From assembly GCA_041666185.1 (NCBI GenBank), contig JBAYHL010000001.1:2421-66420 (forward strand): a DNA stretch of 64,000 nt. The letters run 5' to 3'. The translations under genes were made by a program, and so were the position numbers. Positions 1 through 64,000 of this stretch are shown here, one piece after another; position 1 is the first letter of the stretch, and each line of letters begins with the position of its first letter. Source of the stretch: Patescibacteria group bacterium. Its GTDB lineage: Bacteria; Patescibacteriota; UBA1384; UBA12157; JAENIV01. The notes beneath the pieces were generated by a model. The model saw only the letters and a program-made list of their open reading frames with translations, had not been told where the DNA came from and made no database searches.

Positions 1-45
1 TGGCATTTCGTTATTCATAATAAGTCCTTTCTTAATTAAAATAAT

Positions 46-858
46 TTAATTTTGACCAATTTGTTCAGAATTTTGACTTCGTGCCATATTACATAAAGCC
101 GCTTTTTCAACTAAATCACCATGTTGGCGCAAAACAATGTCTGTCACTTTAGCTCGTGATTCTCCTTTCAAAGAAGAATAAATTTTTCCTTGAATTTTCT
201 TAAAATGCTCTGAAACTTCTAATTCTACTTCCCGGAACTTCGCCCATTGAGCATTAATAGGTTTTTTCTCGACTTCACCAAGACTATTTAATCGTTCAAC
301 TGTTACGTAACCTTCTTTGTTGTAACCGCTAGGAAATGTTTCTTGAGCAAAATCACCCATTTCTGCCTCTAGAGCAGTGATTAGTTTTTGATCTCCACAA
401 GCTCCACTAAGTTCTTTTTTGTAATTAGAAAGATCATCTTTAATAAATTTTTCTGTATCTTGTGGTAAATTAAGTTCTTGTCCAGAACGATAAATTAAAT
501 CACCCACCAAAGTATCCGCTTCTGGTAATCTTTCTTTATCTTCTATTATATAGCTACCCTCCGACTTCCTTATTACACCTGCTTGAAATTCACTTGCTAA
601 AACAAGCGGTGATGTCATCTTAACGCCATTTTCATAACTTAAATATTCTCGAGCACCTGCCTCAGCTTCTTGAACAGAACCACCTAGCATTGAAAGCATT
701 ATTGCCGAGGGTAAAAGAAATTTTCCTCCAGGCATTTTCTGCAAGTATTCAGCCAACCTACCCATTATTCCAAGTTTATTTTCTTCCTCTAATACCTTGT
801 CGGTTTGTTCTTGCCAATTAGATTCCTCTTCAGAAGGTCCTCCAAATTCTTTATTCAT
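46..858 (-). CDS. hypothetical acidic protein (270 aa), no recognisable domain
   Basis: Uninterrupted ORF with coding-like composition; no motif I can assign. Confidence 0.5.
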   Translation of the reverse strand: MNKEFGGPSEEESNWQEQTDKVLEEENKLGIMGRLAEYLQKMPGGKFLLPSAIMLSMLGGSVQEAEAGAREYLSYENGVKMTSPLVLASEFQAGVIRKSEGSYIIEDKERLPEADTLVGDLIYRSGQELNLPQDTEKFIKDDLSNYKKELSGACGDQKLITALEAEMGDFAQETFPSGYNKEGYVTVERLNSLGEVEKKPINAQWAKFREVELEVSEHFKKIQGKIYSSLKGESRAKVTDIVLRQHGDLVEKAALCNMARSQNSEQIGQN

Positions 859-913
859 AAATATCTCCTTATCTTTAATTTAATCGAAATAGATTCTGTT
901 TTCAACTAAGTGT

Positions 914-941
914 TGACTTTTAGGTAATTTTAATCTAATAT
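914..941 (+). promoter_or_regulatory. sigma70-like promoter (TTGACT-16nt-TAATAT) ahead of the 974 gene
   Basis: Near-consensus -35/-10 hexamers, followed by an AAGGAGGA SD and a TTG start at 974. Confidence 0.4.
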
Positions 942-973
942 TTAGGCAACGACTATGCAAGGAGGACAGTATC

Positions 974-1219
974 TTGAAAACAATAGATAGAGAAACAGGT
1001 ACCCCAACCAACAGAGTAGAAGAGAAGGAGCTACCAATAACAGTAGCAGACGATTTCGACAAGGTTGTAGCGAACGCCGAAAAGGTGGCGGATGTCATCG
1101 ATAGACATCTGAACTTCGAGAGCAAACTTCAAGGCAGTGATTTGAATCCTGTTTCGCTTTGCCGAGAACAAAGAGTTGCTTTGACAACTGATTTGGACTC
1201 GGCAACACAACGGGGGTAA
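974..1219 (+). CDS. hypothetical small acidic protein (81 aa, TTG start)
   Basis: ORF with a strong SD; GC visibly higher than its neighbours. Confidence 0.45.
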   Translation: MKTIDRETGTPTNRVEEKELPITVADDFDKVVANAEKVADVIDRHLNFESKLQGSDLNPVSLCREQRVALTTDLDSATQRG

Positions 1220-1225
1220 CAAACC

Positions 1226-1609
1226 GTGAAGCTACTTTTTTCCAGAGACACAGAAGTTAGTCAAGATTGTGCCGACAAAACTATGTGCATTGTTCAACGA
1301 TACTTTAACCGGTTTGAAGTTGAGCAAGCTAGAGATTTACCAGAAGAAGCTAAAATCAGACTAGCCAGAGACATTAAAGCATATCTTGACGGCGCTATGA
1401 CTAACCCTCCTACCAAAAAAGAGTTGTCGGCTATCAAACGAAGTGACCGTCGCCGAAAAATGTCTGAACGACGCGGATACTGGGAAGACGTTGTTGACAA
1501 TGTCAAACAGGCTTGTAGAAATTTTTTTGAGGTAATCGCGGATATCCGCCGAGACATCACCTATCGTCTTTTACTTCGTCGACGTCGACGCCAACGGACG
1601 AAATTTTAA
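1226..1609 (+). CDS. hypothetical protein (127 aa, GTG start) with Arg-rich C-terminus (RRRRRQRTKF)
   Basis: ORF tightly coupled to the upstream 81-aa ORF; followed by an intrinsic terminator. Confidence 0.45.
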   Translation: MKLLFSRDTEVSQDCADKTMCIVQRYFNRFEVEQARDLPEEAKIRLARDIKAYLDGAMTNPPTKKELSAIKRSDRRRKMSERRGYWEDVVDNVKQACRNFFEVIADIRRDITYRLLLRRRRRQRTKF

Positions 1610-1626
1610 TCGACCACCCGCCCAAA

Positions 1627-1653
1627 CCGGAAGTAACCACTTCCGGTTTTTTT
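1627..1653 (+). terminator. rho-independent terminator (CCGGAAGT-aaccac-TTCCGG + T7)
   Basis: Perfect 8-bp stem followed by a T-run. Confidence 0.6.
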
Positions 1654-1679
1654 AAAAATTTTTAGGAAGTTTATTTAAA

Positions 1680-2216
1680 TTAGTCAGAATCAGTATCAGT
1701 TGAAAGTCGCGATAAGAGCACTATCCCAGTAACAAATAAAAGAATTCCATATACCAAGAAATATATCCCAAGTAACCACAACACTATCAGTGAGGTAAGA
1801 AGTGGGTATATTATCACTAGCACACCAAGAACAATGGTTAAAATTGACCCCAGAACATAAAGCCACCTTGCACCTGAATGTAATTTTTTATCAGTAAATA
1901 CAACGAAAAGCTCGTTTAGACCTAAAACAAGTGCCCATAAGGCCATTAAACATACAAATGCAGTTATTGTAATACCGGGCCAAACAAAAACGAGAATACC
2001 AATTATTATTTCAAAAATACCCATCGGGATAAACGATAACCATTTTCCGTCTTTTCGAGCCCTTCCACCAATAATTATTGCCGAAGAACCATCAACAATA
2101 GCAAAAATCGGGAAAAAAGTTAATAAGATTACCAACGTTTGTTCAGGCCAAATTACCAAAATGATACCCAAAATAAGCGCTAACACGCCGCGTAAAATTA
2201 GTGCTGCCGGATTCAT
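1680..2216 (-). CDS. HdeD-family (DUF308) acid-resistance-type membrane protein
   Basis: Repeated short TM helices with the G/I/L-rich pattern typical of HdeD. Confidence 0.6.
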   Translation of the reverse strand: MNPAALILRGVLALILGIILVIWPEQTLVILLTFFPIFAIVDGSSAIIIGGRARKDGKWLSFIPMGIFEIIIGILVFVWPGITITAFVCLMALWALVLGLNELFVVFTDKKLHSGARWLYVLGSILTIVLGVLVIIYPLLTSLIVLWLLGIYFLVYGILLFVTGIVLLSRLSTDTDSD

Positions 2217-2257
2217 TTTCCCTCCTTATGTAATTTTAACTTTTTAATTCAATCCTA

Positions 2258-3232
2258 TTATTTAACCCAAATCCTTAATGCATTCGACGGATTAAAACCT
2301 TCATATTCTGTTTGCACAATTTTACCCACAACCAAATCGGTTGGTTTAATACCATCAGTTATAATAGCACTGTCAGTTTTTTTAAAAGTAAGTGTTTTCT
2401 GAGACGAGGTTTCTAATATTATCACTTCCGACGGAGAAAAAGATACAACAGTTCCCAACGCTATAGCGGGTGTGTAACCAGTCTGTTTTTGATAGTCTGT
2501 TAAATTCTTCATATCGTAAGCATCTAAAGATAAAGGTTGTGCAGTATTGCTGCTAGCCGCAGAAGGACTACTTGTGGATGTTATGTCTTCGCCCGACCCC
2601 TTAAACCAATCATCTCTTTGTTTTTGAAGCTTTTCATTATCTTTTTTCGTTTCTATAGAATTATAAACAATAAAAAACACACCAACAGCTAAGAGAATAC
2701 AAATAATTATTTTAACAAGGGTTGAAAATTTATTCTTAATTGCTAAATATAAAAATATTAATAAATCAATAAAAATATTAGCAGTAAACAACAAATAAGC
2801 AAGCCCAGATGGAGATTCACATGTCCCTTCAATGCCGCAATAACTCATATGTCCAATTATCGCACTAATTGCAAGCTGGATGATAATTAAAGGTATAAAT
2901 TTTATAATGGTTATTGCTACCGAACTAGTCAATTTTTTATTAATCTTGCGTAAGATAAAAAATATTAAAAGTATGAACCCCACAGCGGTAATTAAAGGAA
3001 GTACTGATAATAAAAACACACTAATATTTTGATAATTTGTAGTTGAATTATTTATAAATATTTTATCAATAAATACACCTCTAATTATGTAATTAAAAAA
3101 TTGGGTACTAACAAAAACTCCAGCGAAAAAACTTATTATAATCATCCAACCAGTATTTAACTTGTCACTATTTTGTATTGTATTATTTTTTTGAGAACCA
3201 TTGTTTTCAGTCGTTGAGCGCGGTTGATTCAT
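2258..3232 (-). CDS. polytopic membrane protein with C-terminal extracytoplasmic domain, hypothetical
   Basis: Several hydrophobic helices then a Ser/Thr-rich linker and a beta-rich C-terminal domain. Confidence 0.5.
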   Translation of the reverse strand: MNQPRSTTENNGSQKNNTIQNSDKLNTGWMIIISFFAGVFVSTQFFNYIIRGVFIDKIFINNSTTNYQNISVFLLSVLPLITAVGFILLIFFILRKINKKLTSSVAITIIKFIPLIIIQLAISAIIGHMSYCGIEGTCESPSGLAYLLFTANIFIDLLIFLYLAIKNKFSTLVKIIICILLAVGVFFIVYNSIETKKDNEKLQKQRDDWFKGSGEDITSTSSPSAASSNTAQPLSLDAYDMKNLTDYQKQTGYTPAIALGTVVSFSPSEVIILETSSQKTLTFKKTDSAIITDGIKPTDLVVGKIVQTEYEGFNPSNALRIWVK

Positions 3233-3282
3233 TTTTACTCCTTTAAAATATATGACTTTTTAAATTATTTTTTTGGTTCCCC

Positions 3283-3861
3283 TTACTGAAATTTAAGAGT
3301 ATTTAATAAATGTTGATAAATTATATCCCCAGTTTTTTTAGACGGTGCGATTTCTTCCATTCCCTTAATGATATAAACATTACCATTAGCAAGAATGTAT
3401 GTTAATAAATCTCCTGTATGAGTATAAGCTGTTTTGCTACCAATCGTAATCTTGGTATATTTGGTTAAATCGCTATCGGCGTGAGAAACGCTTACATCTT
3501 TAATCCAATCTTCTATCGTTGATCGTGTGACGCCAACTTCTGTTTGGATGCTATATGTAATTTTATTAGCAGCAAATTGAACTAAATCTTGTGTCTTAGA
3601 ATCGCCTTCTCTTGTACTAGGGTATTTAATTGTCTCTTCTAGATCTTTTTCTAATCCTGTTACCGGATATTCAAAGCCATAATTGACTCTAGCATTTTTA
3701 TAAGTTTTCCATTCCGAGCTTTGACTTGCTGTTGGGCTAGTTATAGTTTTTGCCACTTCTTTGCTTCCTTTGGCGTTCCAGTAGGTAAATCCTCCGCCCA
3801 AGATCACGACAGTAGCAAGCACGACCCAAAGCCAAGTTCGAACTTTAAATTCCTTTGTCAT
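3283..3861 (-). CDS. membrane-anchored/secreted hypothetical protein (192 aa)
   Basis: N-terminal signal anchor (WLWVVLATVVILGGG), GGAGG SD upstream. Confidence 0.5.
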   Translation of the reverse strand: MTKEFKVRTWLWVVLATVVILGGGFTYWNAKGSKEVAKTITSPTASQSSEWKTYKNARVNYGFEYPVTGLEKDLEETIKYPSTREGDSKTQDLVQFAANKITYSIQTEVGVTRSTIEDWIKDVSVSHADSDLTKYTKITIGSKTAYTHTGDLLTYILANGNVYIIKGMEEIAPSKKTGDIIYQHLLNTLKFQ

Positions 3862-4084
3862 AATTTCTCCTCCTGAATAAATAATAATATACCGTTTACA
3901 AGACCGCTATCTAATTTAGAGTATACTACTTTTAACTTAAGAAAACAGCTTTTTACTGGTTTGAAGGCAATTTGGCTGATTTTCCATAAATAAGCTTTGA
4001 CTTCCCGTCGCGATACCATTTTCCTTAATCGAAAAACAAAAAAAAGACGGCCTACCATTTTGCCGCTATATAAATATTTATCTT

Positions 4085-4369
4085 TTAAGATGAGAGAAGA
4101 TAAATATATGAAAGTATGATAAGAAAATTACCAATAAAACCAAAAGTAATATTGGATGGACTAAAATTCTTTTTAATTGCGTTATACGAAAAGATCGATA
4201 AGGACAACATAAGACAGAAAGGAGAAATAATCATCATTAAACCTGAAATTACCATTAAGCCACTGCCATGCTCATTACTTGGAAGATTCGTTTTCATTAA
4301 TAGGAGAACAATAATAGTTAATAAATTTATAATAAGGAATAACCATCCTAAACTAATTTTTTTATTCAT
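4085..4369 (-). CDS. small membrane protein (94 aa), hypothetical
   Basis: Three hydrophobic segments; AT-rich. Confidence 0.35.
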   Translation of the reverse strand: MNKKISLGWLFLIINLLTIIVLLLMKTNLPSNEHGSGLMVISGLMMIISPFCLMLSLSIFSYNAIKKNFSPSNITFGFIGNFLIILSYIYLLSS

Positions 4370-4428
4370 AATTTCCCTCCATTAAAATTTAAATAAAAGC
4401 AAATATAAAAATAATAAAATGTTGGATT

Positions 4429-4499
4429 CTCCCGGGCAGGGATTCGAACCCCGACTACCAGGACCAAAACCTGGCGTCCTACCATTAGACGACCCGGGA
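4429..4499 (-). tRNA. tRNA-Gln (anticodon UUG), no encoded CCA
   Basis: Cloverleaf on the minus strand: acceptor UCCCGGG/CCCGGGA, anticodon loop UUUUGGU, T-loop GUUCGAAUC, discriminator G. Confidence 0.85.
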
Positions 4500-4544
4500 A
4501 TACATTTAGATAGTATCATTTTTCCCTTAATTTTTCAAGAATTC

Positions 4545-4575
4545 GCATATTAAAACAGCCCGTAAAATTTCAGGG
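4545..4575. terminator. bidirectional hairpin terminator (AACAGCCC-loop-GGGCTGTT)
   Basis: 8-bp stem flanked by A/T runs on both sides; lies between the tRNA and the 3' end of the minus-strand operon. Confidence 0.45.
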
Positions 4576-4606
4576 CTGTTTTAACGGCTGCTAAATTTGA
4601 AAGTTT

Positions 4607-5080
4607 TTACATTTCAGGGCCACCAGGACCACCATGTCCACGACCACCACCTAGACCATAATCGCGCAATTTGCTCATATCAATACCATTTTCGCTCTCC
4701 CAAGTTTGCATTTCCTGTTGCTGCTTCTCACGCTTCTTCTGCATTTCTGTTTGTTTGTCCAAAATCTTTTGCTTTTGGTCAGCGGTAATGACACCGTCCG
4801 TCACCGCTTGATCCAATTTTTTGCTCATTTCTTCCTGTTTCTGAGCTTGTTTTTCCTGATTAATTTGACTAAATGCATCCGAGACCTTGCTTTCATCTAT
4901 ATTTAATTTAGAAGCAAGTTCGGAAGTCATTGACTGACGATTACCATTACCTTCAGCTTTAACGACACCAGTTGACCATAAGGTTGCTCCAGTTGCCGCA
5001 ATACCCAATGCAATCGCCGGAATCAAAATCTTTTTATTTAACAATTTTCTCACCTCCTCTCTGAAATTTACTTCGACCAA
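4607..5080 (-). CDS. secreted protein, possible Spy/CpxP-like (LTxxQ-type) periplasmic stress protein
   Basis: Signal peptide (KILIPAIALGIAATGATLWS), Gln/Lys-rich helical region with an ITADQKQKI motif, Gly-rich tail; sits downstream of the HK/RR pair. Confidence 0.4.
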   Translation of the reverse strand: MVEVNFREEVRKLLNKKILIPAIALGIAATGATLWSTGVVKAEGNGNRQSMTSELASKLNIDESKVSDAFSQINQEKQAQKQEEMSKKLDQAVTDGVITADQKQKILDKQTEMQKKREKQQQEMQTWESENGIDMSKLRDYGLGGGRGHGGPGGPEM

Positions 5081-5112
5081 ATCTATCGTACTAATTAAGA
5101 CTTAAAATTAGC

Positions 5113-6102
5113 TTAGAAAGGCAAGACCACCACAAATTCACTCCCTTTGCCAGGTTTACTAGTGGCCGAGATCACACCACTATGTAATTCAACAATTTGT
5201 TTAGCGATTGAAAGTCCTAGTCCATAGCCATCGACCTTTTCTTTTGAACGTGAACTATCAGCACGATAAAATCTATTAAAAATATATGGCAAATCGGAAG
5301 CTTTAATACCCATACCAGTATCTTTAATTTTTATTATGACGTGTTTTTTATCTTTTTTCATTGAAATAGAAATTTTATCTCCCTTAGAACTATATTTAAT
5401 AGCGTTATCAAACAAAATAACGAATAATTCAATCAAACTCTGCTGATCGCCATTAACCAAAATATGCAAAAGATTATTCTCAAAATCAACCTCTTTTTTT
5501 TGAGCTAGTTTTTCAATTTTTTCAAAGGCCTCAATAATTATTTGATCAAGTTCAACTTTTTGAAAACTTTTTCTCAAATCTTCCTGCACCTGAGCCAATT
5601 TCAACAATGCTCCAGAAAGAGCTTCCAACTTACTAATTTCTTCCAGATTACTAAGCAAAAGTTTTTTAGCCGATAAAAGACCCAATTTTTTATCTCTTAT
5701 GGCAACTTCAATCTCGCTCCGCATGGCTGCTAATGGTGTTCGAAGTTCATGGGAAGCATCAGCGGTAAATCGATTTTGCAACTCCATTGCCTCCTCAATT
5801 GGCCGCAAGGTTCTTTTAGCTAAAAAGTAGCTTACCGAGGCTGACAAAACAAAGATTATAAGATTAAAATAAATTAAATTTATTTGTAAGAGTTCATTGC
5901 TTTCGGTAATCTGTTTCTTCCTTAATTCTTCAATTTCGCGCATAGGTCCAGAATTTTTAAATAGATTTGATTGCTTATCAAATCCCCGACCAATCTCTTT
6001 AGTCGATATTTGATAAATAGTAAAACTAAAAATTACGCTAATTGTCATAACAATTAGAACGTAAAAAAGTGTTAATTTTAAATAAGCTAATTTAAAAGTC
6101 AT
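5113..6102 (-). CDS. sensor histidine kinase (HisKA + HATPase_c)
   Basis: H-box HELRTPL, G-boxes DTGMGI and [11 protein letters not shown], two N-terminal TM segments. Confidence 0.9.
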
Positions 6103-6779
6103 TTTTCCACCACCATTCTATAACCAAATCCACGAACAGTTTCAATTAATGGTTTTTTATTAGGAAAAATTTTATCAATTTTTTGTCTTAAATAACCAAT
6201 ATAAACTTCAACTGTGTTGGGTAAAATATCGGCATCGTAATCCCAAACATGAGAAATAATATTATCTTTAGTCAAAATTCGTCCCGGATTTCTCATTAAA
6301 TACTCTAACAAAGCAAATTCTTTATTAGATAAAATAATTTTTTCGAGCCCTCTTTTAACTTCAAAAGTTTCAGGATTTAAACTAAGATCACTAATTTTTA
6401 AAACTTTTGATAATGTTTTTACTGGACGACGAAGTAAAGCTCTTACTCTAGCTAATAATTCTTCAAAAGCAAATGGTTTAACTAAATAATCATCGGCACC
6501 GGCATTTAGCCCTTCAACTTTATCTGAAATTTTATCTTTAGCAGTCAAAATCAAAATAGGAACGTGTTTGCCTTCTTTTCTTAAACCAGAACAAATTTTT
6601 AGACCATCAATCTCCGGCAACATTCGATCGATAATAATTAGATCGTAATTTTCCGTTAAAGCAAAGCCTAGGCCATCTTTACCATTATAAGAAACATCGC
6701 AAGCAAAAGACTCCTGTTCAAGGCCTTTTTTGACCGCTCCGGCAATTTTGTGGTCGTCTTCAATAATTAAAATTCTCAT
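6099..6779 (-). CDS. OmpR-family response regulator (REC + winged helix)
   Basis: MRILIIEDD, receiver Asp, C-terminal wHTH (GYRMVVEK); 4-nt overlap with the kinase gene. Confidence 0.9.
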
Positions 6780-6837
6780 TATGAGTATTTTATACCTAAA
6801 TTACCTGAGAATCAACTGAGAATGGGTACAAAAAAAA

Positions 6838-7185
6838 CCTTAAGCAATCGATAAGCCAGGTTTTGTTTTGACAGCATCTATCTAAGCGTCGGAACTCCTT
6901 GGACGTCAGGTCGAGTAAACCTTTGATGATGAATGGAGCCCATCCGACTTGCACTATGCAGGGTTTGCCCCGCGCTATGTCGCCATAGGCACGCGTGCGC
7001 TCTTACCGCACGATTTCAACCTTACCCTTCGACTCCACGCTTGCGCGTTTCGCTCAGGGCGGTATGTTTCTGTTGCACTTTCCCTAGGGTCACCCCCGGT
7101 CGTATTTAAACGACTACAACACTCTATAGTGCCTGGACTTTCCTCCCCGATTTAACATCGGGGTAACTGCCTCGATTACTTAAGG
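6838..7185 (-). ncRNA. rnpB: RNase P RNA (bacterial type A)
   Basis: On the minus strand: P4 GGAGGAAAGUCCAGGCAC; AAGUGCAACAGAAACAUACCGCC; GGUAAGGUUGAAAUCGUGCGGUAAGAGCGCAC; 3' ACAAAACCUGGCUUAUCGAUUGC. These align with the E. coli M1 RNA conserved blocks, and a P1 helix forms between the ends. Local GC is elevated. Confidence 0.9.
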
Positions 7186-7227
7186 CAACCTAATTATACC
7201 TTAAAACTACAAAAAAGTCAATGTGTT

Positions 7228-7899
7228 TTACTTATATAAAGTTAATGGATCAATCCAGCCAGAAAGTTCTGACTCATTTTGAACATAACCTTTTAGATCA
7301 ACTCTATTGTCTGATAAAATAGCAAAATGGAGATGTCTTCTTTCATTATCGGTTTCCGAGCTGTAACCTGTCCCCAAAACAGCAATTTGCTCTCCTTTTT
7401 TAAAACTTTGACCAACTTGAGGTAAACTTTCTGGTCGAAGATGACCATAAAGAGCCGTGTGATCTACGCCATCTAGCTTAAAATCAATTATTAATACTCC
7501 ACCATATCCTGAAGCCGTTCTCGACAAAACAATTGCCCCATCAGCTAAAGCATAAACTGGCACATCGGTGTCAACATCTTGGTATTCAACATCGACACCG
7601 GTGTGAAATCCCGTAAATCGTTCCGGTGAAACAGGAGAATTTTCAGGAGTTATATAAATCCCAAATGGTTTTTTAGTAATCCTTTGCTTAAATTGAGCAA
7701 TTGGTTCAGCGAAAGCTTGGGTAGTAATTGTAGTTGGAGCAGCTATTGGTGAAGAGTTCGTAGGTGTAATAGTTGGTGTATTTTGAATAATATTACTTTT
7801 ATTATTTTTAATTTGACGATTTATAAAATAGGCCGAAACAATTAAAACAATTATTAAAATTGCTAGAAAAACAATCCAAACTTTATTTTTGTTTGTCAT
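7228..7899 (-). CDS. M23 family metallopeptidase (LytM domain) with N-terminal TM anchor
   Basis: HTGVDV...HLHF metal-binding motifs, N-terminal TM helix. Confidence 0.85.
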   Translation of the reverse strand: MTNKNKVWIVFLAILIIVLIVSAYFINRQIKNNKSNIIQNTPTITPTNSSPIAAPTTITTQAFAEPIAQFKQRITKKPFGIYITPENSPVSPERFTGFHTGVDVEYQDVDTDVPVYALADGAIVLSRTASGYGGVLIIDFKLDGVDHTALYGHLRPESLPQVGQSFKKGEQIAVLGTGYSSETDNERRHLHFAILSDNRVDLKGYVQNESELSGWIDPLTLYK

Positions 7900-7946
7900 A
7901 CTTTAATTTTACCCGACAAACCATTTCAAAACAAAGTTTTATCTAC

Positions 7947-8378
7947 TTATTGGCTAGGTCGGATTTGAACATTTTTAGCAGCAATTGAACCATCTGAATT
8001 TGAAGTACCATCAGCACTAATATTTTGGCCTACGGCTAAATCTGAAGGTGTTCCTTTGTCTGATTTAGCAATCGTTGTTGAATCAGAAAGATAGATAACT
8101 TTTGTACTACCATCTTGAGTTTTAATTGTCATACTTTCATCATCTTTTGAAATAATGCTCCCGGAAATAAAATTACCACCATTTTTATTGTTACCATTAC
8201 CTCCGCGAGCATCTATACCTCCAGGAGGCATCTGACCATTAAATCCCTTCTTTAAATGCGCTTGCTGATACCTCATTCCCCCATAAAAAGATCCACCGGA
8301 AGCGACAATTATTGCTACAATAGCAATAATCAAAAAGTTTTTTTTCATGTTCTTGTCCTTTCTAATTAATTTATTCAT
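7947..8378 (-). CDS. small secreted Gly/Asn-rich protein (143 aa), hypothetical
   Basis: Signal peptide, GGNGNNKNGGN low-complexity segment then a beta-rich domain; overlaps the permease gene by 8 nt. Confidence 0.55.
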   Translation of the reverse strand: MNKLIRKDKNMKKNFLIIAIVAIIVASGGSFYGGMRYQQAHLKKGFNGQMPPGGIDARGGNGNNKNGGNFISGSIISKDDESMTIKTQDGSTKVIYLSDSTTIAKSDKGTPSDLAVGQNISADGTSNSDGSIAAKNVQIRPSQ

Positions 8379-9588
8379 ATCTTAACGCTTCAATTGGATT
8401 AAGGCTGGCTGCCCGACGAGCTGGGTAATAGCCAAAAATAATTCCTACTGCAGCCGACACACCAAAAGCCAACAAAATAGAATATAACGTCACCTGACCA
8501 GTTATGCCAACTACTTTACTAAGAATTAATGATGCCAGCCAACCTAAAATAATTCCGAAAATACCACCTAAAAATGTTAACATAATCGCTTCAAATAGAA
8601 ATTGAGTAATAATATTTTTCTTTTTTGCACCAATAGCCTTTCTTAGACCAATCTCTCGAGTTCTTTCCGTAACAGTTATTAACATCATATTCATAATCCC
8701 TATTCCTCCAACTAAAAGAGAGATTCCAGCAATTCCCGCGAGCAAAGTTGTGAGGGTACTTGTAATACTAGAAGCAGCCGAAACTATATCATTTTGATTT
8801 ATAATGCTAAAATCTGCTGACAAAGAATCGGAAATTTTATGCCTTGTTAAAAGTAAATTATTAACCTGAGTTTGAACTGATACCATCGAATCCTCATCTT
8901 GTGCAGCAACATTAATACTGGAAAGATACTTATTTCCAGAAAGATAACGCTGAGCAGTCGTAATTGGAATGTAAATCGCATCATCAGGACTATTAAACCC
9001 TGACCCACCTTTTGCCTTTGTTATCCCAACCACTTTAAAGTTCACTCCATTAATACGAATCGTTTTGCCAATAGCGTCGGCATTTTCACCGAATAAGTCA
9101 TCTCTTGTTGTCGGACCAAGAATAGCTATTTTAGAAGTACTTTTAACTTGTTGTTCTGTGACAAAACTACCACTATCAATACTAATCGATCTAACAATTG
9201 AATAATCTGGCTCCGTTCCAACTACACTCGTGTTGGTATTTTTATCACCAGCGGTAACTTGATAACGCTTTGAGACATCGGCAGCAACACCTTTTATATT
9301 AGTAACTTCATCTTTAATAGCGTCGGCATCTGCTTGAACTAATGTTTGGGCGCTGCCTCTACCCGAACTAACACCTGAACTACGTTGAGCTCCCGGCTGA
9401 ACTAATATTAAATTTGAACCAATCGACTGAATGCTTTCTTGAATTGAATTTTTCGCTCCTTGACCAAGAGAAATCAAAGCAATAACCGAAGCAATGCCGA
9501 TAACAATACCTAAAATTGTAAGAAATGATCGAGCCTTATTACCAGAAATTGACCAGAAAATTTCTTTAGTTAAATCTTTTATACTCAT
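8371..9588 (-). CDS. ABC transporter permease, FtsX/MacB family
   Basis: N-terminal TM, large extracytoplasmic domain, three C-terminal TMs, conserved C-terminal IEALRYE. Confidence 0.85.
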   Translation of the reverse strand: MSIKDLTKEIFWSISGNKARSFLTILGIVIGIASVIALISLGQGAKNSIQESIQSIGSNLILVQPGAQRSSGVSSGRGSAQTLVQADADAIKDEVTNIKGVAADVSKRYQVTAGDKNTNTSVVGTEPDYSIVRSISIDSGSFVTEQQVKSTSKIAILGPTTRDDLFGENADAIGKTIRINGVNFKVVGITKAKGGSGFNSPDDAIYIPITTAQRYLSGNKYLSSINVAAQDEDSMVSVQTQVNNLLLTRHKISDSLSADFSIINQNDIVSAASSITSTLTTLLAGIAGISLLVGGIGIMNMMLITVTERTREIGLRKAIGAKKKNIITQFLFEAIMLTFLGGIFGIILGWLASLILSKVVGITGQVTLYSILLAFGVSAAVGIIFGYYPARRAASLNPIEALRYE

Positions 9589-10262
9589 CGAACAGTGTCC
9601 TTTTCAATTTGACCATCACGAATAGAAATAATGCGCTTGGCGTTTTGAGCAATATCATGTTCGTGAGTAATTAAAACAATTGTACGACCCTTTCTATTAA
9701 GTTGCTTAAAAGTATCCATAACAATTTGACTGGTTTTAGTATCAAGATTGCCGGTTGGTTCATCGGCTAAAATTAGGGTTGGGTTATTTACCATTGCTCG
9801 GGCAATTGCCACTCGTTGCATTTGACCGCCTGAAAGCTGATTGGAATATTTATTAAAATGAACCTCATCAAGACCAACATCTTTAAGAGCTTGTCTAGCT
9901 AGGTTCTCGCGTTTCTCGGCTGTGATATTGCTATAAATTAAAGGAAGACAGACATTACGCAGTACTGTTGCGCGAGGCAATAAATTAAATGCCTGAAAAA
10001 CAAAACCTATTTTTGTTCGACGTAAATCAGCAAGCTGGTCATCATCTAATTTTGAGACGTCTTTACCATCAAGAAAATATTTTCCATTTGTCGGCGTATC
10101 AAGTGCTCCCAAAATATGCATTAAAGTTGATTTACCAGACCCAGAAGGACCAACAATAGCCGTAAATTCACCATCGCTAATTTTTAAAGACACATTATCT
10201 AAAACTGTCGTTGACATATCACCTGTTTGGTAAATTTTTGTAATTCCTTGGCATTCAATCAT
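9585..10262 (-). CDS. ABC transporter ATP-binding protein (MacB/LolD-like)
   Basis: Walker A GPSGSGKST, signature LSGGQMQRVAIARA, Walker B ILADEPTGNLD. Confidence 0.9.
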   Translation of the reverse strand: MIECQGITKIYQTGDMSTTVLDNVSLKISDGEFTAIVGPSGSGKSTLMHILGALDTPTNGKYFLDGKDVSKLDDDQLADLRRTKIGFVFQAFNLLPRATVLRNVCLPLIYSNITAEKRENLARQALKDVGLDEVHFNKYSNQLSGGQMQRVAIARAMVNNPTLILADEPTGNLDTKTSQIVMDTFKQLNRKGRTIVLITHEHDIAQNAKRIISIRDGQIEKDTVR

Positions 10263-10292
10263 GTTATTTCTTTTCTAAATATTTACATAGTA

Positions 10293-11879
10293 TTAGAGAC
10301 CAGGTATACCAAGACTACCACCACCAGGGCCGCTACGATTACTAGACGACGATTTACTCGATGACGAACTGGAACTTTTTGCCGTATCTGTTGTAACCGT
10401 TTGGGTAATTACGGTATCGCCTTCGCTTAAACCGCTGGTAACTTCTATATCTGTATCGTTAGAAATACCAACTTCAACTGATTGCTCTGTTACTAAGCTA
10501 TCTTTCATGATTTGAACATAATGCGTATTCCCGGAAGTTTTTACCGCTGAAGCAGAAATATACAAAACATTTTGTTTTACTTCTGTAACAATTTCCGCGC
10601 TAACATTCATTTGAGGTTTTACCTTTAAGTTAAGCTCATCAATACCAATTGTTACGTTATAAGTAATAACATTTTGACTATTTGTACCAGTTTGATTAAT
10701 TTTTTCCACTTTCCCGGTTAAAGTCAAATCAGTAATTGCATCAAAAGTTAGAGTTGTTTTTTGACCTTTTTGGACTTTTGAAATATCGGCTTCATTAATA
10801 GCAACTGAAGCTTTTAAAGTGCTTAAATCGTCAATTACCATCGATGCGCTAGAAGACGATGAACTACTGCTTGCACTTGTTGAGGAAGATGTTGATGTTG
10901 ACGTTGACGAAGTACTGCTGCTTGAAGAACCTCCTACAGTATCACCGTTTTTAATATTTAAAGTAGTTACCATACCAGAAATTGATGCTCTAACTGTACG
11001 TTTAGAGGCTTGCGTTTTTTCATTATTATAACTAGCAAGAGCAGCATCAACATTTAATTGTGCCGTATCGATAGCTGCCTGACTACTTACAAGTTGCTGC
11101 TGAGCAATTTCTTGATTTATTCCAGAGTTAGCCAGTGCCTGATTATAGGATGCTTGTGTATCAATATAATTTTGTCGAGCAGCTTTAAGGGCTATGCTAG
11201 CAATTTCCGCTTTTTCGTCAGCAATAGTAATTTCAGTAGTCGTAACACTTCCTGGGGTAGTATCGTCTTTTTCAATCAATTTATTATAATCGCTATTTGC
11301 TTGCAGTAACGATGTGTAAGCACTTTCCAATGATTGCTCTGCTTGCAAAAGCGATGACGCCGCTTTAGTAACTTCAGTATTTTGATTAGTTTGAGATAAA
11401 TTTAATTGATTTTGAAGATACTGAGTTTGAGCGTTTTGTAATGACTGAACTGCTTGCGTATAACTTGCATAAGACTTGGTTAAGCTAATATCTGTTTCAG
11501 GACTTTCAATGTAAAAAAGAAATTGACCTTTTTCGACTTGATCGCCAACAGAAACTTTTAAATTAGATACTGTTCCAGAAACTGTCGGCTTAATACTCTC
11601 TTCTTGGTCAACTGTCATATTGCCACTTCCAGAAACTGAGCTAGTAATCATGCCTTTTTGAACTGTTTCTGTTTGGTATTGTGTCTTAGAACTAGAATTT
11701 TTTTTGTAATAATAGTATCCCCCACTAGTAATTAGGATAATAATAATGCCAATAATAAAATATTTTCTACGTCCAGAGAAAATAATTTTTAATTTTGGGC
11801 AGAAACTTTTAATCGAAGTAAAAACTTTTTTAAACATAAAAACCGTTCTTTCTAAAACAGTGTTGTTTTTTAACAACAA
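10293..11879 (-). CDS. HlyD-family periplasmic adaptor (membrane fusion protein) with Ser/Thr-rich linker
   Basis: N-terminal TM, long coiled-coil, lipoyl/beta-barrel regions, poly-Ser/Thr tract; the start codon is ambiguous. Confidence 0.75.
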   Translation of the reverse strand: MLLKNNTVLERTVFMFKKVFTSIKSFCPKLKIIFSGRRKYFIIGIIIILITSGGYYYYKKNSSSKTQYQTETVQKGMITSSVSGSGNMTVDQEESIKPTVSGTVSNLKVSVGDQVEKGQFLFYIESPETDISLTKSYASYTQAVQSLQNAQTQYLQNQLNLSQTNQNTEVTKAASSLLQAEQSLESAYTSLLQANSDYNKLIEKDDTTPGSVTTTEITIADEKAEIASIALKAARQNYIDTQASYNQALANSGINQEIAQQQLVSSQAAIDTAQLNVDAALASYNNEKTQASKRTVRASISGMVTTLNIKNGDTVGGSSSSSTSSTSTSTSSSTSASSSSSSSSASMVIDDLSTLKASVAINEADISKVQKGQKTTLTFDAITDLTLTGKVEKINQTGTNSQNVITYNVTIGIDELNLKVKPQMNVSAEIVTEVKQNVLYISASAVKTSGNTHYVQIMKDSLVTEQSVEVGISNDTDIEVTSGLSEGDTVITQTVTTDTAKSSSSSSSKSSSSNRSGPGGGSLGIPGL

Positions 11880-11984
11880 TTTCTTAACTTTAGTCCCTGC
11901 CTTTTTGCTTCCCCTTCTTTCTCAAATTAAAAGATTAACCTGAGAATCTGCTTAAAAGAGAAGATCCTTACAAATTAAAATAGT

Positions 11985-12644
11985 TTATTGATATTTTTTA
12001 ATTGGCTTATAAGATTTTCTGTGATGAGCGCTTGGACCTAATTTTTCCAAAACTCTTTGATGCAACTTTGTTCCATAACCTTTATGGAGCCGGAAACAAT
12101 ATCCTTTTATTTCTTCGTCTAACCGTATCATTAAATCGTCCCTATAAACTTTAGCAATAATCGAAGCCGCCGCAATTGAAACGCAAGTCATGTCGCCTTT
12201 TATCAAATAACGACAGCCCATTCGACTCGTCCCCACTCGCTCAGGGTAAAGTAGGGGAATAGTACCATCAATTAAAACAAAATCAACATCAATTTTTAAA
12301 GCCTCAATTGCCCGCCGAAACGCTAATTGGGTTGCTTTTGTTAATTTTAATTCATCAACTTCTTGGACAGTCACTTCTCCAACCCCCCAAATACAAGTTT
12401 TCTTTATTTTTTTCGCCAGTTTTTCTCTATCACCCGCTTTTAATAATTTGGAGTCGCGTAAACCATAATATCTTTTATCTAAAACGACGGCCGCTGCCAC
12501 GAGTGGCCCTGCCCAGGCACCCCGTCCCACTTCATCAAGCCCACAAATAATTTCAAATCCTTCTTCTTTAAGGGCCGATTCGTGATCATTTTTAGGAATT
12601 CTAAGTCTCTTAGTTAGCTTTAATTTTGGACCTGGCTTTTTCAT
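11985..12644 (-). CDS. rnhB: ribonuclease HII
   Basis: GLDEVGRGAWAGPLVAAAVVL catalytic motif. Confidence 0.9.
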   Translation of the reverse strand: MKKPGPKLKLTKRLRIPKNDHESALKEEGFEIICGLDEVGRGAWAGPLVAAAVVLDKRYYGLRDSKLLKAGDREKLAKKIKKTCIWGVGEVTVQEVDELKLTKATQLAFRRAIEALKIDVDFVLIDGTIPLLYPERVGTSRMGCRYLIKGDMTCVSIAAASIIAKVYRDDLMIRLDEEIKGYCFRLHKGYGTKLHQRVLEKLGPSAHHRKSYKPIKKYQ

Positions 12645-12708
12645 ATTTTTATTGTAACAAAAAAAGGACGTTTAGTTTCAAACCAAACGTCCTTCAAGTT
12701 AGTTCAGG

Positions 12709-15441
12709 CTAGTCTTTTTTGCTTTTGACAACCTGAAGATCTTTAAACAGCGAGGTTAAATCCTTGACCTCCCGTCTAATCGATTTAAGACCGGTAATTG
12801 GCCGATCAATATAGATTCGCGCAAGTATTTGACCCTCCTCTGTTTGGAGGCTAATCAAATCAATCTCGCGATGACCGTTAGATAGACCAAGTTGCTCGTC
12901 TGACATACTTGCCACACAAGCGCAAGTGTTAGTTTGTCCTATCCCTACGGAATAGCAAATCGGGCACTTGCCAAGATCATCGTCAACCAACGCTTCAAAG
13001 TATTCTTGACAGAATGCCAGTTTTTCTTGGTATTCACGACTAGAACGAATATGTTCTTCGCAAAAATGCTGAAGATCAGCTATTCGATTAGGCGCTTCTT
13101 CCAAGAAACGATCATTGACATACTCACTCTTTAATCCTGATACAATCGTTGCTGCCATAACCTTCAGATCCCAAGCATCTTCCGGAACTTCTGGCAGAGT
13201 TGTTAGAAGCGTTTGTGCTACTTGATATCGTTTTTCTTGCACCTGACGAAACTTCGCTTCTTCTTCTCGTCGCCTCTCGAGATATTTAGCCTGTTCTTTA
13301 TCAAGTCGTTCTCGTATTTCCTCCTGTTCCAGCAAAGTTAATCGTCTTCTCTCCATCAAACCTTTGATCTCTTCCGAGGTAAAGCTTCGATACCGATTGA
13401 CGCCAGGAGAGCTAAAAAGATCACATTCTTCTGGTGACATTTCTCTCTCTTCGGAAGATCCTTGTTCAAGGATTCTACCTTCAAAAGTAACCTCCTCGTG
13501 AATACGAAGATTATTACTAAACAGTGAAGGTGAATACTTAGTAACCGTCTCCACTTTTTCTGGGAAGAACTCTTGTAGTTCATCCGGATTTACTGCCATA
13601 CAAGAATGGGCATAAAGTTTAGTTGTTGTCTGCGCTTTGAAATACCAAAGTAATCGCGGCGAAGAAAAACCACTAAACGTCACCGAAGAGGGATGGATGT
13701 AAATATCTTCTAATTTTCCCATCAACGACTGATAATCATGACTCATACCTTGTATACAGATCTGATCAGGTCGCGCTTTGAGCAAAGCTCTTTTAAGCTT
13801 GCTAAAGCCATCTTTAGTCGAGTCGATTGGTAAACCCTGTTCAGAAGCAATCTGCAAAAGTTGTCCTCTGACATCCCTTGCTTCTTGCATCCTTTTAGGG
13901 TTCAACCCTTGGTCCTTAGCCCAATCCCAAGAAAAATTCGCTTCATGATATTCTTGCCAGAGCTTGAGATAAACTTCCGGATCAGATTTACAATCCCCAG
14001 TTACACTCAAATACTTCGGAATACCATCTTTTGATTTTTTTGGTATTGGTCGGGACTCTATCATTGCTAGGAATGTCGCCATTTCAACAACAGCGTCTTC
14101 CTTAGCTGCTTGAACCAGTAAGTGAGCCAATTCCGGTATTAACGGAAAATCAGCAATTTGTTGACCGTAGTCAGTTAAAGCCATCAACGAATCTAGGGCT
14201 CCAATACTAACCAGGGCTTTCTTTGCCGACTCGACCTGTTTAGAATCAGGTTTGTTTAGCAAAGGAAAGTTTTCAAAATCAGAGATGCCAACCGATGCCA
14301 TAACCATTAAGGCTTGGCTTAAATTGGCTCGCTGAATAGCCGGGACATCGTAATCAGAGTGTTTATTATAGTCCTGCTTTGTAAAGCAATGGTAACAAAC
14401 ACCTGGTTGGACTCGCCCCGCTCGTCCAGCCCTTTGCATATCAGAGGCTTTACTAGTATCAATTAATTTAATATTAACAATACCAGTTACTGCATCGCAA
14501 AAGTCTTTCTTGACTTGACCGCTGTTAATTACCACCGTGACATCAGGAATTGTTAACGAAGTTTCAGCCACATTGGTAGCAAAAAACACTCTTTGGTGAC
14601 TACTGGGATTGAGCATGTCTTCCAATTCTTCCAAAGGCATCTCACCGTAAGCCAACAAAGTTTGCACCGACGAATTAAGACGATCGAAGTGTTTTTTGGC
14701 TCTTTCGAGATCATCGATCCCTGCAAGAAAAACCAAAATATCACCTCTTTCGCCATCATCAATCAAACTCGCCGCTTTATTGGCAACAAACTCAGCCATT
14801 CCACAACGTTCCGCACCCCACCTTCCGTCGGAAAAACTGTTGTAAGGCGAGACTTCCTCAAAGATATGCTCGACCGGAAAAGTTCGACCATCGCATTCAA
14901 TAACTGTGGCGGCATCAGTACCAAAGAAAGCCACTAAATCATCTGTGCGAATAGTCGCTGAACTAATTACCAATCTAAAATCAGGTCGTTTTGTCAAGGT
15001 AAGTTTTGCCAACCCTAGCAACATATCAATGTCGAGACTCCGCTCATGAAACTCGTCGAGCATCAAAACAGAGTACTTCTGGAAGTCAGGAGAGTTTTTG
15101 GCTTCCTGAAGAAAAATTCCTTCAGTTGCCAACTTAATCTTGGTTGAAAAACTCACCTGATCATCAAACCTGACCTGAAAACCCACCTCCTGACCAGTTT
15201 TTACACCTCTTTCAAAGGCAATTCTTCTGGCGCTAGAAGCGGCGGCCACCCTTCGAGGTTGAGATACACCGATCATACCTGATTCGGCGTATCCAGCTTC
15301 AAACAAGATCTGTGAAAGTTGGGTTGTCTTACCTGATCCTGTTTCAGCCGAAACGATTACTACCTGATACCTTTTTAGGGCATCTAGGAATGCCTGCTCG
15401 ACACTCCAAATTGGAAGCATCCTGTTACCTGGAAGATTCAT
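12709..15441 (-). CDS. ATP-dependent DEAH-box RNA helicase, HrpA/HrpB-like, with coiled-coil and Cys-cluster C-terminal extension
   Basis: Walker A TGSGKTTQ, DEFHER box, helicase C motifs (QRAGRAGR), HA2-like region; C-terminal CPICYS...CAC cluster. Confidence 0.8.
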   Translation of the reverse strand: MNLPGNRMLPIWSVEQAFLDALKRYQVVIVSAETGSGKTTQLSQILFEAGYAESGMIGVSQPRRVAAASSARRIAFERGVKTGQEVGFQVRFDDQVSFSTKIKLATEGIFLQEAKNSPDFQKYSVLMLDEFHERSLDIDMLLGLAKLTLTKRPDFRLVISSATIRTDDLVAFFGTDAATVIECDGRTFPVEHIFEEVSPYNSFSDGRWGAERCGMAEFVANKAASLIDDGERGDILVFLAGIDDLERAKKHFDRLNSSVQTLLAYGEMPLEELEDMLNPSSHQRVFFATNVAETSLTIPDVTVVINSGQVKKDFCDAVTGIVNIKLIDTSKASDMQRAGRAGRVQPGVCYHCFTKQDYNKHSDYDVPAIQRANLSQALMVMASVGISDFENFPLLNKPDSKQVESAKKALVSIGALDSLMALTDYGQQIADFPLIPELAHLLVQAAKEDAVVEMATFLAMIESRPIPKKSKDGIPKYLSVTGDCKSDPEVYLKLWQEYHEANFSWDWAKDQGLNPKRMQEARDVRGQLLQIASEQGLPIDSTKDGFSKLKRALLKARPDQICIQGMSHDYQSLMGKLEDIYIHPSSVTFSGFSSPRLLWYFKAQTTTKLYAHSCMAVNPDELQEFFPEKVETVTKYSPSLFSNNLRIHEEVTFEGRILEQGSSEEREMSPEECDLFSSPGVNRYRSFTSEEIKGLMERRRLTLLEQEEIRERLDKEQAKYLERRREEEAKFRQVQEKRYQVAQTLLTTLPEVPEDAWDLKVMAATIVSGLKSEYVNDRFLEEAPNRIADLQHFCEEHIRSSREYQEKLAFCQEYFEALVDDDLGKCPICYSVGIGQTNTCACVASMSDEQLGLSNGHREIDLISLQTEEGQILARIYIDRPITGLKSIRREVKDLTSLFKDLQVVKSKKD

Positions 15442-15629
15442 GAGTCTTCCTCCTTTGTAAGATTGAGCAGGTCTTTCGACCCGCTCTTATGGCGGGTCGC
15501 TATTTAATTTTCAAGATACAAAAACAATTTTTTATTATAGCACTTTTTATACCTAATGTCAAGGTAAGATTGACAAAAATAACTTTTAAATTTATTATAA
15601 AAAGTCACGCTTGAAATCAAAGCAAAGGA

Positions 15630-15944
15630 GTGAAAACAGTTATGGCAAAAATAGAAGGAATTAGAACTGTTTTGCTTAGTAGTCTTGGCATTTGTGAACA
15701 CTGTCAAGAATTAATAACTATTTCCGATCTGCCAGCTGACGCCATGGACACTGATTGGCGCTGCCCAAAATGCAAAGGTATTTTAAACGGAGAATCCTTT
15801 GGTTATGAAGGTAAATCAAAACGGACCAAATGGGTCGGAAAAGATGGTAAATGGACCACTGACCAACCAGCTGAAAGTTTCTATCTTAAAAATTGGGAAG
15901 TAATTCCCAATATGCCCCCGCCACCATTTTTCTCCCGTTTATGA
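15630..15944 (+). CDS. small zinc-ribbon protein (CxxC...CxxC), hypothetical
   Basis: GGAG SD, CEHCQ and CPKCK pairs, Pro-rich tail. Confidence 0.55.
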   Translation: MKTVMAKIEGIRTVLLSSLGICEHCQELITISDLPADAMDTDWRCPKCKGILNGESFGYEGKSKRTKWVGKDGKWTTDQPAESFYLKNWEVIPNMPPPPFFSRL

Positions 15945-15963
15945 CCCCCTTTTTCCCATTTCA

Positions 15964-15995
15964 ACGGATGTTTAAACTAAAACATCCGTTTTTTT
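15964..15995 (+). terminator. rho-independent terminator
   Basis: CGGATGTTT-loop-AAACATCCG followed by T8. Confidence 0.7.
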
Positions 15996-16000
15996 TAAAA

Positions 16001-16033
16001 TAAAAAAACGGCAAGTGGTATTAGCACTTGCCC
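16001..16033 (-). terminator. rho-independent terminator for the uvrA transcript
   Basis: GGCAAGTG-loop-CACTTGCC followed by T7 on the minus strand. Confidence 0.65.
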
Positions 16034-16050
16034 TAAAAAGAACAAAAAAA

Positions 16051-16245
16051 TTAGTTTTCCCTATGTCTACCCAATTTCCGCCTTGGTTGCCTCGTAAGCC
16101 GTTCGGCCGCTTCTCGTAAAATTCCTCTTTCTCTAGTGTTAAGACGAATACGGTTTCTGGCCATTACTCGCAAAACATATCCTAAATCGTTATTAGACGT
16201 CTCTAATAACGGCCGACAGTATCTTGCCCTCATTACTAAGTTCAC
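16051..16245 (-). CDS. small Arg-rich hypothetical protein (64 aa), or structured 3'UTR RNA
   Basis: GGGGAGG SD 10 nt before the ATG; local GC is elevated; contains a 10-bp perfect hairpin (CGTTATTAGA-gacg-TCTAATAACG). Confidence 0.3.
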   Translation of the reverse strand: MNLVMRARYCRPLLETSNNDLGYVLRVMARNRIRLNTRERGILREAAERLTRQPRRKLGRHREN

Positions 16246-16261
16246 CTCCCCTTACAGAACT

Positions 16262-19063
16262 TTATAAAATCTCTTTGAGATACTTACCAGTGTAGGACTT
16301 GGCAACTTTCGCCACTTGCTCCGGTGTACCTTCAGCAACGATTTCACCACCACCTTCTCCACCTTCTGGACCTAAATCAATCACCCAGTCGGCTGATTTA
16401 ATAACATCAGTGTTGTGTTCAATAACAACAACTGTATTGCCTTTATCTACTAATGCCTGCAAAACAGACAAAAGTCTTTTAATATCTTCGAAGTGAAGAC
16501 CAGTTGTTGGCTCATCTAGAATATACAAAGTTCGACCAGTATCATGTCTGGCAAGTTCGGCCGCCAATTTGATACGTTGAGCCTCACCTCCGGATAAAGT
16601 ATTTGCTGGCTGACCCAAATGCATATAACCCAAACCAACTGATTCTAAAACCTTTAACTTATCGCAAATATCCGGAAAATCTTTAAAGAATTCCAAAGCA
16701 TCTTCAACCGTCATGGCCAAAACATCGGCGATTGTTTTACCACGATATGTAACTTCTAAAATTTCTGGGCTGTAACGTTTACCTTTACAATCTGGACAGG
16801 TCACATAAACATCTGGCAAAAAGTGCATTTCGATTTTTAGTACACCATCTCCTCGACAAGTCTCGCAACGACCACCACGAAGATTAAAAGAAAACTTTGA
16901 AGCGTCTAATTTCTTAGAAAGTGCTTCTGGTGTTGTCGCAAAAATATCTCGAATATGAGTGAATAAATTAGTATAAGTTGTTAAGTTAGATCGAGGTGTA
17001 CGGCCAATCGGTGATTGATCAACTGAAATAACTTTATCTAAAAACTTAGTTCCAGAAATTGCCTTGTGCTTGCCAATCTCTGCCTTAGCTCGATGAAATT
17101 TAACCGACAAAAAGTTAGCTAAAATATCTAAAATTAAAGTTGACTTACCACTACCCGAAACACCCGTAACACAAACAAAGTTGTTTAAAGGAATGCGAGC
17201 ATCAATATTTTTTAAGTTAAATTCTGAAGCACCCCTGACAATCAACTCTTCTTTTGTTTGTGGTCGTCTTTTTTTAGGAATTTCTATTTTCTTAGCCCCA
17301 GAAAGATACTGACCAGTTAGCGATTCGGGATTTTTCATTATTTGAGCTAACGTTCCTTCAGCGACAACTTTACCGCCATGATCACCTGCTCCTGGACCAA
17401 TATCAATCACCCAATCAGCTTTTTCGATTGTCAAAGGATCGTGTTCGACAACAATGACTGAATTACCAGCCTTTTTCAAAACATCAAATGTTTTCAAAAG
17501 TTTTTCCTGATCACGAGGATGAAGACCAATTGACGGTTCGTCTAAAACGTAAATCACCCCCATTAAACCTGTTCCTAACTGAGTTGCAAGTCTTATACGT
17601 TGAGCCTCACCTCCAGCAAGAGTTGAAGCGCTTCTGTCTAATGTTAAATAGCCTAAACCAACATCGAGTAAAAATTTCAAACGCTCGGAGATGCTAGCAA
17701 CAATTTTCGAAGCAATAAACTTCTCATTTTCGCTCAAATCACTTTGCATTAAATTCTTGTTAAAATATTCATGCAATTTTTCAATACTCATTGAAGCGAT
17801 ATCGATAATGTTTTTATCACCAATAGTAACATTTAAAACTTCTGAACGTAAACGCTTACCTTTACAATCAGGACAGATTTTTTCAACCATGTATTTCTCA
17901 ATTTCGTTCTTTAAATAATCCGAATCAGTTTCTTTGTAACGTCGCTGCAAATTAGGGATAACTCCTTCAAACCCGTTGTCGAGATTTTTATCACCATACA
18001 AAACAACTTGGCGAATCTTTTTTGGTAATTCGCCAATGGGGGTGTCTAAAGAGAACTTATGGCGACGGGCAATCTCTGAAAGAACTTTATTGTACCAATT
18101 AATGTGTGATGTAATTCGAGACCAAGGCCTAATCGCTCCTTCAGCTAAAGTCAATCTGGGATTTGGTAAAACTAATTCTGGATCAATTTCATAACGACGA
18201 CCTAAGCCCTGACAGGTAGGACAAGCACCTTGCGGAGAGTTAAATGAAAATATTTTAGGATGAAGTTCGTCAAGAGTTGTCTGGCATTTCGGACAGGTAA
18301 AATCTTTGGAATATTTTTTCTCTTTGTTCGAGTCGGCATCTTTAATAATCAAATTGCCATTGCCAAGTTTTAAAACCTTTTCAGCAATTTTAATAAGAAC
18401 CAGTAAAGGTAAAATATTTAAATCTTGACTAGTTTCTTCAACTAAAGCTTCAATAGTGTGAGGCTTTGATTTGTCTAAATTTAAGAGTTGGGCTTCAACA
18501 ATATCAACCAAAACACCATCAATTCGCACTTTAGTAATTTTTTGGTTTTTAAGCTGGCCGATTAGATATTTGTGTTCTCCTTTTTGATGTTTAACTTGAG
18601 GAGCAAAAAACATAAGATGTTTTAAGCCTTTGAATTCTTTTAAAATTTCCTGAACCATTTCTTCAGGCGACATTCGTTCAAACATTTTTCCACAAGTTGG
18701 ACAATGCGGATGACCAATTCTGGCAAATAGAACTCTTAAATAATCGTAAATTTCTGTGACCGTACCAACTGTTGAGCGAGGATTTTGAGAAGCGCTTCTT
18801 TGATCAATAGAAATTGCTGGGGAAAGATTTTCAATCCAATCAAAATCTGGCTTTTCTAGATTGCCAAAAAACTGTCTTGCATAAGTCGAAAGAGATTCGA
18901 CATAACGACGTTGTCCTTCAGCATAGATCGTATCAAAAGCCAAAGTTGATTTTCCGCTCCCGGAAAGACCGGTAATAACAACAATTTCATCCCGTGGGAT
19001 TTCTAAATTAATATTTTTTAAATTGTGCTCACGAGCACCATGAATAATGATTTTATCTCTCAT
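16262..19063 (-). CDS. uvrA: excinuclease ABC subunit A
   Basis: Two ABC modules ([18 protein letters not shown]), zinc-finger CxxC pairs, full length (933 aa). Confidence 0.95.
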
Positions 19064-19085
19064 ATAGCTCTCATTAAACTTATAC

Positions 19086-19104
19086 TTTTGCTAGTATAGC
19101 AAAA
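19086..19104. promoter_or_regulatory. perfect inverted repeat TTTTGCTA-gta-TAGCAAAA just upstream of the uvrA start
   Basis: 8-bp arms; position is compatible with an operator (e.g. an SOS-type box) for uvrA. Confidence 0.25.
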
Positions 19105-19291
19105 AAAATTATTTTTGACAATACCCCTAAGTTAGAGGAACCACCATTTGACAACCGAGCAAAATTTCCTTAAATTTAAAACTAAGAACAATATTAAAAA
19201 AATAAAAGAAATGCACTTCGCGATTTTGCTGGTAGTCATAAAAACAAGAGCGGCTTGCCAGCCGTAGCTTTAGCGAAGGCTGGAGGTTTAT

Positions 19292-19726
19292 ATGTTAGGT
19301 GACAAACGCCCTACCACTTCAGGACAAGGAACAGTTGTTGGTGCCAATGTTAAATTAATCGGTACTCTTCAAGATGCTAACGATATTGTTATTCACGGCC
19401 GAATTGAAGGAGAAGTTATCTCCAATCAAGCCATTAACATTACTGAAACTGCTTATGTTAAAGGACCCGTTTCGGGAGAATTAGTAACAATTGCTGGAAA
19501 AGTTCGAGGATCAATTACGGCTACTGGCAAATTAGAAATTTTGCCAACTGGAAAAGTTTTTGGCTCAATTACCAGCAAAGATCTTTCTATTAAATCTGGA
19601 GCAATTTTTGTTGGCAAATGCACTATGCCAGAAGGCGAAAAAGAAGAAGCTTTAGATATAGAAGAAAACATTGCCGCTAAAGAAACCCACCCAACAGCCG
19701 AAAAAGCAACTTACGAAGTAGAGTAA
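19292..19726 (+). CDS. bactofilin (DUF583) cytoskeletal protein
   Basis: Repetitive beta-helical GxxVxGxI motifs, acidic C-terminal tail. Confidence 0.8.
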   Translation: MLGDKRPTTSGQGTVVGANVKLIGTLQDANDIVIHGRIEGEVISNQAINITETAYVKGPVSGELVTIAGKVRGSITATGKLEILPTGKVFGSITSKDLSIKSGAIFVGKCTMPEGEKEEALDIEENIAAKETHPTAEKATYEVE

Positions 19727-19738
19727 AGAATTTGATCA

Positions 19739-20497
19739 ATGTACTACTATATAATAGAGCCTTCAAAAGGAAAATTTATTCGTAACAACCAGGAAAAGAT
19801 TAAGGACATTTTGGGAAATTTAGGAATTGCTGGCGAAACTGTCATGCCAAATTCCGCTCGAACAATCGAGGAGCTTACTCATCTTGGTGTTGTTAAAGGT
19901 TACTCGACAATTGTTGCTGTTGGCTCAGAATCACTAGTTAATAAAGTTATTACCGTTTTAGCAACTGAAGATTTAGCCAAAAATACTGTTCTTGGTGTTA
20001 TTCCTGATGATTTTAATTCACCTCTTACAAAAAGAATTGGCGTCACCGATATTAATTCTGCTTGCCAAGCTTTAAAGTTGCGTAAATTAGAAACTGTCGA
20101 TCTTGGTCTTATTGAGCCAAATAAATATTTTTTAACCGAAGCTGTTATTGAACCAATAAAACATAAGGAAATATTTTTCTCAATGGAAAAAATTAAAGGT
20201 AAATCTTTTGCCAAAAAAGTTATTATTAAGCCTGGTCTCGACATAACTTTATGTGATCCTTCGCTCGAAGGAGGAACTTCTAAAAAATTCTACCAATGGT
20301 TATTTAGTAAAAAAGAAAAGGATATTTATACCAGTAATTTTATAACTCGACGCATTAGATTCGAGTCTGAAAAAGATAATTTACCAATCAAAGTTTCCGA
20401 CGAAATTGTTGCCAAAACACCGGCAACGTTCTCAAATCGCGGTCGGATCTTGAAAATTATTGTCGCACGTGATAGAATGAAACAAGAAAATAAATAA
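19739..20497 (+). CDS. DAGK_cat-like lipid kinase/NAD kinase superfamily protein with degenerate GGDG motif
   Basis: STIVAVGSESLVNKV in place of GGDGT; general YegS/BmrU-like fold pattern. Confidence 0.35.
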   Translation: MYYYIIEPSKGKFIRNNQEKIKDILGNLGIAGETVMPNSARTIEELTHLGVVKGYSTIVAVGSESLVNKVITVLATEDLAKNTVLGVIPDDFNSPLTKRIGVTDINSACQALKLRKLETVDLGLIEPNKYFLTEAVIEPIKHKEIFFSMEKIKGKSFAKKVIIKPGLDITLCDPSLEGGTSKKFYQWLFSKKEKDIYTSNFITRRIRFESEKDNLPIKVSDEIVAKTPATFSNRGRILKIIVARDRMKQENK

Positions 20498-20523
20498 ACA
20501 AGTTTATTTTAAGAGGAAGTAAA

Positions 20524-21039
20524 ATCAAAGAGTTAAAAATTAATCAAGAAATTAGCGCCGACAAGGTTATGCTTATTGACCACGAGGGTAAACCTCAAGG
20601 AGTTGTAGGCTTAGACCAGGCATTGTATCTGGCTTATGAAAATGAGCTTGATTTGGTTCAAGTTGGCTCATCAAATCCCCCTGTAGTCAAAATTATGGAT
20701 TATGGAAAATATCGTTATTCTCAAGAAAAACAAGAATCGAAACAAAAAGTTAAGTCTAAGGGACCAGAAATCAAAGAAGTTCGCTTGAGTTTAAAAATTA
20801 GTTCCCACGATCTGGATTTTAAAACTAAACAAGCCAAAAAATTCTTAAAAAATGGTGATAAAGTTAAAGTGACCGTCAAACTCATGGGAAGAGAAATGAT
20901 GTTTGCCAGCCGTGTCAGAGAAATTTTGGAAAATTTCCGAGCGCAGGCAGAGGGTGAATTTGAAGGGTCAGTCGAAAAACTAGGTAATCGTTTTTCAGCA
21001 ATCTTAAGAGGAAAAAATAATGAAGCAAAAAACAATTAA
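20524..21039 (+). CDS. infC: translation initiation factor IF-3 with non-AUG start (AUC at 20524, or AUU at 20539)
   Basis: INQEISADKVMLIDHEGKPQGVV...PPVVKIMDYGKY aligns with the IF-3 N-domain, and this homology extends upstream of the first ATG (20569). GAGGAAG SD lies 5 nt before 20524. Confidence 0.8.
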   Translation: MKELKINQEISADKVMLIDHEGKPQGVVGLDQALYLAYENELDLVQVGSSNPPVVKIMDYGKYRYSQEKQESKQKVKSKGPEIKEVRLSLKISSHDLDFKTKQAKKFLKNGDKVKVTVKLMGREMMFASRVREILENFRAQAEGEFEGSVEKLGNRFSAILRGKNNEAKNN

Positions 21040-21214
21040 AACAGCCGCCAAAAGAGTTACAAAAACAAAAAGCGGTTTAATACAAAGAAGAACACTTTCA
21101 GCTCAACATTTAACTCAAGGAAAGTCAAAAAGAGCTTTGAAAGCAAGCGGCAGACCACAAACTGTTTCTTCGGCTGATGTCAAAAATATTAAAAGAATGG
21201 TCCCTTATATTTAA
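21020..21214 (+). CDS. rpmI: 50S ribosomal protein L35
   Basis: Basic 64-aa protein matching the L35 pattern; overlaps the infC 3' end. Confidence 0.85.
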   Translation: MKQKTIKTAAKRVTKTKSGLIQRRTLSAQHLTQGKSKRALKASGRPQTVSSADVKNIKRMVPYI

Positions 21215-21234
21215 ATTTTGTTAATGGAGTTATT

Positions 21235-21582
21235 ATGCCTAGAGTAAAACGCGGTACAACCGTAAAAGCTAAACACAAAAAATTATTAAGCAATACTAAA
21301 GGTTTTCGTCATGGACGAAAAAATTTAGTAAAACTTGCCAGACAAGCTGATACCAAAGCTGGTCAATATGCTTACAGAGATCGTCGAACAAAAAAACGAG
21401 ACTTTCGACGACTTTGGATTATTCAAATTAACGCTGCTTGTAAATTAAATGATATTAAATACAGTGTATTTATAAATGGCTTAAAAGCTAAAGAAATTGA
21501 ACTCGATCGCAAAGTTCTTTCTCAAATTGCCCAGGAAAATCCAGATGAATTCAAGAAATTAGTAGAAAAAGTTAGAGCTTAA
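21235..21582 (+). CDS. rplT: 50S ribosomal protein L20
   Basis: MPRVKRG... L20 signature; completes the canonical infC-rpmI-rplT operon. Confidence 0.9.
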   Translation: MPRVKRGTTVKAKHKKLLSNTKGFRHGRKNLVKLARQADTKAGQYAYRDRRTKKRDFRRLWIIQINAACKLNDIKYSVFINGLKAKEIELDRKVLSQIAQENPDEFKKLVEKVRA

Positions 21583-21641
21583 ATCTTAAAAAAAACCCGG
21601 GAAATACAAAAATAGGTTACCAGAAGGTAGTCTATTTTTGT

Positions 21642-22325
21642 TTAAATTTCGAGTTCCAAGCCATCATAGGCCAAGGTGTATCTTTTATCACCAGTTGCTT
21701 GAACAAGCTTAACCATTTCCTTGTGAGATTTCCTATTATGACCATTATGAGAAAAGTAAATCTTTTTCAAATTCTTAAACGGTGTCGTAATAGCAATTAT
21801 TTCCTTCGTTGCTAAATGACCACCAAATGAACGATCGAAAATTGAACCATCTAAAATAGCGACTTTAACTTCCTTAAGATATTTTAAAGCTAAATTTAAA
21901 GACACACTGTCTGGAATGTAAACTATTTTTTCAGCAATCTCTAAACCAACAGTGGGGACAACGTTGGAATGAGGTACTTTAAAAGCGAAAAAATCTACCC
22001 CCAAAAGCTTAAAATGCTGTCCTGGCTTCATTCTTATAATTCTCAAGTCTCTATTAACCTGTAAAAGATACTTTAGCCCACCAACATGATCACTGTGTTC
22101 GTGGGTAATAATAATTGAATCTAAATTTGTAATTTGCGTATTTGTTAATTGTTTTAAAATATCTGGACCAGCATCAATTAAAATTTTATCGTTAATTAAA
22201 ATTGACGGTTGAAGTCTTTTATCTTTTTTATCCTTTGATTGGCACTGCAAACAATCGCAATCTTTCCTTGGAATAGATTGCCCGCTTGATGTGCCTAAAA
22301 ATTTTATTTTGTAACTCTTTAACAT
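21642..22325 (-). CDS. MBL-fold metallo-hydrolase
   Basis: HEHSDH motif; likely start at MLKSYKIKFLG (the track ORF extends to 22373). Confidence 0.75.
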   Translation of the reverse strand: MLKSYKIKFLGTSSGQSIPRKDCDCLQCQSKDKKDKRLQPSILINDKILIDAGPDILKQLTNTQITNLDSIIITHEHSDHVGGLKYLLQVNRDLRIIRMKPGQHFKLLGVDFFAFKVPHSNVVPTVGLEIAEKIVYIPDSVSLNLALKYLKEVKVAILDGSIFDRSFGGHLATKEIIAITTPFKNLKKIYFSHNGHNRKSHKEMVKLVQATGDKRYTLAYDGLELEI

Positions 22326-22335
22326 TATTTTAGTG

Positions 22336-22686
22336 CTATCTCTTCCGAAACTTGCGTGACGCACAAGTAACACAAATACTAGCAGCCGGATAGGCTTTCA
22401 GACGACCTTGTTCGATTTTGTCACCACATTCGTCACACTTACCATACTTACCTTTTTCAATTTTTACTAAAGCTTGCTTAGTATCACGAATGAGGTTTTT
22501 AAAATTTTTTTGCAAACTTAAATTTTCTTGAAATTTTTCTAGCTCTTGCACATTTTCGTCTTCAGACCTACCGTACTCGGGAAATTGTTTAGTTAATTTA
22601 TACTGTTCATTCAATCTTTCCAATTCTTTTGAAAGAATTTTTTTCTGTTTTATTATAAATAAACTATCCGAAATTTTTTCAAGCAT
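22336..22686 (-). CDS. DksA/TraR-family C4 zinc-finger protein
   Basis: CDECGDKI...CVTCA C4 finger, coiled-coil N-terminus. Confidence 0.75.
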   Translation of the reverse strand: MLEKISDSLFIIKQKKILSKELERLNEQYKLTKQFPEYGRSEDENVQELEKFQENLSLQKNFKNLIRDTKQALVKIEKGKYGKCDECGDKIEQGRLKAYPAASICVTCASRKFRKR

Positions 22687-23443
22687 CTTTTTCCCTTTCT
22701 CCGTTTAGTACGGAATTTTTTGACTTAGCTAGGAAATATTTAAAAATTAATATAATTAAAACAAAAATGAATAAACTTAAACTGGCTATTTGCCCGCCCC
22801 TTAGAAAATAAAAAATATTCTCTTCCCTTATAAAGTCGATTGCAAATCTACCTAAAGCATAACCACCTACCCCAACAAAGAAAATAAATCCATCACCAAA
22901 TTTTTTAATAAAATTAAAATGAGATAAATATAATAATGCGCCTGCTAAAACAAAGACCCAGATCGCCTCAAAAAGACTAACTGGTATTTCGCCTTGAATT
23001 GCCAACCAACTGTCTGAAATTATTCCCGGAGTGTCGCCAGAGAGAAAACAACCTATTCGACCAAAACCCCAACCAAACAATAAACCAATTATTCCAACAT
23101 CAAACCATTTTAAAATATTTTGTTTTCTACGTTTTAAAATCAACCAGGCTGCAAGAAATCCAAAAATAAGACCGCCAAAGGAAACTAAGCCACCATACCA
23201 AATAAAAAACATTTCATGCCAATTTTGAAATTGATAATAATACAAAACAACATAAGCAATTCTTGCACCAATAAGTCCAGCAAACAAAGAAAAAACTATC
23301 AAATCAAATAAAAACTTTGTTGGTAATTTTTCTCTCCGAGCAAGACCAAAAATAGTCAAGCCGCCTACTAAACAACCAATGGCGATCATTAAACCATGAG
23401 TGTAAAAATTTACTTGTCCAATACTAAAAAGAATCGGATACAC
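22679..23443 (-). CDS. lgt: prolipoprotein diacylglyceryl transferase
   Basis: Lgt signature GGLIFG, multiple TM helices, conserved N-terminal MYPILFSIG. Confidence 0.85.
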   Translation of the reverse strand: MYPILFSIGQVNFYTHGLMIAIGCLVGGLTIFGLARREKLPTKFLFDLIVFSLFAGLIGARIAYVVLYYYQFQNWHEMFFIWYGGLVSFGGLIFGFLAAWLILKRRKQNILKWFDVGIIGLLFGWGFGRIGCFLSGDTPGIISDSWLAIQGEIPVSLFEAIWVFVLAGALLYLSHFNFIKKFGDGFIFFVGVGGYALGRFAIDFIREENIFYFLRGGQIASLSLFIFVLIILIFKYFLAKSKNSVLNGEREKDA

Positions 23444-23574
23444 CTGTTCCTCCTAGAATTTGTTTTAATATTGATTTCATCTTGATTATCGTCTTTCAGA
23501 GGGTAAATGTCAATTATAAAGTTGAAAGATTGTTAAATTTCATTTAGAATGCAAAAAAGAGATATTTTTGATGT

Positions 23575-23650
23575 GGGACAATTAGCTCAGCGGTAGAGCG
23601 CTTCGTTCACATCGAAGAAGTCGCTGGTTCGAATCCAGCATTGTCCACCA
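23575..23650 (+). tRNA. tRNA-Val (anticodon CAC), CCA encoded
   Basis: Cloverleaf: GGGACAA acceptor, anticodon loop UUCACAU, T-loop GUUCGAAUC. Confidence 0.85.
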
Positions 23651-23737
23651 CTTCGTCCCATTAAACGGGACTCAGTGTAAACTAAGTTTGCACTGCATAT
23701 AATTTATTAAGTTTACATTGAGGAGTTTAGCGACGAA

Positions 23738-24526
23738 ATGAAATATTTTATCATTGCTCTTATTAACAGTGTTTACGGCATCTTACTCTTAGCAACTCTA
23801 AGCCGCGAAACGGCTGGTTTCTATTTAGTTATTTTTATTGGATTGGTTTTGACAATTTTAGGTTTTATTGGTCTTGGCTTATGGTTTTGGAAAACAATTT
23901 GTAGTGGCAAAAGCTGTGATCAATCGACTGTTTTGAAAAATTGGTTTCAAGTTGCTAAAAGTATTGATGTCTTGTTGGTTATTGGCTTACTGTTTCGCAG
24001 TTTTGTTCTTCAACCATTTCTAGTTGAAGGTAATTCAATGGAACCAAACTATCATAATAAAGAATTTCTTCTCGTAGATAGAATTACTTACGAATTTCGT
24101 AAACCTAATCGAGGAGAAGTAATTATTTTTCGTTTTCCTAAAAATCCATCGGAAGATTACATTAAAAGAATTATCGGTTTACCCGGCGATAATATTAAAA
24201 TTGAAAATAGTCAGGTTTTTATTAATAATGTCTTATCATCGGAAAACTATCTTTCGCCTGGCACACAAACCGACATTGACGCAAGCACTTCAAACAGTCT
24301 TAATACCACTCTAAAACAAGGTGAATATTTTGTTTTGGGTGATAACCGTAACGCTTCTTCCGATTCAAGAGAATGGGGCACTGTACCGGAAAAAAATATT
24401 ATTGGTCGAACATGGTTTGTTGTCTTTCCTATTAAAAATTTTGGTAAAATTAATAATCCCCAGATTTCTTTTAATAACGATTTTATTTTGAGTTCTCTTG
24501 TAAACACAAAAAGCTTCATTAACTAA
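23738..24526 (+). CDS. lepB: signal peptidase I with extended N-terminal TM region
   Basis: Catalytic GNSMEPN (Ser box), box D/E GDNRNASSDSR. Confidence 0.85.
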   Translation: MKYFIIALINSVYGILLLATLSRETAGFYLVIFIGLVLTILGFIGLGLWFWKTICSGKSCDQSTVLKNWFQVAKSIDVLLVIGLLFRSFVLQPFLVEGNSMEPNYHNKEFLLVDRITYEFRKPNRGEVIIFRFPKNPSEDYIKRIIGLPGDNIKIENSQVFINNVLSSENYLSPGTQTDIDASTSNSLNTTLKQGEYFVLGDNRNASSDSREWGTVPEKNIIGRTWFVVFPIKNFGKINNPQISFNNDFILSSLVNTKSFIN

Positions 24527-24561
24527 TTCGCTCTTCTTGTTTTCTCTGTGATACAATAAAA

Positions 24562-25458
24562 ATGAATTTTATCATGAAGGAATGTTATTTATACAAAACA
24601 GAGGGTGATTATATTCAATGTCAAACCTGTAGTCACCGTTGCAGAATCGCTCCTTTTAAAAGAGGTATTTGTGGTGTACGAGAAAATCAACATGGTAAAC
24701 TCTATCTCTTAATTTACGGCCGCATTATTGCTGAGAACATTGATCCAATCGAAAAGAAGCCTCTTTACCACTTCATGCCAAAAACAAAAACACTCTCAAT
24801 CGCTACTGTTGGTTGTAATTTTCGTTGTGCATGGTGTCAAAATTTCGATATTTCGCAATGCCCCAAAGATAACGCTAACCGCACAGAAATTACTAACAAA
24901 ATAGGGGTTGAAATGGAACCCACTCAAATTGTTGAAGACGCTTTAAAAAATAAATGCCCATCAATTTCTTACACTTATACCGAACCAACAATTTTTTTAG
25001 AGCTTGCTCTTGATACAATGAAATTAGCTAAAAAAGAAGGGTTGAAAAATATTTGGGTTTCCAATGGCTATATGACCAAGGAAACTTTGGATCTAATTTC
25101 ACCATATCTAGATGCTATCAATATCGATTTAAAAGGTTTTAATGAAGAAAAATATCAAAAATTTACTGGAGGCAAACTCCAACCTGTTCTAGAAAATATT
25201 GAAGAAATTTATAAACGAAAAATTCATCTGGAAGTTACAACTTTAATTGTTCCAGGAGTTAACGATGAGGAGCAAGAATTGCGACAAATCGCCAAATTTT
25301 TAGCAAAAATTTCTCCAGAAATTCCCTGGCATATTTCTCGTTTTTTCCCAAGCTTTAAAATGCCAAACGCTCCCCTAACACCAGCAGAAACTCTAAAACT
25401 TGCTGAAAAACTTGGCAAAGATGCCGGATTAAAGTATATTCACATTGGTAATATTTGA
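24562..25458 (+). CDS. amrS: AmmeMemoRadiSam system radical SAM enzyme
   Basis: N-terminal CxxCxHRC cluster and CNFRCAWC radical-SAM motif; PFL-activase-like. Confidence 0.8.
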   Translation: MNFIMKECYLYKTEGDYIQCQTCSHRCRIAPFKRGICGVRENQHGKLYLLIYGRIIAENIDPIEKKPLYHFMPKTKTLSIATVGCNFRCAWCQNFDISQCPKDNANRTEITNKIGVEMEPTQIVEDALKNKCPSISYTYTEPTIFLELALDTMKLAKKEGLKNIWVSNGYMTKETLDLISPYLDAINIDLKGFNEEKYQKFTGGKLQPVLENIEEIYKRKIHLEVTTLIVPGVNDEEQELRQIAKFLAKISPEIPWHISRFFPSFKMPNAPLTPAETLKLAEKLGKDAGLKYIHIGNI

Positions 25459-25477
25459 TCACGTTACAAGGAGTTAA

Positions 25478-26290
25478 ATGTCATTAAATTTCGCGGCTAT
25501 TTCGCCTCATCCACCAATTATTATTCCTGGTGTTGGTAATAATGAAGATTTGCAACAAGCCGCTTTAACAGTCCAAGCAATGAAAAGAATGGCTTTTGCT
25601 TTTCAAAAAGCCGAAATCGATACCTTGATTATCATTTCACCTCACATGCTAATTTACCCTGATAAATTTAATATCTGTGGTATGAAAAAACTGTTTGGTT
25701 CTTTTGCTAATACTGGCGCTCCTGATATTATGGTTGAAGGAAACAACAATCTCGACTTAGCTTACGAAATCGACAAACATGGTAATTTAGAAGATATAAA
25801 AACACTTCTTTACAATAACGACGGTGAATTTTTTGAACTTGACCACGGAACTATGGTGCCTTTATTTTATTTAAATGCTCTCAAGGAATCTTCTTTTAAA
25901 ATTATTCCTATTGCTTATTCTAATTTATCTCGAGCAGCCCATTTTTCTTTTGGCCAAATGATATACGAAATTATTAAAAATTATCCAGGCAGAGTAGGAG
26001 TTATCGCTTCCGGTGACCTTTCGCATCGTCTAAATCACGGCAATTATGAAGAAACAAAAGCTGGTGAAAATTTTGATAAAAAAATTGTCAGTGATTTGCA
26101 AGAAGGAAATGCCAAAGATTTGCTTTATTACGACGAAGAATTTGTTGAGCTTGCCGGTGAATGTGGCTACCGATCAATTTTAATTCTTTTAGGAATTCTT
26201 TCTGAGCTCAACTCAACACCAGAAATACTTTCTTATGAAGGCCCATTTGGTGTTGGCTACTTAGTCGCTAATTACAAATTTAATAATTAA
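25478..26290 (+). CDS. amrB: AmmeMemoRadiSam system protein B (Memo/LigB-like class III extradiol dioxygenase fold)
   Basis: ISPHPPIIIPGVG N-terminus and a His-containing motif typical of the Memo1/LigB family. Confidence 0.7.
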   Translation: MSLNFAAISPHPPIIIPGVGNNEDLQQAALTVQAMKRMAFAFQKAEIDTLIIISPHMLIYPDKFNICGMKKLFGSFANTGAPDIMVEGNNNLDLAYEIDKHGNLEDIKTLLYNNDGEFFELDHGTMVPLFYLNALKESSFKIIPIAYSNLSRAAHFSFGQMIYEIIKNYPGRVGVIASGDLSHRLNHGNYEETKAGENFDKKIVSDLQEGNAKDLLYYDEEFVELAGECGYRSILILLGILSELNSTPEILSYEGPFGVGYLVANYKFNN

Positions 26291-26299
26291 TAAAAAAAT

Positions 26300-26818
26300 A
26301 TGGATATTTATACAGAACTTGCTAAAAAAACAATTCAACAATATCTTAAAAACGAAAGCTTACCAGAAACAAAAGATTTACCAAAAGATCTTTTAAGTAA
26401 ACGCGCTGGTTGCTTTGTTTCTTTGCACTCTAAAAAAGATAAGAGTCTTCGCGGCTGCATTGGAACAATTTTACCGGTTTATAAAAATTTGGCTGGTGAA
26501 ATTATAAGCAATACTGTTGCCGCTTGTCACGATTCACGTTTTAAACCTGTTTCGGTAAAAGAAATTAACGATTTGGATATCCAAGTTGATATTCTATCAG
26601 AGCCAGAACATATACTTTCCCAAAAATCTCTCAATCCTAAAAAATACGGTGTTATTGTTAAAGCTAATGATGGCCGAACAGGATTGCTGCTACCAGATTT
26701 AGAAGAAATTAATGACGTTAGCTACCAAATTGCCGTTGCTCGCCAAAAAGCCGGCATTACCCCAGAAGAATTAGTGTATTTATATAGATTTACCGTCGAA
26801 AGACACAAGGGCAACTAA
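26300..26818 (+). CDS. amrA: AmmeMemoRadiSam system protein A (AMMECR1 domain)
   Basis: LRGCIGT motif of AMMECR1. Confidence 0.8.
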   Translation: MDIYTELAKKTIQQYLKNESLPETKDLPKDLLSKRAGCFVSLHSKKDKSLRGCIGTILPVYKNLAGEIISNTVAACHDSRFKPVSVKEINDLDIQVDILSEPEHILSQKSLNPKKYGVIVKANDGRTGLLLPDLEEINDVSYQIAVARQKAGITPEELVYLYRFTVERHKGN

Positions 26819-28635
26819 TGCAAATTGCTCAAGTTGTTCCAAAAGCCAAAACTTTAAATACAGATGTTTTTGACTATTCTATCCCCCCCGAACTCTTACC
26901 CCAAATTCGACCAGGATTACTAGTCGAAATTCCTTTTCACGGACGAAAAATTGAAGGAATAATTATTAATTTAAAAAGATCTTCCCACATCCCTCGCCTT
27001 CTACCTATTATCTCCGTCATTGATCCCGAACCAGTTGTTGATAAAACCCATATTAGACTGGCAGAGTGGATGTCTAATTATTATTTAATTCCTTTAGGCA
27101 AAACCCTCTTTGAAAATATTGTCCCACCAGCTAAAAGAACAATTAAAAACCTTACTAAAGAAGAAAAACCATTAACAATTGCTAAGGTAGTTAAAAAAAA
27201 TAAATATCAGAAAAGTCGTAAATATTTAATTGTGGCTGATTTCAATCACCGTTTAAAATTTTACTTGCAAGCTATTGAAAAGACCTTAGCTCAAAAAAAG
27301 CAAGTTCTAATTTTAATTCCAGACCTTGGAATGCTTCATTTCTTTACAAAATCATTACCACAAGCTAACTTGGGTTTTATCCATTCGCAAATGACTAAAA
27401 CCCAAAGATGGTTAGAATGGGAAAAAATTCGACAAGGAAAAACCAAAATTATCATTGGTTCACAGTCAGCAATTTTTGCGCCAACAAATAATTTAGGCTT
27501 GATAATTATCGATCAAGAAGAAAATGAAACTTATAAAAATGACCGGTCACCTCGCTTTCATGTTGTTAATGTTGCTGAAGAACTATCTAAATTGACGGCC
27601 GTAACTTTAGTTATTGGTTCCCTAACGCCTAGGGTTGAAACTTATTTTAAAGCACTTAAAAATATCTATACTTTGAAAAAAATTGAAGAAAAACCCCGGT
27701 CAATTACTATTGTAGACATGAATAATCAGCATCAAGCCGTAAGTCTGCCCTTACAACAAAAAGTTGAAGAAAATTTAAAACTTAAGAAAAAAATTATTTT
27801 AGTTCTAAATCGAAAAGGCGAAGGTATAAAGTATGCTTGTCCAGACTGTCACTGGACAGCGACATGTGAAAAATGTGGAATGCCTTTAACGCCACAAGAG
27901 GATAGATTATTTTGTTTTAGATGCGAAAAAAGTGTTCTACCTCCTCAAAAATGCCCTAAATGCCAAAGCGTTCATCTTAAACCATTTGGTTTAGGTACTC
28001 GTAGATTAGAAAAAATCCTCAAAAATCTTTGGAACAAAGCAAGTATTGTTCGGATTGAAGATGAAAAACAATTCGAATTTAAAAAAAACCAATGGGATAT
28101 TGCTATTGTTACTTCTTACGCTCTAAAATTTAACCTCCCACCAATCGGCTTGTCAGGAATTATTGATGCTGATCAAGGTTTTAATTTTCCAGACTTTCGG
28201 TCAGCCGAAAAAACCTTTCAAAATTTATATAAATTTTTAAAAATAGGCGGGGAGGGAATAATTCAAACGCATTCCCCAGATAACCCAACAATTTCTGCTC
28301 TCGCTAAATTAAGTTATGAAAATTTTTTTACTAACGAATTATCTGTAAGACAAACTTTTGATTTCCCGCCTTTTGTGCAACTTATTCGCCTACTTTACAA
28401 AAACGTTACCAAAGAAAATACCCAAAAAGAAACCGAAAGAGTCTCTAAATTACTTGAAAATATTGTTTCTATTCTTGGACCAACGCCAGCTTTTATTGAA
28501 AGGAAGCGAGGATATTACTGTTGGCAAATTTTGATTAAAATTCAGAGACAAAAGCAATTAGAAGAAATTAAAAACATTCTTACACTACTTCCACAAGGTT
28601 GGGTAGTTGATGTTGACCCCATTAATTTACTATAA
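26818..28635 (+). CDS. priA: primosomal protein N' (PriA) homologue with degenerate Walker A/B
   Basis: PriA-like zinc-binding cluster (CPDCHW...CEKCG...CFRCE...CPKCQ), 3'BD-like N-terminus, YLQAIEKTLAQKKQVLILIPD; Walker A is replaced by ADFNHRLK and DEEH by DQEE. Confidence 0.65.
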   Translation: MQIAQVVPKAKTLNTDVFDYSIPPELLPQIRPGLLVEIPFHGRKIEGIIINLKRSSHIPRLLPIISVIDPEPVVDKTHIRLAEWMSNYYLIPLGKTLFENIVPPAKRTIKNLTKEEKPLTIAKVVKKNKYQKSRKYLIVADFNHRLKFYLQAIEKTLAQKKQVLILIPDLGMLHFFTKSLPQANLGFIHSQMTKTQRWLEWEKIRQGKTKIIIGSQSAIFAPTNNLGLIIIDQEENETYKNDRSPRFHVVNVAEELSKLTAVTLVIGSLTPRVETYFKALKNIYTLKKIEEKPRSITIVDMNNQHQAVSLPLQQKVEENLKLKKKIILVLNRKGEGIKYACPDCHWTATCEKCGMPLTPQEDRLFCFRCEKSVLPPQKCPKCQSVHLKPFGLGTRRLEKILKNLWNKASIVRIEDEKQFEFKKNQWDIAIVTSYALKFNLPPIGLSGIIDADQGFNFPDFRSAEKTFQNLYKFLKIGGEGIIQTHSPDNPTISALAKLSYENFFTNELSVRQTFDFPPFVQLIRLLYKNVTKENTQKETERVSKLLENIVSILGPTPAFIERKRGYYCWQILIKIQRQKQLEEIKNILTLLPQGWVVDVDPINLL

Positions 28636-28645
28636 CGCAATCAGA

Positions 28646-28713
28646 ATTGCGATATATCGCTGGAAAGCGTTATAGCACAACCGCATTGTGATATATCGCT
28701 GGAAAGCGTTATA
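28646..28713. repeat. two 29-bp direct repeats (ATTG[C/T]GATATATCGCTGGAAAGCGTTATA) 10 bp apart, each able to pair with upstream TATAACGC
   Basis: Copies at 28646-28674 and 28685-28713; located ahead of the glycosyltransferase gene. Confidence 0.6.
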
Positions 28714-28767
28714 ATTATAGGTAGCATAAGAAAATAAAAATGAAACCTTCGGAGGGGAGGGATTAGT

Positions 28768-29919
28768 TTGCGTATTGGCATTTTTACTGAATGTTATCAC
28801 CCGATTTTAAATGGCGTGGTTGTTTCTATTGATACTTTTAAAAGTGAACTAGAAAAGCGTGGCCATAAGTTTTTTATTTTCGCGCCTTCAAATAGTAAGT
28901 GCGAGGATAACCCTATTAATGTCTTTCGGTACCCAGCGCTTCCTTGGCCAAAAGACTATCCTTTAGCTTTCCCCTATCTAGCACCTTTACAACAAGCTCG
29001 AATTCAAGATTTAAGGCTAGATATTGTTCATACCCAACATATGTTTACTATGGGAAGATTAGGGTTAAGACTCTCTCGAAAATTAAATATTCCTATTGTT
29101 CACACTTACCACACTTTGATTTCCGAATATGTTCACTATGTTCCTCTTGTGCCCAAAAGCTTAACAAAGGCAGCTATCATCCATCTTACAAGGAATTACT
29201 GCAATAACTGCGATCAGATTGTTACTCCTTCACCTTCAATGCAAAAGATATTACGTTCTTATGGTGTCAAAAAACCAATTGAGGCCATTCCAACAGGAGT
29301 TTATTTAGAGAACCTTGCTGACCCTTACCATAAAGAGGTTTTGAAAACTAAATGGCAAATTCCAGAAAATAAAAAAATCCTTCTTTATGTTAGTCGAGTT
29401 GCTAAGGAAAAAAACCTTGATTTTCTTTTTCGAGTAATCAAAAAGTTGTCCGCAAAAAGGCAAGATTTCCACTTGTTAGTAGTAGGCGGTGGACCAGAAC
29501 TTGAACACTATCAAAACTTAGTTAAGACTCAGGAATTGTCTTCTTATGTTACCTTCACTGGTATGCAAGAAAAAAAGAAAGCTAATCGATTTTTTGGCGC
29601 TGCAGATATTTTTGTTTTTCCTTCTATTACGGAAACACAGGGAATTGTCATCACTGAAGCAATGGCCGCTGGCATTCCTGCTGTTGCAATAAATAAAATG
29701 GGACCATCTGATATTATTAAAGACGGTGTTGATGGTTTCCTCACACCATTGAATGTTGAAACCTTTTCTGCTAGAATAGAATCTCTTTTAGAAAACAGTG
29801 ATTTAAGAAAAACTTTCAGTCGCAACGCTAAAGAAAATGCGGAGAAATTTTCTGCCAAAGCATGCGCTGACAAAATGGAAAAACTTTATGAAAAAACAAT
29901 TAGTTACCATTCCGAATAA
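28768..29919 (+). CDS. GT4-family glycosyltransferase (TTG start)
   Basis: EX7E-type motif (ETQGIVITEAMAAGIPAVA), GGAGGGGAGGG SD. Confidence 0.8.
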   Translation: MRIGIFTECYHPILNGVVVSIDTFKSELEKRGHKFFIFAPSNSKCEDNPINVFRYPALPWPKDYPLAFPYLAPLQQARIQDLRLDIVHTQHMFTMGRLGLRLSRKLNIPIVHTYHTLISEYVHYVPLVPKSLTKAAIIHLTRNYCNNCDQIVTPSPSMQKILRSYGVKKPIEAIPTGVYLENLADPYHKEVLKTKWQIPENKKILLYVSRVAKEKNLDFLFRVIKKLSAKRQDFHLLVVGGGPELEHYQNLVKTQELSSYVTFTGMQEKKKANRFFGAADIFVFPSITETQGIVITEAMAAGIPAVAINKMGPSDIIKDGVDGFLTPLNVETFSARIESLLENSDLRKTFSRNAKENAEKFSAKACADKMEKLYEKTISYHSE

Positions 29920-31231
29920 GATACTTTCCGAGGTGACACAAAAAGTCACCTCTTTTGATAATAAAATTAAGACCCAAGTAGAATCAATGCGCTCTCTTTT
30001 AAAAACTCAGGACGGCGCAGGATTAGCTGCTAACCAAATTGGCGACAATAATCGCGTAATTGTTGTTGAGCTAGAAGACGAGAAAATAAAAAATTCTATT
30101 CCCTTCCAAGCCTTTATTAATCCGGAAATAGTTGAATGCTCCGAAGATAAAGACGATCTCGAAGAAGGATGTCTTTCTGTTCCTCAAATAGAACTACCGG
30201 TTGAAAGATCAACAAAAATTAAGATTCGTTTTCAAGATTTAGAAGGAAAAAAGAATAAATTAACTGCCAAAGATATTTTTGCTCGCATTCTTCAACACGA
30301 AATTGACCATTTAAATGGAATTATTTTTACCGAAAGGGTTAAAGAAAAATTTCTTGCAACGAATCCCAATTTAAAAAATATAAAAATTGCCTTTTTTGGC
30401 TCTGGTAACTTTGCCGCGACAATTTTAGAGGGGTTAATTTTATTAGGTCTTAAATTAGAAATTTTTACCGAAAGCGCTAAACCTTCCGGTCGTCATAAAG
30501 AAACAAAAACAACTCCAGTAGCGCAAATGGCGCAACGTTTTAGCAAAAAAGTAATTGAAGTTGACAATTTTTCAAATATTAAATCTAAAATTTCAGATCT
30601 CGATCTCTTGATTTGTACAGATTTCGGTCAAAAAATTCCCGTTGATATCTTAAAATTAGCAAAAATTACTGCCATTAACGTCCATCCTTCACTTTTACCA
30701 AAATATCGTGGACCAACACCAATTCAAACAGCAATTTTAGATGGTGCGAAAGAAACTGGCGTATCAATTATTAAAATGAGTGAAAAAATCGACGAAGGTG
30801 ATATTTTAGCTCAAATTAAAACTGATATATCCGAAGATGACAATAGCCTAACTTTGTCCAATATGTTGGCCACTCTTTCTTTAAAACTAATTTTTGAAGC
30901 TCTACCCTTAATCGTTAATGACCAACTTCAAAAATTAGAACAAAATGAAAAAAAAGCAACTTTAACCAAAAAGTTTCAAAAAGCTGACGGAGAAATTGAT
31001 TGGAATAAACAACCTGATCAAATTGAAAGACAAATTAGAGCTTTTTACCCTTGGCCAGGTTCTTATACATTCATAGGTGATCAAAGACTTATAATTCATA
31101 AGGCTCACATAACAGATGGCAAATTAGCCCTTGATATTGTTCAAGCAGAAGGCAAAAAACCTACAAAATGGTCTGATTTTCTACTCGGATTTCGCGGAGA
31201 AACACCTCAGTGGTTTGATAAAGTAAAATAA
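29888..31231 (+). CDS. def-fmt: fused peptide deformylase / methionyl-tRNA formyltransferase (Def-Fmt)
   Basis: Def motifs GAGLAANQIG, EGCLSVP, HEIDHLNG followed in-frame by Fmt motifs (IAFFGSGNFA, HPSLLPKYRGPTPIQ) in one 447-aa ORF. Confidence 0.8.
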   Translation: MKKQLVTIPNKILSEVTQKVTSFDNKIKTQVESMRSLLKTQDGAGLAANQIGDNNRVIVVELEDEKIKNSIPFQAFINPEIVECSEDKDDLEEGCLSVPQIELPVERSTKIKIRFQDLEGKKNKLTAKDIFARILQHEIDHLNGIIFTERVKEKFLATNPNLKNIKIAFFGSGNFAATILEGLILLGLKLEIFTESAKPSGRHKETKTTPVAQMAQRFSKKVIEVDNFSNIKSKISDLDLLICTDFGQKIPVDILKLAKITAINVHPSLLPKYRGPTPIQTAILDGAKETGVSIIKMSEKIDEGDILAQIKTDISEDDNSLTLSNMLATLSLKLIFEALPLIVNDQLQKLEQNEKKATLTKKFQKADGEIDWNKQPDQIERQIRAFYPWPGSYTFIGDQRLIIHKAHITDGKLALDIVQAEGKKPTKWSDFLLGFRGETPQWFDKVK

Positions 31232-31311
31232 TATATAATAGTAGTAGTTAAATCAGAATTATTATAATTTTGATTTGTTATTTTAATTTTTGATCTATTG
31301 TGAGGAGGGGT

Positions 31312-34300
31312 ATGAACTTTATTTTTTGGAAAAAATCAAAGAGGACTAAAAAAGAAAAACCTGCCGCTGATCTATTATTACCAAAAGACAAGAAGGAAAT
31401 TGAAAAGCTTGCAGAAATGAAGTCGAAACACCTTGAAAGCGTCGAGGAGCTTAATCGTAAAATTACTACCATAGAAAGCTCTACCGAGACACTTGTGCCT
31501 AAATTTGGTCGTCTTCATCATTTACTTAGAGAAAAAATTGGTTGGTATCGTAATTGGCACACAAAACCATATACTCACAGTGTTCACTGGTTGGTTTTAT
31601 TACTTTATATTATCTCTCTTCCTATCGCCTATTTTTATCTTTCACCCTACGCATCAAGAACCAAAGCCATTACTTACGATTTTCCGAGATGGGAGCAAGT
31701 AAATCCAACCCCAACAGGCAATGACTTATTGAAGACCGCAGCTTGCTCTCAAGACGGTTCTGCTTGGACAGTTGGCGATGTTGGGACAATTTTTAGATCT
31801 TCTGCCACAGAAGACAATTGGGTCCGCCAATATACTAATACAGACAAGGATTTAAAAGATATTATTTGCATAGATCCAAGCAATATAATTGCAGTAGGTG
31901 CTTATGGCGATATTGTTCAATATAACGGTATTACTTGGACAACTAAAGCAAGTGGCACAACTAGTAATCTTTTTAATTTAGTTGCTCTTGATTCTACACA
32001 TATTATTGCAATTGGAAACTCTGGCGCTATAACTGTTTCCACTGATGCTGGTCAAACTTGGGAAGTTAAAACAAGTAGCACAACTGACAATCTTAGAAAT
32101 GCGGTTGCGTTTGATGCTACTCACACTCTTGCATTAGGAGTCTCTGGCCGTATTTTAATTTCTAATGATGCTGGTCAAACTTGGGAAGTTAAAACAAGTA
32201 GCACATCTGAAAATTTAAGAGGCGCAGCTATTCTTGATTCTACTCATGCAATTGCCGTAGGCGATAATGGAGCCATAACTGTTTCCACTGATATTGGTCA
32301 AACGTGGACGGCTAAAACAAGTGGAGATGGCAATCATTTTAACAGTGTGGTTGCTCTTGATTCCACTCATGCAATTGCCGTAAATTTTTTTGGAGGAATA
32401 GCTACCTCTTCTGATGCTGGACAGACATGGACACTTAAGACAAGTGGAACTGGCGATCATTTAATGAGTGTAACCGCCCTTGATTCTACCCATGCAATTA
32501 CGGTTGGTGATCATGGGACTGTATCTATCTCTTCTGATGCTGGACAGACATGGACACTTAAGACAAGTGGAACAACTAGTCTTCTAAGAAACGTAGCTAC
32601 TATTAGCTCCACTCGCGCGATTGCAGTAGGTGACTTTGGAGGCACGACTGTTTCTTCTAATGCTGGCCAAACATGGGTAACTAAGACAAGTGGCACAGTT
32701 GAAGAATTTTATGATGTTATCACCCTTGATTCCACTCATGCAATTGCGGTCGGAGTTGGTGGTTCTATTTTTCTCTCTTCTGATGCTGGTCAAACATGGA
32801 CAGCTAAAACAAGTGGAGTTTCAGCTCACCTTACTAGTGTAACTACTTTTGATTCTACTCATTTGGTTGCCGTAGGTTTTCCTGGAGGTTCCAAGACTAT
32901 TACTGTCTCTTCTGATGCTGGTCAAACATGGACAGCTAAAGAAACTGGGACTACCATTCTTGACGATGTAGCTGCTCTTAGTTCCGTTCGTGCTATCGCT
33001 GTTGGAATGACTAACGATGGACGTAGTGGCGCTGTCATGACTACCGCTGATGCTGGACAAACATGGACGACTAGGACAAGCGGAGCAACACAAACTCTTA
33101 AAGAGGTAGTTGCTCTTGATTCCACTCATGCAATTGCTGTTGGTAATTCTGGAACTATAATCGTCTCCACTAATGCAGGACAAACGTGGACAACTAAGGC
33201 AAGTGGAACAACACTGACTCTTCAGAAAGTAGTTGCTCTTGATTCCACTCATGCAATTGTGATCGGATCAAGTGGAACTATTATTGTCTCTTCTGATGCT
33301 GGTCAAACGTGGACAACTAAGGCAAGTGATACAACTAATCATTTAAATGGTATAACTGTTCTTGATTCCACTCATGCAATTGCAGCTGGAGCAAATGGAA
33401 CCATAACTGTCTCAGCTGATGCTGGTCAAACGTGGACGACTAAGGCAAGTGATACAACTAATCATTTGTTTGACATAAACTCTTTTAACGGTAACTACGT
33501 AATTGCGGTAGGTGATCTAGGGGGAATAACTGTCTCTTCTGATGCTGGTCAGACATGGACAAGCAAAGGAAGCGGAACAATCAATTTATTGCGTACTGCA
33601 TCCATTTTTGATGCCACCCATTCTACAGCAGTAGGTGATTTTGGTACCATTCTTCGTTATTATTCTCCTGCTAATGCGACTGCGACCAAACTTTTAATTA
33701 AGCTTCCCGGGCAATCTTTTGCTGATGGAGTAGGAGTAAGTGGTACACCTAACGCAGTTCAAGCAGGAGACCAAGTCACAGCAACTATTTACGCCGTTGA
33801 TGCTAACAATAATTTAGACAAAGGCAACGCTTCTTATGCTAGTTTTACTACCACTGATCCAAATGATAGTAACCCAGCCACTATTCAGCTTACTCAAGAC
33901 GGTACTTGTGTTCAAACCAATCGCCAACCAGGTGATCCAGAATGTGGCATTGGCACGGCTACTTTCCAATTTCATACAGCTGGCACTTGGACTATTAACA
34001 CTAATGACGCTTATGGTGTTCTTTCTTCTATAACATCATCAAGCGTTACCATCAACCCAGGAGACCCAGCAAAATTAGTTGTTTCAGGACTGCCTTCATC
34101 CCTTAATGCCGGGGCAGTTTCGGGAGCAGTAACCGTTAAAATTACCGATACATACGGTAACGAAACAACAACTGGTTCTAGCACAACCATCAACCTTTCA
34201 ACTACCAGTTCAAATGGAAAATTTGCTCAAAGTTCAAGTGGACCTTGGTCAGAAGAATCAAAAAATATTACCATTTCTGCTGGCAGCAGTTCAGCAACTT

Positions 34301-36162
34301 TTTACTATTATGATTTAAATGTTGGTACGCCAACTATTACAGCTTCAGAAACACCTTCTGCTGGTTGGGAAGACGATAGCGATATTTTAACTATTAATAC
34401 TGGAGCAATTTCCCAATCATCTTTAACGGTTGATAAAAATTCACTTGCTGCTGGCGAAAGTTTAACCGCCACCGTTACTTTAAAAAACAACGAGGGCACA
34501 GTATTACCAAGCAAATCAGTCCAATTATTTTCTTCTCGCAATACCAGCGAAACAACGACTGATAGCATTTCCCCTTCCAGCGCAACTACCGATTCAAACG
34601 GTGTCGCAAGTTTTACCGTTAGCTCAACCTCTATTGGTGACTTTATTCTTTCTGCCTATGACCAATCTGACAATCTCTATGTTGCTCAAGAACAAGGTGT
34701 CAGTGTAAGTATTGGAAATTTAGGAAAAATTGTTGTTGAAAGTAGTGCTTCAGAAGTACAACCAGGTTCACCTTTTGAAGTTACCGCAACCACGTACGAT
34801 AGCTACAACAATGTTAAAACAGATTTTACCGGCACACTTGAGTTTTCTTCATCCGACAGTTCAGTTAAATTTGTTGAAGCAAGCCACGCCCTTACTTCTA
34901 GTGAAAAAGGTAAATATACCCAATCTATTATTTTACAAGGAGAGGGTGAACAAAGCGTTCAAGTTACTGCTGACGGTATTTCCGGTATAGCCTATGTCAC
35001 TGTCACACCATCAGCAACACCAGCCGCTATTACTTCCCCAACGCCATCAGCAACCACTTCAACAATAATTACCACTCCATCGCCAACGGAGACTACCGCA
35101 AAACCTTTATCAGCCATAGAAGCCTTACAAGAATCACCAACATTACAAAAAATCGCTCAAGCCTTAACACCTGTTACTGCTACTGTTGCCACCCTAGGAA
35201 TCGTTCCTTTGTTGGTTCAAGCTTTTCCTCAAGGCTTTCAAGCATTAGCTTCACTATTTCCAGCAATTTTCACGGCTGCCGCCGTTAGACGCCGTCGCAA
35301 ACCATGGGGCATTGTCTACGACTCCATAACCGGCAAACCAGTTGACTTAGCAGTTGTAAGAGTCTTTAACGAGTCAAACGATAAATTAGTTGCCACTAAA
35401 GTTACTGATCAAAACGGTCGTTTTAACTTTTTACTTGCCAGAGGCAAATATTACGTCACTGTTACAAAAGCCGGTTATATTTTCCCACCAAAAATTTCTA
35501 AACTTAAAGCCTACCAACTTTCAACCAGATTTGGTCCACAAAGTGATATCTATTTTGGTCAACCATTTGTTATTGGTGCTGACGATACTAATGTCAACTT
35601 GAATATTGGCCTTGATCACAAAACACGCAACCTTTCCTTAGCTAACAAAACCATAATCTGGGTAAAAAATGGTCTTGATTGGTTCTTGATCGGACTCTCT
35701 TACTTTGCGGTTCCATTAATGATATTGGGAGCGATTTTTGCCAGTCTTGCTGTTGTGGTTGCACCTTCCACTTTCCACCTAGTCCTATCAGGATTCTACG
35801 TTTTACTACTTATTGCTTATCTTATCGGTAGTCGAATCCAAGCTGCTCGCATTGGAACTGTTTTTGATTCAATTTCTAAAAAACCAATTGCTAAAGCAAC
35901 TGTTTCGATTTTTGATAAAGAGTACAACGCTATTAGAGAAATTAAAACTACTGATCAAAATGGTCGTTTCGCCATTTTAGCCCAACGTGGACAATATTAT
36001 TTAACCGTTCAAGCTAAAGGTTATAAATTCCCATCTAAAGAATTTTCTTACCAAAAGAAGGATAAGAAATTAGGTCATATCTATCTTGGCGAAACTATCA
36101 ATAATAAAAAACCTGGTTTTGTTAGTGTTCATATTCCATTGGACAAAGAGGAAAAGAAATAA
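31312..36162 (+). CDS. giant surface protein (1616 aa): N-terminal TM anchor, about 18 Asp-box/BNR beta-propeller repeats, Ig-like domains, Thr/Pro linker, TM segments and two CarboxypepD_reg-like domains
   Basis: Repeated S-x-D-x-G-x-T-W (SSDAGQTWT) every ~44 aa; GAGGAGGGG SD before the ATG at 31312; hydrophobic helices near residues 95-115 and 1240-1275/1440-1480; two VxDxxTGKPxxxAxV...TDxNGRF modules. Confidence 0.8.
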   Translation: MNFIFWKKSKRTKKEKPAADLLLPKDKKEIEKLAEMKSKHLESVEELNRKITTIESSTETLVPKFGRLHHLLREKIGWYRNWHTKPYTHSVHWLVLLLYIISLPIAYFYLSPYASRTKAITYDFPRWEQVNPTPTGNDLLKTAACSQDGSAWTVGDVGTIFRSSATEDNWVRQYTNTDKDLKDIICIDPSNIIAVGAYGDIVQYNGITWTTKASGTTSNLFNLVALDSTHIIAIGNSGAITVSTDAGQTWEVKTSSTTDNLRNAVAFDATHTLALGVSGRILISNDAGQTWEVKTSSTSENLRGAAILDSTHAIAVGDNGAITVSTDIGQTWTAKTSGDGNHFNSVVALDSTHAIAVNFFGGIATSSDAGQTWTLKTSGTGDHLMSVTALDSTHAITVGDHGTVSISSDAGQTWTLKTSGTTSLLRNVATISSTRAIAVGDFGGTTVSSNAGQTWVTKTSGTVEEFYDVITLDSTHAIAVGVGGSIFLSSDAGQTWTAKTSGVSAHLTSVTTFDSTHLVAVGFPGGSKTITVSSDAGQTWTAKETGTTILDDVAALSSVRAIAVGMTNDGRSGAVMTTADAGQTWTTRTSGATQTLKEVVALDSTHAIAVGNSGTIIVSTNAGQTWTTKASGTTLTLQKVVALDSTHAIVIGSSGTIIVSSDAGQTWTTKASDTTNHLNGITVLDSTHAIAAGANGTITVSADAGQTWTTKASDTTNHLFDINSFNGNYVIAVGDLGGITVSSDAGQTWTSKGSGTINLLRTASIFDATHSTAVGDFGTILRYYSPANATATKLLIKLPGQSFADGVGVSGTPNAVQAGDQVTATIYAVDANNNLDKGNASYASFTTTDPNDSNPATIQLTQDGTCVQTNRQPGDPECGIGTATFQFHTAGTWTINTNDAYGVLSSITSSSVTINPGDPAKLVVSGLPSSLNAGAVSGAVTVKITDTYGNETTTGSSTTINLSTTSSNGKFAQSSSGPWSEESKNITISAGSSSATFYYYDLNVGTPTITASETPSAGWEDDSDILTINTGAISQSSLTVDKNSLAAGESLTATVTLKNNEGTVLPSKSVQLFSSRNTSETTTDSISPSSATTDSNGVASFTVSSTSIGDFILSAYDQSDNLYVAQEQGVSVSIGNLGKIVVESSASEVQPGSPFEVTATTYDSYNNVKTDFTGTLEFSSSDSSVKFVEASHALTSSEKGKYTQSIILQGEGEQSVQVTADGISGIAYVTVTPSATPAAITSPTPSATTSTIITTPSPTETTAKPLSAIEALQESPTLQKIAQALTPVTATVATLGIVPLLVQAFPQGFQALASLFPAIFTAAAVRRRRKPWGIVYDSITGKPVDLAVVRVFNESNDKLVATKVTDQNGRFNFLLARGKYYVTVTKAGYIFPPKISKLKAYQLSTRFGPQSDIYFGQPFVIGADDTNVNLNIGLDHKTRNLSLANKTIIWVKNGLDWFLIGLSYFAVPLMILGAIFASLAVVVAPSTFHLVLSGFYVLLLIAYLIGSRIQAARIGTVFDSISKKPIAKATVSIFDKEYNAIREIKTTDQNGRFAILAQRGQYYLTVQAKGYKFPSKEFSYQKKDKKLGHIYLGETINNKKPGFVSVHIPLDKEEKK
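31900..33620 (+). repeat. intragenic tandem DNA repeats (~132-bp unit, more than 12 copies, high identity) encoding the BNR blades
   Basis: Recurring ...tctgatgctggtcaaac(a/g)tggac... blocks at a 132-bp period. Confidence 0.8.
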
Positions 36163-36178
36163 GAATACTAAAAACAAA

Positions 36179-36218
36179 AATACCCCTGCAAACGAAACTC
36201 TGCAGGGGTATTTTTTTA
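36179..36218. terminator. bidirectional rho-independent terminator
   Basis: TACCCCTGCA-loop-TGCAGGGGTA flanked by an A-run and a T-run; lies between convergent genes. Confidence 0.75.
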
Positions 36219-36238
36219 TTCTTTAAAAGAAATTTTTT

Positions 36239-37852
36239 CTACAAAAGAGCATCAAGAAGACTATAACCTGTCATTTCTGGTGGTTGTTCAAGACTTAAGA
36301 TATCTAAAACTGTCGGAGCAATATCTGCTAAAATCCCAACAGCTTTTTTTTCACTCTGCTGCAAAGGATTTTTTTTGTACTGTGGCCCAACCAAAATAAA
36401 AGGTACCGGCGAAACAGAATGTTCGGTGTCGATTTGGTTACTCTCTGAATTAAACATTCGTTCAGCATTACCATGATCGGCAGTAATTAGAAAAATTGTT
36501 TCAGGAAATTGACTAGTTAATCTGCCAAGTTCCTTGTCAACAGCCTCGACCGCTTTAATAGTTGCTTTCAAATTCCCTGTATGACCAACCATGTCCGTAT
36601 TAGCAAAATTAATCATAATAAAATCGTATTGATTATTTTCAGATCTTTTAAAAATTTCATCGGTAACTTTAGAAGCTGACATTTCCGGGCGCAGATCGTA
36701 TGTTGGCACCTTAGGCGATTGAATTACCGCCCACTCTTCTCCCGGATAAGGTACCGGACTACCACCATCAAAAAAATAAGTTGCGTGAGCATATTTTTCT
36801 GTTTCAGTTGCATGAAGCTGCTTTAAACCTTGAGCGCTAATAACTTTTGATAATGGATTTTCAATTTTTTCCGTTGGCAAAACAACTCGAATAGGTAAAT
36901 TTTCTTCATATTCCACAATACTAGCAACTTGAACATTCTTTAACAGCTTTTTTTCTGGATATTTCTGCTGAGGCAACATAAAAGTTTCAACTAACTGCCT
37001 AATTCTTTCTGGCCGAAAATTGAAAAATATAATCGAATCCCCATCTTTAATTAAACCCTGCGGTTTTGTAGATATTTCGGATTGTTTGGGAAAAAGTCGA
37101 TCAAATACCCCCTGCTCTTTTGGGAAATTGATAATTGCTGTTGGTTTAATAAATTCATCAGTTTCACCACGAGCATAAGCTCCTAAAATTGCTTCTCCTG
37201 CAGAATGAGCAGTTTCACCACGACCCAAAACCATACAATCGTAAGCCGCAAAAGTTCTTTCCCAATGACTATCACGATCCATAGAGTAATAACGACCAAT
37301 TATACTAGCAATTCGCGTATTAAGACGGAGCGCTTGAATTCTAGATTCAAGTTTATTAATATACAAAAGAGCCGTTTTTATAGGAGTATCGCGACCATCG
37401 GTAAACATATGAATATACGAAGGTTGTTTAAAATGATGCTGTTTAAGCGTTTCTAATAAAGCAAAAAGGTGGTCAATGTGACTATGAACTCCGCCAGCAC
37501 TCACTAACCCAACAAAATGAAGGCTAGTTTTATTTTTTTTAGCATAATTAATAGTATCAATCAAAACAGAGTTTTTGAAAAACATTCCTGAAGCAATAGC
37601 TTTTGATACACGAGGTAGATCCTGGTTGATAATACGACCCGACCCCAAACAAGTGTGACCTACTTCGGAACTACCAACATTACCCCACGGCAAACCAACT
37701 GGTTCACCCGCTGCCTCAATTAAAGCATGTGGATAATTTTGCCAGAGCCTATCAAAATTAGGCTTCTTAGCAAGAGCAATGGCATTTCCTTTAGTAATTT
37801 CACTATAACCCCAACCATCCATCACAACTAAAATAACTTTGGGTTGATACAT
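36239..37852 (-). CDS. gpmI: 2,3-bisphosphoglycerate-independent phosphoglycerate mutase
   Basis: MYQPKVILVVMDGWGY N-terminus, iPGM metal-binding motifs; start placed at the internal Met preceded by a GGAGG SD. Confidence 0.85.
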   Translation of the reverse strand: MYQPKVILVVMDGWGYSEITKGNAIALAKKPNFDRLWQNYPHALIEAAGEPVGLPWGNVGSSEVGHTCLGSGRIINQDLPRVSKAIASGMFFKNSVLIDTINYAKKNKTSLHFVGLVSAGGVHSHIDHLFALLETLKQHHFKQPSYIHMFTDGRDTPIKTALLYINKLESRIQALRLNTRIASIIGRYYSMDRDSHWERTFAAYDCMVLGRGETAHSAGEAILGAYARGETDEFIKPTAIINFPKEQGVFDRLFPKQSEISTKPQGLIKDGDSIIFFNFRPERIRQLVETFMLPQQKYPEKKLLKNVQVASIVEYEENLPIRVVLPTEKIENPLSKVISAQGLKQLHATETEKYAHATYFFDGGSPVPYPGEEWAVIQSPKVPTYDLRPEMSASKVTDEIFKRSENNQYDFIMINFANTDMVGHTGNLKATIKAVEAVDKELGRLTSQFPETIFLITADHGNAERMFNSESNQIDTEHSVSPVPFILVGPQYKKNPLQQSEKKAVGILADIAPTVLDILSLEQPPEMTGYSLLDALL

Positions 37853-37982
37853 AACCCTCCTGTTTTGATTATACCAAAAAAATCTTAAATCTAAAATCGT
37901 AATAACACTTAAGATTTTTAATAATTCGTTGACACAAAGCAAGCTAACTGCTATAATTAAGTCTAAAGGAATTAAATAATCT

Positions 37983-38492
37983 ATGTTATCAATTAGACTT
38001 CGCCGTACAGGCAAAAAAAAGAAACCTTCGTACAGAATTGTTGTCACAGACAATCGTGCGCCTATTTATGGTAAATATTTAGAAATGATTGGTCATTATG
38101 ACCCTTTTACTAAAGTAGTTGTTTTAGACAAAGAAAAAGCTTTGGAATGGATGAACAAAGGCGCTAAACCAAGCGATACAGTAGGAAAAATTCTCGAAGC
38201 TCAAGGCGTAAAACATAAAAGCATTGTCATTAAAAAGTTTAGAGCTGTTTCTAAAAAAGAACTTGAAGTCCAAAAAGCTCAAGATGAAGCCGAAAAAGAA
38301 AAAGAACGCCAAGAAAAAGAAGCCGCAAAAGAAGCTTTTGAACAACAGGTAGAAGCTGAAAAAGCTGAACAACCTTCTTCCGAAGAAAAACTTCAAGAAG
38401 CAGCTGAAGAATCTATCAAAGAAATAAAAGAAGAAGAATCTACTAAACCAGAAGAAAAACCTGAAAAAGCAGAGCCAGAAGACAAAGAGTAA
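37983..38492 (+). CDS. rpsP: 30S ribosomal protein S16 with ~90-aa Lys/Glu-rich C-terminal extension
   Basis: S16 core MLSIRLRRTGKKKKPSYRIVV... Confidence 0.85.
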   Translation: MLSIRLRRTGKKKKPSYRIVVTDNRAPIYGKYLEMIGHYDPFTKVVVLDKEKALEWMNKGAKPSDTVGKILEAQGVKHKSIVIKKFRAVSKKELEVQKAQDEAEKEKERQEKEAAKEAFEQQVEAEKAEQPSSEEKLQEAAEESIKEIKEEESTKPEEKPEKAEPEDKE

Positions 38493-38606
38493 TTTCTTCT
38501 TGACACTTTGAAAATTTTGAATAGTTTTAGTAAAATTAAGTTGAAGGCAGAATTAAACGGTCGAAACTGCTTTTAAGAAAAAGAAAGAAAGATTTGGGAG
38601 TTTAAA

Positions 38607-38939
38607 ATGGCTGAAGCAGATAAAGAGTTCGTCGATAACGTTGTCAAAGCAATCGTCGACCATCCAGACGATGTCAAAACCAAAAGATCAGTTGATGAAA
38701 TGGGAGTTTTAATCGAACTTTCCGTTCACCCTGAAGATATGGGAAAAATCATCGGTAAAGAAGGTCGAACAGCTAAGTCTATTCGCACACTCCTTCGAGT
38801 TTTAGGGGCCAAAAACAATGCTCGCGTCAACCTTAAGATTATTGAACCAGAAGGTGGTCGTGAAGTAAAAGTCCCTGAAGACAAAGATGACAAGAATTCT
38901 AAAACACTCGAAGAAGGTCAAGTCACCGAAGTAGTCTAA
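38607..38939 (+). CDS. KH-domain RNA-binding protein (YlqC/UPF0109-like)
   Basis: GKIIGKEGRTAKSIR KH motif; conserved position after rpsP. Confidence 0.75.
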   Translation: MAEADKEFVDNVVKAIVDHPDDVKTKRSVDEMGVLIELSVHPEDMGKIIGKEGRTAKSIRTLLRVLGAKNNARVNLKIIEPEGGREVKVPEDKDDKNSKTLEEGQVTEVV

Positions 38940-38964
38940 CGTTTAAAAAAAACAAAATTATAGG

Positions 38965-39024
38965 ATCGCCACAGTCCTTTGTTTCGATTTTTATCGAAGT
39001 GCAGGAATGTGGCGATTCTTTTTA
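38965..39024 (+). terminator. complex stem-loop (ATCGCCACA...TGTGGCGAT with an inner TTCGAT/ATCGAA hairpin) followed by a T-run
   Basis: 9-bp outer stem, inner hairpin, TCTTTTT; lies between the KH gene and trmD. Confidence 0.35.
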
Positions 39025-39040
39025 AGAAAAAGAAGCCATC

Positions 39041-39712
39041 ATGATTTATAATGTCTTAACAACCCAAAACAATATTTACGACTCGTTTTTAAAAACTGGT
39101 CTTATTGCGCGTGGAATGAAGAAAAAAATCATCAATATCAATATTTTTAATCTTTATGATTTTGGCCTCGGCGCTCACAAAACAATTGATGACACACCAT
39201 ACGGTGGTGGCCCAGGAATGGTTTTACGTGTTGATATGATAGATAAAGCCATCACAAAAATAAGTGAAGGAAAGAAAAAGAAAAAAATAATATTATTAAC
39301 TCCTCAAGGGAAAAAATTTAATTCACAAATAGCCAAAAAACTCGCTAAAGAAAAAGAACTCATTTTAATTGCTGGTCGTTTTGAAGGATATGATGAACGA
39401 ATTAGAGAATTTGTTGACGAGGAAATTTCGATTGGTGACTATGTCTTAACTTCCGGAGATTTGCCAACCATGGTTTTAATTGATTCAATTTCTCGCCAAA
39501 TTCCAAAATTTATAGAAAAATCCGAATCAATCCAAGAAGAATCTTTTGAAAAAAATTGTTTAGAATACCCCCAATACACCAGACCAGAAATATACAAAAA
39601 TAAAAAAGTACCAACAATTTTACTTTCCGGAGATCATGAAAAAGTTAGAAAATGGCGTCAAAAAAAAGCTTTAGAAAAAACTCAAAAACGTCGGCCAGAT
39701 TTAACCTTTTAG
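39041..39712 (+). CDS. trmD: tRNA (guanine37-N1)-methyltransferase
   Basis: PYGGGPGMVL SPOUT motif. Confidence 0.85.
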   Translation: MIYNVLTTQNNIYDSFLKTGLIARGMKKKIININIFNLYDFGLGAHKTIDDTPYGGGPGMVLRVDMIDKAITKISEGKKKKKIILLTPQGKKFNSQIAKKLAKEKELILIAGRFEGYDERIREFVDEEISIGDYVLTSGDLPTMVLIDSISRQIPKFIEKSESIQEESFEKNCLEYPQYTRPEIYKNKKVPTILLSGDHEKVRKWRQKKALEKTQKRRPDLTF

Positions 39713-39765
39713 GATTTGACAAAAACAACAAGATACCATATAATATTAGTACAAGGAGTCAGATT

Positions 39766-40041
39766 TTGCCTAATTTAAGGGAAATTATCCAACAAATTCA
39801 AAGAGATCTTTCCTGTCCAATTTGCGGTAAAAATTACGAAATTGGCAAAATTAGACTTCGCGGACTTTTTGACCAAACACTTATTGTCCAAACAATTTGC
39901 AACAGTGGTCATATAACACTTTTCATGACAACTGTAAAAAAAGACCAAAAGAAAACTCCAATATCAACAAATAACATTATTGATCTTCATAAAAGTTTAG
40001 AAAATTTCAATGGAGATTTCCAAAAATTGTGGAAAAGCTAA
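39766..40041 (+). CDS. small hypothetical protein with CPICG...C-x-GH zinc-ribbon-like motif (TTG start)
   Basis: AGGAGT SD 6 nt before the TTG; ORF lies between trmD and rplY. Confidence 0.35.
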   Translation: MPNLREIIQQIQRDLSCPICGKNYEIGKIRLRGLFDQTLIVQTICNSGHITLFMTTVKKDQKKTPISTNNIIDLHKSLENFNGDFQKLWKS

Positions 40042-40051
40042 AAAGGACAAA

Positions 40052-40768
40052 ATGAAAAACATAATACTTAAAGCAGAATCACGCGAACTCTTGGGTAAAA
40101 AAGTTAAAACCTTACGAAACGACGGACAACTTCCGGTAGTTTTGTATGGTAGAAAATTCGAAGCCCTATCTTTAGTCATTAATGAAAAAGAATTTTTAAA
40201 AGTTCTCAAAGAAGCTGGTGAAGCAACAATTATTAATATTGAAATTCCTGGAAAAGAAACCGCCAAAGCGCTTATTAGGCATATTCAAAAAGATCCTGTA
40301 AGTGACCGGGTGATTCACGCTGATTTGTACAAAGTTGACATGTCACAAGAAATTGAAACAGAAATTCCCCTTGTTTACGAAGGTGTCTCCCCTGCTGTCG
40401 AAGAATTGGAAGGTAACTTTATTACCAACAAAGACACTATTAAGGTAAAATGTTTACCTGATAAATTGGTTTCGGAAATTAAAGTTGATATAACTTCACT
40501 AAAAACTTTTGAAGACTTGATCCACGTTAAAGACTTAAATATTCCCGAAGGAATTAAAGTTCTTGATGAAGAAGAAGATATTGTCGCTCAAGTGACAGCT
40601 CCTACTTCTGAGGAAGAATTGGAAGCAATGGATCAAGAAGCTGCTGTTGATACTGAAAAAGCACAAATTGAAAACATGGAAACTGAAGCGGAAAAAGAGA
40701 AGGCAGAAAAAGAAGCTGAAGGTGCTGAAGAAGAACAACCAGTCAAAGAACAAAAGAATGAAAAATAA
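40052..40768 (+). CDS. rplY: 50S ribosomal protein L25/Ctc with acidic C-terminal extension
   Basis: MKNIILKAESRELLGKKVKTLRNDGQLPVVLYG L25 N-domain. Confidence 0.8.
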   Translation: MKNIILKAESRELLGKKVKTLRNDGQLPVVLYGRKFEALSLVINEKEFLKVLKEAGEATIINIEIPGKETAKALIRHIQKDPVSDRVIHADLYKVDMSQEIETEIPLVYEGVSPAVEELEGNFITNKDTIKVKCLPDKLVSEIKVDITSLKTFEDLIHVKDLNIPEGIKVLDEEEDIVAQVTAPTSEEELEAMDQEAAVDTEKAQIENMETEAEKEKAEKEAEGAEEEQPVKEQKNEK

Positions 40769-41768
40769 ATATTACATCCTTACGTTGGGATGCCAGATGA
40801 ATATTTCTGACTCTCAAAGGATTGCTCAAAAATTAGAAGATCTTGGATACAAATCGGCTCCTGAAAAGGAAGCCGATTTGGTAATTGTTAACGCTTGCTC
40901 TGTTAGGCAATCGGCCGTTGATAGAATTTGGGGTAAAATTAAAAATTGGAAAAAACAAAATAAAAAGATTATGGTTACTGGCTGTGTGCTACCAACTGAT
41001 GAAAAAATATTAAAAGAAAAAGAAATAGAAGTTTTCAATATTAACGATCTACCAAAAATAATAAAGAAGTCTGAGACTAAAGAATATTTTAACTTGAAAG
41101 CAAAACTAGACAGCAATATTGCTTACATTCCAATTATGACTGGTTGCGATAATTTTTGTTCTTATTGCGCTGTCCCCTACACTCGCGGCCGAGAGGTTTC
41201 TAGAAAAGATACTGATGTTCTATGTGATATTAAAGATGCCTTAGGTAGCGGCTTTAAAGATGTTATGTTGTTAGGACAAAATGTTAATTCGTATAAATAC
41301 GATTTTGCAAAATTACTAAAAAAGGTAGATAAATTACCAAATGATTTTCAATTTACTTTTATGAGCTCTAACCCGCATGATATGACAGATGAAATTATTC
41401 AAACTTTTTCCGAACTTAAAAAATGGCCAAGAGAACTTCATTTGGCGATGCAGTCCGGCGATGACGAAATTTTAAAAAAGATGAATCGCAAATACACAAG
41501 CAGCCAATTTTTAAAATTAGTTGAAAAACTTAAATCTAAAATTCCAAATATTAAAATTACTACCGATATTATTGTTGGCTTTCCTAGCGAAACTAAAAAA
41601 CAATTTGAAAATACTTATAAAATATGTAAAAAAATTGGCTTCCAGAAGGCCTATGTTGCTCAATATTCCCCTCGTACCGGTACAGTTGCCGCAAAATTAA
41701 AAAACGACGTTCTAAAAGACGAGAAAAAACGTCGTTGGCTAATTTTAGACCAATTAATTAACAAGTAA
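40758..41768 (+). CDS. MiaB/RimO-like radical SAM methylthiotransferase lacking a C-terminal TRAM domain
   Basis: MTTase N-domain (ILTLGCQMN), CxxxCxxC (CDNFCSYCAVP) radical SAM core; ends right after the radical-SAM core (336 aa). Confidence 0.7.
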   Translation: MKNKYYILTLGCQMNISDSQRIAQKLEDLGYKSAPEKEADLVIVNACSVRQSAVDRIWGKIKNWKKQNKKIMVTGCVLPTDEKILKEKEIEVFNINDLPKIIKKSETKEYFNLKAKLDSNIAYIPIMTGCDNFCSYCAVPYTRGREVSRKDTDVLCDIKDALGSGFKDVMLLGQNVNSYKYDFAKLLKKVDKLPNDFQFTFMSSNPHDMTDEIIQTFSELKKWPRELHLAMQSGDDEILKKMNRKYTSSQFLKLVEKLKSKIPNIKITTDIIVGFPSETKKQFENTYKICKKIGFQKAYVAQYSPRTGTVAAKLKNDVLKDEKKRRWLILDQLINK

Positions 41769-41779
41769 CTTGTTTTTTT

Positions 41780-42358
41780 TTAGAACTCTTCGTATTTCAC
41801 CTTATCGGGATAAAGAATCATAAAAGGATAACCAACATAATTTCTATTAATTTTGCCAACACCAATTTTCTTTAGAAATTCGATCATCTCTTCGGTAACT
41901 TTAGCCGGATCGGATTTTTTCGTTTTACTCTTAAATTCAATTTCTACAAAATCTCCTAAGCCCTTAACTTTATCGATAGCAATCTCATAACTTTTGTAAT
42001 TAAAGGTTTTTCTTAACTTATCAACAGTGATTAACAATTTAAAATCTAAAGCAGAAAATATTTTATTCAAACTTTTAATATCACTTACATTTGTTTCAAA
42101 CTCATCACAATAATGACTTTTGCCATTTTTATCGTAGTGCCAATTTTTATAAGTAATACTAAAATTACCATCAGAATCTCTTAATCTCAACCATTCTGCA
42201 ATTGGTTTATTTTTAAGAAAATTGCGATGCTTTGGCGTAAAATATTTATCAACTTGCTTATTAGTACTTATAAATTTAGCTTCTTTTTCTAAAAAAACCA
42301 GAAGAGGTTTTATTTTTTCAACTTCAACTTGAATTTCAATTTCAATATCTTTAGGCAT
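41780..42358 (-). CDS. CYTH-domain protein (CyaB / class IV adenylyl cyclase / triphosphatase-like)
   Basis: N-terminal EIEIQ (ExExK-type) motif and C-terminal DFVEIE. Confidence 0.6.
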   Translation of the reverse strand: MPKDIEIEIQVEVEKIKPLLVFLEKEAKFISTNKQVDKYFTPKHRNFLKNKPIAEWLRLRDSDGNFSITYKNWHYDKNGKSHYCDEFETNVSDIKSLNKIFSALDFKLLITVDKLRKTFNYKSYEIAIDKVKGLGDFVEIEFKSKTKKSDPAKVTEEMIEFLKKIGVGKINRNYVGYPFMILYPDKVKYEEF

Positions 42359-43538
42359 TAAATTCTTTTAAAAATTCTTCTATTTTTTGTGTCTTTAAAT
42401 CCTTTGAACCACGAACACGGACAGTAATATTTTCGTCTTTTTCTTCTTTATCCCCTACAACAATAATATAAGGAATTTTTTGCATTTCTGTATCGCGGAT
42501 TTTGCGACCAACCGATTCATTGCGCTCATCAATTTCTATTCGCACTTCTTTTAAACTTTCGGCAATCTTCTTTGCATAATCAAAATGTTTTTCTGAAACC
42601 GGCAAAATTATTGCTTGAACTGGCGAGAGCCAAACAGGCAAAGCACCGGCAGTAGACTCTATTAACACCGCCATAAATCTTTCGACTGATCCTAAAATTG
42701 CTCGATGAATAATTACTGGATGTTTTTTTTGACCATTCTCATCAATATAATTTGCGTCTAATCTTTCTGCCATTGAAAAATCTAATTGAATTGTTCCCAT
42801 TTGCCACGAACGGCCAAGGGAATCTTTAACATGAAAATCAATTTTTGGACCATAAAAAGCACCATCACCCTTATTTTCGTTAAAATCAATCTTTTTTTCT
42901 TTCAAAGCTTTAACTAAACCATCTTCTGCTTTTTGCCATTGCTCATCAGTACCAATCGATTTTTCTGGTCTGGTCGAAAGTTCAACTTTAATGTCAGAAA
43001 ACCCGTATCGGCTATAAGTCTCATGAATAAAATCTATTAACTTAATTAATTCTTCTTCAATTTGGTTTTCATTACAATAGATATGAGCATCATCAATCGT
43101 TAAGGCTCGTGTTCTAAGCAGTCCATTTACTTCACCAGGTTGTTCATAACGAAAAACTGTACCAACTTCAGAAAATTTAATTGGCAATTCTTTATAAGAA
43201 CGCATTTCTTCGTTAAAAATCGCGATTGATCCTGGACAATTCATTGGTTTTAAACACCAATCAACTTTTTCTTCTTTCATTTCTTTTTCATTACCAGTAA
43301 AAAAAAGTTTTTCACGATAATTATCATAATGCCCAGAAGCCCTTAAAGTGTCTAAATGGATAACTGTTGGTGTTTTTAGGTCTTTGTAACCCTGTTTGGC
43401 TAGTCGCTTTTTTAAATCATTAACAATTAAATCAAAAAGCAAAGTACCTTTTGGCCACCAATAAACTGTGCCTGGCACTTTATGATTAAAACTAAAAAGC
43501 CCCAAGGATCTACCAAGTTCTTTATGATCTTGTTCCAT
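42351..43538 (-). CDS. thrS: threonyl-tRNA synthetase, catalytic + anticodon-binding domains only (no N-terminal TGS/editing domains)
   Basis: Begins at the DHKELGRSLGLF region of the ThrRS core; motif 3 HRAILGSVERF; 395 aa versus ~640 for full-length ThrRS. Confidence 0.8.
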   Translation of the reverse strand: MEQDHKELGRSLGLFSFNHKVPGTVYWWPKGTLLFDLIVNDLKKRLAKQGYKDLKTPTVIHLDTLRASGHYDNYREKLFFTGNEKEMKEEKVDWCLKPMNCPGSIAIFNEEMRSYKELPIKFSEVGTVFRYEQPGEVNGLLRTRALTIDDAHIYCNENQIEEELIKLIDFIHETYSRYGFSDIKVELSTRPEKSIGTDEQWQKAEDGLVKALKEKKIDFNENKGDGAFYGPKIDFHVKDSLGRSWQMGTIQLDFSMAERLDANYIDENGQKKHPVIIHRAILGSVERFMAVLIESTAGALPVWLSPVQAIILPVSEKHFDYAKKIAESLKEVRIEIDERNESVGRKIRDTEMQKIPYIIVVGDKEEKDENITVRVRGSKDLKTQKIEEFLKEFNA

Positions 43539-43588
43539 TTTTTACCTCAAGGATATCTTACTACAGATTAACTATGAGTTCAATAAAT

Positions 43589-44857
43589 TTAAACTTTAAT
43601 TGAAAACTGACGGCAAAGTTTTAGAACTTCTGCTTTTATTTTGATTTTACTTTCTTTTCCGGAAAGAGCATTAAATATCAGCTCAGCAATTTTTTTCATT
43701 TCCTTTTCTTTCATGCCGCGAGTTGTCAACGCTGGTGTTCCGAGCCTAATACCAGAACCAACAAAAGGCTTTTCCGGATCAAATGGAATAGTATTCTTAT
43801 TACAAATAATATTTACTTCTTCCAATATTTTTTGAGCATCTTTACCAGTCATTTTAATTGGTCTTAAATCAACCAACATTAAATGGTTATCGGTGCCGCC
43901 AGAAACTATTCGTAACCCGAATTTTTCTAAGCTTTCTGCTAAAATATTAGCATTTTTAACTATTTGGCTAGCATATTTTTTAAATTGTGGTTTTAAATTT
44001 TCACCAAAACAAACTGCCATCGCCCCAATCTGATTTTCGTGCGGCCCACCTTGCATCCCTGGAAAAACCGCTCGATCGATTTTTTTAGATAGCTCCTCAC
44101 CGTCAGGCAAGACAATGTTTTTACAAATTATAATTGCTCCCCGCGGACCTCGTAAAGTCTTGTGGGTTGTTGCCATAACAACATCAGCGTAGGGGAATGG
44201 TGTCGGGTGAGCTCCACCAACAATTAGTCCAGCAACATGAGAGACGTCTGCCAAAAGATAAGCACCCACCTCCTTAGCGATAGCTCCAAACTTTTTAAAG
44301 TCAATAATACGTGAATAGGCTGTCGCCCCACAAACAATTAATTTTGGTTTTTCCTTTTTAGCGATCCTTAAAATTTCGTCATAATCTAGCATTTCTGTTT
44401 TTTTGTCCACACCATAAGAAATAAATTTGTAAGCAGTGCCTGAAAATCCAATTGGAAGACCATGAGTAATATGGCCGCCTTGATCCAACTTCATCCCCAT
44501 GACTTTATCACCAAACTTTAGCATTGCAAAATAAATTTCCATATTAGCTGGCGAACCAGAATACGGTTGGACATTAGCGTGCCATTTATCGCTCGAGAGA
44601 CCAAACATTTTTAAAGCTCTTTCTTTAGCAATGTCCTCTACTTGATCAATATTAACCTGCCCAGCATAATAACGCTTGTGCGAATAACCTTCAGAGTATT
44701 TATCAGTTAAAACCGAGCCTAAAGCCTCACGAACAGCTAGACTCGCGTAATTTTCTGACGGAATTAAATCTAAAGTTTCTTGTTCGTATTTTTCTTGGAG
44801 CTCAATTAATTTGGCAATTTTAGGATCTTTTTTCTTCAGGCTCATTTTGCCTTTCAT
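43589..44857 (-). CDS. glyA: serine hydroxymethyltransferase
   Basis: SENYASLAVREALGSVLTDKYSEGY and the PLP-Lys region TTHKTLRGPRG. Confidence 0.95.
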   Translation of the reverse strand: MKGKMSLKKKDPKIAKLIELQEKYEQETLDLIPSENYASLAVREALGSVLTDKYSEGYSHKRYYAGQVNIDQVEDIAKERALKMFGLSSDKWHANVQPYSGSPANMEIYFAMLKFGDKVMGMKLDQGGHITHGLPIGFSGTAYKFISYGVDKKTEMLDYDEILRIAKKEKPKLIVCGATAYSRIIDFKKFGAIAKEVGAYLLADVSHVAGLIVGGAHPTPFPYADVVMATTHKTLRGPRGAIIICKNIVLPDGEELSKKIDRAVFPGMQGGPHENQIGAMAVCFGENLKPQFKKYASQIVKNANILAESLEKFGLRIVSGGTDNHLMLVDLRPIKMTGKDAQKILEEVNIICNKNTIPFDPEKPFVGSGIRLGTPALTTRGMKEKEMKKIAELIFNALSGKESKIKIKAEVLKLCRQFSIKV

Positions 44858-46509
44858 TTAAAATTTTTTAATTTTTCTTCAAAGTCATCGTCGAGTTGTT
44901 TTTTCATTTCTTCATGCCAGGTCTCATCATACTTTGGTAGAAGCGAATTTATAATTGGACAATTTTTTTCTTCTAAACAAAATCCAGGAATATGACATTT
45001 AGTTGCCATAAGTTGCGAAATGTTATTAAACCCTTTTTTCTTTAATAGCTGCTTAATTTTTATCATTTCAATCCGAGAAATTTGTCTAAGTTGTGCTTCA
45101 GCTGTCGAACACGTGCGAAGTGGAAAATAACCAGAAATTAGATTAAACAAATTATATTCTTGAAATAAATCTATTCTTATACCACGCGGTATCATATAAA
45201 GAGCATCTGCAGCTGGAATTTTATATTTTTTAGTAAATTCAAAATAAATTTCAATTGATTCTGCTACTCTTTCTAAATATTCGTACAAAAATTCTTTATT
45301 AGCCCTAATTGGGTAAGGCAAAGTAAAAAATCGATCTATCATACTTAAATCTTTCTTTGACAATTTTCTTTGGCTAATTTTTGAATTATATTTTTTAAAA
45401 ACTTGTTGGCAACGCTCCAAAGAATAATAAATTGAATCAGGCACCATTGGCACTGTTCGGTGACGCTTTTTTTCGCTCCAAACTCGCCAAGAAACCGAAG
45501 ACAAAATTTTAAGTGATAAAACATTTTGCCAGTCACGCATAAATTGATGACGCATTTCTAAAATTTCTCGCCATTTTTTCTTCAAGTTTTTTGGATCCTT
45601 TATCATTTCTTTTTGCAATTTCACGATTTTTCCCGCTTCTTTTTCAAGATTTAACGACTTCGTAAAAGAAAAATCTGTAATTTTTGTCAGGTCTTTAGGT
45701 AAAGATTTCTGTTGTATTAAATCACGAACAATGTTTATTTTTTGCGGATCTTTAAAAATATTTGGGCTAGGATACACATTGCGTGCCGCTAATTCTCTTG
45801 ATATATAAATCAAATCCAAACCCATTGTTTTAAGATATTTTTCAATTTTTTCTACAACCATTTTTCCCTCTTCCGGCATCCAATCTTTCTCTTGTTCAAT
45901 TTCTTGTTTAAAAGCAATTATTGACTCAATTGGATAAGCAATAATACCTGTGCCATAAATACCATATTGCATAATCTTCGAAGCTTCATCTTTTTCAACA
46001 CCATTTTCAAGTAATTTATTTAAAAAATTAATATTTTTTTCTGAAATTTCTTTATATTTTTCTTTAACCGCTTTATTTTGATCAATGCTTGTTGGGTAAA
46101 CAATATCTTCAACAGTTGTATTCGTCCTTCGACCAGAAGCCATTAAAGAAGATGAAAAAACTGCTCCCGTCATCATTGAATCGATAAATTTAGAAGCCTC
46201 ATACGAAAAACAAATCGCTGGCGTCGTTGCAATTGAAGCATGCCCTCTAAGCGACGATTTCTTAATAATTTTTTTAACTTTTTCGTCAATATTTTGACCT
46301 TTATCAATTGCTTCTTGATATAATTCTTTAACCGTTTTACCCTTAAAAGTCATTAGGGCAGAAAGCGCTACAATATCTTGGGGTTTAAGTGATCCAGTTT
46401 TATCTTGCAGAATCGGCGTAACTCCTAAAAATGTCATTTTTAAATCTTTTGTTTTGTAACTCATACTTGCCTTTCTTTTTTTTGAGAGCTTACTCGCCCG
46501 CTTTGCCAT
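44854..46509 (-). CDS. ThyX-like (flavin-dependent thymidylate synthase) long-form protein, divergent
   Basis: GHASI.../RHRTVP/IPRGIRIDLF...LRTCSTAEAQLRQI resemble the ThyX GHxSVLEH, RHR and R...AQ.EIR blocks; embedded in a dcd / dCMP deaminase / glyA neighbourhood. Confidence 0.45.
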   Translation of the reverse strand: MAKRASKLSKKRKASMSYKTKDLKMTFLGVTPILQDKTGSLKPQDIVALSALMTFKGKTVKELYQEAIDKGQNIDEKVKKIIKKSSLRGHASIATTPAICFSYEASKFIDSMMTGAVFSSSLMASGRRTNTTVEDIVYPTSIDQNKAVKEKYKEISEKNINFLNKLLENGVEKDEASKIMQYGIYGTGIIAYPIESIIAFKQEIEQEKDWMPEEGKMVVEKIEKYLKTMGLDLIYISRELAARNVYPSPNIFKDPQKINIVRDLIQQKSLPKDLTKITDFSFTKSLNLEKEAGKIVKLQKEMIKDPKNLKKKWREILEMRHQFMRDWQNVLSLKILSSVSWRVWSEKKRHRTVPMVPDSIYYSLERCQQVFKKYNSKISQRKLSKKDLSMIDRFFTLPYPIRANKEFLYEYLERVAESIEIYFEFTKKYKIPAADALYMIPRGIRIDLFQEYNLFNLISGYFPLRTCSTAEAQLRQISRIEMIKIKQLLKKKGFNNISQLMATKCHIPGFCLEEKNCPIINSLLPKYDETWHEEMKKQLDDDFEEKLKNFK

Positions 46510-47000
46510 TGACCACGATAAAGATTTGTTTCGCCCGAAACTTCATAAAATAAAATATGAACAATCCGCGCCCCAAGTTCAATTTCCATCTCACAATTAC
46601 CAGCATTGTAGAATAAAAACGAAAGTTCACCACAGTATCCCGGAGCAACATTTCCACCGGAAAGAACAATACCAGAACGATACAATGTACTACGAAGCCA
46701 CATATTGGCCGTTAGGTTTTTTGGCATATTCACTTTTTCTAAAGTTGTTACAAGGTACGATTCGCCTGGTTTTATTATTATGGATTGTTTTTCACTTTTT
46801 TTATATTCATAAAGCAACTTTGAATTAGCCGAATCACGCTCTTCTAACCCCATAAAACCGCTCCCAGATATTTCATGGACCTTTCCTAAGCATAAATCAA
46901 AACCAGAACCTTCAGGATTTTTTAATTCTCGTTCACACAATCCTTCAACTAACTTTTTTTCTTTAACCAACTTCAATAGCTCGTCAACACCTAAAACCAT
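46461..47000 (-). CDS. dcd: dCTP deaminase
   Basis: dUTPase-fold motifs (GSGFDL..., VLSGGNVAPGYCGELSF). Confidence 0.8.
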   Translation of the reverse strand: MVLGVDELLKLVKEKKLVEGLCERELKNPEGSGFDLCLGKVHEISGSGFMGLEERDSANSKLLYEYKKSEKQSIIIKPGESYLVTTLEKVNMPKNLTANMWLRSTLYRSGIVLSGGNVAPGYCGELSFLFYNAGNCEMEIELGARIVHILFYEVSGETNLYRGQWQSGRVSSQKKERQV

Positions 47001-47551
47001 TAATTTCCTTTCCTAAATTTTTCAATTATAATTCCCCGTTTTTCAGCTAGCTCCCTTGACTCCGGCTCAGCAGTAGTAGCTTTGCCGTCTGAACCGTCTA
47101 AAATTCTTAAATAATCATTTAAATAAATAATTTTTTTAACACCCAAATTATTTAATGCTTTCATACAGTCATAGCATGGAAAAACGGTAATATAGAGTGT
47201 TGAGCCACGCAACTGATTAACATCACCGGAATTAATAATAGCGTTAATTTCAGCATGAATACCATTACATCTTTTTATTTTACCAGTAATTGGATCGCCA
47301 TGGACTTTAAGACAACCAACTTCATTGCAATGAACGTCTCCTCTCGTAGGACCATTGTAACCAATTGAAATTATTCGATGGAGATCATCAACAAAGATAG
47401 CCACCGCTTTAACATAAATACAGGAGATTCTATTAGTAGCTGTCACTGCAATATCCATAAAAAATTCATCCCACGATATTCGAGGTCGTTTCTTAAATTT
47501 TTTCGGAGGTTTTTTGTCCATATTTTTTGACTCCTTTTTTTCTGTCCTCAT
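47000..47551 (-). CDS. dCMP/cytidine deaminase (ComEB-like)
   Basis: HAEINAI and PCYDCMKAL zinc-binding motifs. Confidence 0.85.
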   Translation of the reverse strand: MRTEKKESKNMDKKPPKKFKKRPRISWDEFFMDIAVTATNRISCIYVKAVAIFVDDLHRIISIGYNGPTRGDVHCNEVGCLKVHGDPITGKIKRCNGIHAEINAIINSGDVNQLRGSTLYITVFPCYDCMKALNNLGVKKIIYLNDYLRILDGSDGKATTAEPESRELAEKRGIIIEKFRKGN

Positions 47552-47600
47552 CTTAACAAAAACATTTCAAAAAAGTCAAAAAATCAGGTATAATTATGGT

Positions 47601-48020
47601 ATGAAAATAATCGCCCAAAACAAAAAAGCTTATCACGAATACGAAATTCTAGAAAAATTCGAAGCCGGTTTAGTACTTAATGGTACAGAAATTAAATCAA
47701 TTCGTAACGGCCGTGTGAATCTTTCGGGTACTTTTTGTCGTATTCAAAATAATGAACTCTGGGTTTTAAATTTGCATATTGCTAGCACATTAGAACCAGA
47801 ACGTACTCGAAAATTATTAGTTCATAAAAGCGAGATCAAATCTTTAATCGGCAAAACCCAGCAAAAAGGACTCACTCTTATTCCGTTAAGTCTTTACATT
47901 AAAAAAGGTAAAGCTAAATTAGAAATTGCTTTAGTTCGTGGTAAAAAAATTCACGATCAGCGCGAAACAATTAAAAAACGTGACACAAAAAGACAAGTTC
48001 AAAGAGAACTAAGCGAATAA
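47601..48020 (+). CDS. smpB: SsrA-binding protein
   Basis: MKIIAQNKKAYHEYEILEKFEAGLVLNGTEIKSIR; TTCAAA-17-TATAAT promoter ending 7 nt before the ATG. Confidence 0.85.
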   Translation: MKIIAQNKKAYHEYEILEKFEAGLVLNGTEIKSIRNGRVNLSGTFCRIQNNELWVLNLHIASTLEPERTRKLLVHKSEIKSLIGKTQQKGLTLIPLSLYIKKGKAKLEIALVRGKKIHDQRETIKKRDTKRQVQRELSE

Positions 48021-48027
48021 GAATTAT

Positions 48028-48609
48028 TTAATAAATATAGCCCATAATTCGCGAGTAAGAAGCTGAAATAGTACGAGTTGAAATCACTCCAAAACCACGA
48101 TAATTCATTTCGGTAATAGTAATTTGATCACCATCAACCCCATCAACCATACCGACATGACCAGTTTTACCGCCTTCAGTCGTCACAACGATTGAACCTA
48201 CCTGTGGAGTGCTGCCAGTTGCGAAACCGAACCTCTGCGCCCCTGAAAGCCAAGCAATGGCATTACCAGACCAAGGAATATTTCTTCTTTGCGAAACATA
48301 ATAAGTACAGTAGCCATAAGGGAAAGAATGGCTTTCTCCGGCCTCTATGGTAGCAATTTTGCTCGTAACTTTATTTACCTGTGTTGTTTTTACTTTTGTA
48401 CTTGTTTTTACAACAACTTTTTCCTCTTTAGTAACGACCGTTTCTGCAACTAACGGTTTTGGTAAATAACCTTCTGAAACAAAAGAGATTTGAACATTAT
48501 CCGACGTTGACGGTTCAAATACATCAGAAGAAAGGCTGTCAACAACGCCTCGGGCAATGTTTAAATTTGCTTCCATAGAATTAGCCGCTTGAGCTTTTGG
48601 AATACTCAA
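48028..48609 (-). CDS. CHAP-domain peptidoglycan hydrolase; likely longer, with a non-canonical start near 48666
   Basis: CHAP Cys motif YGYCTYYV and a His region; upstream in-frame sequence encodes a textbook signal peptide but contains no ATG/GTG/TTG. Confidence 0.7.
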   Translation of the reverse strand: MSIPKAQAANSMEANLNIARGVVDSLSSDVFEPSTSDNVQISFVSEGYLPKPLVAETVVTKEEKVVVKTSTKVKTTQVNKVTSKIATIEAGESHSFPYGYCTYYVSQRRNIPWSGNAIAWLSGAQRFGFATGSTPQVGSIVVTTEGGKTGHVGMVDGVDGDQITITEMNYRGFGVISTRTISASYSRIMGYIY

Positions 48610-49232
48610 AACAAGACCTGAGTTTAGGCCCGCAACGAGAAAAAGGCTAAATGATAAATTTTTGATTAAAGGTGCAAAACAACGAGTATTTAGCCCGCCT
48701 TGACTTGGCGAGGCAGGTTTTTCATTTTTAAGATTTAAATTGATAAGGTTTTTTTTGTTTTTTTGTTGAAATAATTTCTGGTTAATAACTTTTACCAGAA
48801 GTCCCGGTTTTTCGGGTGTACAAATAATGAACCTCCATATTAAGAGAGTAATAACTGAATCCCGTCCTTTTTAATGTACCAAACAGTCAACTATTAACTC
48901 TGCGATCATGCTTTAAAGAATTTTAAAAAGGCGCTTTAAAGCACGACAATATCGATTTTACCATACTGGTTAAGTATGTCAAGGGTTATAATCACCCCTG
49001 TTAATCTTGGTATATCTTTTAACAACTCTGGACTGTGGATAACTTAAAAGCTGATTCCAACGCCTCAGGTCCTGAGGCGTTGGGCACAAATCAATGAATG
49101 GTTTAGATTGAATGGACAATATAATATCCCTTAAGTAATTAGCACCAATAGTTAGTCTTGACTTTTTTCCTATAATATGATACATTACTTTGTACTTGAA
49201 TCTTTCTGCAAATCTGACACAGGAGGTTAAAT

Positions 49233-49673
49233 ATGTCTTATCGCGATGAAATACAGAAAAAGGTAGATTTGGGTATTGCTTCGACAGTGGCTATTTGGAA
49301 AATGGTCACCAGCCATTCCGACGAATATCAAACAAGCCTCGGTCTCAATCAAGCAGGCGTAAAAGAGCTTGAAAGACAAAAGAGTCACATCAGTATGTAC
49401 CCGTCAATTGAAGACGAGCTTGCAAGCGCAATACTCAACATAGAGATTGATGGAGAACAGTTTGGCCTTGTTGTTAAGTATGTGTGTGGTTGTGAATACG
49501 GCGACACATGGAGAGAGTGCTTGATGGTTGGTTGTAAAAGCAACCCTTCTCTCAACCTAAGCGTTGGGTATGGGACAACTCTTGTTTTTGCCGTTTCAAA
49601 AGACTGGCACAAGAGAATAATTTCACATCTAACCGAAGCCGAAACTCCACCACCTCCGTGGTTTCCAAAGTAG
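49233..49673 (+). CDS. hypothetical protein (146 aa), GC-elevated
   Basis: GGAGG SD; followed by two hairpin terminators. Confidence 0.5.
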   Translation: MSYRDEIQKKVDLGIASTVAIWKMVTSHSDEYQTSLGLNQAGVKELERQKSHISMYPSIEDELASAILNIEIDGEQFGLVVKYVCGCEYGDTWRECLMVGCKSNPSLNLSVGYGTTLVFAVSKDWHKRIISHLTEAETPPPPWFPK

Positions 49674-49701
49674 TCAGCACGGTTTACGAACATTCCAATA
49701 T

Positions 49702-49775
49702 TTAATGACCTTGGTTTCGCAACTAAGGTCATTTTTTTATACAAAAAAAACAGGCTTTTTGACCTGTTCTTTTAA
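49702..49775 (+). terminator. tandem rho-independent terminators
   Basis: ATGACCTT-GGTTTCGCAACT-AAGGTCAT + T7, then ACAGG-CTTTTTGA-CCTGT + TCTTTT. Confidence 0.6.
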
Positions 49776-49778
49776 CAA

Positions 49779-50093
49779 TGGTGGAGCTGGGGGAAATTGC
49801 ATCCCCGTCCAAAAAAAGATCTAACAATCATTGACAAGTGTAAATTTTGCCTTTGTTTTCTTAATTTTACCTACTAAGACAACCTTGGTAAAAAGCAAGT
49901 TGATTTGTCATGCCCGATTCCAACCATTCAACTAACAATTGGGCGGACAGCGTTTAGCCTCGCGTTATGCTAAGGCTAGCGCAGGTGTATAAGCTGATTT
50001 GTTGCTTATTTTTTGCGACAAAATCTACGAGCTTATGTCGCCAGCTCGACTTGAAATTGTTTTTCTCTTTTCCTGTCGAATCTATACAGCCCC
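49779..50093 (-). ncRNA. ssrA: tmRNA (transfer-messenger RNA)
   Basis: Minus-strand 5' GGGGCUGUAUAGAUUCGACAGG and 3' GGACGGGGAUGCAAUUUCCCCCAGCUCCACCA match the tRNA-like domain. The acceptor is identical to E. coli (G3-U70). An internal frame ends ...GCU UAU ACA CCU GCG CUA GCC UUA GCA UAA (tag ending PALALA). Confidence 0.85.
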
Positions 50094-50126
50094 TTATTGA
50101 CTAGTATTGTAAACTGTTTAGAAGCA

Positions 50127-50156
50127 AAAGTCAAGATAAGCTATTCTCTTGACTTT
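50127..50156. promoter_or_regulatory. 10-bp perfect inverted repeat AAAGTCAAGA-N10-TCTTGACTTT overlapping the -35 (TTGACT) of the XRE/Hsp20 promoter
   Basis: TTGACT (50149-54), 17 nt, TACAAT (50172-77); the IR is centred on the promoter. Confidence 0.5.
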
Positions 50157-50191
50157 ATGTCAACTTTTCTTTACAATTGTCTCGAGACAAG

Positions 50192-50863
50192 ATGAAAATA
50201 TATATCACTCATATTTCTAAAAAAATAAGAAATCTTCGCGAAGAAAAAAAACTTACCCAAGAAGAATTGGCGGAAAAATTAGGAATTTCCAGGCAATCAA
50301 TTATTTCTGTTGAAAAAGGTAAATGTTTGCCATCGCTGCCTTTAGCCCTTAGAATGTCTGAACTTTTTAATTTAGCTTTCGACGAAATCTTCGGATCCCA
50401 AAATAACCATAAAGAAAAAGGAGTAAACATTATGCCACACTATCTATCACCCCTGTCACCTTTTGGCGACCTCGACCGAATCTTCGAAGACGAAGAAAAC
50501 ACGCCAACTTGGCCTGCACGCCGCGGTTTTTCATATCCGGCCATCAATATTAAACAAACTGCCAAAGATATTATTTTAACCGCTGATATTCCTGGCATTA
50601 AAGAAGATGAATTAGAAATTGAAGTAGGACGAGATTTTGTTAATATTTCCGGCGCACGTCAAGAAGAAGAAAAACAAGAAGAGGAAGGCTACTTTAGACA
50701 AGAAGTCCGCTATGGTTCATTTGCCCGACGTCTTTCGTTACCAATCGAAATTAGAACCGACAAAGCCGAGGCAACAATTAAAGATGGTATTTTAAAACTC
50801 GTAATGCCAAAATTAGAAATTGCCAAACCAAAGGTTACCAAAATCAAAATTAAGAAATCTTAA
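50192..50863 (+). CDS. XRE-family HTH domain fused in-frame to an Hsp20/alpha-crystallin small heat-shock domain
   Basis: N-terminal LTQEELAEKLGISRQSIISVEKGK (Cro/C1 HTH). From the internal Met (50432, preceded by AAAGGAG) a full Hsp20 domain follows (FSYPAINIKQT...EGYFRQEVRYGSFARRLSLP...LKLVMPK). No stop separates them. Confidence 0.7.
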   Translation: MKIYITHISKKIRNLREEKKLTQEELAEKLGISRQSIISVEKGKCLPSLPLALRMSELFNLAFDEIFGSQNNHKEKGVNIMPHYLSPLSPFGDLDRIFEDEENTPTWPARRGFSYPAINIKQTAKDIILTADIPGIKEDELEIEVGRDFVNISGARQEEEKQEEEGYFRQEVRYGSFARRLSLPIEIRTDKAEATIKDGILKLVMPKLEIAKPKVTKIKIKKS

Positions 50864-50907
50864 AAGCACTGGAAAATTTCATATTTTTTTGCTAAAATTA
50901 AGTTAAG

Positions 50908-51549
50908 ATGAGACTTAAACCTTATATTATTGGTATTACCGGGGGAACTGCTTCAGGCAAAACTTTTGTCATTGAAGCTTTAAAAGACTATTTTGACGGA
51001 AAAATTTTAGTTATTTCCCAAGACCAATATTTTAAAGGCGAGAGCGCTAAACAGCTTGATCGTTGGGAAAGAGCTAATCTTGACCAACCAAAAGCTTTTG
51101 ATAATGAATTATTAGAAAAACATTTAAAATTACTTTTATCAAAAAAAACGGTTTTAGCACCAGTTTATGATTTTGCTCGCCACAAACAAGCTAAAGCAAA
51201 AGTACCGCTTGAGCCAAAACCAGTTATCATTTTAGAAGGAATTTTAATTTTTAATAATCCTGAAATTCGCAATTTGATTGATTTAAAAATTTATCTAGAA
51301 GCCGATCCGGACATTCGTTTAGCCAGACGTTTACTCCGCGACATTGAAGAGCGCGGCGTTACAATTGAAAATCTTCGATCTTCAATTGAATGGTATGTTC
51401 AAAAAGTTAAACCAATGCACGACAAATATATTCACCCAATGAAACAATATGCCGATATGCGACTAGACACCAATAAAGGTTCACTAGAAGCAGCTAATAC
51501 AGTTCAAGAAAGAGTTAAAGAAATCCTTAAAAAATACGAAGAAAAGTAA
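50908..51549 (+). CDS. udk: uridine kinase
   Basis: P-loop IIGITGGTASGKT, PRK/udk family. Confidence 0.85.
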   Translation: MRLKPYIIGITGGTASGKTFVIEALKDYFDGKILVISQDQYFKGESAKQLDRWERANLDQPKAFDNELLEKHLKLLLSKKTVLAPVYDFARHKQAKAKVPLEPKPVIILEGILIFNNPEIRNLIDLKIYLEADPDIRLARRLLRDIEERGVTIENLRSSIEWYVQKVKPMHDKYIHPMKQYADMRLDTNKGSLEAANTVQERVKEILKKYEEK

Positions 51550-51555
51550 AATTAC

Positions 51556-51632
51556 GGGCGGTTAGCTCAGTTGGCTAGAGCGTCTCATTGACGTTGAGAA
51601 GGTCACTGGTTCGAGTCCAGTACTGCCCACCA
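51556..51632 (+). tRNA. tRNA-Val (anticodon GAC), CCA encoded
   Basis: Cloverleaf: GGGCGGU acceptor, anticodon stem UCUCA/UGAGA with loop UUGACGU, T-loop GUUCGAGUC. Confidence 0.8.
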
Positions 51633-51639
51633 TTAAAAA

Positions 51640-52014
51640 TTACGCTTTCCATAAACCATGGACATTGCAATACTCACGAACAATTATATTATTAGCACTA
51701 ATTGAAAATTCAGCCTCTGGGCTGTCTTTTGGTTTTAAATGTTTACGATAAATCTTACCATCGGCAATTATTTCAATCCATTGAATATAATGTTTTTCTT
51801 CCATTGGATGAGGTACTGAGCCAACGCTAACTTTAATTTTACCACCAACATTTTCAACCACTGGCACGTGTTTTTCCTTGCCTTCGTCTTCGGTTTTTTC
51901 AACTTGAAGTTTCATTGGTTGACCACAACAAACTAGTTCGCCACCACCAGCAAATAAAACTTCGACAATATTTCCACAAACATTGCATTTGTAAACCTGG
52001 TTTTGAGTAATCAT
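51640..52014 (-). CDS. dfx: desulfoferrodoxin / 2Fe superoxide reductase
   Basis: N-terminal desulforedoxin CNVCGN...CCG and centre II His/Cys ligands (HVPV, HPMEEKH, CNVHG). Confidence 0.8.
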
Positions 52015-52041
52015 TTTACCTCCTATTTTAATTATAGCACT

Positions 52042-52767
52042 CTACCCCTTGATCATTAAGACCAATTTCCCTGATCCGCACCCTAAATGAACAACACGTG
52101 CCTGCCAATGTTTAGCTGGCAAATAAACTTCTTTTAAAATTTTCTTTGATCCAAAAATAGAATTGATAAGATTTTTTAAAATTTTTGGAGATAAAAAACA
52201 AACGACCGTATTGGGCGTAATTTCCAAGCGTTGGATTCTAACACCAATTTTAGAATTTAATTTTGATAACAAATAAATAATTTTCGAAGCAAAACCAGAT
52301 TGATTAACTAATTCCTCAATAAAAATCGCCCCGCCTGGACGAACAAGACGTTTTAATTCCTTAAGAGCAGTTTCTTGATTTTTTCTTGTTTTGGAAAAAT
52401 TTTCACCAATTAAATGATGTAAAACATCACGAATAATTAAGCAATCAAACGATTGGTCAGGAAATTTTGAACTTAAAATAGACCCTTGATAAAATTTTAT
52501 ATCAGAAGAAACCTGATATTTTTTATAAGCATTGATGAGTTCTATGTTAGAAAGCTCCACTTTGAATTTCGCTAACTTTTTAATTTCTGAAAGTAATAGT
52601 CCTCCCCCACCGCCAAATTCACAAATTTTCAATAAATTTTTAGGGTTTTTCTTTTCAGCCCATTTTACTAAAAGTGAGATTATTGGCGAATTGGCGGCCG
52701 ATTGATCGATTCTTGAATAATACTTCGCCTGTTCTTTAAAAAGCTTTTCGACAGTAGGATGTTGCAT
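52042..52767 (-). CDS. class I SAM-dependent methyltransferase
   Basis: Motif I ICEFGGGGG, motif II DCLIIRDVLHH. Confidence 0.7.
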   Translation of the reverse strand: MQHPTVEKLFKEQAKYYSRIDQSAANSPIISLLVKWAEKKNPKNLLKICEFGGGGGLLLSEIKKLAKFKVELSNIELINAYKKYQVSSDIKFYQGSILSSKFPDQSFDCLIIRDVLHHLIGENFSKTRKNQETALKELKRLVRPGGAIFIEELVNQSGFASKIIYLLSKLNSKIGVRIQRLEITPNTVVCFLSPKILKNLINSIFGSKKILKEVYLPAKHWQARVVHLGCGSGKLVLMIKG

Positions 52768-52769
52768 AA

Positions 52770-53858
52770 TTACTCATCAGTTAATCTAAATTTCAACATT
52801 GAAATTGTTAACGTTACTGCAATCCATGCGAGAACAATAATAATATTCATTGGATTCGTAAACGGTGAAGCTGCTTCTATACCAATTTGGCGAATCATTC
52901 TAAGTAATGGCGCTAACGGTAAATATTGAACAATGCTGTACAACCATTTTGGTAATTGATCGATTGGAAAAAAGACACCAGCCAAAAACATCATTGGAAT
53001 AGTAATTGCCACCGACATGCCTTGAGCAGCATCAGTTGATTTAGCAATCGAAGAAACCATAAAACCAATCGATTGAAAAAGTAAACCACCAAGCAGTGAA
53101 AATAAAAATATTAAACCAATATTACCGTAGATATGAGCGTGAAAAAAGTAAATACCAATAATTAAAATTAAACTAATTTGAAAAACATTTAAAACTAAAC
53201 GTGAAAGAACTTCAGCCATTACAAATTTCCAAGTCCGAAGCGGTGTAGTTGTAATGCGTTTTAAAATTTTGTCTTCTCTATAATTTGCCATGGTAATAGC
53301 AATACCTTGAACAGAAGCATTCATTAGAGCAAGACCAATCAAACCCATTAAAACAAAATCAAAATATGTTAGGTCGCGATCATTATTTTTTTCCTCCACA
53401 ACAGAAAAAATCGGTTGGGCACTAAGTGCTTGAAAATTAGCAATTGTTAGAAATTGATTAACAAAACCAATCACAATACCGTTTGTCTGGGCATTAGCAG
53501 GATCATCAATCACTTTAATTTCTTTAGGTGAGTTTGGCGCCATGTTACCAAAATTTTCTGGGACTACAACTATGGCGCTAATTTGAGCTTTTTTCAAAAG
53601 ATCTTTAGCTTGAGACTCATCAACATCGGTTTTAATTTTAAATAATTCTGATTTTTCAGCTGTGGTTTGAAAACTTTTAGCTATTTGGGAATTAGAATTA
53701 TTAATCAAAACAACTGTCCCGGCACTAGTTGTGCCACTACCAAAGAAAAATCCAAAAATAACTGTAAACATTAACGGAAAAACAAGACTCCAAAATAAAG
53801 CTTGTTTTCCTCGAACCATCATTTTTAAATTAGCAATAAATAGTTTAATCACTTTCAC
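52770..53858 (-). CDS. ABC-2 type transporter permease
   Basis: Six TM helices with the ABC-2 pattern; overlaps the ATPase gene. Confidence 0.75.
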   Translation of the reverse strand: MKVIKLFIANLKMMVRGKQALFWSLVFPLMFTVIFGFFFGSGTTSAGTVVLINNSNSQIAKSFQTTAEKSELFKIKTDVDESQAKDLLKKAQISAIVVVPENFGNMAPNSPKEIKVIDDPANAQTNGIVIGFVNQFLTIANFQALSAQPIFSVVEEKNNDRDLTYFDFVLMGLIGLALMNASVQGIAITMANYREDKILKRITTTPLRTWKFVMAEVLSRLVLNVFQISLILIIGIYFFHAHIYGNIGLIFLFSLLGGLLFQSIGFMVSSIAKSTDAAQGMSVAITIPMMFLAGVFFPIDQLPKWLYSIVQYLPLAPLLRMIRQIGIEAASPFTNPMNIIIVLAWIAVTLTISMLKFRLTDE

Positions 53859-54786
53859 CTTCTTGGATTCTTTTACCAGTTAATTCAATAAATAAATCTT
53901 CTAGAGTGGCTCTACCAACAGTTAAGCTTTCTGGGTCTTTGGTTTGTAATAAACCAACCGCTTTGTTTAAAGCTTTTTGATTTTTAAGATTTAATTCGTA
54001 ATGAGAAGTTTTTCCTGGTAATTTTGTAATATCACATTTTTCTAATTCGCAACTTTCAGTAAGTTTTTGAATAAATTCTAAATCATCTACTTCTAAAATA
54101 AATTCTATTTTATACGGATGCTTTGTTTGCTCAATTAATCTATGGGTTTTATCAAAAGCAATAATTTTTCCCTTATCCATGACTGCGACTCTGTCGCAAA
54201 GAATTTCTGCTTCTTCCATATAATGAGTCGTGAGAACTATGGTTTTGCCTTGCTTTTTAATTTCCGAAATAATGTCCCAAGTATGACGACGAGCCAAAGG
54301 GTCTAGTCCCGTTGTTGGTTCGTCTAAAAAGACAATATCTGGGTCATTAATTAAACTGGCTATAATTGAAAAACGTTGTTTTTGACCGCCAGAAAGATTT
54401 CTAACATATTGGTTAGCCTTGTTTTCCAAACCAACCATCTTGAAAAGTTTTTCTTTATCAGTACTTTTATCGTAAAAACTACCGAAAAGATCTAAAATTT
54501 CAGAAAGTTTTAAATGATCATAATAGGCAGAAGATTGAAGTTGAACACCGACTCTTTCTTTGATTTTTTGCCTATCTCTACGAGCATCAAATCCTAAAAC
54601 TTCAATTGTCCCACCGGTTGGCTTTCGAAGCCCTTCAATCATCTCTAAAGTTGTTGTTTTGCCTGCACCGTTTTCGCCTAAAAGCCCGAAAACTTCATTT
54701 TTTTGAACCTCAAAAGAGACACCGTCGACCGCCATCAATTTATCATATTTTTTAGTTAAGTTTTTAACAATAATTACATTGTCCAT
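53845..54786 (-). CDS. ABC transporter ATP-binding protein
   Basis: Walker A GENGAGKTT, signature LSGGQKQRF, Walker [12 protein letters not shown]. Confidence 0.9.
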   Translation of the reverse strand: MDNVIIVKNLTKKYDKLMAVDGVSFEVQKNEVFGLLGENGAGKTTTLEMIEGLRKPTGGTIEVLGFDARRDRQKIKERVGVQLQSSAYYDHLKLSEILDLFGSFYDKSTDKEKLFKMVGLENKANQYVRNLSGGQKQRFSIIASLINDPDIVFLDEPTTGLDPLARRHTWDIISEIKKQGKTIVLTTHYMEEAEILCDRVAVMDKGKIIAFDKTHRLIEQTKHPYKIEFILEVDDLEFIQKLTESCELEKCDITKLPGKTSHYELNLKNQKALNKAVGLLQTKDPESLTVGRATLEDLFIELTGKRIQEGESD

Positions 54787-54854
54787 TTTTCAAACCACAA
54801 AATTAAAAAGCTAGACTTTTCTACGCTAGCTTTTTTTAATATACATTGTTTTTT

Positions 54855-55130
54855 TTAATTCTTCAAGGACTCTTGAAGGTTTTTACCAGCTTTAAAATGA
54901 GGCAAAACTCTTTCAGGAATATCATGAGCTTGTTGAGTTTTAGGATTCAAAAAAGTCTGAGCTTTTCTCTTCTTTAAAGAAAAAGTCCCAAAACCAGCAA
55001 TTGTCACTTTTTCACCAGAAATTAACCCTTCTTTAATAGAAGCGACAAAAGCATCAAAGATTCTTGTAGCCTCTTCTTCAGAGATTTCAGCACGTTGAGC
55101 TGTTTGAGTAATTAATTCACCTTTTTCCAT
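54855..55130 (-). CDS. hup: HU-family DNA-binding protein
   Basis: HU fold signature GFGTF...R.ARNP-like arm. Confidence 0.85.
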   Translation of the reverse strand: MEKGELITQTAQRAEISEEEATRIFDAFVASIKEGLISGEKVTIAGFGTFSLKKRKAQTFLNPKTQQAHDIPERVLPHFKAGKNLQESLKN

Positions 55131-55233
55131 AATTTTAATCCTTTAAAATTTCCGCGGAAAGCACCAACTTTACTATAGTTTTATTATAGCAAACTACAAT
55201 AAATAATAACACGTTCCACCAAACCATATTTAC

Positions 55234-55262
55234 CCTTGACAAATGCCTTGAAATAAGGTATA
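55234..55262 (+). promoter_or_regulatory. consensus sigma70 promoter TTGACA-17-TATAAT with ~80-nt structured leader
   Basis: Perfect hexamers with 17-nt spacing upstream of the HAF-repeat gene. Confidence 0.55.
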
Positions 55263-55345
55263 ATATTTTAGTTGCCTTGGAATAGCTTAGCTTTCCTCAA
55301 GCGCAAGTTTGAGACAAGCTACATCTAACACAAGGAGTGTGTACA

Positions 55346-56347
55346 TTGAAAAAAGCAGGTTTCCTCTCGGTAGTTCTGGTCGTTTTCTTGTCTCTCGTGG
55401 TGGCTTTTGCCGCCAACGCCGCACAGCTTTACAACGCTATCGACCTGGGTTTTAACCCCAGGGCCATCAACAACCAAGGGGTTGTCGGTGGCACCCGATT
55501 GGTGATTAATGATGATTCAAGCTTCTTTGAAGCCGTTACATGGAAGAAAGGTGTGATCACCTCTTTAGGCACTTTTGGCGGCGGAGCCGCCGGCGTCTGC
55601 GACATTAACGATCGAGGAACGCTCCTTATTAATGTCGACCCCGGTAACGGAGCCATGGGTGACTGGACTTATTTAGTCATCCAACCGAATGGCCAGCAAG
55701 ACGAGATTAAGGGAATGGTTGGTGAAGATTATGTATATCTTCTTCGTCTGAACAACCTTAATCAGGCAGTTGGCTACTTAAGCTCGCGCACAGGAAGCCA
55801 AAAAGGTTTCATTTGGAGCCAACAGGCGCAAATAACCATCAAGATGGACGGCCGTTGTTGGCTCGAAGCCATTAACGATGCTGGTCAAGCAGTTGGTTAT
55901 GGCAGCCAAGACATTTACAGTGCACCGTCACCGATGATTTGGACGAATAGCAGCATGTGGGCATTGGACACACCAAGTGGCACCGGCGGAGTTCACGACA
56001 TCAACAACTCCGGCTGGAGCGTTGGTTCGTACGGTACCAGTGATTCCTCTGCTTTCCACCCCGCCTTCTGGACAGATGACGGATGCCTCCTCAAGTTGAA
56101 AGACTTGGGAGGATTACCGGGTTTCGCCGCAAAGATAAACAAAAGAGGCGAGATCATTGGTTTTCTTGATGGCAAGCCGGCAATATGGCAAACACCAAAA
56201 GCCAAGCCGATTTTCCTATCAGATGTCGTCAAGAATCTCAAGATTCTTGACACTATGGACATCAACGATTTAGGACAAATAATTACCGAGGCCGAAAGGC
56301 CTAACGGCACGCACGGGTACTTTTTACTCACGCGCCGTAATCGATAA
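55346..56347 (+). CDS. secreted HAF-family extracellular repeat protein (TTG start), GC-atypical
   Basis: Signal peptide MKKAGFLSVVLVVFLSLVVAFAANA; repeated AINNQGVVGG / DINDRG / AINDAGQAVGY / DINNSGWSVGSY...AFHPAFW units match the HAF repeat pattern; GC visibly higher than the window. Confidence 0.65.
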   Translation: MKKAGFLSVVLVVFLSLVVAFAANAAQLYNAIDLGFNPRAINNQGVVGGTRLVINDDSSFFEAVTWKKGVITSLGTFGGGAAGVCDINDRGTLLINVDPGNGAMGDWTYLVIQPNGQQDEIKGMVGEDYVYLLRLNNLNQAVGYLSSRTGSQKGFIWSQQAQITIKMDGRCWLEAINDAGQAVGYGSQDIYSAPSPMIWTNSSMWALDTPSGTGGVHDINNSGWSVGSYGTSDSSAFHPAFWTDDGCLLKLKDLGGLPGFAAKINKRGEIIGFLDGKPAIWQTPKAKPIFLSDVVKNLKILDTMDINDLGQIITEAERPNGTHGYFLLTRRNR

Positions 56348-56356
56348 CTAGCATGT

Positions 56357-56398
56357 TTTCACAGTCCCCCGAGGATTTTATCTCGGGGGACTTTTTTT
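56357..56398 (+). terminator. rho-independent terminator
   Basis: GTCCCCCGAG-gattttat-CTCGGGGGAC + T7. Confidence 0.75.
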
Positions 56399-56405
56399 AT
56401 TATAT

Positions 56406-57422
56406 TTAAGAACCTTGAATAGTACGTTTTAGTTCTGACCATTCTAAAATCACAACTGACAAAGCAGCAGCAACTGGCACAGCTATAAACATCCCTAAAA
56501 CCCCCATTATCTTAGCGCCTGAAAGTAACGCTAAAATAATAATTACTGGAGATAAACCCACGGCTTTACCCATAATCTTAGGCACTAAAAATTGACCTTC
56601 CAATTGCTGAATTAAAAGATAAGCAATTAAAACGAAAAGTCCCTTCCACGGTGAAATAGTTAAAGCAATTATCAAAGCCGGTATTAATCCTAACCACGGA
56701 CCAATATAAGGCACGACTTCCACAAGACCACCCCAAACTGCTAGAGTTAACGCATAAGGAACACTTAAAAAGAACAAGGCAATTCCATCAGCGATAGCAA
56801 TGATAAACATTAAAGCAACTTGTCCTCTAAGCCAACTACCCATTTTAGAACCAATTTTTCGAATAACATCAAAGATTTTTTCTTTGTGTTCCGAAGGTAT
56901 AGTTTGATGTAAAAATTGTCTTAATGAATTTTGCTCTAGAAGAACATAAAAAGAAAGGACCAAAACTGTTACAACACCAACTATTCCAGCAATAAAACCA
57001 ACTGTTGTTGTATAAAGCCCTGTACTAACTTGACCCAGTTGCGAAGAAAGATTCAATAAACTTTCTTGATAAGTAGGCAAAGTATTTTTTACAGAAGAGT
57101 AAAAAGGACCTAGTTTATTAACATAATAAGGTAAATTAACTGCTAATTGACCAATTTGATTAACAATTGGTGGAATAATTAAAAAACCAATTGCCGTTAA
57201 ACCACCCAAAAAAATAATGCTTAAAAAAACTAAAGCCAAAAGCCTTGGAATATATTTAGCCATTCTATCTACTAATGGCCCCAGGGCAGCCACAATTACT
57301 AAAACAATAAAAAACAAAACAACAATTTCCCTAATGGCGTAAAAAAACCAGACAGCAAAAATAGCAATGATGATTTTAACAATTGTCAGAGTTGAAATTT
57401 CGAATTTAACTTTATTTTCCAT
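56406..57422 (-). CDS. AI-2E family transporter (PerM/UPF0118)
   Basis: Eight TM helices with the PerM-family pattern. Confidence 0.75.
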   Translation of the reverse strand: MENKVKFEISTLTIVKIIIAIFAVWFFYAIREIVVLFFIVLVIVAALGPLVDRMAKYIPRLLALVFLSIIFLGGLTAIGFLIIPPIVNQIGQLAVNLPYYVNKLGPFYSSVKNTLPTYQESLLNLSSQLGQVSTGLYTTTVGFIAGIVGVVTVLVLSFYVLLEQNSLRQFLHQTIPSEHKEKIFDVIRKIGSKMGSWLRGQVALMFIIAIADGIALFFLSVPYALTLAVWGGLVEVVPYIGPWLGLIPALIIALTISPWKGLFVLIAYLLIQQLEGQFLVPKIMGKAVGLSPVIIILALLSGAKIMGVLGMFIAVPVAAALSVVILEWSELKRTIQGS

Positions 57423-57468
57423 ATATCACCTCTCTTAAATAGTATCATATTACACATAAAAAGATAAA

Positions 57469-57544
57469 TGGTGCCCTCGGCAGGAGTTGAACCTGTAACC
57501 TCTTCCTTAGGACGGAATCGCTCTATCCATTGAGCTACGAGGGC
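57469..57544 (-). tRNA. tRNA-Arg (anticodon CCU), CCA encoded
   Basis: Minus strand: GCCCUCG acceptor, anticodon loop GUCCUAA, T-loop GUUCAACUC. Confidence 0.75.
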
Positions 57545-59197
57545 TTATCTCATATAGATTTTATCACATTTGTAAGATATAATAAAAAGGATTTCGGGGT
57601 GTAGCGCAGCCCGGTAGCGCGCATCGTTCGGGACGATGAGGTCGGAAGTTCGAATCTTCTCACCCCGACCAAGAGTGACAGTTTCAGGTTTTATATTCAA
57701 AATGCTCTTATAGCACGGATTAATTTCGGTGTTCAAATACCCGGGATAGTTCCAGACCAATCCTGATGGGAATATTGAACACAAGAGCATTCTCTTCTGT
57801 TGTAAGTCTGAATTTTGATAAGTATTCGCCAAGTTTTTGAACTTTTCGCGAATAAAAACTGTCACATCTTCAATATTATACTTTGTGATTAAATCGTCAT
57901 CTTTCGCTATTTGGATTGTGGCGATTTTTTGTTCCAAAATCCTATTTTGTTCTTTGAATATGTCATCGGAATAAATACCAGCCAGATTTTTCTCAATTAA
58001 GGCCTGGCGGGTTTCATAGAGCTTTTTAAGCTCATCATCAGCCTGTTCTCGCCTTTTTTGTAGTGTTGCGACCCTGTGATAATAAGTTTTTCGCAGATAA
58101 GTTCCTGTTAACTCCAGAGCTTTATCAGTCATACTAACACTATCAAGAAGATTTGTTGTTGCTTCTTCTAATTCATCCATAGGCACAGAATGGCCTTTGC
58201 CACACCATTTTTGACAAAAGTAATAAGCATACCTCTGCATTTTTCCTTTGCTCCAGCCAGCCGTCAGAGATGACCCGCAACCGCTGCATTTAACAATTCG
58301 GCGTAGCGGAAAATCTTCGTTATCACGATTTTTCTTAGCGAATGGTTTGGCAATATTAACATTTCGTCCATCTAAAATGGCCTGTATACGATAGAATTGT
58401 TCTTCGGTCACCATTGGCGTATGCTGCCCCTGGACTTCTTGCTTATATTTTTTGGACACCAATTTTCCTGTATAGAACTTATTGCGGAACATTCGCTGGA
58501 TTGTTTGCGCCTTAACCTTGAATTCTCTACCCGTTCGATACTTAACTTTTATACCCTTCTCATCCATGATCTTTGCCATCTCTCGTAGTGATTTGGTTCC
58601 CGTCGCCATAAGCTCCCATGCTTCTTTTAATTTATCGAAAGCCTTGGGGTCTTTGGTCACATAGCCGTTTTCATTTAAATAGCCCAACGGGGCCAAACTC
58701 GAAGGAAGCCCCGAAAGGAACCGAGCTCGCAATCCATTCTTGGCTCGTTCTCCTCGCACATCATTATCCATCTGGGCAAAACCAGCCAGCATCGTTTCAA
58801 CAAACTTTTCAGTCGGACTATTGCCTGTTGGCTCCGAAGCTGAAATCAAACTAATCTCACTCTCGGCCAACTTTTTGCGAATTACCAAATAGTCAGCAGT
58901 TTGACGGGAAATACGATCTAGTCGATAGACTATGACCGCCCCGACTTCTTTCTTGTGTTTTCGGCAATATTCAAGCATTTGTAAAAGTACCGGACGACCA
59001 GAAATAGTTTTTGCCGATCGGCCTTCTTCGCGGAAAATCTGGTCGACCGTTAGCTTTCTTCTAGTGGCCTCTTTTGTGCAGATATCTTCCTGCGTTGCGA
59101 GAGAATAATTTTCAATTTGCTCTTCGCTAGAAACGCGAATATACATTACCGCATGTTCGGTTTTGTTCGGTTTTTGGCTAAAAAAAGATTGGTTCAT
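57545..59197 (-). CDS. large serine recombinase (resolvase catalytic domain + recombinase domain + zinc ribbon/coiled-coil)
   Basis: [12 protein letters not shown] catalytic Ser motif, RLDRISR, Cys-rich CSGCGS...CQKWC; the ORF reads antisense through tRNA-Pro before its stop. Confidence 0.85.
57595..57671 (+). tRNA. tRNA-Pro (anticodon CGG), CCA encoded
   Basis: CGGGGUG acceptor, anticodon stem CAUCG/CGAUG with loop UUCGGGA, T-loop GUUCGAAUC. Confidence 0.8.
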
Positions 59198-59458
59198 TTA
59201 TCCCTCCCTCAATAACTCTTCTAGAGTTAAACTATTAAATGTTTGTTTCTCGTACTCATCCAGCCAGCTATCCAATAGATATTGGAATTGAGTAATATAG
59301 ACGGCTAACTCTTCATCCTGTATATCTTTAACTATTTCTCCCAAAACTGCCCGAGCTTTCTGCACTTTGTTTTCTTCCGGTGATTCAGGGAAGATGTAAA
59401 AAGAATTCTCCAAAGTCTTAAACTTTACCCCTTCCATTGGTTGTAGAACATTATTCAT
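59198..59458 (-). CDS. small acidic hypothetical protein (86 aa) immediately upstream of the recombinase
   Basis: Tightly coupled (stop/start adjacent); GGAGGGCG SD. Confidence 0.45.
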   Translation of the reverse strand: MNNVLQPMEGVKFKTLENSFYIFPESPEENKVQKARAVLGEIVKDIQDEELAVYITQFQYLLDSWLDEYEKQTFNSLTLEELLREG

Positions 59459-59470
59459 ACGCCCTCCTAA

Positions 59471-59510
59471 CTAGTATTATATACCTAGTATACTAGGTAT
59501 ATAATACTAG
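59471..59510. repeat. 40-bp perfect palindrome CTAGTATTATATACCTAGTA|TACTAGGTATATAATACTAG
   Basis: Exact dyad symmetry; contains TATAAT-like hexamers; lies between the recombinase module and the T4SS module. Confidence 0.9.
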
Positions 59511-59596
59511 TGTCAAGAGAGTAATTAAACCTGTTGTTAGTAATTTATTGAACACCAAAAAGACTTTTCCACAGGTTAAAGTTTATAAAATGAAAA

Positions 59597-60262
59597 TCAG
59601 CTTTGAGAATTTATGATTTGTTGCGGAGGGTTTGCGGGTGGATCGCCTGTTAAGAATACTCTCGGATTAACAGGTATCCCGAAGACTTTTATTTCGAAGT
59701 GTAAATGAGGGCCGGTTGACCAACCTGTATTGCCTCTAGCGCCTATAATAGTGCCAACTACAACCTCATCTCCCTCCTGCACTGCGATACTATCCAAATG
59801 AGCATAGATTGATGTTATATGATGTCCATTGTCGATTTCTACATGTTTGCCAAATCCCCAAGAAGTTTCTCCGGCATAAATAACTTTACCAGCCATAAAA
59901 GCGCCGACAGGGTCGCCGACTTCGTGATTTGGGCTGGCAATATCAATGCCGGTATGGAACGGGTCGTAGGGCAAAAAGACTTGCCCGAATTCAAGAGTAA
60001 CCGGCCCGTTTATAGGCCACATAACAGAAGTTTCTACATGATCAATAATAGCTCCAGTGGCGGGGTCGTGAATATCCACCTGAGTCGTTTGAGGATCGTT
60101 TGATACCAGAACCCCTGAAACTGCGTCTATTCCGACTTGGGTTAACATAAATACCGCTATCACAGGCAGTAGACATACGGCTATGAGAGTTAAGAATATG
60201 ATTTTAATCTCCTGCTTCATGGAGAAAGCAAGAGCGATGTATCGTATTGCAGTCACGTTCAT
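59597..60262 (-). CDS. M23 family peptidase (LytM), membrane anchored; likely T4SS-associated cell-wall hydrolase
   Basis: HTGIDIA...HLHFEI motifs; N-terminal TM. Confidence 0.8.
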   Translation of the reverse strand: MNVTAIRYIALAFSMKQEIKIIFLTLIAVCLLPVIAVFMLTQVGIDAVSGVLVSNDPQTTQVDIHDPATGAIIDHVETSVMWPINGPVTLEFGQVFLPYDPFHTGIDIASPNHEVGDPVGAFMAGKVIYAGETSWGFGKHVEIDNGHHITSIYAHLDSIAVQEGDEVVVGTIIGARGNTGWSTGPHLHFEIKVFGIPVNPRVFLTGDPPANPPQQIINSQS

Positions 60263-62046
60263 TATTTCACCCTAGCTAATTCCGCTGGGTCAGTAGTAAT
60301 AAGCGGATGCTCGTTTTCCGAGGCAGTTACTTTAACTGCGACATGGTGCTGGTCGGCGATTATTAAAGCTTCGCCCCGCTCGCAGGTCAATAAAAACTTT
60401 TGTTCATATTCGCTTAGCTTAAATTCCGAGGCCACTTTGTTGATTGTAGTGGTATCTTGCCTCATTAAGATTCTTAGGGCGCTTTGAGAAGCGATCGCTT
60501 GCCCATAGGCATTTTGTAGGAAATCATTTGCTTGCTGAGAGATGATAGACACTCCCAAGTAATACTTTCGAGCTCGTCTAACTAATCCGGCGATAAATCG
60601 GGCACTTTCTTCATGTTCAAGCAAAAGCCATGCTTCATCAATAATCAATAAGCGTTTTTGCATGAATGCTTTTACTTGGTTTTGGACGAATTGGGCGATG
60701 ACCAAATGCATCAGCTGGCGAAGCGACTCGGGCAAATCTTTAGTATCGAAAACCACCAACCTATTATCCAGTTCCAAATTAGTCTGGGAATTAAATACTT
60801 CCGCTAATGAGCCGGTGGTGTATTTTTCCAATCTTCGGCAAAGCTTTGTCTGTTTCAACGATTTAAGTGTCATATAGAAATCGTATAGAAGAGGATAAAT
60901 TTGAGTTTCTCTTTTCTTTGGTTTTTTAGATGACCAGCCGAACTTCTTATAAGTTTGTAATATTGCTTGGTCAACAACTGATTTTTCTTCGGCAGATAAT
61001 CCCTCTGCCATTAGAGAAATTATTTCTGTTAAAGATTGAACATGGTCGGAAAAACTATCCGGCTCGGTGAAGGCATTGACTGATAGATCAAACGGATTTA
61101 TTTTTTCATCAGAATGAACAGAGAGCTTAATATATGTGCCCTTGACCGATTCGGCTAATCTTCGATATTCCCGTTCAGGATCGATCACTAAAATTTTTGT
61201 GCCTTGCATTAAATGGCGCAGAATTTCCACTTTGGCGGTGTAGCTTTTGCCGGCTCCTGATTGGGCGAATAAAATACTGTTGGCATTAGGCAAAGCAAAT
61301 CTGTCCACTATAACAAGAGAGTTATTTGAGCGGTTGATTCCATATAAAATGCCCGATTCCTGGACATATTCAGAGGAGATGAAAGGAAAAGTCATGGCTG
61401 CCGATGAACTGTCTAAGTTTCTCTTTTGAGCCAGTTGGTTATCTCCGCGAGGCAAGACCGACTGCAAACCCTCCAACTGCTGATACATTGCGGTTTTAGT
61501 ATAAAATAGTCTGGTCGCCAATACTGTTTCGAGCAATTTCGTTACTTTGTCTAAGTCGATAAGATTGTCAGCTGCCAGGGCGATGTAGAGCGAAACTTGG
61601 AAGAGATTTTCCTGCCCTCGCTGGATTTTATCCCGCAGTTCGATGGCCGAGTCCAGCGGATCGGTCAGTTCGGAGCCGACAATTTTGCCATCCCTCTCCA
61701 TCGCTCTTTTAGTGGAAATGAGTTCAGTGATTTTACGATTAAGTTTTGGCAGAGCTAAAGTGGCGTCGACCGGCTCGATATGATAGGAAATATCGACATT
61801 ATGGTTGAAGTTAATTAAATGGTTAAGCCAGCCGCTAGAAGCGGTGTAGGGATAGCCCGAAACGAAAAGAGTTCTTAAATATCTTCCGTCAATCACGATA
61901 TGATCGCTTTCTTCCTGAAGTCCAGAGTAAGTTATGAAATCCAACTGGTCTTGCTCGCCGAATTGAAAATTCAGCACTTTCTGCCTTTCGAGCTTTTTAT
62001 CCTTCTTTTTGGGCTTGGTTTTTACTTTAGAAAAAATTTTGTTCAT
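60262..62046 (-). CDS. VirB4/TrbE/PrgJ-family conjugative ATPase (ATPase portion)
   Basis: Walker A SGAGKS, Walker B IIDEAWLLL, arginine-finger region RRARKYYLGVSIISQQ. Confidence 0.8.
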   Translation of the reverse strand: MNKIFSKVKTKPKKKDKKLERQKVLNFQFGEQDQLDFITYSGLQEESDHIVIDGRYLRTLFVSGYPYTASSGWLNHLINFNHNVDISYHIEPVDATLALPKLNRKITELISTKRAMERDGKIVGSELTDPLDSAIELRDKIQRGQENLFQVSLYIALAADNLIDLDKVTKLLETVLATRLFYTKTAMYQQLEGLQSVLPRGDNQLAQKRNLDSSSAAMTFPFISSEYVQESGILYGINRSNNSLVIVDRFALPNANSILFAQSGAGKSYTAKVEILRHLMQGTKILVIDPEREYRRLAESVKGTYIKLSVHSDEKINPFDLSVNAFTEPDSFSDHVQSLTEIISLMAEGLSAEEKSVVDQAILQTYKKFGWSSKKPKKRETQIYPLLYDFYMTLKSLKQTKLCRRLEKYTTGSLAEVFNSQTNLELDNRLVVFDTKDLPESLRQLMHLVIAQFVQNQVKAFMQKRLLIIDEAWLLLEHEESARFIAGLVRRARKYYLGVSIISQQANDFLQNAYGQAIASQSALRILMRQDTTTINKVASEFKLSEYEQKFLLTCERGEALIIADQHHVAVKVTASENEHPLITTDPAELARVK

Positions 62047-62647
62047 TTGTTTGCCTCGCTATTGCCTGAGCAAGCGGCTGAGTTTTGGCTTGATCGGGCT
62101 TATAAAAGCTATAAAATAGGTCTAATATCTCCAAGCCGGTGATTTGCCTTGCCGACATGCCGATTTTCTCCATGCCCTTGATGATTATCTCCTGCTCAAG
62201 AAGCAAATGCTCTTTGGCGATATAAAATTCACTGGCCGTCTTATTGTTATAGGGAATTACGACATAAAATTTTCTGGATAAAATCTTATTGCCGGAGATC
62301 AGTTTTCTAATGAATTTGCTGTAATTCTTCATTTGCTCCAAATAAATTTCTTCGGTTTCATCCGAGCAGGATTCCTGGATATTTTCCAAATACTTTTCGA
62401 TATCCAACTCTCTAATGCGAATCAATATTTGCAATGGAATTGTTAAGGAGTTTAGGAATGATTGAAAATTGTCGATTAAAACATCCTGTTCTTCTTCGCT
62501 TTGCAATTCGAAGTTTAAGGACGACACCGACAAGATCGAACGATAACTGTTGTCTGACAGAACCAAGATATTGTCTCTGATTTCTTTTATTCCGATCTGG
62601 CTTCTGGCCGAGCCCTTATTCTTCGCTTGCTGCAACTGAAACATCAA
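62027..62647 (-). CDS. VirB4 N-terminal (CagE_TrbE_VirB-like) domain as a separate ORF
   Basis: IRDNILVLSDNSYRSILSVSSLNFELQSEEEQ...FLNSLTIPLQIL matches the VirB4 N-domain pattern; 20-nt overlap with the ATPase ORF. Confidence 0.55.
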   Translation of the reverse strand: MMFQLQQAKNKGSARSQIGIKEIRDNILVLSDNSYRSILSVSSLNFELQSEEEQDVLIDNFQSFLNSLTIPLQILIRIRELDIEKYLENIQESCSDETEEIYLEQMKNYSKFIRKLISGNKILSRKFYVVIPYNNKTASEFYIAKEHLLLEQEIIIKGMEKIGMSARQITGLEILDLFYSFYKPDQAKTQPLAQAIARQTNEQNFF

Positions 62648-63128
62648 TGCCTCCTTTCTTGGCCAGGCCGAAGCGGAAATTAAGCGATGGGTTGCCCAGC
62701 AGCCTGTCGATTTTGACCTGGTCTTCTAGTGAAACAGCATATCTCAATTTTTTCTCTTGCTTTGTTTCTTTGACGACAGTTTTCTTCCTTTCTTCAGTGA
62801 AAGCGATAGCTTCTCCTGCTCGGCTGGCTAAATCATTTTTAGTAAAAATGTATATTCTCGGTCTTAGCTTGAAGCGAAGTAGAATAACCAGCCAATCTAT
62901 TAGAATTTTCCCTTTAATTCGGATAGCCAAAGTGCCGAAAACCAGAAATTGCAGGCCGATTAGAATTAGTTTAATTAAACTGAAACGCGAACTCGGCGGG
63001 ATTAAGACATAAACCGCTGTGCTTGTAATGAGAGGTATAACCAGCATAATAATTTGCGTAAATGTCAGATTGCCGGCGATTCGGTCTTCAACCGTTGTTA
63101 TCTGTGCCGGTACGACTGTTGTTTTCAT
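62616..63128 (-). CDS. VirB3/PrgI-like small membrane protein
   Basis: Two TM helices near the N-terminus; position immediately upstream of VirB4. Confidence 0.45.
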   Translation of the reverse strand: MKTTVVPAQITTVEDRIAGNLTFTQIIMLVIPLITSTAVYVLIPPSSRFSLIKLILIGLQFLVFGTLAIRIKGKILIDWLVILLRFKLRPRIYIFTKNDLASRAGEAIAFTEERKKTVVKETKQEKKLRYAVSLEDQVKIDRLLGNPSLNFRFGLAKKGGIDVSVAASEE

Positions 63129-63997
63129 TTTACCCTCGCAGTCTGTTTAATTGTTTGATGAGTGGCAACTTTTGATACAGTATTGCCGCCTGGGCTTAAA
63201 ACATTTAATATTTGTGAACCGAACTTTCTAAACATTCCGCTATTTTGCGATGTTAGAACCAACTGAATCATCGTCGAGCTGCTTTTGAGAAGCACTGAAA
63301 AGAGAGCAATTCCGACTAAAGCGGCGATAAACGGGTTGGAGCCCTCCTGGCCTGGAATAGTTAGAAAAGCTGAGGCCAGCTGAATTAACACGACATGAAC
63401 GAATAAAGTAAATATCATCACCAAGTATGCTTTAGCGGCGCTTTCGGCAAAGCCGGTCGCCTTAGGAATGAGCCACAAAAGGCAAAGGATTGGTGAAATG
63501 ACCGCTCCGAAAGCAAGAATCATCAATCGGCTAATGTAGAAGAGAAGAAGCACGACCGCCAGCACAATGAATATGACAAGGAATATCAGGGTAATGAGCG
63601 CAGTCGTTCCGCTTAATAATGCTGCAGGATCAAAAGCATTCAAAATCCACGCCTGTCCCAATCCGCCCGTCGCACCAAGCACAGCATGTATCAAAACTTG
63701 GCAGAGCTTGATAAACCAATCGATCAAGAAGATTGAGGTATTAGCTAGTAAGAAGGATAAGCCGATCTTCGGCAGAAGTTCCTTTAAGGACAGTTCTTCA
63801 AATCCGAATGAAGAAGCGCTCATAACATGGAATCCTAAAAGGGCGATTACCAGAACATAGAGCGAATCGGTTATTCCGACTATGATCAGCCAGAAATTAA
63901 ATACCACTGAATTGGTTGCCAGTGTCGGCGTATTGGTTAAAAATCCCATAATGCCGTCCATTATTGGTTTAGTGGCTGATTGGACGATATTTTTCAA
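63125..63997 (-). CDS. VirB6/TrbL/PrgH-like polytopic membrane protein (start near window edge, possibly incomplete)
   Basis: At least six hydrophobic helices; upstream of VirB3/VirB4 as in Gram-positive T4SS loci. Confidence 0.5.
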   Translation of the reverse strand: MKNIVQSATKPIMDGIMGFLTNTPTLATNSVVFNFWLIIVGITDSLYVLVIALLGFHVMSASSFGFEELSLKELLPKIGLSFLLANTSIFLIDWFIKLCQVLIHAVLGATGGLGQAWILNAFDPAALLSGTTALITLIFLVIFIVLAVVLLLFYISRLMILAFGAVISPILCLLWLIPKATGFAESAAKAYLVMIFTLFVHVVLIQLASAFLTIPGQEGSNPFIAALVGIALFSVLLKSSSTMIQLVLTSQNSGMFRKFGSQILNVLSPGGNTVSKVATHQTIKQTARVK

Positions 63998-64000
63998 GAA

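Follow-up and report, generated by a model that had tools for sequence, protein, structure and literature searches.

A predicted tandem-propeller surface protein of a Patescibacteria group bacterium, built on a conserved leader and membrane-anchor framework

Cultivated Patescibacteria are found attached to other microbes (PMC10633639, PMC11665869). The molecules that mediate this contact are poorly known, the exceptions being type IV pili, the type IV secretion system and a handful of adhesins recovered by Tn-seq; in the Cell 2023 Tn-seq paper adhesins are named, but no propeller, transthyretin or carboxypeptidase domain is.

Several described systems resemble parts of the protein considered here. 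The Asp-box is itself a structural motif, function residing in the variable top-face loops of the propeller, and the characterised Asp-box propellers are mostly glycosidases (PMC2716378). It takes the form of an SxDxGxTW hairpin, of which every four-stranded blade has one. The Ycf48/HCF136 type (PF14870) comprises Ycf48, a lipoprotein with one 7-bladed propeller that serves the assembly of photosystem II, as well as 'YCF48-related' extracellular proteins of non-photosynthetic bacteria. The GH74 xyloglucanases carry two consecutive 7-bladed Asp-box propellers per chain, with 14 irregular blades and a cleft that holds a catalytic Asp pair. The fibrillar adhesins of monoderm bacteria combine a motif-bearing signal, often of the YSIRK type, with a distal head, a stalk of repeated Ig-like domains, a Pro/Thr wall spacer and an LPXTG anchor with a hydrophobic segment and a basic cluster. 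Intimin and invasin belong to the inverse autotransporters of the outer membrane and have a lectin-like tip at the C-terminus, and sortilin/Vps10 and integrin alpha have a propeller head, Ig-like legs, a membrane helix and a cytoplasmic tail.

The largest open reading frame in the stretch of 64,000 nucleotides analysed here (hereafter the window) encodes a protein of 1616 aa, as stated in a preliminary description of this DNA, the runner-up being 933 aa long. The frame lies on the plus strand, as do all the features given below for which no exception is stated, and extends from a GTG at 31300 or an ATG at 31312 to a stop at 36162, the length being counted from the ATG. The ATG is taken as the start codon because a Shine-Dalgarno-like AGGAGG (31303..31308), read from the sequence, ends 3 nt before it and because the orthologues begin with MDFSFFK or MDLNIFWK. 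The gene is real and its product is a cell-surface protein of a Patescibacteria-type bacterium; its closest relatives are all from Patescibacteria MAGs. A promoter/terminator scan located a hairpin with a 17-bp stem and A- and T-runs on both sides (36176..36215, no strand assigned) between the gene and the convergent iPGM gene, which looks like a bidirectional terminator. The order GT4, def-fmt, 1616-aa gene, iPGM is common to the orthologous loci L004 and L005. When the neighbourhoods of 27 family loci were compared, no partner gene was common across the family, and iPGM, def-fmt and GT4 were shared among the closest orthologues only. The GC content of the gene region (0.40-0.43 against 0.34 in the flanks) had prompted the idea of horizontal acquisition, which was rejected on account of the synteny in L004 and L005; the raised value is attributable to the Ser/Thr/Ala/Gly-rich ectodomain. 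Pfam matches over the whole protein were to PSII_BNR (1e-29), Sortilin-Vps10, BNR, Big_1 and, twice, CarbopepD_reg_2.

The head of the protein (31669..33669, aa 120-786) was delineated by blade alignment with orthologues, AF2, Foldseek and Pfam, and is predicted to consist of 16 blades of ~41 aa. Blades 3-15, delimited by Tandem Repeats Finder and motif positions, are 13 canonical units forming a 123-bp tandem array (31954..33573, aa 215-754); two degenerate blades at the N-terminal end and one closing blade without an Asp-box complete the set. The pattern [ST]x[DN]xGQTW matches 13 times between aa 243 and 742, as against ~0.002 chance matches that we estimate for a protein of this length, and successive motifs are 41 aa apart in 10 of 12 cases, the remaining two spacings being 44 and 45 aa. 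Tandem Repeats Finder, a repeat search and the motif spacing thus agree on a period of 123 bp or 41 aa. The preliminary description had counted ~18 blades with SxDxGxTW every 44 aa and a 132-bp period; these figures are to be replaced by 16 blades, 13 of them canonical, and by the shorter period. Its proposal of tandem beta-propellers, for which it had suggested structure prediction, has fared better. The AF2 model of aa 115-800 is all-beta (pLDDT 75.6), and Foldseek matched it with a probability of 1.00 to GH74, Ycf48 and other tandem propellers. The PSII_BNR family (PF14870) was matched over five stretches at 103.9 bits (cut-off 27), and the BNR profile, which describes the Asp-box hairpin, matched the blades at E = 1.5e-15. 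Ycf48 proteins were the sole PDB sequence matches and gave a target-normalised TM-score (TMt) of 0.64-0.68 with the model; the score against the Ycf48 equivalog NCBIfam NF010237 was 102.7 bits, where 326 are required, and the protein is hence not Ycf48 proper. With moderate confidence, the head may be described as tandem Asp-box beta-propellers with a closed fold. The Sortilin-Vps10 matches fall on the Asp-box blades and cover only profile positions 2-67 of 446; a Vps10 domain, which has a 10-bladed propeller and then a 10CC Cys-rich module, was rejected in view of this partial match, the lack of the Cys-rich module and a total of 4 Cys in the whole protein.

The fold raises the question of whether the head might be an enzyme, namely a glycoside hydrolase of the GH74-like xyloglucanase or the sialidase-like kind that degrades host or environmental glycans. 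The top Foldseek matches are indeed GH74 enzymes with tandem Asp-box propellers (E = 1e-10), in keeping with the predominance of glycosidases among the characterised members of this fold. However, the likeness is at the level of the fold alone (TM-score 0.24-0.31, 12-16% identity), 16 blades stand against 14, and the 41-aa unit of which blades 3-15 are homogenised repeats carries no catalytic insertions. A search of the whole protein found no FRIP or RIP motif, by which a sialidase (GH33), marked by a FRIP/Arg-triad motif on a 6-bladed propeller, was rejected; moreover, the syntenic orthologues have Asp-box-poor versions of the head, and the best sequence family is of the non-enzymatic Ycf48 type. 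A hydrolase is thus highly improbable. The best reading is that the head is non-enzymatic, a view suggested by the minimal, homogenised 41-aa blades together with the missing FRIP/RIP motif and the published view of the Asp-box as a structural element (PMC2716378).

The repeats also bear on how the head evolves. In the preliminary description, the units were said to be nearly identical at the DNA level, implying recent expansion, copy-number variability and possibly phase variation. Ungapped 123-bp units are on average 60% and at most 80% identical in DNA and on average 48% identical in protein, and Tandem Repeats Finder reports 70-80% matches between units. The array could nevertheless be conceived of as a contingency locus, recently expanded and differing from cell to cell in copy number or phase, or as an assembly artefact; it is after all a tandem 123-bp array with exact common words of up to 40 nt, the longest found, and blades 3-15 are not orthologous position for position from one orthologue to the next, each being closest to a sister blade in its own protein, which is a mark of concerted evolution. 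In the orthologue P0002, blades are up to 98% identical to one another. Against such variability, the count of 16 is kept in four aligned orthologues at 43-50% identity, the 16 blades of the window protein lining up one after another with those of P0001, P0002 and P0004; the head spans 654-665 aa across five orthologues, and the closure of the propeller constrains the blade number. Units averaging 60% DNA identity make assembly collapse or expansion unlikely. Further, a scan of 31200-36162 found no simple-sequence repeat, and its homopolymer runs, a single T7, were below the window average; neither such a tract nor near-identical repeats were thus found in gene or promoter. A scan of metagenomes for propeller copies of the same species returned mostly relatives of 22-31% identity and one short fragment of 44%. 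A contingency locus or an artefact is accordingly very unlikely, and recent expansion, copy-number variability and phase variation find no support here. What holds of the earlier idea is homogenisation in the family at large, which follows from the affinity of sister blades and from P0002, with the count apparently fixed at 16 and near-identity lacking in the present protein. The head diverges much faster than the anchor in the nearest relatives, the identities being 26-35% for the head, 54-62% for the stalk and 71-74% for the C-terminal module.

The head is followed by a stalk (33670..34998, aa 787-1229) of about four Ig-like domains, each 105-120 aa long and of the Big_1/invasin type, recognised by Pfam and by a recurring signature. 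Big_1 (PF02369) scored 35.5 bits at aa 1035-1115 in a sub-sequence scan (cut-off 34.9) but 32.8 bits, short of this cut-off, when the whole protein was scanned, which makes the membership borderline. The other three domains are suggested by the signature (A/P)Gxxx(T/V)xT...D..(G/N)N, which returns at intervals of ~110 aa; the internal similarity is weak (z up to 4.7). Then comes a linker rich in Thr, Pro, Ser and Ala (34999..35160, aa 1230-1283), identified from sequence and composition (53.7% S+T+N+G+A, 9.3% charged), presumably a wall-spanning spacer. The Ig-like domains and Thr/Pro stalk of the preliminary description are in agreement with these data.

The N-terminus of the protein is formed by a leader of unusual length. 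Its Lys/Glu-rich n-region (31312..31581, aa 1-90; 36.7% K+R+E+D), defined by an alignment of 18 members (A5) and by composition, is predicted to be cytoplasmic. It carries most of the conserved motif IxxxxSTxTLxPxFxxLHxxLRxKxxWYxxWHxxPYxxxxHW (aa 51-93), which ends at 31590 inside the part containing the hydrophobic core; S57, T58, T60, H69, R73, Y79, W82 and H92 are invariant in this alignment. A Pfam scan of aa 1-123 (E <= 10) found no family for the leader and listed neither YSIRK nor ESPR. The second part (31582..31668, aa 91-119), defined by hydropathy and a conserved triplet, comprises a hydrophobic core of 20 aa (aa 91-110) and a Pro-containing polar c-region ending in T117-K118-A119. 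The corresponding triplet, [TSIVL]-[KQ]-A, lies 24-30 residues past the conserved HW and is retained in proteins whose heads are unrelated; the -3/-1 rule is satisfied in 17 of 17 aligned members, and the triplet occurs in most other members too. The leader thus has the pattern of a motif-bearing extended signal peptide, with an n-region motif, a hydrophobic core and a -3/-1 site. Since T-K-A|I120 resembles a signal-peptidase site by this rule, the leader is probably cleaved by signal peptidase I after A119, with the mature protein beginning at I120. Rather than the N-terminal TM anchor described earlier, this segment is more likely to be the hydrophobic core of a cleavable signal sequence that is both long and conserved.

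Nevertheless, the leader could remain as an uncleaved signal anchor, as both a 20-aa core and a 119-aa leader are long for a signal peptide. The 1170-aa ectodomain would then form a loop tied to the membrane at both ends, as in the topology of the preliminary description, with the propellers ~10 residues from the membrane, and the protein might be a membrane-proximal, Ycf48-like scaffold or chaperone of envelope or membrane proteins, or a strap in a surface lattice, instead of a distal adhesin. The hydrophobic core is long enough for a membrane span, the strict linkage of the leader to the C-terminal cassette (see below) would fit both ends packing in the membrane, and Ycf48 is likewise a propeller at a membrane surface. 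This arrangement is unlikely, however, in view of the conserved cleavage-like triplet past a Pro-containing c-region in proteins with unrelated heads and of the orthologue at L004, which has lost ~70 aa of the leader n-region and kept the remainder of the protein. Many cassette proteins, among them the short members, have ordinary cleavable signal peptides, from which it follows that the cassette suffices as an anchor. An Ig stalk and a Thr/Pro linker would moreover make little sense with the head pinned at the membrane.

The C-terminal cassette has the order helices, RRRRKPWG, sandwich, helical hairpin, sandwich, the hydrophobic segments being found by hydropathy at aa 1284-1325 and 1454-1510. 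Two helices, H1 (aa 1284-1305) and H2 (aa 1306-1325), are followed by RRRRK (aa 1326-1330; together 35161..35301, from hydropathy and AF2). The transthyretin-like sandwich D1 (35302..35628, aa 1331-1439; Pfam, AF2, Foldseek), of the 7-stranded transthyretin-like fold, begins with a conserved PWGxVYDS; the membrane hairpin H3-H4 (35665..35841, aa 1452-1510; hydropathy, AF2) has a 4-residue loop; and a second transthyretin-like sandwich, D2 (35854..36159, aa 1515-1616; Pfam, AF2, composition), contains 16.7% Lys. CarbopepD_reg_2 (PF13715) was matched over two stretches, the second at aa 1515-1592, with 48.0 bits (cut-off 32.2), and D1 was matched by CarbopepD_reg_2 and bMG3. The AF2 model of aa 1270-1616 has a pLDDT of 73.2, with values mostly of ~70-89 for D1 (56-69 in one loop); H1 and H2 are predicted to be helical at a confidence of 45-55, and H3-H4 to be helices at 174-214 and 218-243 of the modelled segment. 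Foldseek aligned D1 with the transthyretin-like domain of carboxypeptidase D (TMt 0.73-0.74) and also matched the model to SdrD B and CnaB domains. AF2, Foldseek and Pfam thus bear out the C-terminal membrane helices with two transthyretin-like domains of the preliminary description.

On which side of the membrane the sandwiches lie was assessed from charge distribution and composition, which place D1 and D2 most likely on the cytoplasmic side. In 128 members, the six residues past H2 (RRRRKP here, aa 1326-1331) contain on average 4.55 K+R, with means of 2.83 before H3 and 2.36 after H4, and the two 4-residue loops contain 0.01 and 0.30, the latter in the H3-H4 loop. D1 and D2 are 21-30% charged with 28-32% S+T+N+G+A, similar to the housekeeping proteins of the window, the ectodomain being 13% charged with 53% S+T+N+G+A. 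Characterised proteins almost always have their transthyretin-like or CarboxypepD_reg domains outside the cytoplasm. It is possible, if on the doubtful side, that the protein is stalked in the same way with D1 and D2 outside, H1-H2 and H3-H4 both being hairpins and the cassette an anchor whose sandwiches and basic patches bind wall polymers or the S-layer and which has nothing in the cytoplasm. The cassette seems to have arisen by internal duplication of a unit of two helices, a 4-residue Pro loop, a basic patch and a G-x-V-x-D sandwich (~24 aa in H1 and H3, 16-19 aa in H2 and H4, 4 residues in both loops); were H1-H2 to form a hairpin as H3-H4 does, both sandwiches would be outside the cell. 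AF2 gives H1 and H2 as two separate helices, and the closest solved folds are the wall and pilus domains SdrD B, CnaB and SpaA. The hydrophobicity of H2 equals that of H1 in the window protein, and its hydrophobic moment (0.25 against 0.11-0.22 in the other helices) is not distinctive. An outside placement would, on the other hand, put ~10 net positive charges out and none in across the 128 members, against the positive-inside rule, and would leave two domains of cytoplasm-like composition on the same side as an ectodomain which they do not resemble; in the variant P0123, there is a single membrane segment of 25 hydrophobic residues ahead of KRRRKPWG.

The distribution of the leader and the cassette was examined with profiles. 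At E <= 1e-3 the cassette profile matched 27,962 proteins, and at E <= 1e-30 there were 3,167, counts which include unrelated multi-repeat CarboxypepD_reg proteins; a word-indexed search with the C-terminal module alone gave 9 matches. At least 250 of the 333 profile positions were matched in one stretch by 119 sequence-cluster representatives of the collected set, which have differing heads and of which all the named ones are from Patescibacteria. The window protein matches the cassette profile at E = 1e-142 (positions 1-332, full length) and the leader profile at E = 4e-65 (positions 1-135), the latter partly by construction because its own sequence is among the seeds. The cassette is C-terminal in 34 of 34 members examined, whose passenger domains include Big_1 (21), PSII_BNR (9), Invasin_D3 (9) and Kelch (3). 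All 36 complete proteins bearing the leader also have the cassette, in a protein set gathered mostly with the cassette profile. Among 120 proteins picked by propeller similarity alone, six have the leader and five of these also the cassette, the sixth, P0006, being a fragment truncated at its C-terminus. The link rests mainly on cassette-gathered proteins, since a leader-alignment search independent of the cassette gave only 10 short fragments. No description of the leader or of the cassette was found in the literature searched, and the two appear to constitute an undescribed, conserved family common to many Patescibacteria relatives.

Taken together, the protein is, somewhat more probably than not, a non-catalytic binding protein on a stalk, either an adhesin or a receptor, made by a monoderm cell of the Patescibacteria type, with an exchangeable head on a conserved framework for export and anchoring that is specific to the lineage; the role in adhesion or partner interaction proposed earlier thus stays the best functional guess from the sequence. 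The leader would direct Sec export, its cytoplasmic motif acting like YSIRK/ESPR extended signal peptides, and would then be removed past the T-K-A triplet, leaving the predicted 16-blade propeller head at the free N-terminal tip of the mature protein. About four Big_1 Ig-like domains and the Thr/Pro linker would keep the head off the cell, and the polytopic cassette would retain the protein, H1 crossing the membrane, H2 lying juxtamembrane, RRRRK stopping transfer, and D1, the hairpin and D2 following. The head evolves fast, its blades being homogenised again and again at a constant count of 16; the framework is conserved and is passed on vertically at a housekeeping locus. A tentative and rather doubtful extension is that leader and cassette form a Patescibacteria-specific export and anchor system, a sortase-independent counterpart of YSIRK plus LPXTG, in which cytoplasmic sandwiches couple the exchangeable head to the interior, making these proteins integrin-like adhesion receptors and not passive adhesins.

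A big BNR-repeat surface protein, as the gene was first described, is ordinary alone, and the main interest lies in the conserved leader and membrane anchor. The gene belongs to a large family in which varied heads (Asp-box or Kelch propellers, FN3 and others) are borne on the same leader, stalk and anchor, and this framework may serve as a sequence handle for the surface-exposed repertoire of any Patescibacteria genome. It would also allow the fast-evolving heads to be shortlisted as candidates for host recognition. Should the sandwiches be cytoplasmic, they would further be candidates for passing signals or force through the membrane, in cells for which very few sensory systems are known.

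Among the systems outlined at the outset, the Ycf48/HCF136 type is the best sequence family. Regular blades of ~41-44 aa, an Asp-box in each, a probable lack of enzymatic function and the structural agreement noted above are shared with Ycf48, whereas the window protein has 16 tandem blades and, unlike Ycf48, stands on an Ig stalk and a polytopic anchor in a 64-kb window that shows housekeeping genes only. The GH74 xyloglucanases are the top structural matches and share the two consecutive propellers; in contrast to their irregular blades and cleft, the blades here are near-uniform and no catalytic signature was found. With the monoderm fibrillar adhesins are shared the motif-bearing signal, the distal head, the Big_1-type stalk, the Thr/Pro spacer and the hydrophobic segment with its basic cluster. 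Unlike in those adhesins, 290 residues, with two sandwiches and a helical hairpin, lie past the basic cluster. The motif [LIV]Px[TSA]G is absent from the whole protein; an LPXTG sortase substrate was rejected for want of the motif and for the position of RRRRK 290 residues before the C-terminus, and no sortase was found in the gene neighbourhoods examined. The leader has no family match to YSIRK or ESPR, and its likeness to them is one of functional analogy only. The Big_1 domain, at threshold here, and the frequency of Big_1 (21/34) and Invasin_D3 (9/34) among relatives are reminiscent of intimin and invasin; unlike in these, the head is at the N-terminus, and a helical anchor sits in the cytoplasmic membrane. 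The layout of sortilin/Vps10 and integrin alpha, from propeller head through Ig-like legs to membrane helix and cytoplasmic tail, is, purely by analogy, that proposed for the present protein.

The gene is a single open reading frame on the forward strand, running from GTG 31300 or ATG 31312 to 36162. ATG 31312 was taken as the probable translation start, which gives 1616 aa, because AGGAGG (31303-31308) lies 3 nt 5' of it and the N-termini of orthologues (MDFSFFK, MDLNIFWK) begin at the equivalent residue. As the preliminary description stated, it is the largest gene in the window (the next ORF encodes 933 aa), and the layout it proposed, with propellers, Ig-like domains, linker, transmembrane helices and transthyretin-like domains, is broadly borne out. 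The gene is unremarkable as a surface protein with BNR repeats; what is new is its chassis, a conserved and previously undescribed N-terminal leader and C-terminal cassette that recurs across Patescibacteria.

The flanking genes are housekeeping genes, with radical SAM, LigB/Memo, AMMECR1, PriA, a GT4 glycosyltransferase and a def-fmt fusion upstream, and a convergent iPGM gene followed by TrmD, L25 and a MiaB-like gene downstream. Between the stop codon of the gene and that of the convergent iPGM lies a hairpin (36176-36215) with a 17-bp stem, bordered on one side by an A-run and on the other by a T-run, which looks like a bidirectional terminator. The order GT4, def-fmt, surface protein, iPGM is common to two GTDB genomes (loci L004 and L005), and the iPGM neighbour is also retained at L003, another relative's locus; the gene therefore occupies a stable chromosomal locus and not an island. 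GC content is 0.40-0.43 at 32000-36000 against about 0.34 in the flanks, which is explained better by the coding of a Ser/Thr/Ala/Gly-rich ectodomain than by horizontal transfer, disfavoured by the synteny in relatives. Across 27 cassette-encoding loci, no further gene recurred family-wide, and neither a sortase nor any other operon partner was found. The def-fmt fusion joins peptide deformylase and methionyl-tRNA formyltransferase (Pep_deformylase and Formyl_trans_N/C domains) in one 464-aa ORF (29837-31231, +), which as called overlaps the upstream GT4 ORF (28768-29919) by 83 nt; fusion and position are retained in L004 and L005. Elsewhere in the window, tRNA-Pro(cgg) (57595-57671, +) lies within an oppositely stranded 550-aa ORF as called (57545-59197, -), whose true start is probably further in. 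The five tRNAs of the window, a bacterial class A RNase P RNA (6837-7182, -) and a tmRNA (49779-50093, -) are ordinary chromosomal content.

The head (aa 120-786) comprises 16 blades in a blade-by-blade alignment with three orthologues: first two degenerate, then 13 canonical and last one closing blade without an Asp-box. The motif [ST]x[DN]xGQTW has 13 matches (aa 243-742), spaced by 41 aa in ten of 12 intervals and by 44 and 45 aa in one each. Tandem Repeats Finder reported a 123-bp period (70-80% matches), and a separate repeat search found 123-nt spacing throughout the array. DNA identity among the units averages 60% (41% to 80%) and the longest exact word they have in common is 40 nt; the earlier figure of about 18 near-identical units of 132 bp is thus incorrect, and divergence of this order makes an assembly artefact unlikely. 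The Asp-box propellers known by 2009 had 5, 6, 7 or 10 blades (PMC2716378).

The AlphaFold2 model of the head, with the orthologue alignment as input, is all-beta (pLDDT 75.6), in agreement with the propeller fold presumed earlier, and Foldseek against the PDB retrieved GH74 xyloglucanases (E = 1e-10), whose Asp-box propellers are arranged in tandem, as well as further tandem propellers and Ycf48 (TMt 0.64-0.68). Ycf48 proteins are the only solved relatives by sequence. Binding without catalysis is the most likely function of the head, a prediction based on its minimal, homogenised blades, on the absence of a sialidase motif from the protein, on its best sequence family being the non-enzymatic Ycf48 type, and on the Asp-box itself being structural, with function carried by the variable top face (PMC2716378).

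Full-length orthologues were found only in Patescibacteria metagenome bins and include P0001 (50% identity, 100% coverage), P0002 (44%, encoded at L003), P0004 (43%), P0003 and P0005. All 16 blades align in the window protein, P0001, P0002 and P0004, and the count has therefore been held across deep divergence; the head span, measured from TYDFPRWE to RY[HY]SPA, is 661, 656, 654 and 654 aa in these proteins, respectively, and 665 aa in the L004 orthologue. This conservation argues against the copy-number variability suggested earlier, since a closed propeller constrains the count, and phase variation is likewise not supported. Positional orthology is confined to blades 1, 2 and 16. For blades 3-15, identity between orthologues is the same whether or not the positions correspond, and 12 of these 13 blades in the window protein are closest to another blade of their own protein. 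Blades 3-15 have therefore been periodically homogenised (concerted evolution) at a fixed count. Within-protein blade identity is 0.53 in the window protein, 0.27 in P0001 and 0.67 in P0002 (maximum 0.98). The latest homogenisation in the window gene is old; blades of up to 98% protein identity indicate a recent one in the P0002 lineage. In addition, a 369-bp super-period spanning three blades runs through the P0002 array (L003 7927-9403), with 3.9 copies and 80% matches.

The protein diverges in a mosaic fashion: compared with its four nearest relatives, the cassette is 71-74% identical, the leader 56-64% (L004, which lost part of it, excepted), the stalk 54-62% and the head only 26-35%, and two of the four (P0003 and the L005 protein) have lost nearly all Asp-boxes. 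Rapid change in the head, set against a conserved chassis, is the pattern expected where a surface-exposed region encounters ligands, hosts or phages.

The stalk (aa 787-1229) contains about four Ig-like domains, one of which reaches the Pfam Big_1 threshold; it has a Big_1-like signature repeating approximately every 110 residues and is followed by a linker (aa 1230-1283) rich in Thr, Pro, Ser and Ala. The cassette (aa 1284-1616) consists of helix H1, a 4-residue loop, H2, RRRRK-PWGxVYDS, the transthyretin-like sandwich D1, a helical hairpin H3-H4 and a second sandwich, D2. Its AlphaFold2 model (pLDDT 73.2) is mostly at about 70-89 in the sandwiches (one dip to 56), 63-80 in H3-H4 and only 45-55 in H1-H2. 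Structural matches to the sandwiches are the carboxypeptidase D transthyretin-like domain (TMt 0.73-0.74) and SdrD-B/CnaB domains.

The sidedness of D1 and D2 was assessed from charge and composition. Over 128 members, mean K+R is 4.55 in the six residues that follow H2, 2.83 ahead of H3 and 2.36 beyond H4, whereas the two 4-residue loops average 0.01 and 0.30; by the positive-inside rule this would place D1 and D2 in the cytoplasm, H1-H2 together forming one membrane crossing. Charged residues make up 21% of D1 and 30% of D2 (S+T+N+G+A 32% and 28%), compared with mostly 22-30% (24-29%) in housekeeping proteins of the window, where one of eight sampled ORFs falls outside both ranges, and 13% (53%) in propellers and stalk; the contrast with the ectodomain holds family-wide. 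In P0123, a close variant, a single 25-residue hydrophobic segment precedes KRRRKPWG. These three lines of evidence speak against D1 and D2 lying outside the cytoplasm, a placement favoured by the normally extracytoplasmic transthyretin-like fold, by the lack of clear amphipathicity in H2 and by the look of the cassette as a duplicated unit made up of two helices, a loop, a basic patch and a sandwich. On balance, a cytoplasmic location is considered somewhat the likelier. Most of the distant members (e.g. P0154, P0160, P0166) carry a conserved His...Tyr...Glu-Ala-Leu-Gly-Ile in H2 directly before RKRRRxWG, where the subfamily of the window has FQALASLFPAIFTAAAV; conserved polar residues in so short a helix suggest that it packs against other helices or lies at the interface.

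A cassette profile searched against 1.84 billion representatives matched 27,962 proteins at E <= 1e-3, of which 3,167 reach E <= 1e-30, counts that include some multi-repeat CarboxypepD_reg proteins which are not cassette proteins; 119 of the proteins gathered cover at least 250 of its 333 positions in a single stretch. Members range from <300 to 3175 aa, and in all 34 examined the cassette is C-terminal, with passenger domains such as Big_1 (21), PSII_BNR (9), Invasin_D3 (9) and Kelch (3); one member cluster bears the name FN3 protein, and another has plastocyanin as its source label. Members with a taxon name are all Patescibacteria (Saccharibacteria, Parcubacteria, Uhrbacteria, Harrisonbacteria, Berkelbacteria, CPR3, Paceibacterota); one MAG is labelled Gammaproteobacteria. 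Pfam and NCBIfam hold no model for the helical part of the cassette or for the leader, and literature searches found no description of leader or cassette.

The leader (aa 1-119) comprises a Lys/Glu-rich region, a strongly conserved motif, a hydrophobic core of 20 residues (aa 91-110) and, at its end, SPYASRTKA, and is conserved among members with differing heads (S57, T58, T60, H69, R73, Y79, W82 and H92 are invariant in 18 aligned sequences). After the core, a polar, Pro-containing stretch leads to a [TSIVL]-[KQ]-A triplet 24-30 residues past a conserved HW, regardless of the downstream sequence, which satisfies the -3/-1 rule of signal peptidase I. All 36 complete leader-bearing proteins have the cassette. 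In a set of 120 proteins chosen solely by propeller similarity, the leader occurs in just six, of which five have the cassette and the sixth, P0006, is a C-terminally truncated fragment. From this co-occurrence, the distribution in the propeller set and the conserved triplet, the leader is read as a long, motif-bearing, presumably cleavable signal sequence dedicated to cassette proteins; what was described earlier as an N-terminal membrane anchor is probably this leader. Short cassette proteins have ordinary cleavable signal peptides in its place, and the cassette alone therefore suffices for retention. In the syntenic orthologue at L004 (2404-7035), about 70 residues of the leader n-region have been lost, the invariant motif among them, and the core, the 665-aa head, stalk and cassette are retained. 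P0220 (571 aa, from the cassette-profile search) has a type IV prepilin-like leader (KKTRRAFTLVELLVV) ahead of the cassette, which brings the types of N-terminal export signal that the cassette combines with to at least three.

In the proposed mechanism, the leader would export the protein and probably be cleaved at A119|I120, the 16-blade head would be displayed at the tip of the four-domain Ig stalk and Thr/Pro spacer, and the cassette would retain the whole; an episymbiotic context is plausible from taxonomy. The possibility that the chassis places folded domains in the cytoplasm adds to its value. A Pfam scan found no sequence relation of the leader to the YSIRK or ESPR families, and the analogy with YSIRK and ESPR leaders is one of logic only.

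Follow-up and report, generated by a model that had tools for sequence, protein, structure and literature searches.

Regulation of the heat-shock response by chaperone titration is a textbook principle. As a rule, chaperone and repressor are two different molecules, and their coupling is hard to dissect for this reason. The gene hth-hsp20, located in a 64-kb stretch of Patescibacteria DNA (the window), raises the question whether both functions can reside in one polypeptide that controls its own promoter. The features of the locus are collected in Table 1.

Table 1. Features of the hth-hsp20 locus, in positions of the window.
Feature	Position	Strand	Remarks
tmRNA gene ssrA	49779..50093	-	Rfam RF00023, 114.2 bits (gathering threshold 47), full length
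ssrA (tmRNA) promoter	50106..50134	-	TTGACT (50134-50129), 17 nt, TACAAT (50111-50106)
Perfect 10-bp inverted repeat	50127..50156	.	Back-to-back extended -35 boxes (TCTTGACTTT) of ssrA and hth-hsp20
hth-hsp20 promoter	50149..50177	+	TTGACT (-35, 50149-50154), 17-nt spacer, TACAAT (-10)
Window copy of the candidate operator palindrome	50158..50175	+	TGTCAAC-TTTT-CTTTACA; right arm overlaps the -10
Second perfect palindrome TTGTCTCGAGACAA	50177..50190	.	Clade-specific, between -10 and ATG
hth-hsp20 gene	50192..50863	+	Single ORF, 223 codons and stop, full-length XRE-HTH-sHSP fusion (25.7 kDa)
XRE/Cro-C1-type helix-turn-helix domain	50225..50389	+	aa 12-66, five helices
Disordered linker and sHSP N-terminal region	50399..50530	+	aa 70-113, length differs among homologues
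Internal Shine-Dalgarno AAAAAGGAG	50415..50423	+	Within linker codons
Predicted short isoform, free canonical sHSP	50432..50863	+	143 aa, Met81 to Ser223, about 16.5 kDa
Alpha-crystallin domain	50549..50854	+	aa 120-221; C-terminal I-K-I (IXI) motif at aa 218-220

Domain architecture of the fusion protein

The reading frame of hth-hsp20 is unbroken from the ATG at 50192 to the stop codon at 50861-50863 and encodes 223 amino acids. It can be extended in the 5' direction to a TTG at 50177; homologues, however, begin at MKIYI. A database protein, P0001, is identical to the product of the window and is named 'Hsp20 family protein [Patescibacteria group bacterium]'. The layout comprises an XRE-type helix-turn-helix (HTH) domain (Pfam HTH_3), a disordered stretch of about 50 residues, and a complete small heat-shock protein (sHSP). 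A sequence-only reading of this DNA had described an HTH domain fused in-frame to Hsp20, and this description is borne out: both domains score above the Pfam cut-offs, and the frame is open across both of them in the ORF of the window, with no stop codon in between.

HTH_3 matches residues 12 to 66 with an E-value of 3e-14 and 53.2 bits (cut-off 23), and the match extends over positions 1 to 55 of the 55-position model. In the AlphaFold2 (AF2) model, helices are formed by residues 2-18, 23-30, 34-41, 49-59, and 63-67, with a pLDDT of about 90 over residues 1-67. Pfam and AF2 together identify the five-helix Cro/C1-type HTH that defines the XRE/Cro-C1 group. Residues R16, T22, Q23, E24, G31, R34, Q35, S36, E41, and G43 of this domain are invariant in 26 homologues. 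The nearest solved structures for residues 10-69 are the PbsX-family regulator 9k3w (E 1e-11) and CylR2 (1utx, E 6e-9), which share the XRE-type HTH but are stand-alone proteins of 65-66 aa.

The segment that follows has a pLDDT below 50 at residues 70-94 and 98-113, and its alignment is highly gapped except for a conserved MPRxLxPWSPFGDLDRFF block after Met81. Pfam HSP20 then matches residues 120 to 221 (E 1.7e-19; 70.2 bits, cut-off 20.8; positions 2-102 of the 102-position model), and AF2 predicts a beta-sandwich over residues 118-207 with a pLDDT of about 85. HspA (6ewn, 1e-17) and wheat Hsp16.9 (1gme) are the nearest solved alpha-crystallin domains (ACDs). The sHSP motifs AxxxDGxL and KIKIKK are conserved, and I218-K219-I220 lies inside a conserved KVTKIKIKK tail. 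The structural hallmarks of an sHSP are present, namely the ACD, the N-terminal region, and the C-terminal I/V-x-I/V motif used in oligomer assembly; functionally, the sHSP class is marked by ATP-independent holdase activity and heat inducibility. Judged by its sequence, the sHSP half is complete, with the WSPFGD block, the ACD, AxxxDGxL, and the C-terminal IKI. The overall AF2 model thus consists of two confident domains with the disordered segment 70-113 between them. No single chain with both an HTH and an alpha-crystallin domain was found among the solved structures of the PDB.

Distribution of the fusion

The HTH-sHSP architecture is common to more than 100 clusters at 90% identity, and about 60-75 representatives at 50% identity span both domains. 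The named sources of the fused clusters are Patescibacteria or Berkelbacteria metagenomes, and complete genomes with the gene include CP011213.1 and OY969116.1. Among the best 120 matches (36-100% identity), 116 are at least 185 aa long, nearly all with both HTH_3 and HSP20. NCBIfam contains no model for an HTH-Hsp20 fusion, every match being under its cut-off, and a full-text literature search retrieved no paper on such a fusion.

The database also holds entries of 142-146 aa that start at the internal Met (P0086, P0094, P0096, and P0118). Such Hsp20s could suggest that xre and hsp20 are ordinary, adjacent genes, joined artificially when a stop codon was lost through faulty sequencing or assembly. 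This has a negligible probability and is effectively refuted already, as the frame is open in more than 100 independent clusters from differing samples and assemblers, and the sole in-frame stop seen falls within the opening 3 nt of a contig covered 1x. The short entries themselves also speak against an artefact. Upstream of the seemingly stand-alone P0094 and P0118, the HTH is encoded in the same frame, and at loci L114 and L117 the gene callers chose the internal start despite the in-frame upstream HTH. The start of P0086 is 15 nt from a contig end, and L108 lies at a contig end. Stand-alone hsp20 genes were therefore rejected as proof of separate genes: all short forms examined are contig-end truncations or internal-start calls. 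Consequently, those of the approximately 143-aa 'Hsp20' entries from this Patescibacteria clade that were examined are truncated gene calls. The in-frame fusion of HTH and Hsp20 is genuine, and the trait is conserved family-wide.

The inverted repeat and the divergent ssrA promoter

The promoter of hth-hsp20 matches 10 of 12 consensus positions. As the sequence-only reading had noted, its -35 box TTGACT lies in a perfect 10-bp inverted repeat; the arms are AAAGTCAAGA (50127-50136) and TCTTGACTTT (50147-50156), with a 10-nt spacer. That reading went on to propose the repeat as the operator bound by the HTH domain. The perfection of the repeat, its overlap with the -35, and a similar pair of arms in L107 are in line with the proposal, which nevertheless is highly improbable in view of what the two arms are. 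The left arm serves the divergent tmRNA gene ssrA as its -35 box, which the sequence-only reading had overlooked. Its spacing to a TACAAT is the correct 17 nt, and this -10 box ends 12 nt ahead of the 5' end of the mature tmRNA (50093).

Comparison of orthologous loci points in the same direction. In L109, the closest relative (83% identity), ssrA points in the same direction as hth-hsp20 instead of away from it, and the left arm is missing. In L107 (70% identity), where ssrA is divergent as in the window, the arms match at 8 of 10 positions, and the spacer measures 7 nt as opposed to 10. Both the arm loss in L109 and the spacer change in L107 fit two independent -35 boxes and not a dimer-binding site. 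Directly upstream of hth-hsp20, ssrA is found in L001, L004, L005, and L107; in the remaining related loci that were scanned, it lies no more than about 2.8 kb upstream. The 10-bp repeat is absent in L001, L004, and L005. In all, 22 orthologous loci besides L107 and L109 have no such repeat and share a different palindrome, represented in the window by 50158-50175. The proposed operator is thus absent from most orthologues.

In the window, inverted repeats with perfect 10-bp arms and up to 20 nt between them are common (46 overlapping matches at about 19 distinct sites, mostly terminator hairpins), compared with about 4 in Markov shuffles. The repeat at 50127-50156 is therefore unremarkable on its own, and it is the position that matters. 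A possible identity of the repeat with a CtsR-like operator, or with another of the known heat-shock operators, was set aside, both arms being explained as -35 boxes.

A conserved candidate operator palindrome

The candidate operator has the 18-bp consensus TGTAAAG-N4-CTTTACA (consensus duplex TGTAAAGTTTACTTTACA), with half-site centres 11 bp apart. It is present in 25 of 25 orthologous loci, 20 of them exact, two with one mismatch (including L112), and three with two mismatches. Across these loci the arms are invariant and the four central bases freely variable. In 15 fused loci, the exact consensus occurs once per locus, always just upstream of the gene, and it is found in none of 88 non-fused Hsp20 or HTH loci. 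Regulators of the XRE/Cro-C1 group bind as dimers to palindromic operators, typically in their own promoters. The presence of the palindrome at every orthologue examined strongly suggests autoregulation through this promoter element. The autoregulation envisaged by the sequence-only reading is upheld to this extent, at a site other than the one proposed.

The -35/-10 arrangement is that of the window in 21 of 25 loci, and in the same number of loci the palindrome overlaps the -10 of its own promoter; it usually occupies the stretch from the -35 to the -10, and its right arm forms the -10. In the other four it is located just downstream of the -10: L001, L104, L105, and L113 have kept the palindrome downstream of a different TGnTATAAT promoter, which indicates that it is conserved independently of its role in the -10. 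In 21 of 25 loci the palindrome precedes the point where transcription is expected to begin, and so must act as DNA and not as RNA. A candidate operator situated in the promoter under control, as is typical of the chaperone-feedback repressor class, is accordingly found at these loci.

The two mismatches of the window copy are both in the left arm (TGTCAAC) and are shared with L107 and L109. The degenerate arm suggests weaker repression in the source genome, where the predicted binding may be weak or altered. The clade-specific second palindrome has the variants TTATCTCGAGATAA in L107, a symmetric double change, and TTATCTCGAGACAA in L109, an intermediate form. It is absent from L112 and more distant loci.

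A very strongly conserved operator might also belong to a broader heat-shock master regulator, with the palindrome placed before other chaperone or protease genes in the manner of HrcA/CIRCE and HspR/HAIR. CIRCE and HAIR are likewise strongly conserved operators, and the DNA scanned here amounts to about 74 kb from a contig that measures 225 kb or more, which leaves this reading some room. Against it stands the finding of exactly one site per locus. In the 64-kb window, 50158-50175 is the only site at up to two mismatches, and matches with three mismatches occur at chance level. At the 25 orthologous loci, about 3 kb of DNA flanking the gene on either side contained no further operator, nor did L118, which reaches 10 kb past the right end of the window. 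No chaperone genes were found among the large ORFs tested in the window. A master regulator is therefore rather improbable.

Internal translation start and predicted short isoform

The strong internal Shine-Dalgarno (SD) sequence and ATG pointed out by the sequence-only reading are present, with GGAG at 50420-50423, an 8-nt spacer, and ATG at 50432-50434, and they are conserved at the nucleotide level across orthologues. With a duplex energy of -8.4 kcal/mol, the internal SD surpasses all others of the gene, the first start reaching -3.0; both were computed against the canonical anti-SD, which was assumed because the 16S rRNA gene lies outside the window. Orthologues carry AAGGAGGTGA-like motifs with -11.5 to -13.2 kcal/mol, 5-9 nt upstream of the internal start. 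The internal SD is the strongest of the gene in 14 of 16 loci and beats the SD of the first start at every locus where both can be scored. Its nucleotides are kept in three codon registers, encoding KGGE, EEVR (L007), and GKEA (L025).

The internal Met is retained in 108 of 116 full-length homologues, although the linker is otherwise variable, and ordinary sHSPs of 140-150 aa align from exactly this Met onward (profile positions 84-88). The gene therefore has the sequence features of a dual-start gene, a conserved internal start codon with an SD at functional spacing. The internal SD could alternatively be a relic, left over from an ancestral operon of two genes, or could act as a pause site. 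Its retention together with the ATG in homologues as distant as about 36% protein identity, and in shifted registers, speaks for continuing selection and not for a relic.

Two further candidates at this site were rejected. An RNA thermometer or other SD-sequestering structure was sought with RNAalifold in 21 orthologous segments (-35 to +59), which gave no consensus pairs; in single-sequence folds, the SD pairs with the Ser-Pro-Phe codons in a few loci only. A hairpin of the SPFGD codons (TCNCC-TTTT-GGN'GA) with apparent compensatory synonymous changes is not significant, as 64 of 500 shuffles equalled the observed covariation score.

Proposed mechanism

The gene is probably a one-polypeptide autoregulatory stress module, that is, an autorepressor in which the chaperone half would sense proteotoxic stress, and it can reasonably be inferred that a chaperone is tethered here to its own repressor for this purpose. 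In the proposed mechanism, the ACD would pair or multimerise the full-length protein, and two HTH domains of the paired protein would bind the palindrome and block RNA polymerase at the -10, resulting in negative autoregulation. A single mRNA with two starts would provide both isoforms: the weak first start would yield little HTH-sHSP, and the strong internal SD more of the free 143-aa sHSP, which could co-assemble with the full-length form. As unfolded proteins build up, the sHSP parts of both isoforms would enter client complexes, or the oligomers would dissociate. The HTH domains would then lose their pairing or leave the DNA, and the promoter would be derepressed until free sHSP is again in excess. 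The module would thereby form a transcriptional, covalently tethered counterpart of chaperone-titration feedback.

The more specific version of this proposal is a tentative one. HTH-sHSP may be a one-component sensor of proteotoxic stress, in which client binding or oligomer dissociation switches the attached HTH off the operator, and the internal start sets the ratio of long to short form. The opposite coupling could in principle operate as well, with heat-driven dissociation of sHSP oligomers to dimers favouring DNA binding.

XRE HTH domains require a partner domain in order to pair, and ACDs are dimerisation domains. The protein might hence be an ordinary XRE autorepressor that has borrowed an ACD for dimerisation or oligomerisation, with neither chaperone function nor stress sensing, and with the internal SD as a relic of an xre-hsp20 operon. 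In agreement with this, XRE regulators carrying varied C-terminal domains are common, e.g., XRE-cupin proteins (PMC7901475). However, the sHSP is conserved beyond what dimerisation demands, including the WSPFGDLDRFF client-binding region, AxxxDGxL, and the C-terminal IXI oligomerisation motif. The maintenance of the internal SD and ATG described above also runs counter to a relic. A merely borrowed ACD is thus unlikely, and the stress module is preferred.

Comparison with known systems

In the HspR-DnaK and HrcA-GroEL systems, the activity of a repressor at a promoter palindrome is tied to chaperone availability, which provides homeostatic feedback; these chaperone-titrated repressors were reportedly reviewed by Roncarati and Scarlato in 2017 (cited in PMC11754652). 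There, an ATP-dependent chaperone machine distinct from the repressor acts in trans, the repressors are the MerR-like HspR and HrcA, and the operators are HAIR and CIRCE. In hth-hsp20, by contrast, a predicted ATP-independent chaperone is covalently joined to the repressor. For the two predicted isoforms, the Tn5 transposase and its inhibitor and the 95/80 kDa forms of ClpB offer precedents, as a long and an N-terminally truncated form are produced through an internal SD/ATG. In these pairs, the DNA-binding or substrate domain at the N-terminus is missing from the short form, which assembles jointly with the long one. These are unrelated protein families, and for hth-hsp20 the two products are predicted ones.

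The sHSP IbpA of E. coli represses itself, and its sequestration into aggregates relieves the repression (Miwa, Chadani and Taguchi, 10.1101/2020.04.20.050740; PMC10474464). The proposal for hth-hsp20 follows this logic, in which an sHSP itself senses aggregation. IbpA differs in acting translationally, via the 5' UTR of its mRNA and without a DNA-binding domain, whereas the sHSP of hth-hsp20 carries an HTH and its conserved target is a palindrome in promoter DNA.

RheA of Streptomyces albus is a repressor of both hsp18 and its own gene, with a binding site that spans the -10 and the transcription start (PMC11754652, citing Servant et al. 2000). RheA resembles the present case as a dedicated, negatively autoregulated repressor of an sHSP gene with an operator over the -10 and a narrow, apparently single-target regulon. 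RheA and HSP18, however, are products of separate, divergent genes, and RheA itself is a thermosensor without a chaperone domain. In hth-hsp20, repressor and sHSP are one polypeptide, and a second, internal start is present. The resemblance to RheA is functional and architectural only.

Among archaea, HSR1 of Archaeoglobus fulgidus is autoregulated at the palindrome CTAAC-N5-GTTAG in its own promoter and forms an operon with hsp20 (PMC9133787). HSR1 and Phr of Pyrococcus furiosus are, like the protein studied here, autoregulated HTH repressors of hsp20 (PMC9133787), and the HSR1 operon is the unfused equivalent of the hth-hsp20 arrangement. Both are archaeal winged-helix proteins and not XRE regulators, are encoded separately from hsp20, use another operator sequence, and have no dual-start mRNA.

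Significance

HTH-sHSP looks like a self-contained, not yet described feedback switch for protein damage, as far as its sequence features indicate. With a single polypeptide of 223 residues, a defined 18-bp candidate operator, and a predicted second isoform, the loop could be rebuilt from one gene and its promoter. Such a system would allow a direct test of whether the assembly state of an sHSP is read out as a transcriptional signal. If the proposal is true, the self-regulation of sHSPs recently found for E. coli IbpA would be extended from RNA to DNA. The module is also a candidate for a compact aggregation or heat biosensor. For the Patescibacteria, an uncultured group with very small genomes, hth-hsp20 would provide a first handle on stress regulation, and it could, if the proposed mechanism holds, represent a minimal heat-shock circuit of these reduced genomes.

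A fused HTH-sHSP protein

The gene hth-hsp20 joins an XRE-type helix-turn-helix (HTH) to a small heat-shock protein (sHSP) in a single open reading frame, as the sequence-only reading had proposed. Both Pfam domains score over their cut-offs, with HTH_3 (XRE/Cro-C1) at residues 12-66 (53 bits, cut-off 23) and the HSP20 alpha-crystallin domain (ACD) at residues 120-221 (70 bits, cut-off 20.8). The protein satisfies the sequence definitions of both the Hsp20 and XRE families. An AlphaFold2 model built with a 26-sequence alignment displays a confident five-helix bundle (residues 1-67, pLDDT about 90), a disordered stretch (residues 70-113, pLDDT <50), and a confident beta-sandwich (residues 118-207). 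A canonical bacterial sHSP is complete 3' of Met81, comprising an N-terminal region with an MPxxLxPWSPFGDLDRFF block conserved across homologues, an ACD carrying an AxxxDGxL motif, and an I-K-I (IXI) motif within the conserved C-terminal tail KVTKIKIKK. The top PDB matches are the PbsX-family regulator 9k3w and CylR2 1utx for the HTH, and HspA 6ewn and wheat Hsp16.9 for the ACD; none of the PDB matches combines both in one solved structure.

A search of 5.8 billion proteins found 175 relatives. Among the best 120 of these (36-100% identity), 116 are at least 185 aa long, and nearly all are annotated with HTH_3 as well as HSP20. Among 1.84 billion 50%-identity representatives, a profile search yielded about 58 proteins of 190-260 aa that align end to end, and about 16 further proteins that match both domains in two stretches. 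The identical database protein is named only 'Hsp20 family protein [Patescibacteria group bacterium]', and the remaining named sources are Berkelbacteria and unclassified Patescibacteria. By these comparisons, the fusion is a trait that the whole family has kept, and no artefact.

A stop codon between the domains, which would make them two ordinary genes, was looked for, and the fusion stands. Close 142-146-aa 'stand-alone' Hsp20 entries were considered as separate genes and rejected. For P0094 and P0118 (loci L114 and L117), an in-frame HTH lies directly upstream and the gene caller took the internal start, while the contig of P0086 (L108), at 1x coverage, ends 15 nt from where that entry starts. 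As genes are called at the internal start despite an in-frame HTH, the fusion is under-reported in databases. In these short calls, gene finders independently score the internal ribosome-binding site higher than the first one.

Coordinates of features in the window and of short Hsp20 calls in relatives
Feature	Position	Strand	Detail
hth-hsp20 ORF	ATG 50192 to stop 50861-50863	+	223 aa, no interruption
hth-hsp20 promoter	TTGACT(50149)-17-TACAAT(50177)	+	promoter scan
ssrA promoter	TTGACT(50134)-17-TACAAT(50106)	-	promoter scan
tmRNA gene ssrA, full length	49779-50093	-	Rfam, 114 bits
Palindrome copy TGTCAAC-TTTT-CTTTACA	50158-50175		right arm perfect, left arm 5/7
smpB	47514-48020		
CHAP-domain gene	between smpB and ssrA		
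PRK/uridine-kinase-family (udk-like) gene	50908-51549		
tRNA-Val	between PRK/uridine-kinase-family and desulfoferrodoxin genes		
Desulfoferrodoxin	51640-52014		
Pep_deformylase	aa 20-170 of 29837-31231 ORF	+	
Formyl_trans_N + Formyl_trans_C	aa 183-427 of 29837-31231 ORF	+	
Large serine recombinase	57545-59197		within ICE-like element
TraG/HerA-like ATPase	60262-62046		within ICE-like element
Peptidase_M23, TraC-like and PrgI-like genes	about 57469-64000		within ICE-like element
Bacterial class A RNase P RNA gene	6837-7182	-	Rfam RF00010, 173.7 bits
Short Hsp20 call, L114	408-839		called at internal SD + ATG
Short Hsp20 call, L117	406-846		called at internal SD + ATG
Short Hsp20 call, L108	16-444		called at internal SD + ATG

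Promoter and candidate operator

An operator had been proposed at a perfect 10-bp inverted repeat, AAAGTCAAGA (50127-50136) and TCTTGACTTT (50147-50156). The repeat exists and holds the -35, but the operator role falls away. As the ssrA and hth-hsp20 promoters are mirror images and the mature tmRNA 5' end lies 12 nt downstream of the minus-strand -10, the arms are the back-to-back extended -35 elements (TCTTGAC) of the two genes. Their -10 hexamers make a second, outer inverted repeat. Comparison with related loci bears out this reading as two -35 boxes, and the repeat is not a constant feature upstream of orthologues. In L109 (83% identical protein), where ssrA lies upstream in the same orientation, the left arm is missing. 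In L107 (70% identical, ssrA divergent), the arms match at 8/10 positions with a spacer of 7 nt versus 10 in the window, and no such repeat was found in L001, L004 and L005, though ssrA is divergent there too. The window is not short of perfect 10-bp inverted repeats: it has about 19 distinct sites, mostly terminators, where shuffles give about 4 hits.

A different palindrome, TGTAAAG-N4-CTTTACA, emerged from alignment of orthologue upstream regions. Its exact form occurs once per locus in 15 fused loci, each time immediately ahead of the gene, and in 0 of 88 other fetched loci, which encode ordinary Hsp20 or HTH proteins. Among 25 distinct orthologous loci, 20 copies are exact, two have one mismatch and three have two. 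None of the 14 arm positions varies more than slightly, the central four bases change freely, and the half-site centres are 11 bp apart; by its sequence pattern, this looks like a textbook site for recognition by a symmetric dimer. The register is fixed in 21 of the 25 loci (TTGACA, 3 nt, TGTAAAG, N4, CTT-TACAAT), so that the promoter spacer is taken up by the palindrome, whose right arm provides the -10. The other four (L001, L104, L105, L113) have another promoter, TGnTATAAT, further upstream, with the palindrome still intact 2-20 nt before the ATG. The palindrome is thus conserved in its own right, beyond any -10 role; most copies precede the transcription start, so its action must be on DNA.

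The window's copy is the sole site with at most two mismatches in the 64 kb. Its degenerate left arm is common to L107 and L109, while L112 reads TGTCAAG; the HTH recognition region (GISRQSIISVEKG) is unaltered in all of these genomes. A wider regulon may exist, as the inspected DNA of this genome amounts to about 74 kb. In addition, a perfect 14-bp palindrome, TTGTCTCGAGACAA, occupies 50177-50190, after the -10 and before the ATG, with the expected transcription start at its centre. Its counterparts are TTATCTCGAGATAA in L107 (a symmetric double change) and TTATCTCGAGACAA in L109 (a one-sided intermediate). It is missing from L112 and more distant relatives, and is limited to the subclade in which the left arm of the main candidate operator is degenerate.

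Putative internal translation start

The strong internal Shine-Dalgarno (SD) and ATG noticed earlier are present, with GGAG (50420-50423) followed after 8 nt by ATG 50432. Orthologues carry AAGGAGGTGA-like sequences 5-9 nt ahead of the equivalent ATG. Scored against the canonical anti-SD, which the host was assumed to share, the internal site (-8.4 to -13.2 kcal/mol) outscores every other SD-like site along the gene in 14 of 16 loci, and beats the first-start SD (+0.9 to -10.6) in every locus with both scored. Its codons read AAA GGA GGT GAA (KGGE), GAG GAG GTG AGG (EEVR) in L007, or GGA AAG GAG GCA (GKEA) in L025. The motif is thus kept while the peptide register changes, which argues for selection on nucleotides. 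The internal Met occurs in 108 of the 116 full-length homologues (from the best 120 of 175), amid a poorly conserved linker, and ordinary 140-150-aa sHSPs align starting exactly there. In the window, the first ATG follows the -10 by just 14 nt. The simplest reading of these sequences is that one mRNA would give little HTH-sHSP from a weak or near-leaderless first start and more free 143-aa sHSP from the internal one.

In L004 (about 2978-3003) and L117 (about 130-152), a strong GGAGG has no normally spaced ATG before the HTH frame (GGAGGTTAAGATAATTAAA...). This frame may start at a GTG further upstream or at a rare ATA or ATT codon, and either would likewise hold long-isoform synthesis low.

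No conserved RNA structure able to act as a thermometer was found at the internal start. A hairpin GTCNCC-TTTT-GGN'GAC can form at 50455-50470 (alignment A3 columns 62-77) in the Ser-Pro-Phe-Gly-Asp codons, with some apparently compensatory synonymous changes. It was rejected, as its covariation is non-significant (64 of 500 shuffles score at least as high).

Genomic neighbourhood

The trans-translation genes and hth-hsp20 form a conserved synteny (window 47514-50863). The order smpB, CHAP gene, ssrA, hth-hsp20, PRK/udk-like gene and tRNA-Val recurs in L001, L003-L008, L010-L012, L104, L105, L107 and L112. Relative to hth-hsp20, ssrA changes orientation between genomes, being divergent in the window, L107, L001, L004 and L005, and the same in L006, L105 and L109. 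A gap of about 1.17 kb (48610-49778) between the CHAP gene and the ssrA 3' end contains no recognisable gene; an ORF at 49233-49673 (146 aa) has no Pfam hit, and GC-rich hairpins lie at 49057-49074 and 49704-49733. In L107 the matching gap spans just about 420 nt. The tmRNA 3' end is a common integration site, and the extra DNA beside it may be an insertion.

Elsewhere in the window, a single 464-aa ORF (29837-31231) combines peptide deformylase and methionyl-tRNA formyltransferase. Most bacteria have def and fmt as separate genes next to each other. An element resembling an integrative conjugative element (ICE; about 57469-64000) lies beside tRNA-Arg and tRNA-Pro and contains a perfect palindrome of about 31 bp at 59471-59501. 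In the related contig L118 this element runs on with T4SS pilin/TrbC, a DUF87 ATPase and a relaxase. The RNase P RNA and the window's five tRNA genes are ordinary housekeeping content, consistent with chromosomal origin.

Proposed mechanism and known systems

What is established is the fused architecture, the conservation of a palindrome in the promoter of hth-hsp20 itself, and that of the internal SD and ATG. The full-length protein is proposed to repress its own promoter by covering the spacer and -10, much as RheA acts on its own promoter (PMC11754652). Both isoforms would be made and could co-assemble through the ACD and IXI motif. In the least secure step, whose sign is provisional, the sHSP parts might engage unfolded clients, or heat might dissociate the oligomers, and either would remove or unpair the HTH domains and derepress the gene. 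This step mirrors HspR-DnaK and HrcA-GroEL, which are chaperone titration systems. It likewise mirrors the aggregation-sensor model of E. coli IbpA, which acts on translation, repressing its own until sequestered into aggregates (10.1101/2020.04.20.050740).

Functional neighbours include dedicated sHSP repressors, namely RheA and the archaeal HSR1 and Phr, with HSR1 in one operon with hsp20 (PMC9133787). Others are sHSP self-regulation (IbpA), XRE regulators with C-terminal sensor domains, and dual-start genes. A description of an HTH-Hsp20 fusion was found neither in the literature searched nor in NCBIfam. The HTH-sHSP module is well supported by comparison of relatives, and what appears new is an sHSP covalently joined to a DNA-binding domain, with its specific candidate operator and putative dual-start design.

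Follow-up and report, generated by a model that had tools for sequence, protein, structure and literature searches.

The window analysed here is a stretch of 64,000 nucleotides from a Patescibacteria group bacterium (GCA_041666185.1, contig JBAYHL010000001.1, positions 2,421 to 66,420 of the forward strand). Its right end contained a pair of tRNA genes, a gene for a large serine recombinase (LSR) and part of a type IV secretion system (T4SS), with the following features.

57469-57544, minus strand: tRNA-Arg(CCT), adjoining the stop codon of the recombinase ORF; missed in the earlier note on this DNA.
57545-59197, minus strand: LSR of 550 aa, with native residues 1-508 (57674-59197) and residues 509-550 derived from antisense tRNA-Pro and spacer.
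57595-57671, plus strand: tRNA-Pro(CGG), predicted with ARAGORN (Rfam tRNA 63.7 bits), intact and with the CCA encoded; host side (B arm) of the putative attL.
57672-57700, no strand: left junction on the side of the element (proposed P' arm), which begins right after the CCA with AGAGTGACAGTTTCAGG...
59198-59458, minus strand: ORF of 86 aa (orf86), the stop codon of which directly adjoins the LSR start codon.
59470-59511, no strand: perfect 42-bp palindrome, with arms at 59470-59490 and 59491-59511 that are 100% complementary, no spacer.
59597-60262, minus strand: M23 peptidase (Pfam PF01551, E 4e-28), serving the transfer apparatus as its cell-wall hydrolase, in the role of VirB1.
60262-62046, minus strand: C-terminal two-thirds of the VirB4 ATPase (NCBIfam conju_CD1110, 356.7 bits against a threshold of 325, profile positions 185-735).
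62027-62647, minus strand: TrsD-like protein of 206 aa, corresponding to the N-terminal third of VirB4 (conju_CD1110 positions 8-175; TrsD; PF26593 TraC-like).
62616-63128, minus strand: PrgI/VirB3-like membrane protein (Pfam PF12666, 34.8 bits, cut-off 27).
63125-64000, minus strand: VirB6-like polytopic membrane protein with a pilin-like domain at its N-terminus, truncated at the end of the window; the complete ORF encodes 428 aa (contig L004, positions 8162-9448).

The LSR contained the Pfam domains Resolvase (E 2.6e-30), Recombinase (1e-12) and Zn_ribbon_recom (7e-7), all above the cut-offs, as well as the motif YIRVSSEEQ, and its sequence matches in PDB were the A118 integrase, the TP901-1 integrase and an entry for Resolvase homolog YokA / site-specific recombinase. 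The gene was the outermost in the element and had no stop codon of its own inside it, and it therefore reads on through the antisense strand of the tRNA gene when integrated. From residue 509 onward, the protein was the antisense translation of the entire tRNA-Pro plus 50 nt of spacer, in agreement with the earlier note, which had described an LSR located beside this tRNA and reading through it. A junction consensus, consisting of CCCCGACCA on one side and A(A/G)(A/T)GTGACAG on the other, was common to 4 tRNA-Pro-targeting relatives and probably represents an att half-site.

An ORF at the position of orf86 preceded the LSR gene in all relatives examined. The orf86 protein gave no match in Pfam, NCBIfam or PHROG, and its single-sequence AF2 model (pLDDT 72.5) yielded no fold match; it is a candidate directionality factor or regulator. 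The palindrome had been described as perfect and 40 bp long, of which the first held true and the second was corrected to 42 bp, a length far beyond chance in 64 kb by simple arithmetic. It holds 4 CTAGTA/TACTAG boxes and had a single-stranded folding z-score of -7.7. Furthermore, it overlaps the minus-strand hexamers TTGACA (59516-59511) and TATACT (59492-59487), which are separated by 18 nt and have 11/12 matches to the consensus of a strong sigma-70-like promoter, as judged by sequence, and it ends 5 nt upstream of a GGAGGG ribosome-binding site. Inverted repeats were located in the equivalent position in 7 elements, and the sequence of the repeat followed the recombinase clade. We propose that the palindrome may serve as the operator of the orf86-recombinase promoter.

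The transfer operon is directed toward the recombinase, in the order VirB2 pilin, VirB6-like, PrgI/VirB3, TrsD, VirB4 and M23, and a gene for an M23 peptidase was located after that for VirB4 in all relatives. The VirB4 protein contained Walker A (GAGKS) and Walker B (IIDEAW) motifs and the Pfam domains P-loop_TraG and AAA_10. Inspection of the ORFs and the Pfam matches recovered the 86-aa ORF, the M23 hydrolase and the VirB3-like and VirB6-like genes on the minus strand, as previously suggested, and the "split VirB4" was real, with its 2 ORFs covering separate parts of the same profile. In the profile searches, VirB4 passed the threshold for conju_CD1110. The VirB6-like protein scored above the cut-off for T4SS_pilin (31.7 bits; cut-off 26.6) and below it for TrbL_4 (19.4 bits; cut-off 27).

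The sequence was extended past the window with a near-identical public contig (L004, ENA), which adds 12.4 kb and ends 18.7 kb from the tRNA-Pro gene, within its last ORF. On this contig, we identified a TrbC/VirB2 pilin (41.5 bits; cut-off 27.9) and, 1 to 4.5 kb past the window end and divergent from the transfer operon, genes for a VirD4-like coupling protein of 864 aa and a MOBC relaxase. The coupling protein matched DUF87 (31.6 bits; cut-off 23.2) and TrwB_AAD_bind (24.9 bits; cut-off 20.5), with TraG-D_C just under the cut-off. It had more than 1,000 homologues, the few source-named of which were from CPR/Patescibacteria, some of them annotated as T4SS DNA-binding proteins. The relaxase was assigned by profile to Replic_Relax PF13814 (46.7 bits; cut-off 25.3), which is the MobC relaxase family of CONJscan (PMC5357655), and it also matched the PHROG "replication initiation by nicking". 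Both genes had been expected beyond the window; with these and the pilin counted in, the system is no longer the "minimal" one originally described. Further along the contig came DUF3768, then a conserved hairpin of 145 nt, which had no match in Rfam, and cargo that varies. A hairpin located after the coupling-protein gene, and conserved in this position, was set aside as an oriT candidate, as it may simply be a terminator. No defence system was identified in the cargo with PADLOC, in which only an AAA protein showed weak similarity to mad8 (E 3.6e-05, 21.4 bits).

The GC content was 0.415 on the element side versus 0.359 on the host side, and the tetranucleotide distance from element to host was 0.25 to 0.31, compared to 0.146 +/- 0.029 (maximum 0.221) for 6-kb windows of the host, which bears out the compositional deviation suspected from the window alone. 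A second sequencing run (SRR6484324) gave the element with 100% identity. It was also noted, by direct reading of the sequence, that the catalytic motifs were intact in the recombinase (RVSS), in both ATPases (Walker A/B) and in the M23 peptidase (HxxxD/HxH).

The earlier note had offered two readings, an ICE (integrative and conjugative element) or a T4SS for host interaction or DNA uptake. Consistent with the first, the block was not conserved at tRNA-Pro in the relatives and was found at other tRNAs. The tRNA-Arg/tRNA-Pro pair was kept without the element in 3 related genomes: tRNA-Pro(CGG) was unoccupied in contigs L016, L017 and L019, in which the neighbouring AI-2E transporter was 63% to 69% identical, and also in L023. 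These empty-site relatives are of the same genus or family only and have a rearranged local gene order, with no strictly syntenic empty site among them. Contigs L025 and L023 were considered as an occupied and an empty site within one species, and this pairing was rejected, as they represent different organisms with tRNAs that are only 85% identical. The same block of T4SS, coupling-protein and relaxase genes was located at tRNA-Ala(GGC) in GCA_030647355.1, with sequence identities of 88% for VirB4, 78% for VirB6 and 91% for the relaxase. This copy had other flanks, other cargo and a recombinase of only 26% identity. LSRs of 77% to 84% identity adjoined tRNA-Pro(CGG) or tRNA-Pro(TGG) in L024/L025, L023 and L021.

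The far end of the element and attR would lie more than 19 kb from tRNA-Pro; only attL falls within the sequence at hand, which counts against the interpretation as an ICE that we arrive at below. The deviation in GC and tetranucleotide composition persisted to the end of L004, and the relative L026 ran about 2.8 kb beyond the equivalent point, stopping at a retroelement region. The earlier note had suggested that the other att site would be marked by a direct repeat of the 3' end of tRNA-Pro, but none was found: a blastn-short search with the 320-nt tRNA region against 21.5 kb gave nothing longer than 13 nt, with no copy of tRNA-Pro sequence in 19 kb of L004, and no tRNA repeat was found for tRNA-Ala in L006 or for tRNA-Pro(TGG) in the bounded L021 element. 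This is not surprising, since such a repeat is the signature of tyrosine integrases and is not expected for a serine recombinase. For L021, both ends of which must lie within the locus, inverted matches to the P' arm reached 18/30 at most and a direct match scored 10, both at chance level, and a 6-nt match, TGGTCG, beside the presumed distal end has an estimated chance probability of about 1 in 20 and is at most suggestive. The lack in L021 of a convincing inverted P/P' pair and of a long repeat also counts against an ICE. A Logan contig of the tRNA-Ala element has at its start the 3'-terminal 30 nt of the tRNA, precisely k-1 in length, indicating that the assembly graph branches right at the CCA.

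We conclude, with a probability of about 0.75, that the right end of the window is the left end of a Patescibacteria (CPR) ICE, inserted directly after the CCA of tRNA-Pro(CGG). One contig carried the boundary recombinase, VirB4 with the mating-pore genes, the coupling protein and the relaxase. The last 2 in particular support this interpretation; their absence, set beforehand as evidence against it, was not borne out. Against it stands the lack of any VirB8-like protein (PrgL/TcpC) among the ORFs from recombinase to relaxase, as searched with family profiles. From its gene content, the element is probably capable of excision and transfer, and the same T4SS may have a role in host interaction in addition to transfer.

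An unlikely alternative, if the strongest of the rivals, is that the T4SS is a domesticated chromosomal system for an epibiotic lifestyle (contact or DNA/protein exchange with a host bacterium), located beside a recombinase and no longer a mobile unit. The order pilin, VirB6, PrgI, TrsD, VirB4 and peptidase is the canonical one for T4SSs in Patescibacteria, and in Ca. S. epibionticum ML1 the system is essential for epibiotic growth (PMC12102498). In the same survey, the only one to span the phylum, a coupling protein was located near virB4 in 148 of 5,713 cases and a relaxase in 15, and because both are so rare, the systems were argued to be mostly non-conjugative, which counts against an ICE (PMC12102498). 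The fact that the sequence at hand covers the left junction only also fits a domesticated system. The survey took in neither integrases nor tRNAs (PMC12102498). However, the present locus has precisely this rare combination of an adjacent coupling protein and MOBC relaxase, along with a recombinase at the boundary and a foreign composition, and relatives lack the block at tRNA-Pro, whereas its copies at other tRNAs have exchanged recombinases and cargo.

Slightly less probable still is an ICE that was formerly mobile and, through decay or immobilisation, is now fixed. Decay does occur in the family, as in the L008/L009 relative, in which the VirB4 ORF is broken in 2 and a group II intron reverse transcriptase has been inserted, and no attR was found in the contig up to 18.7 kb from the tRNA. 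At the present locus, however, every ORF is intact, the promoter and operator sequences are perfect and the element is identical across independent datasets. A prophage or phage-plasmid with an integrase located near T4SS genes by chance was rejected as very improbable: LSRs are typical phage integrases and CobT/CobS-like VWA and AAA genes matched phage PHROGs, but genes for a capsid, portal, terminase or tail were absent from the 19 kb, the backbone of the element is that of a conjugation module, and searches of IMG/VR with the LSR, VirB4 and the junction sequence gave no matches.

For the ICE, we envisage that a protein bound to the palindrome would keep orf86 and the recombinase off. Once induced, the recombinase would recombine attL with attR, perhaps aided by orf86 as a directionality factor. 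With the crossover at the CCA end or just past it, a circle would be released and the tRNA would stay intact. The MOBC relaxase would then nick a putative oriT, and the coupling protein would pass the strand to the VirB4/TrsD-PrgI-VirB6 channel, while the M23 peptidase would open the wall and the pilins would establish contact. Once in the recipient, the element would be inserted by the recombinase beside tRNA-Pro, the 3' end of which (acceptor strand and T-arm) would provide one attB half-site.

The family to which the LSR belongs comprises more than 1,000 CPR proteins with 60% to 90% identity. Genes of this family that end exactly at the tRNA CCA were checked on DNA at 5 junctions, and peptide tails suggest that the pattern extends further: among the best 120 matches, a script identified a complete tRNA-antisense-like tail in 48 and found another 19 to break off within such a tail, and reading by eye brought the number to about 90. 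The broader view, which we consider evenly balanced, is that a large CPR-wide LSR family is dedicated to tRNA 3' ends, with genes ending at the CCA and targets switching between subclades, and that the Patescibacteria-type T4SS, recently argued to be chromosomal and non-conjugative, is carried in at least part of the phylum by self-transmissible ICEs and related mobilisable elements that use such LSRs. If so, more than 1,000 serine integrases, all at tRNA 3' ends, would alter the picture of tRNA genes as the classic target of tyrosine integrases. They would also give genetic work on uncultivated lineages a natural set of orthogonal integrases whose targets are conserved and predictable. This locus, a compact and intact example with a coupling protein, relaxase, integrase, defined insertion site and close relatives at other tRNAs, offers a concrete system in which to test whether conjugation is still a function of the T4SS that is widespread in the ultra-small Patescibacteria.

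The element resembles the tRNA islands of tyrosine integrases (Islander/TIGER) in that it lies directly after an intact tRNA gene, its integrase gene is at the end nearer the tRNA, and the target tRNA switches along the integrase tree. It differs in its serine recombinase, an enzyme class that according to the Islander authors is not known to use tRNA genes, and in that no displaced tRNA fragment was found in the 19 kb of L004 or in the bounded L021. The characterised large serine integrases (A118, TP901-1; PDB 9dxh "Resolvase homolog YokA") have the same catalytic, recombinase and zinc-ribbon domains, with distant similarity (E 1e-5 to 6e-9), but the coding sequence here reaches the element edge and is completed by the host tRNA. 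In the literature checked, a serine recombinase of this type is not earlier described as targeting tRNA genes, the small enzyme of phiRSM aside. Askora et al. 2011, a study cited in PMC7192596, reportedly described integration by the small serine recombinase of this filamentous phage at a tRNA 3' end; the enzyme is said to be of the small resolvase type, from a Ralstonia inovirus and with a 13-nt core, and not an LSR of a conjugative element.

The Firmicutes MPF-FATA ICEs with serine recombinases (CTn2/Tn5397-type) likewise have a CD1110-family VirB4, an outermost LSR and a modular structure, and the coupling protein here matches CD1115 weakly. As for the class itself, the VirB4 is of the FATA subfamily, whereas the defining absence of a VirB2-type pilin and presence of a VirB8-like protein do not apply. 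In contrast to those ICEs, the element has VirB2-type pilins, an M23 instead of a CHAP/SLT hydrolase and a MOBC-type relaxase, and it is located beside a tRNA and not inside a protein-coding gene, the reported site of serine-recombinase elements (PMC5704250). The gene content is also like that of the Patescibacteria-clade T4SS (Quinonero-Coronel et al. 2025, PMC12102498), which is related to the MPF-FATA class and has the same components in the same order: VirB2-like pilin(s), VirB6, PrgI/VirB3, TrsD, VirB4 and a downstream peptidase. Unlike that system, the one described here shares its locus with genes for a coupling protein and a MOBC relaxase, and has a recombinase at its boundary, next to a tRNA.

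All of the features listed in the earlier note on this DNA were present, namely a large serine recombinase (LSR), an 86-aa ORF (orf86), a palindrome, an M23 peptidase, VirB4, and VirB3-like and VirB6-like proteins. The LSR had been described as lying beside tRNA-Pro and reading through it, and this was confirmed, with antisense tRNA-Pro sequence from residue 509 onwards.

Features of the window at the proposed left junction, with two other RNA genes.
6837-7182: RNase P RNA
49779-50093: tmRNA
57469-57544, minus strand: tRNA-Arg(CCT), divergent from tRNA-Pro (ARAGORN, Rfam; absent from the earlier list)
57545-59197, minus strand: LSR ORF of 550 aa, with 3 LSR domains above the Pfam thresholds
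57595-57671, plus strand: tRNA-Pro(CGG) (ARAGORN, Rfam)
Directly after the CCA: proposed element side of the left junction, starting with AGAGTGACAGTTTCAGG...
59198-59458, minus strand: orf86
59470-59511: perfect 42-bp palindrome with four CTAGTA/TACTAG boxes

The LSR ORF contains no stop codon before the tRNA, and its residues from 509 translate the antisense strand of the complete tRNA-Pro gene and a 50-nt spacer, with the end of the ORF abutting tRNA-Arg. The solved A118 and TP901-1 integrases and the entry Resolvase homolog YokA / site-specific recombinase (9dxh) are distant relatives of the LSR. The GC content was 0.415 on the element side versus 0.359 on the host side, in agreement with the raised GC content noted earlier, and the tetranucleotide distance of the element from the host was 3.7 to 5.7 standard deviations above the host windows.

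The 508 native residues of the LSR matched more than 1,000 proteins with E < 1e-10, the best 120 of which were 59% to 90% identical. Most of the matches carry no source name, and the few named ones include Saccharibacteria and candidate division CPR2. Among the best 120 of the more than 1,000 relatives, the lengths ranged from 495 to 581 aa, with variation confined to the C-terminus. The conserved part ends in ...PGY(L/S)NTxISPxYxxIxxxxxxxVxxG, and is followed by tails of the form G-x3-5-(I/T/S)-R-T-..., often continuing with ...LYPLSY...; judged from their sequences, these tails are antisense translations of T-arm and D-arm sequences. For the same best 120 of more than 1,000, a script counted 48 full tRNA-antisense tails and 19 that were broken inside the signature at contig ends, while reading the remaining categories by eye added about 18 full and 6 cut tails. 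A further 22 proteins stop before the junction, and about 5 have unrelated tails.

Five junctions between an LSR and a tRNA gene, from this clade or element type, were checked on DNA.

LSR-to-tRNA junctions checked on DNA.
Window: Pro(CGG)
L024/L025: Pro(CGG); LSR 77% identical; with T4SS, coupling protein and relaxase
L023: Pro(TGG); LSR 77% identical; with T4SS; a Pro(CGG) gene 5 kb away is unoccupied
L021: Pro(TGG); LSR 84% identical; relaxase-like gene, no T4SS
L021, second recombinase: ends in tRNA-Glu(TTC)

The 4 tRNA-Pro junctions have in common the sequence CCCCGACCA, followed directly across the junction by A(A/G)(A/T)GTGACAG. In every relative at least 72% identical to the LSR of the window, the tail begins with G-R-(G/S), the antisense of ...CCGACCA at the tRNA-Pro acceptor end, and the tails differ in subclades further away. 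The choice of target thus follows the recombinase phylogeny, as expected of true site-specific integrases. The junction of recombinase and tRNA is a family-wide trait, seen on DNA in 5 cases and otherwise read from the peptide tails.

One of these relatives, L021 (1-11603), contains 2 elements in a single tRNA operon with the order Pro-[element]-Gly-Lys-Glu-[element], and in both of them the serine recombinase ORF ends within the upstream tRNA. The element between tRNA-Gly and tRNA-Pro(TGG), which are about 9.6 kb apart, carries genes for a Replic_Relax-like protein, a 1334-aa radical-SAM/aminotransferase fusion, an AAA and HNH pair and an HTH protein; having a relaxase-like gene and no T4SS, it is similar to mobilisable elements. 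Within its bounds, the 3' part of the tRNA is not repeated, and integration therefore duplicates no tRNA fragment. From this we infer a crossover placed at the CCA end or immediately past it, in keeping with the short crossovers that serine recombinases make. A distal half-site was sought in L021 and not found.

The palindrome upstream of orf86 is perfect, as previously described, but is 42 bp rather than 40 bp in length. On the minus strand, it is located between a TTGACA (59516-59511) and the ribosome-binding site of orf86, and includes the -10 element TATACT at a spacing of 18 nt, such that 11 of 12 consensus positions match. It recurs with one to a few changes ahead of the orf86-LSR pair in L021, L022, L023 and L024, including the T4SS-less element. 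In the tRNA-Ala clade, this position is taken by another inverted repeat, and the -35 element and ribosome-binding site are invariant across the compared elements. On this evidence, the palindrome is best read as a putative operator of the integration/excision module, and not as an oriT or a part of the T4SS. Orf86 is conserved together with this LSR clade and had no family match in Pfam, NCBIfam or PHROG and no fold match; that it is a directionality factor or a repressor is a guess.

The minus-strand genes upstream of the LSR follow the order orf86, palindrome, M23 peptidase, VirB4, TrsD-like, PrgI/VirB3 and VirB6-like, the last being truncated by the window end. The 594-aa ATPase scored above the NCBIfam equivalog cut-off for the CD1110 VirB4 family and covers profile positions 185-735, and a 206-aa ORF accounts for positions 8-175 of this profile. 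What was previously called a split VirB4 is therefore a TrsD and VirB4 pair.

The VirB4 protein is also encoded on a 70.7-kb ENA contig, with a single difference from the window in 9,037 bases; 2 Logan contigs of a different run match this ENA contig at 100% identity. The ENA locus, L004, has the orientation of the window (window coordinate = L004 coordinate + 54,963) and extends beyond position 64000, where the coupling protein and relaxase were found, as the earlier note had anticipated.

Features on L004 past window position 64000.
Remainder of the VirB6-like gene, 428 aa in full
TrbC/VirB2 pilin
864-aa coupling protein in a divergent operon (DUF8128, DUF87, TrwB_AAD_bind, TraG-D_C)
262-aa Replic_Relax protein in the coupling-protein operon (divergent)
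Small membrane ORF and DUF3768, then a conserved non-coding hairpin
Cargo: short-chain dehydrogenase, acyl-carrier-like protein, CobT-like VWA protein, MoxR-like AAA ATPase

Replic_Relax (PF13814) is the MOBC relaxase family of CONJscan (PMC5357655). The ENA contig breaks off 18.7 kb from the tRNA, with 5 codons of the AAA gene still to come, and the GC and tetranucleotide deviations remain high up to this point; the far end of the element was therefore not reached.

Two non-coding structures were noted in this region. A perfect 14-nt inverted repeat (AAATTCTGTGTACA/TGTACACAGAATTT) just past the coupling-protein stop codon (L004 12594-12625, window-equivalent 67557-67588), kept in position and changed in sequence in relatives, could be a terminator or an oriT candidate. 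Furthermore, a segment of about 145 nt directly upstream of DUF3768 (L004 14310-14456, equivalent to about 69273-69419, outside the window) is strongly conserved between elements, including L005, L006, L008 (twice), L011 and L025, and all similarity among them ends at its distal edge. It folds into a long imperfect hairpin in which 6 of the 40 pairs show compensatory changes (ssDNA z-scores -7.6 and -5.2), and had no match in Rfam. It may serve as an oriT, as a 5' UTR RNA, or as a single-strand promoter (Frpo-like) for a leading-region gene. The stretch separating the pilin and coupling-protein genes is a third oriT candidate.

It was also noted, at L004 21350-21454 and in P0241, that the MoxR-like AAA proteins of the ENA and NCBI copies are identical at 693 of 705 residues, all 12 differences falling within residues 672-702. 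A relative, L026 (11900-14906), encodes a paralogue whose C-terminus has this variable motif, with a bAvd gene directly after it. On sequence grounds, such features are the mark of a diversity-generating retroelement acting on the tail of the AAA protein, which is probably why the contigs break at this gene. In the related loci L008/L009 (2481-4264 and 8802-9895), VirB4 is broken into ORFs of 467 and 129 aa, a reverse transcriptase of group II intron type, likewise in 2 ORFs, separates the pilin gene from the coupling-protein gene, and a second DUF3768 pair with hairpin lies 5.5 kb further along, which are signs of decay and tandem remnants.

Contigs in which the neighbouring host AI-2E transporter is 63% to 69% identical retain the tRNA-Arg(CCT)/tRNA-Pro(CGG) pair. 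The genes downstream of their tRNA-Pro are housekeeping genes only, and none matched a protein of the element; L017 has a DUF296-like gene, HU and RNase Y there, and L019 the AI-2E transporter itself. Because these relatives are distant and partly rearranged in gene order, they speak for variable presence but do not provide a clean empty site. Relatives of the element itself give stronger evidence. In L006 (GCA_030647355.1), the same block, with identities of 88% for VirB4, 78% for VirB6, 71% for the coupling protein and 91% for the relaxase, adjoins acetate kinase and has different cargo. Its recombinase is only 26% identical to that of the window, and the ORF likewise runs antisense into a tRNA, tRNA-Ala(GGC). 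A Logan contig of this element starts with the final 30 nt of the tRNA and no more, a length equal to k-1 in a k=31 assembly; the assembly graph therefore branches precisely after the CCA.

The L006 cargo (15334-22631) includes a LexA/S24 (LexA-like) repressor, a ubiquitin-like system of Multi_ubiq, ThiF and BubE, a 938-aa SMC-like ATPase and an HpaII restriction enzyme with methylase, a defence-like cluster. Within about 250 nt after the tRNA-Pro(CGG) of L016 (about 6880-7117, minus strand), there are 2 extra tRNA 3'-end fragments (T-arm, acceptor and CCA). They resemble scars left by earlier integration events, probably those of another type of element with a tyrosine integrase. The tRNA-Pro(CGG) gene appears to be an insertion hot spot. 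In the window, a 336-aa ORF with a hydrophobic start between HU and the AI-2E transporter (55337-56347) has a GC content of 0.45-0.51, well above the host, and no tblastn match in 6 related contigs; it may be another acquired gene beside the tRNA pair. Two other stretches, 12001-17000 and 32001-36000, combine a GC content of 0.40-0.43 with a raised tetranucleotide distance of 0.20-0.22, and may be either core operons free of rRNA or other islands.

The reading as an integrative and conjugative element (ICE) offered in the earlier note is supported by gene content, variable presence and modular relatives, observed here together with position and intactness. We give odds of about 3 in 4 to the ICE reading. 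The element would then be an ICE in Patescibacteria with a tRNA-end-specific serine integrase, and would excise, use an oriT and actually transfer by conjugation.

Reviews put the insertion of serine-recombinase elements within protein-coding genes (PMC5704250). No report of LSRs targeting tRNAs was found in the literature searched, which did not cover subscription journals, and an earlier description is possible. The small serine recombinase of phage phiRSM is reportedly a precedent, and the phiRSM paper is among those cited in PMC7192596. The T4SS clade described from Patescibacteria in 2025, which is related to the MPF-FATA class yet has VirB2-like pilins, is matched by our element in component set and order (PMC12102498). 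In that survey, a coupling protein was located near virB4 in 148 of 5,713 cases, and relaxases numbered 109 in total (58 MOBC), with 15 of the 109 near virB4; integrases, recombinases and tRNAs are not mentioned (PMC12102498). Compared with the survey, our element belongs to the minority with a relaxase and coupling protein, and adds an integration module and its target site.
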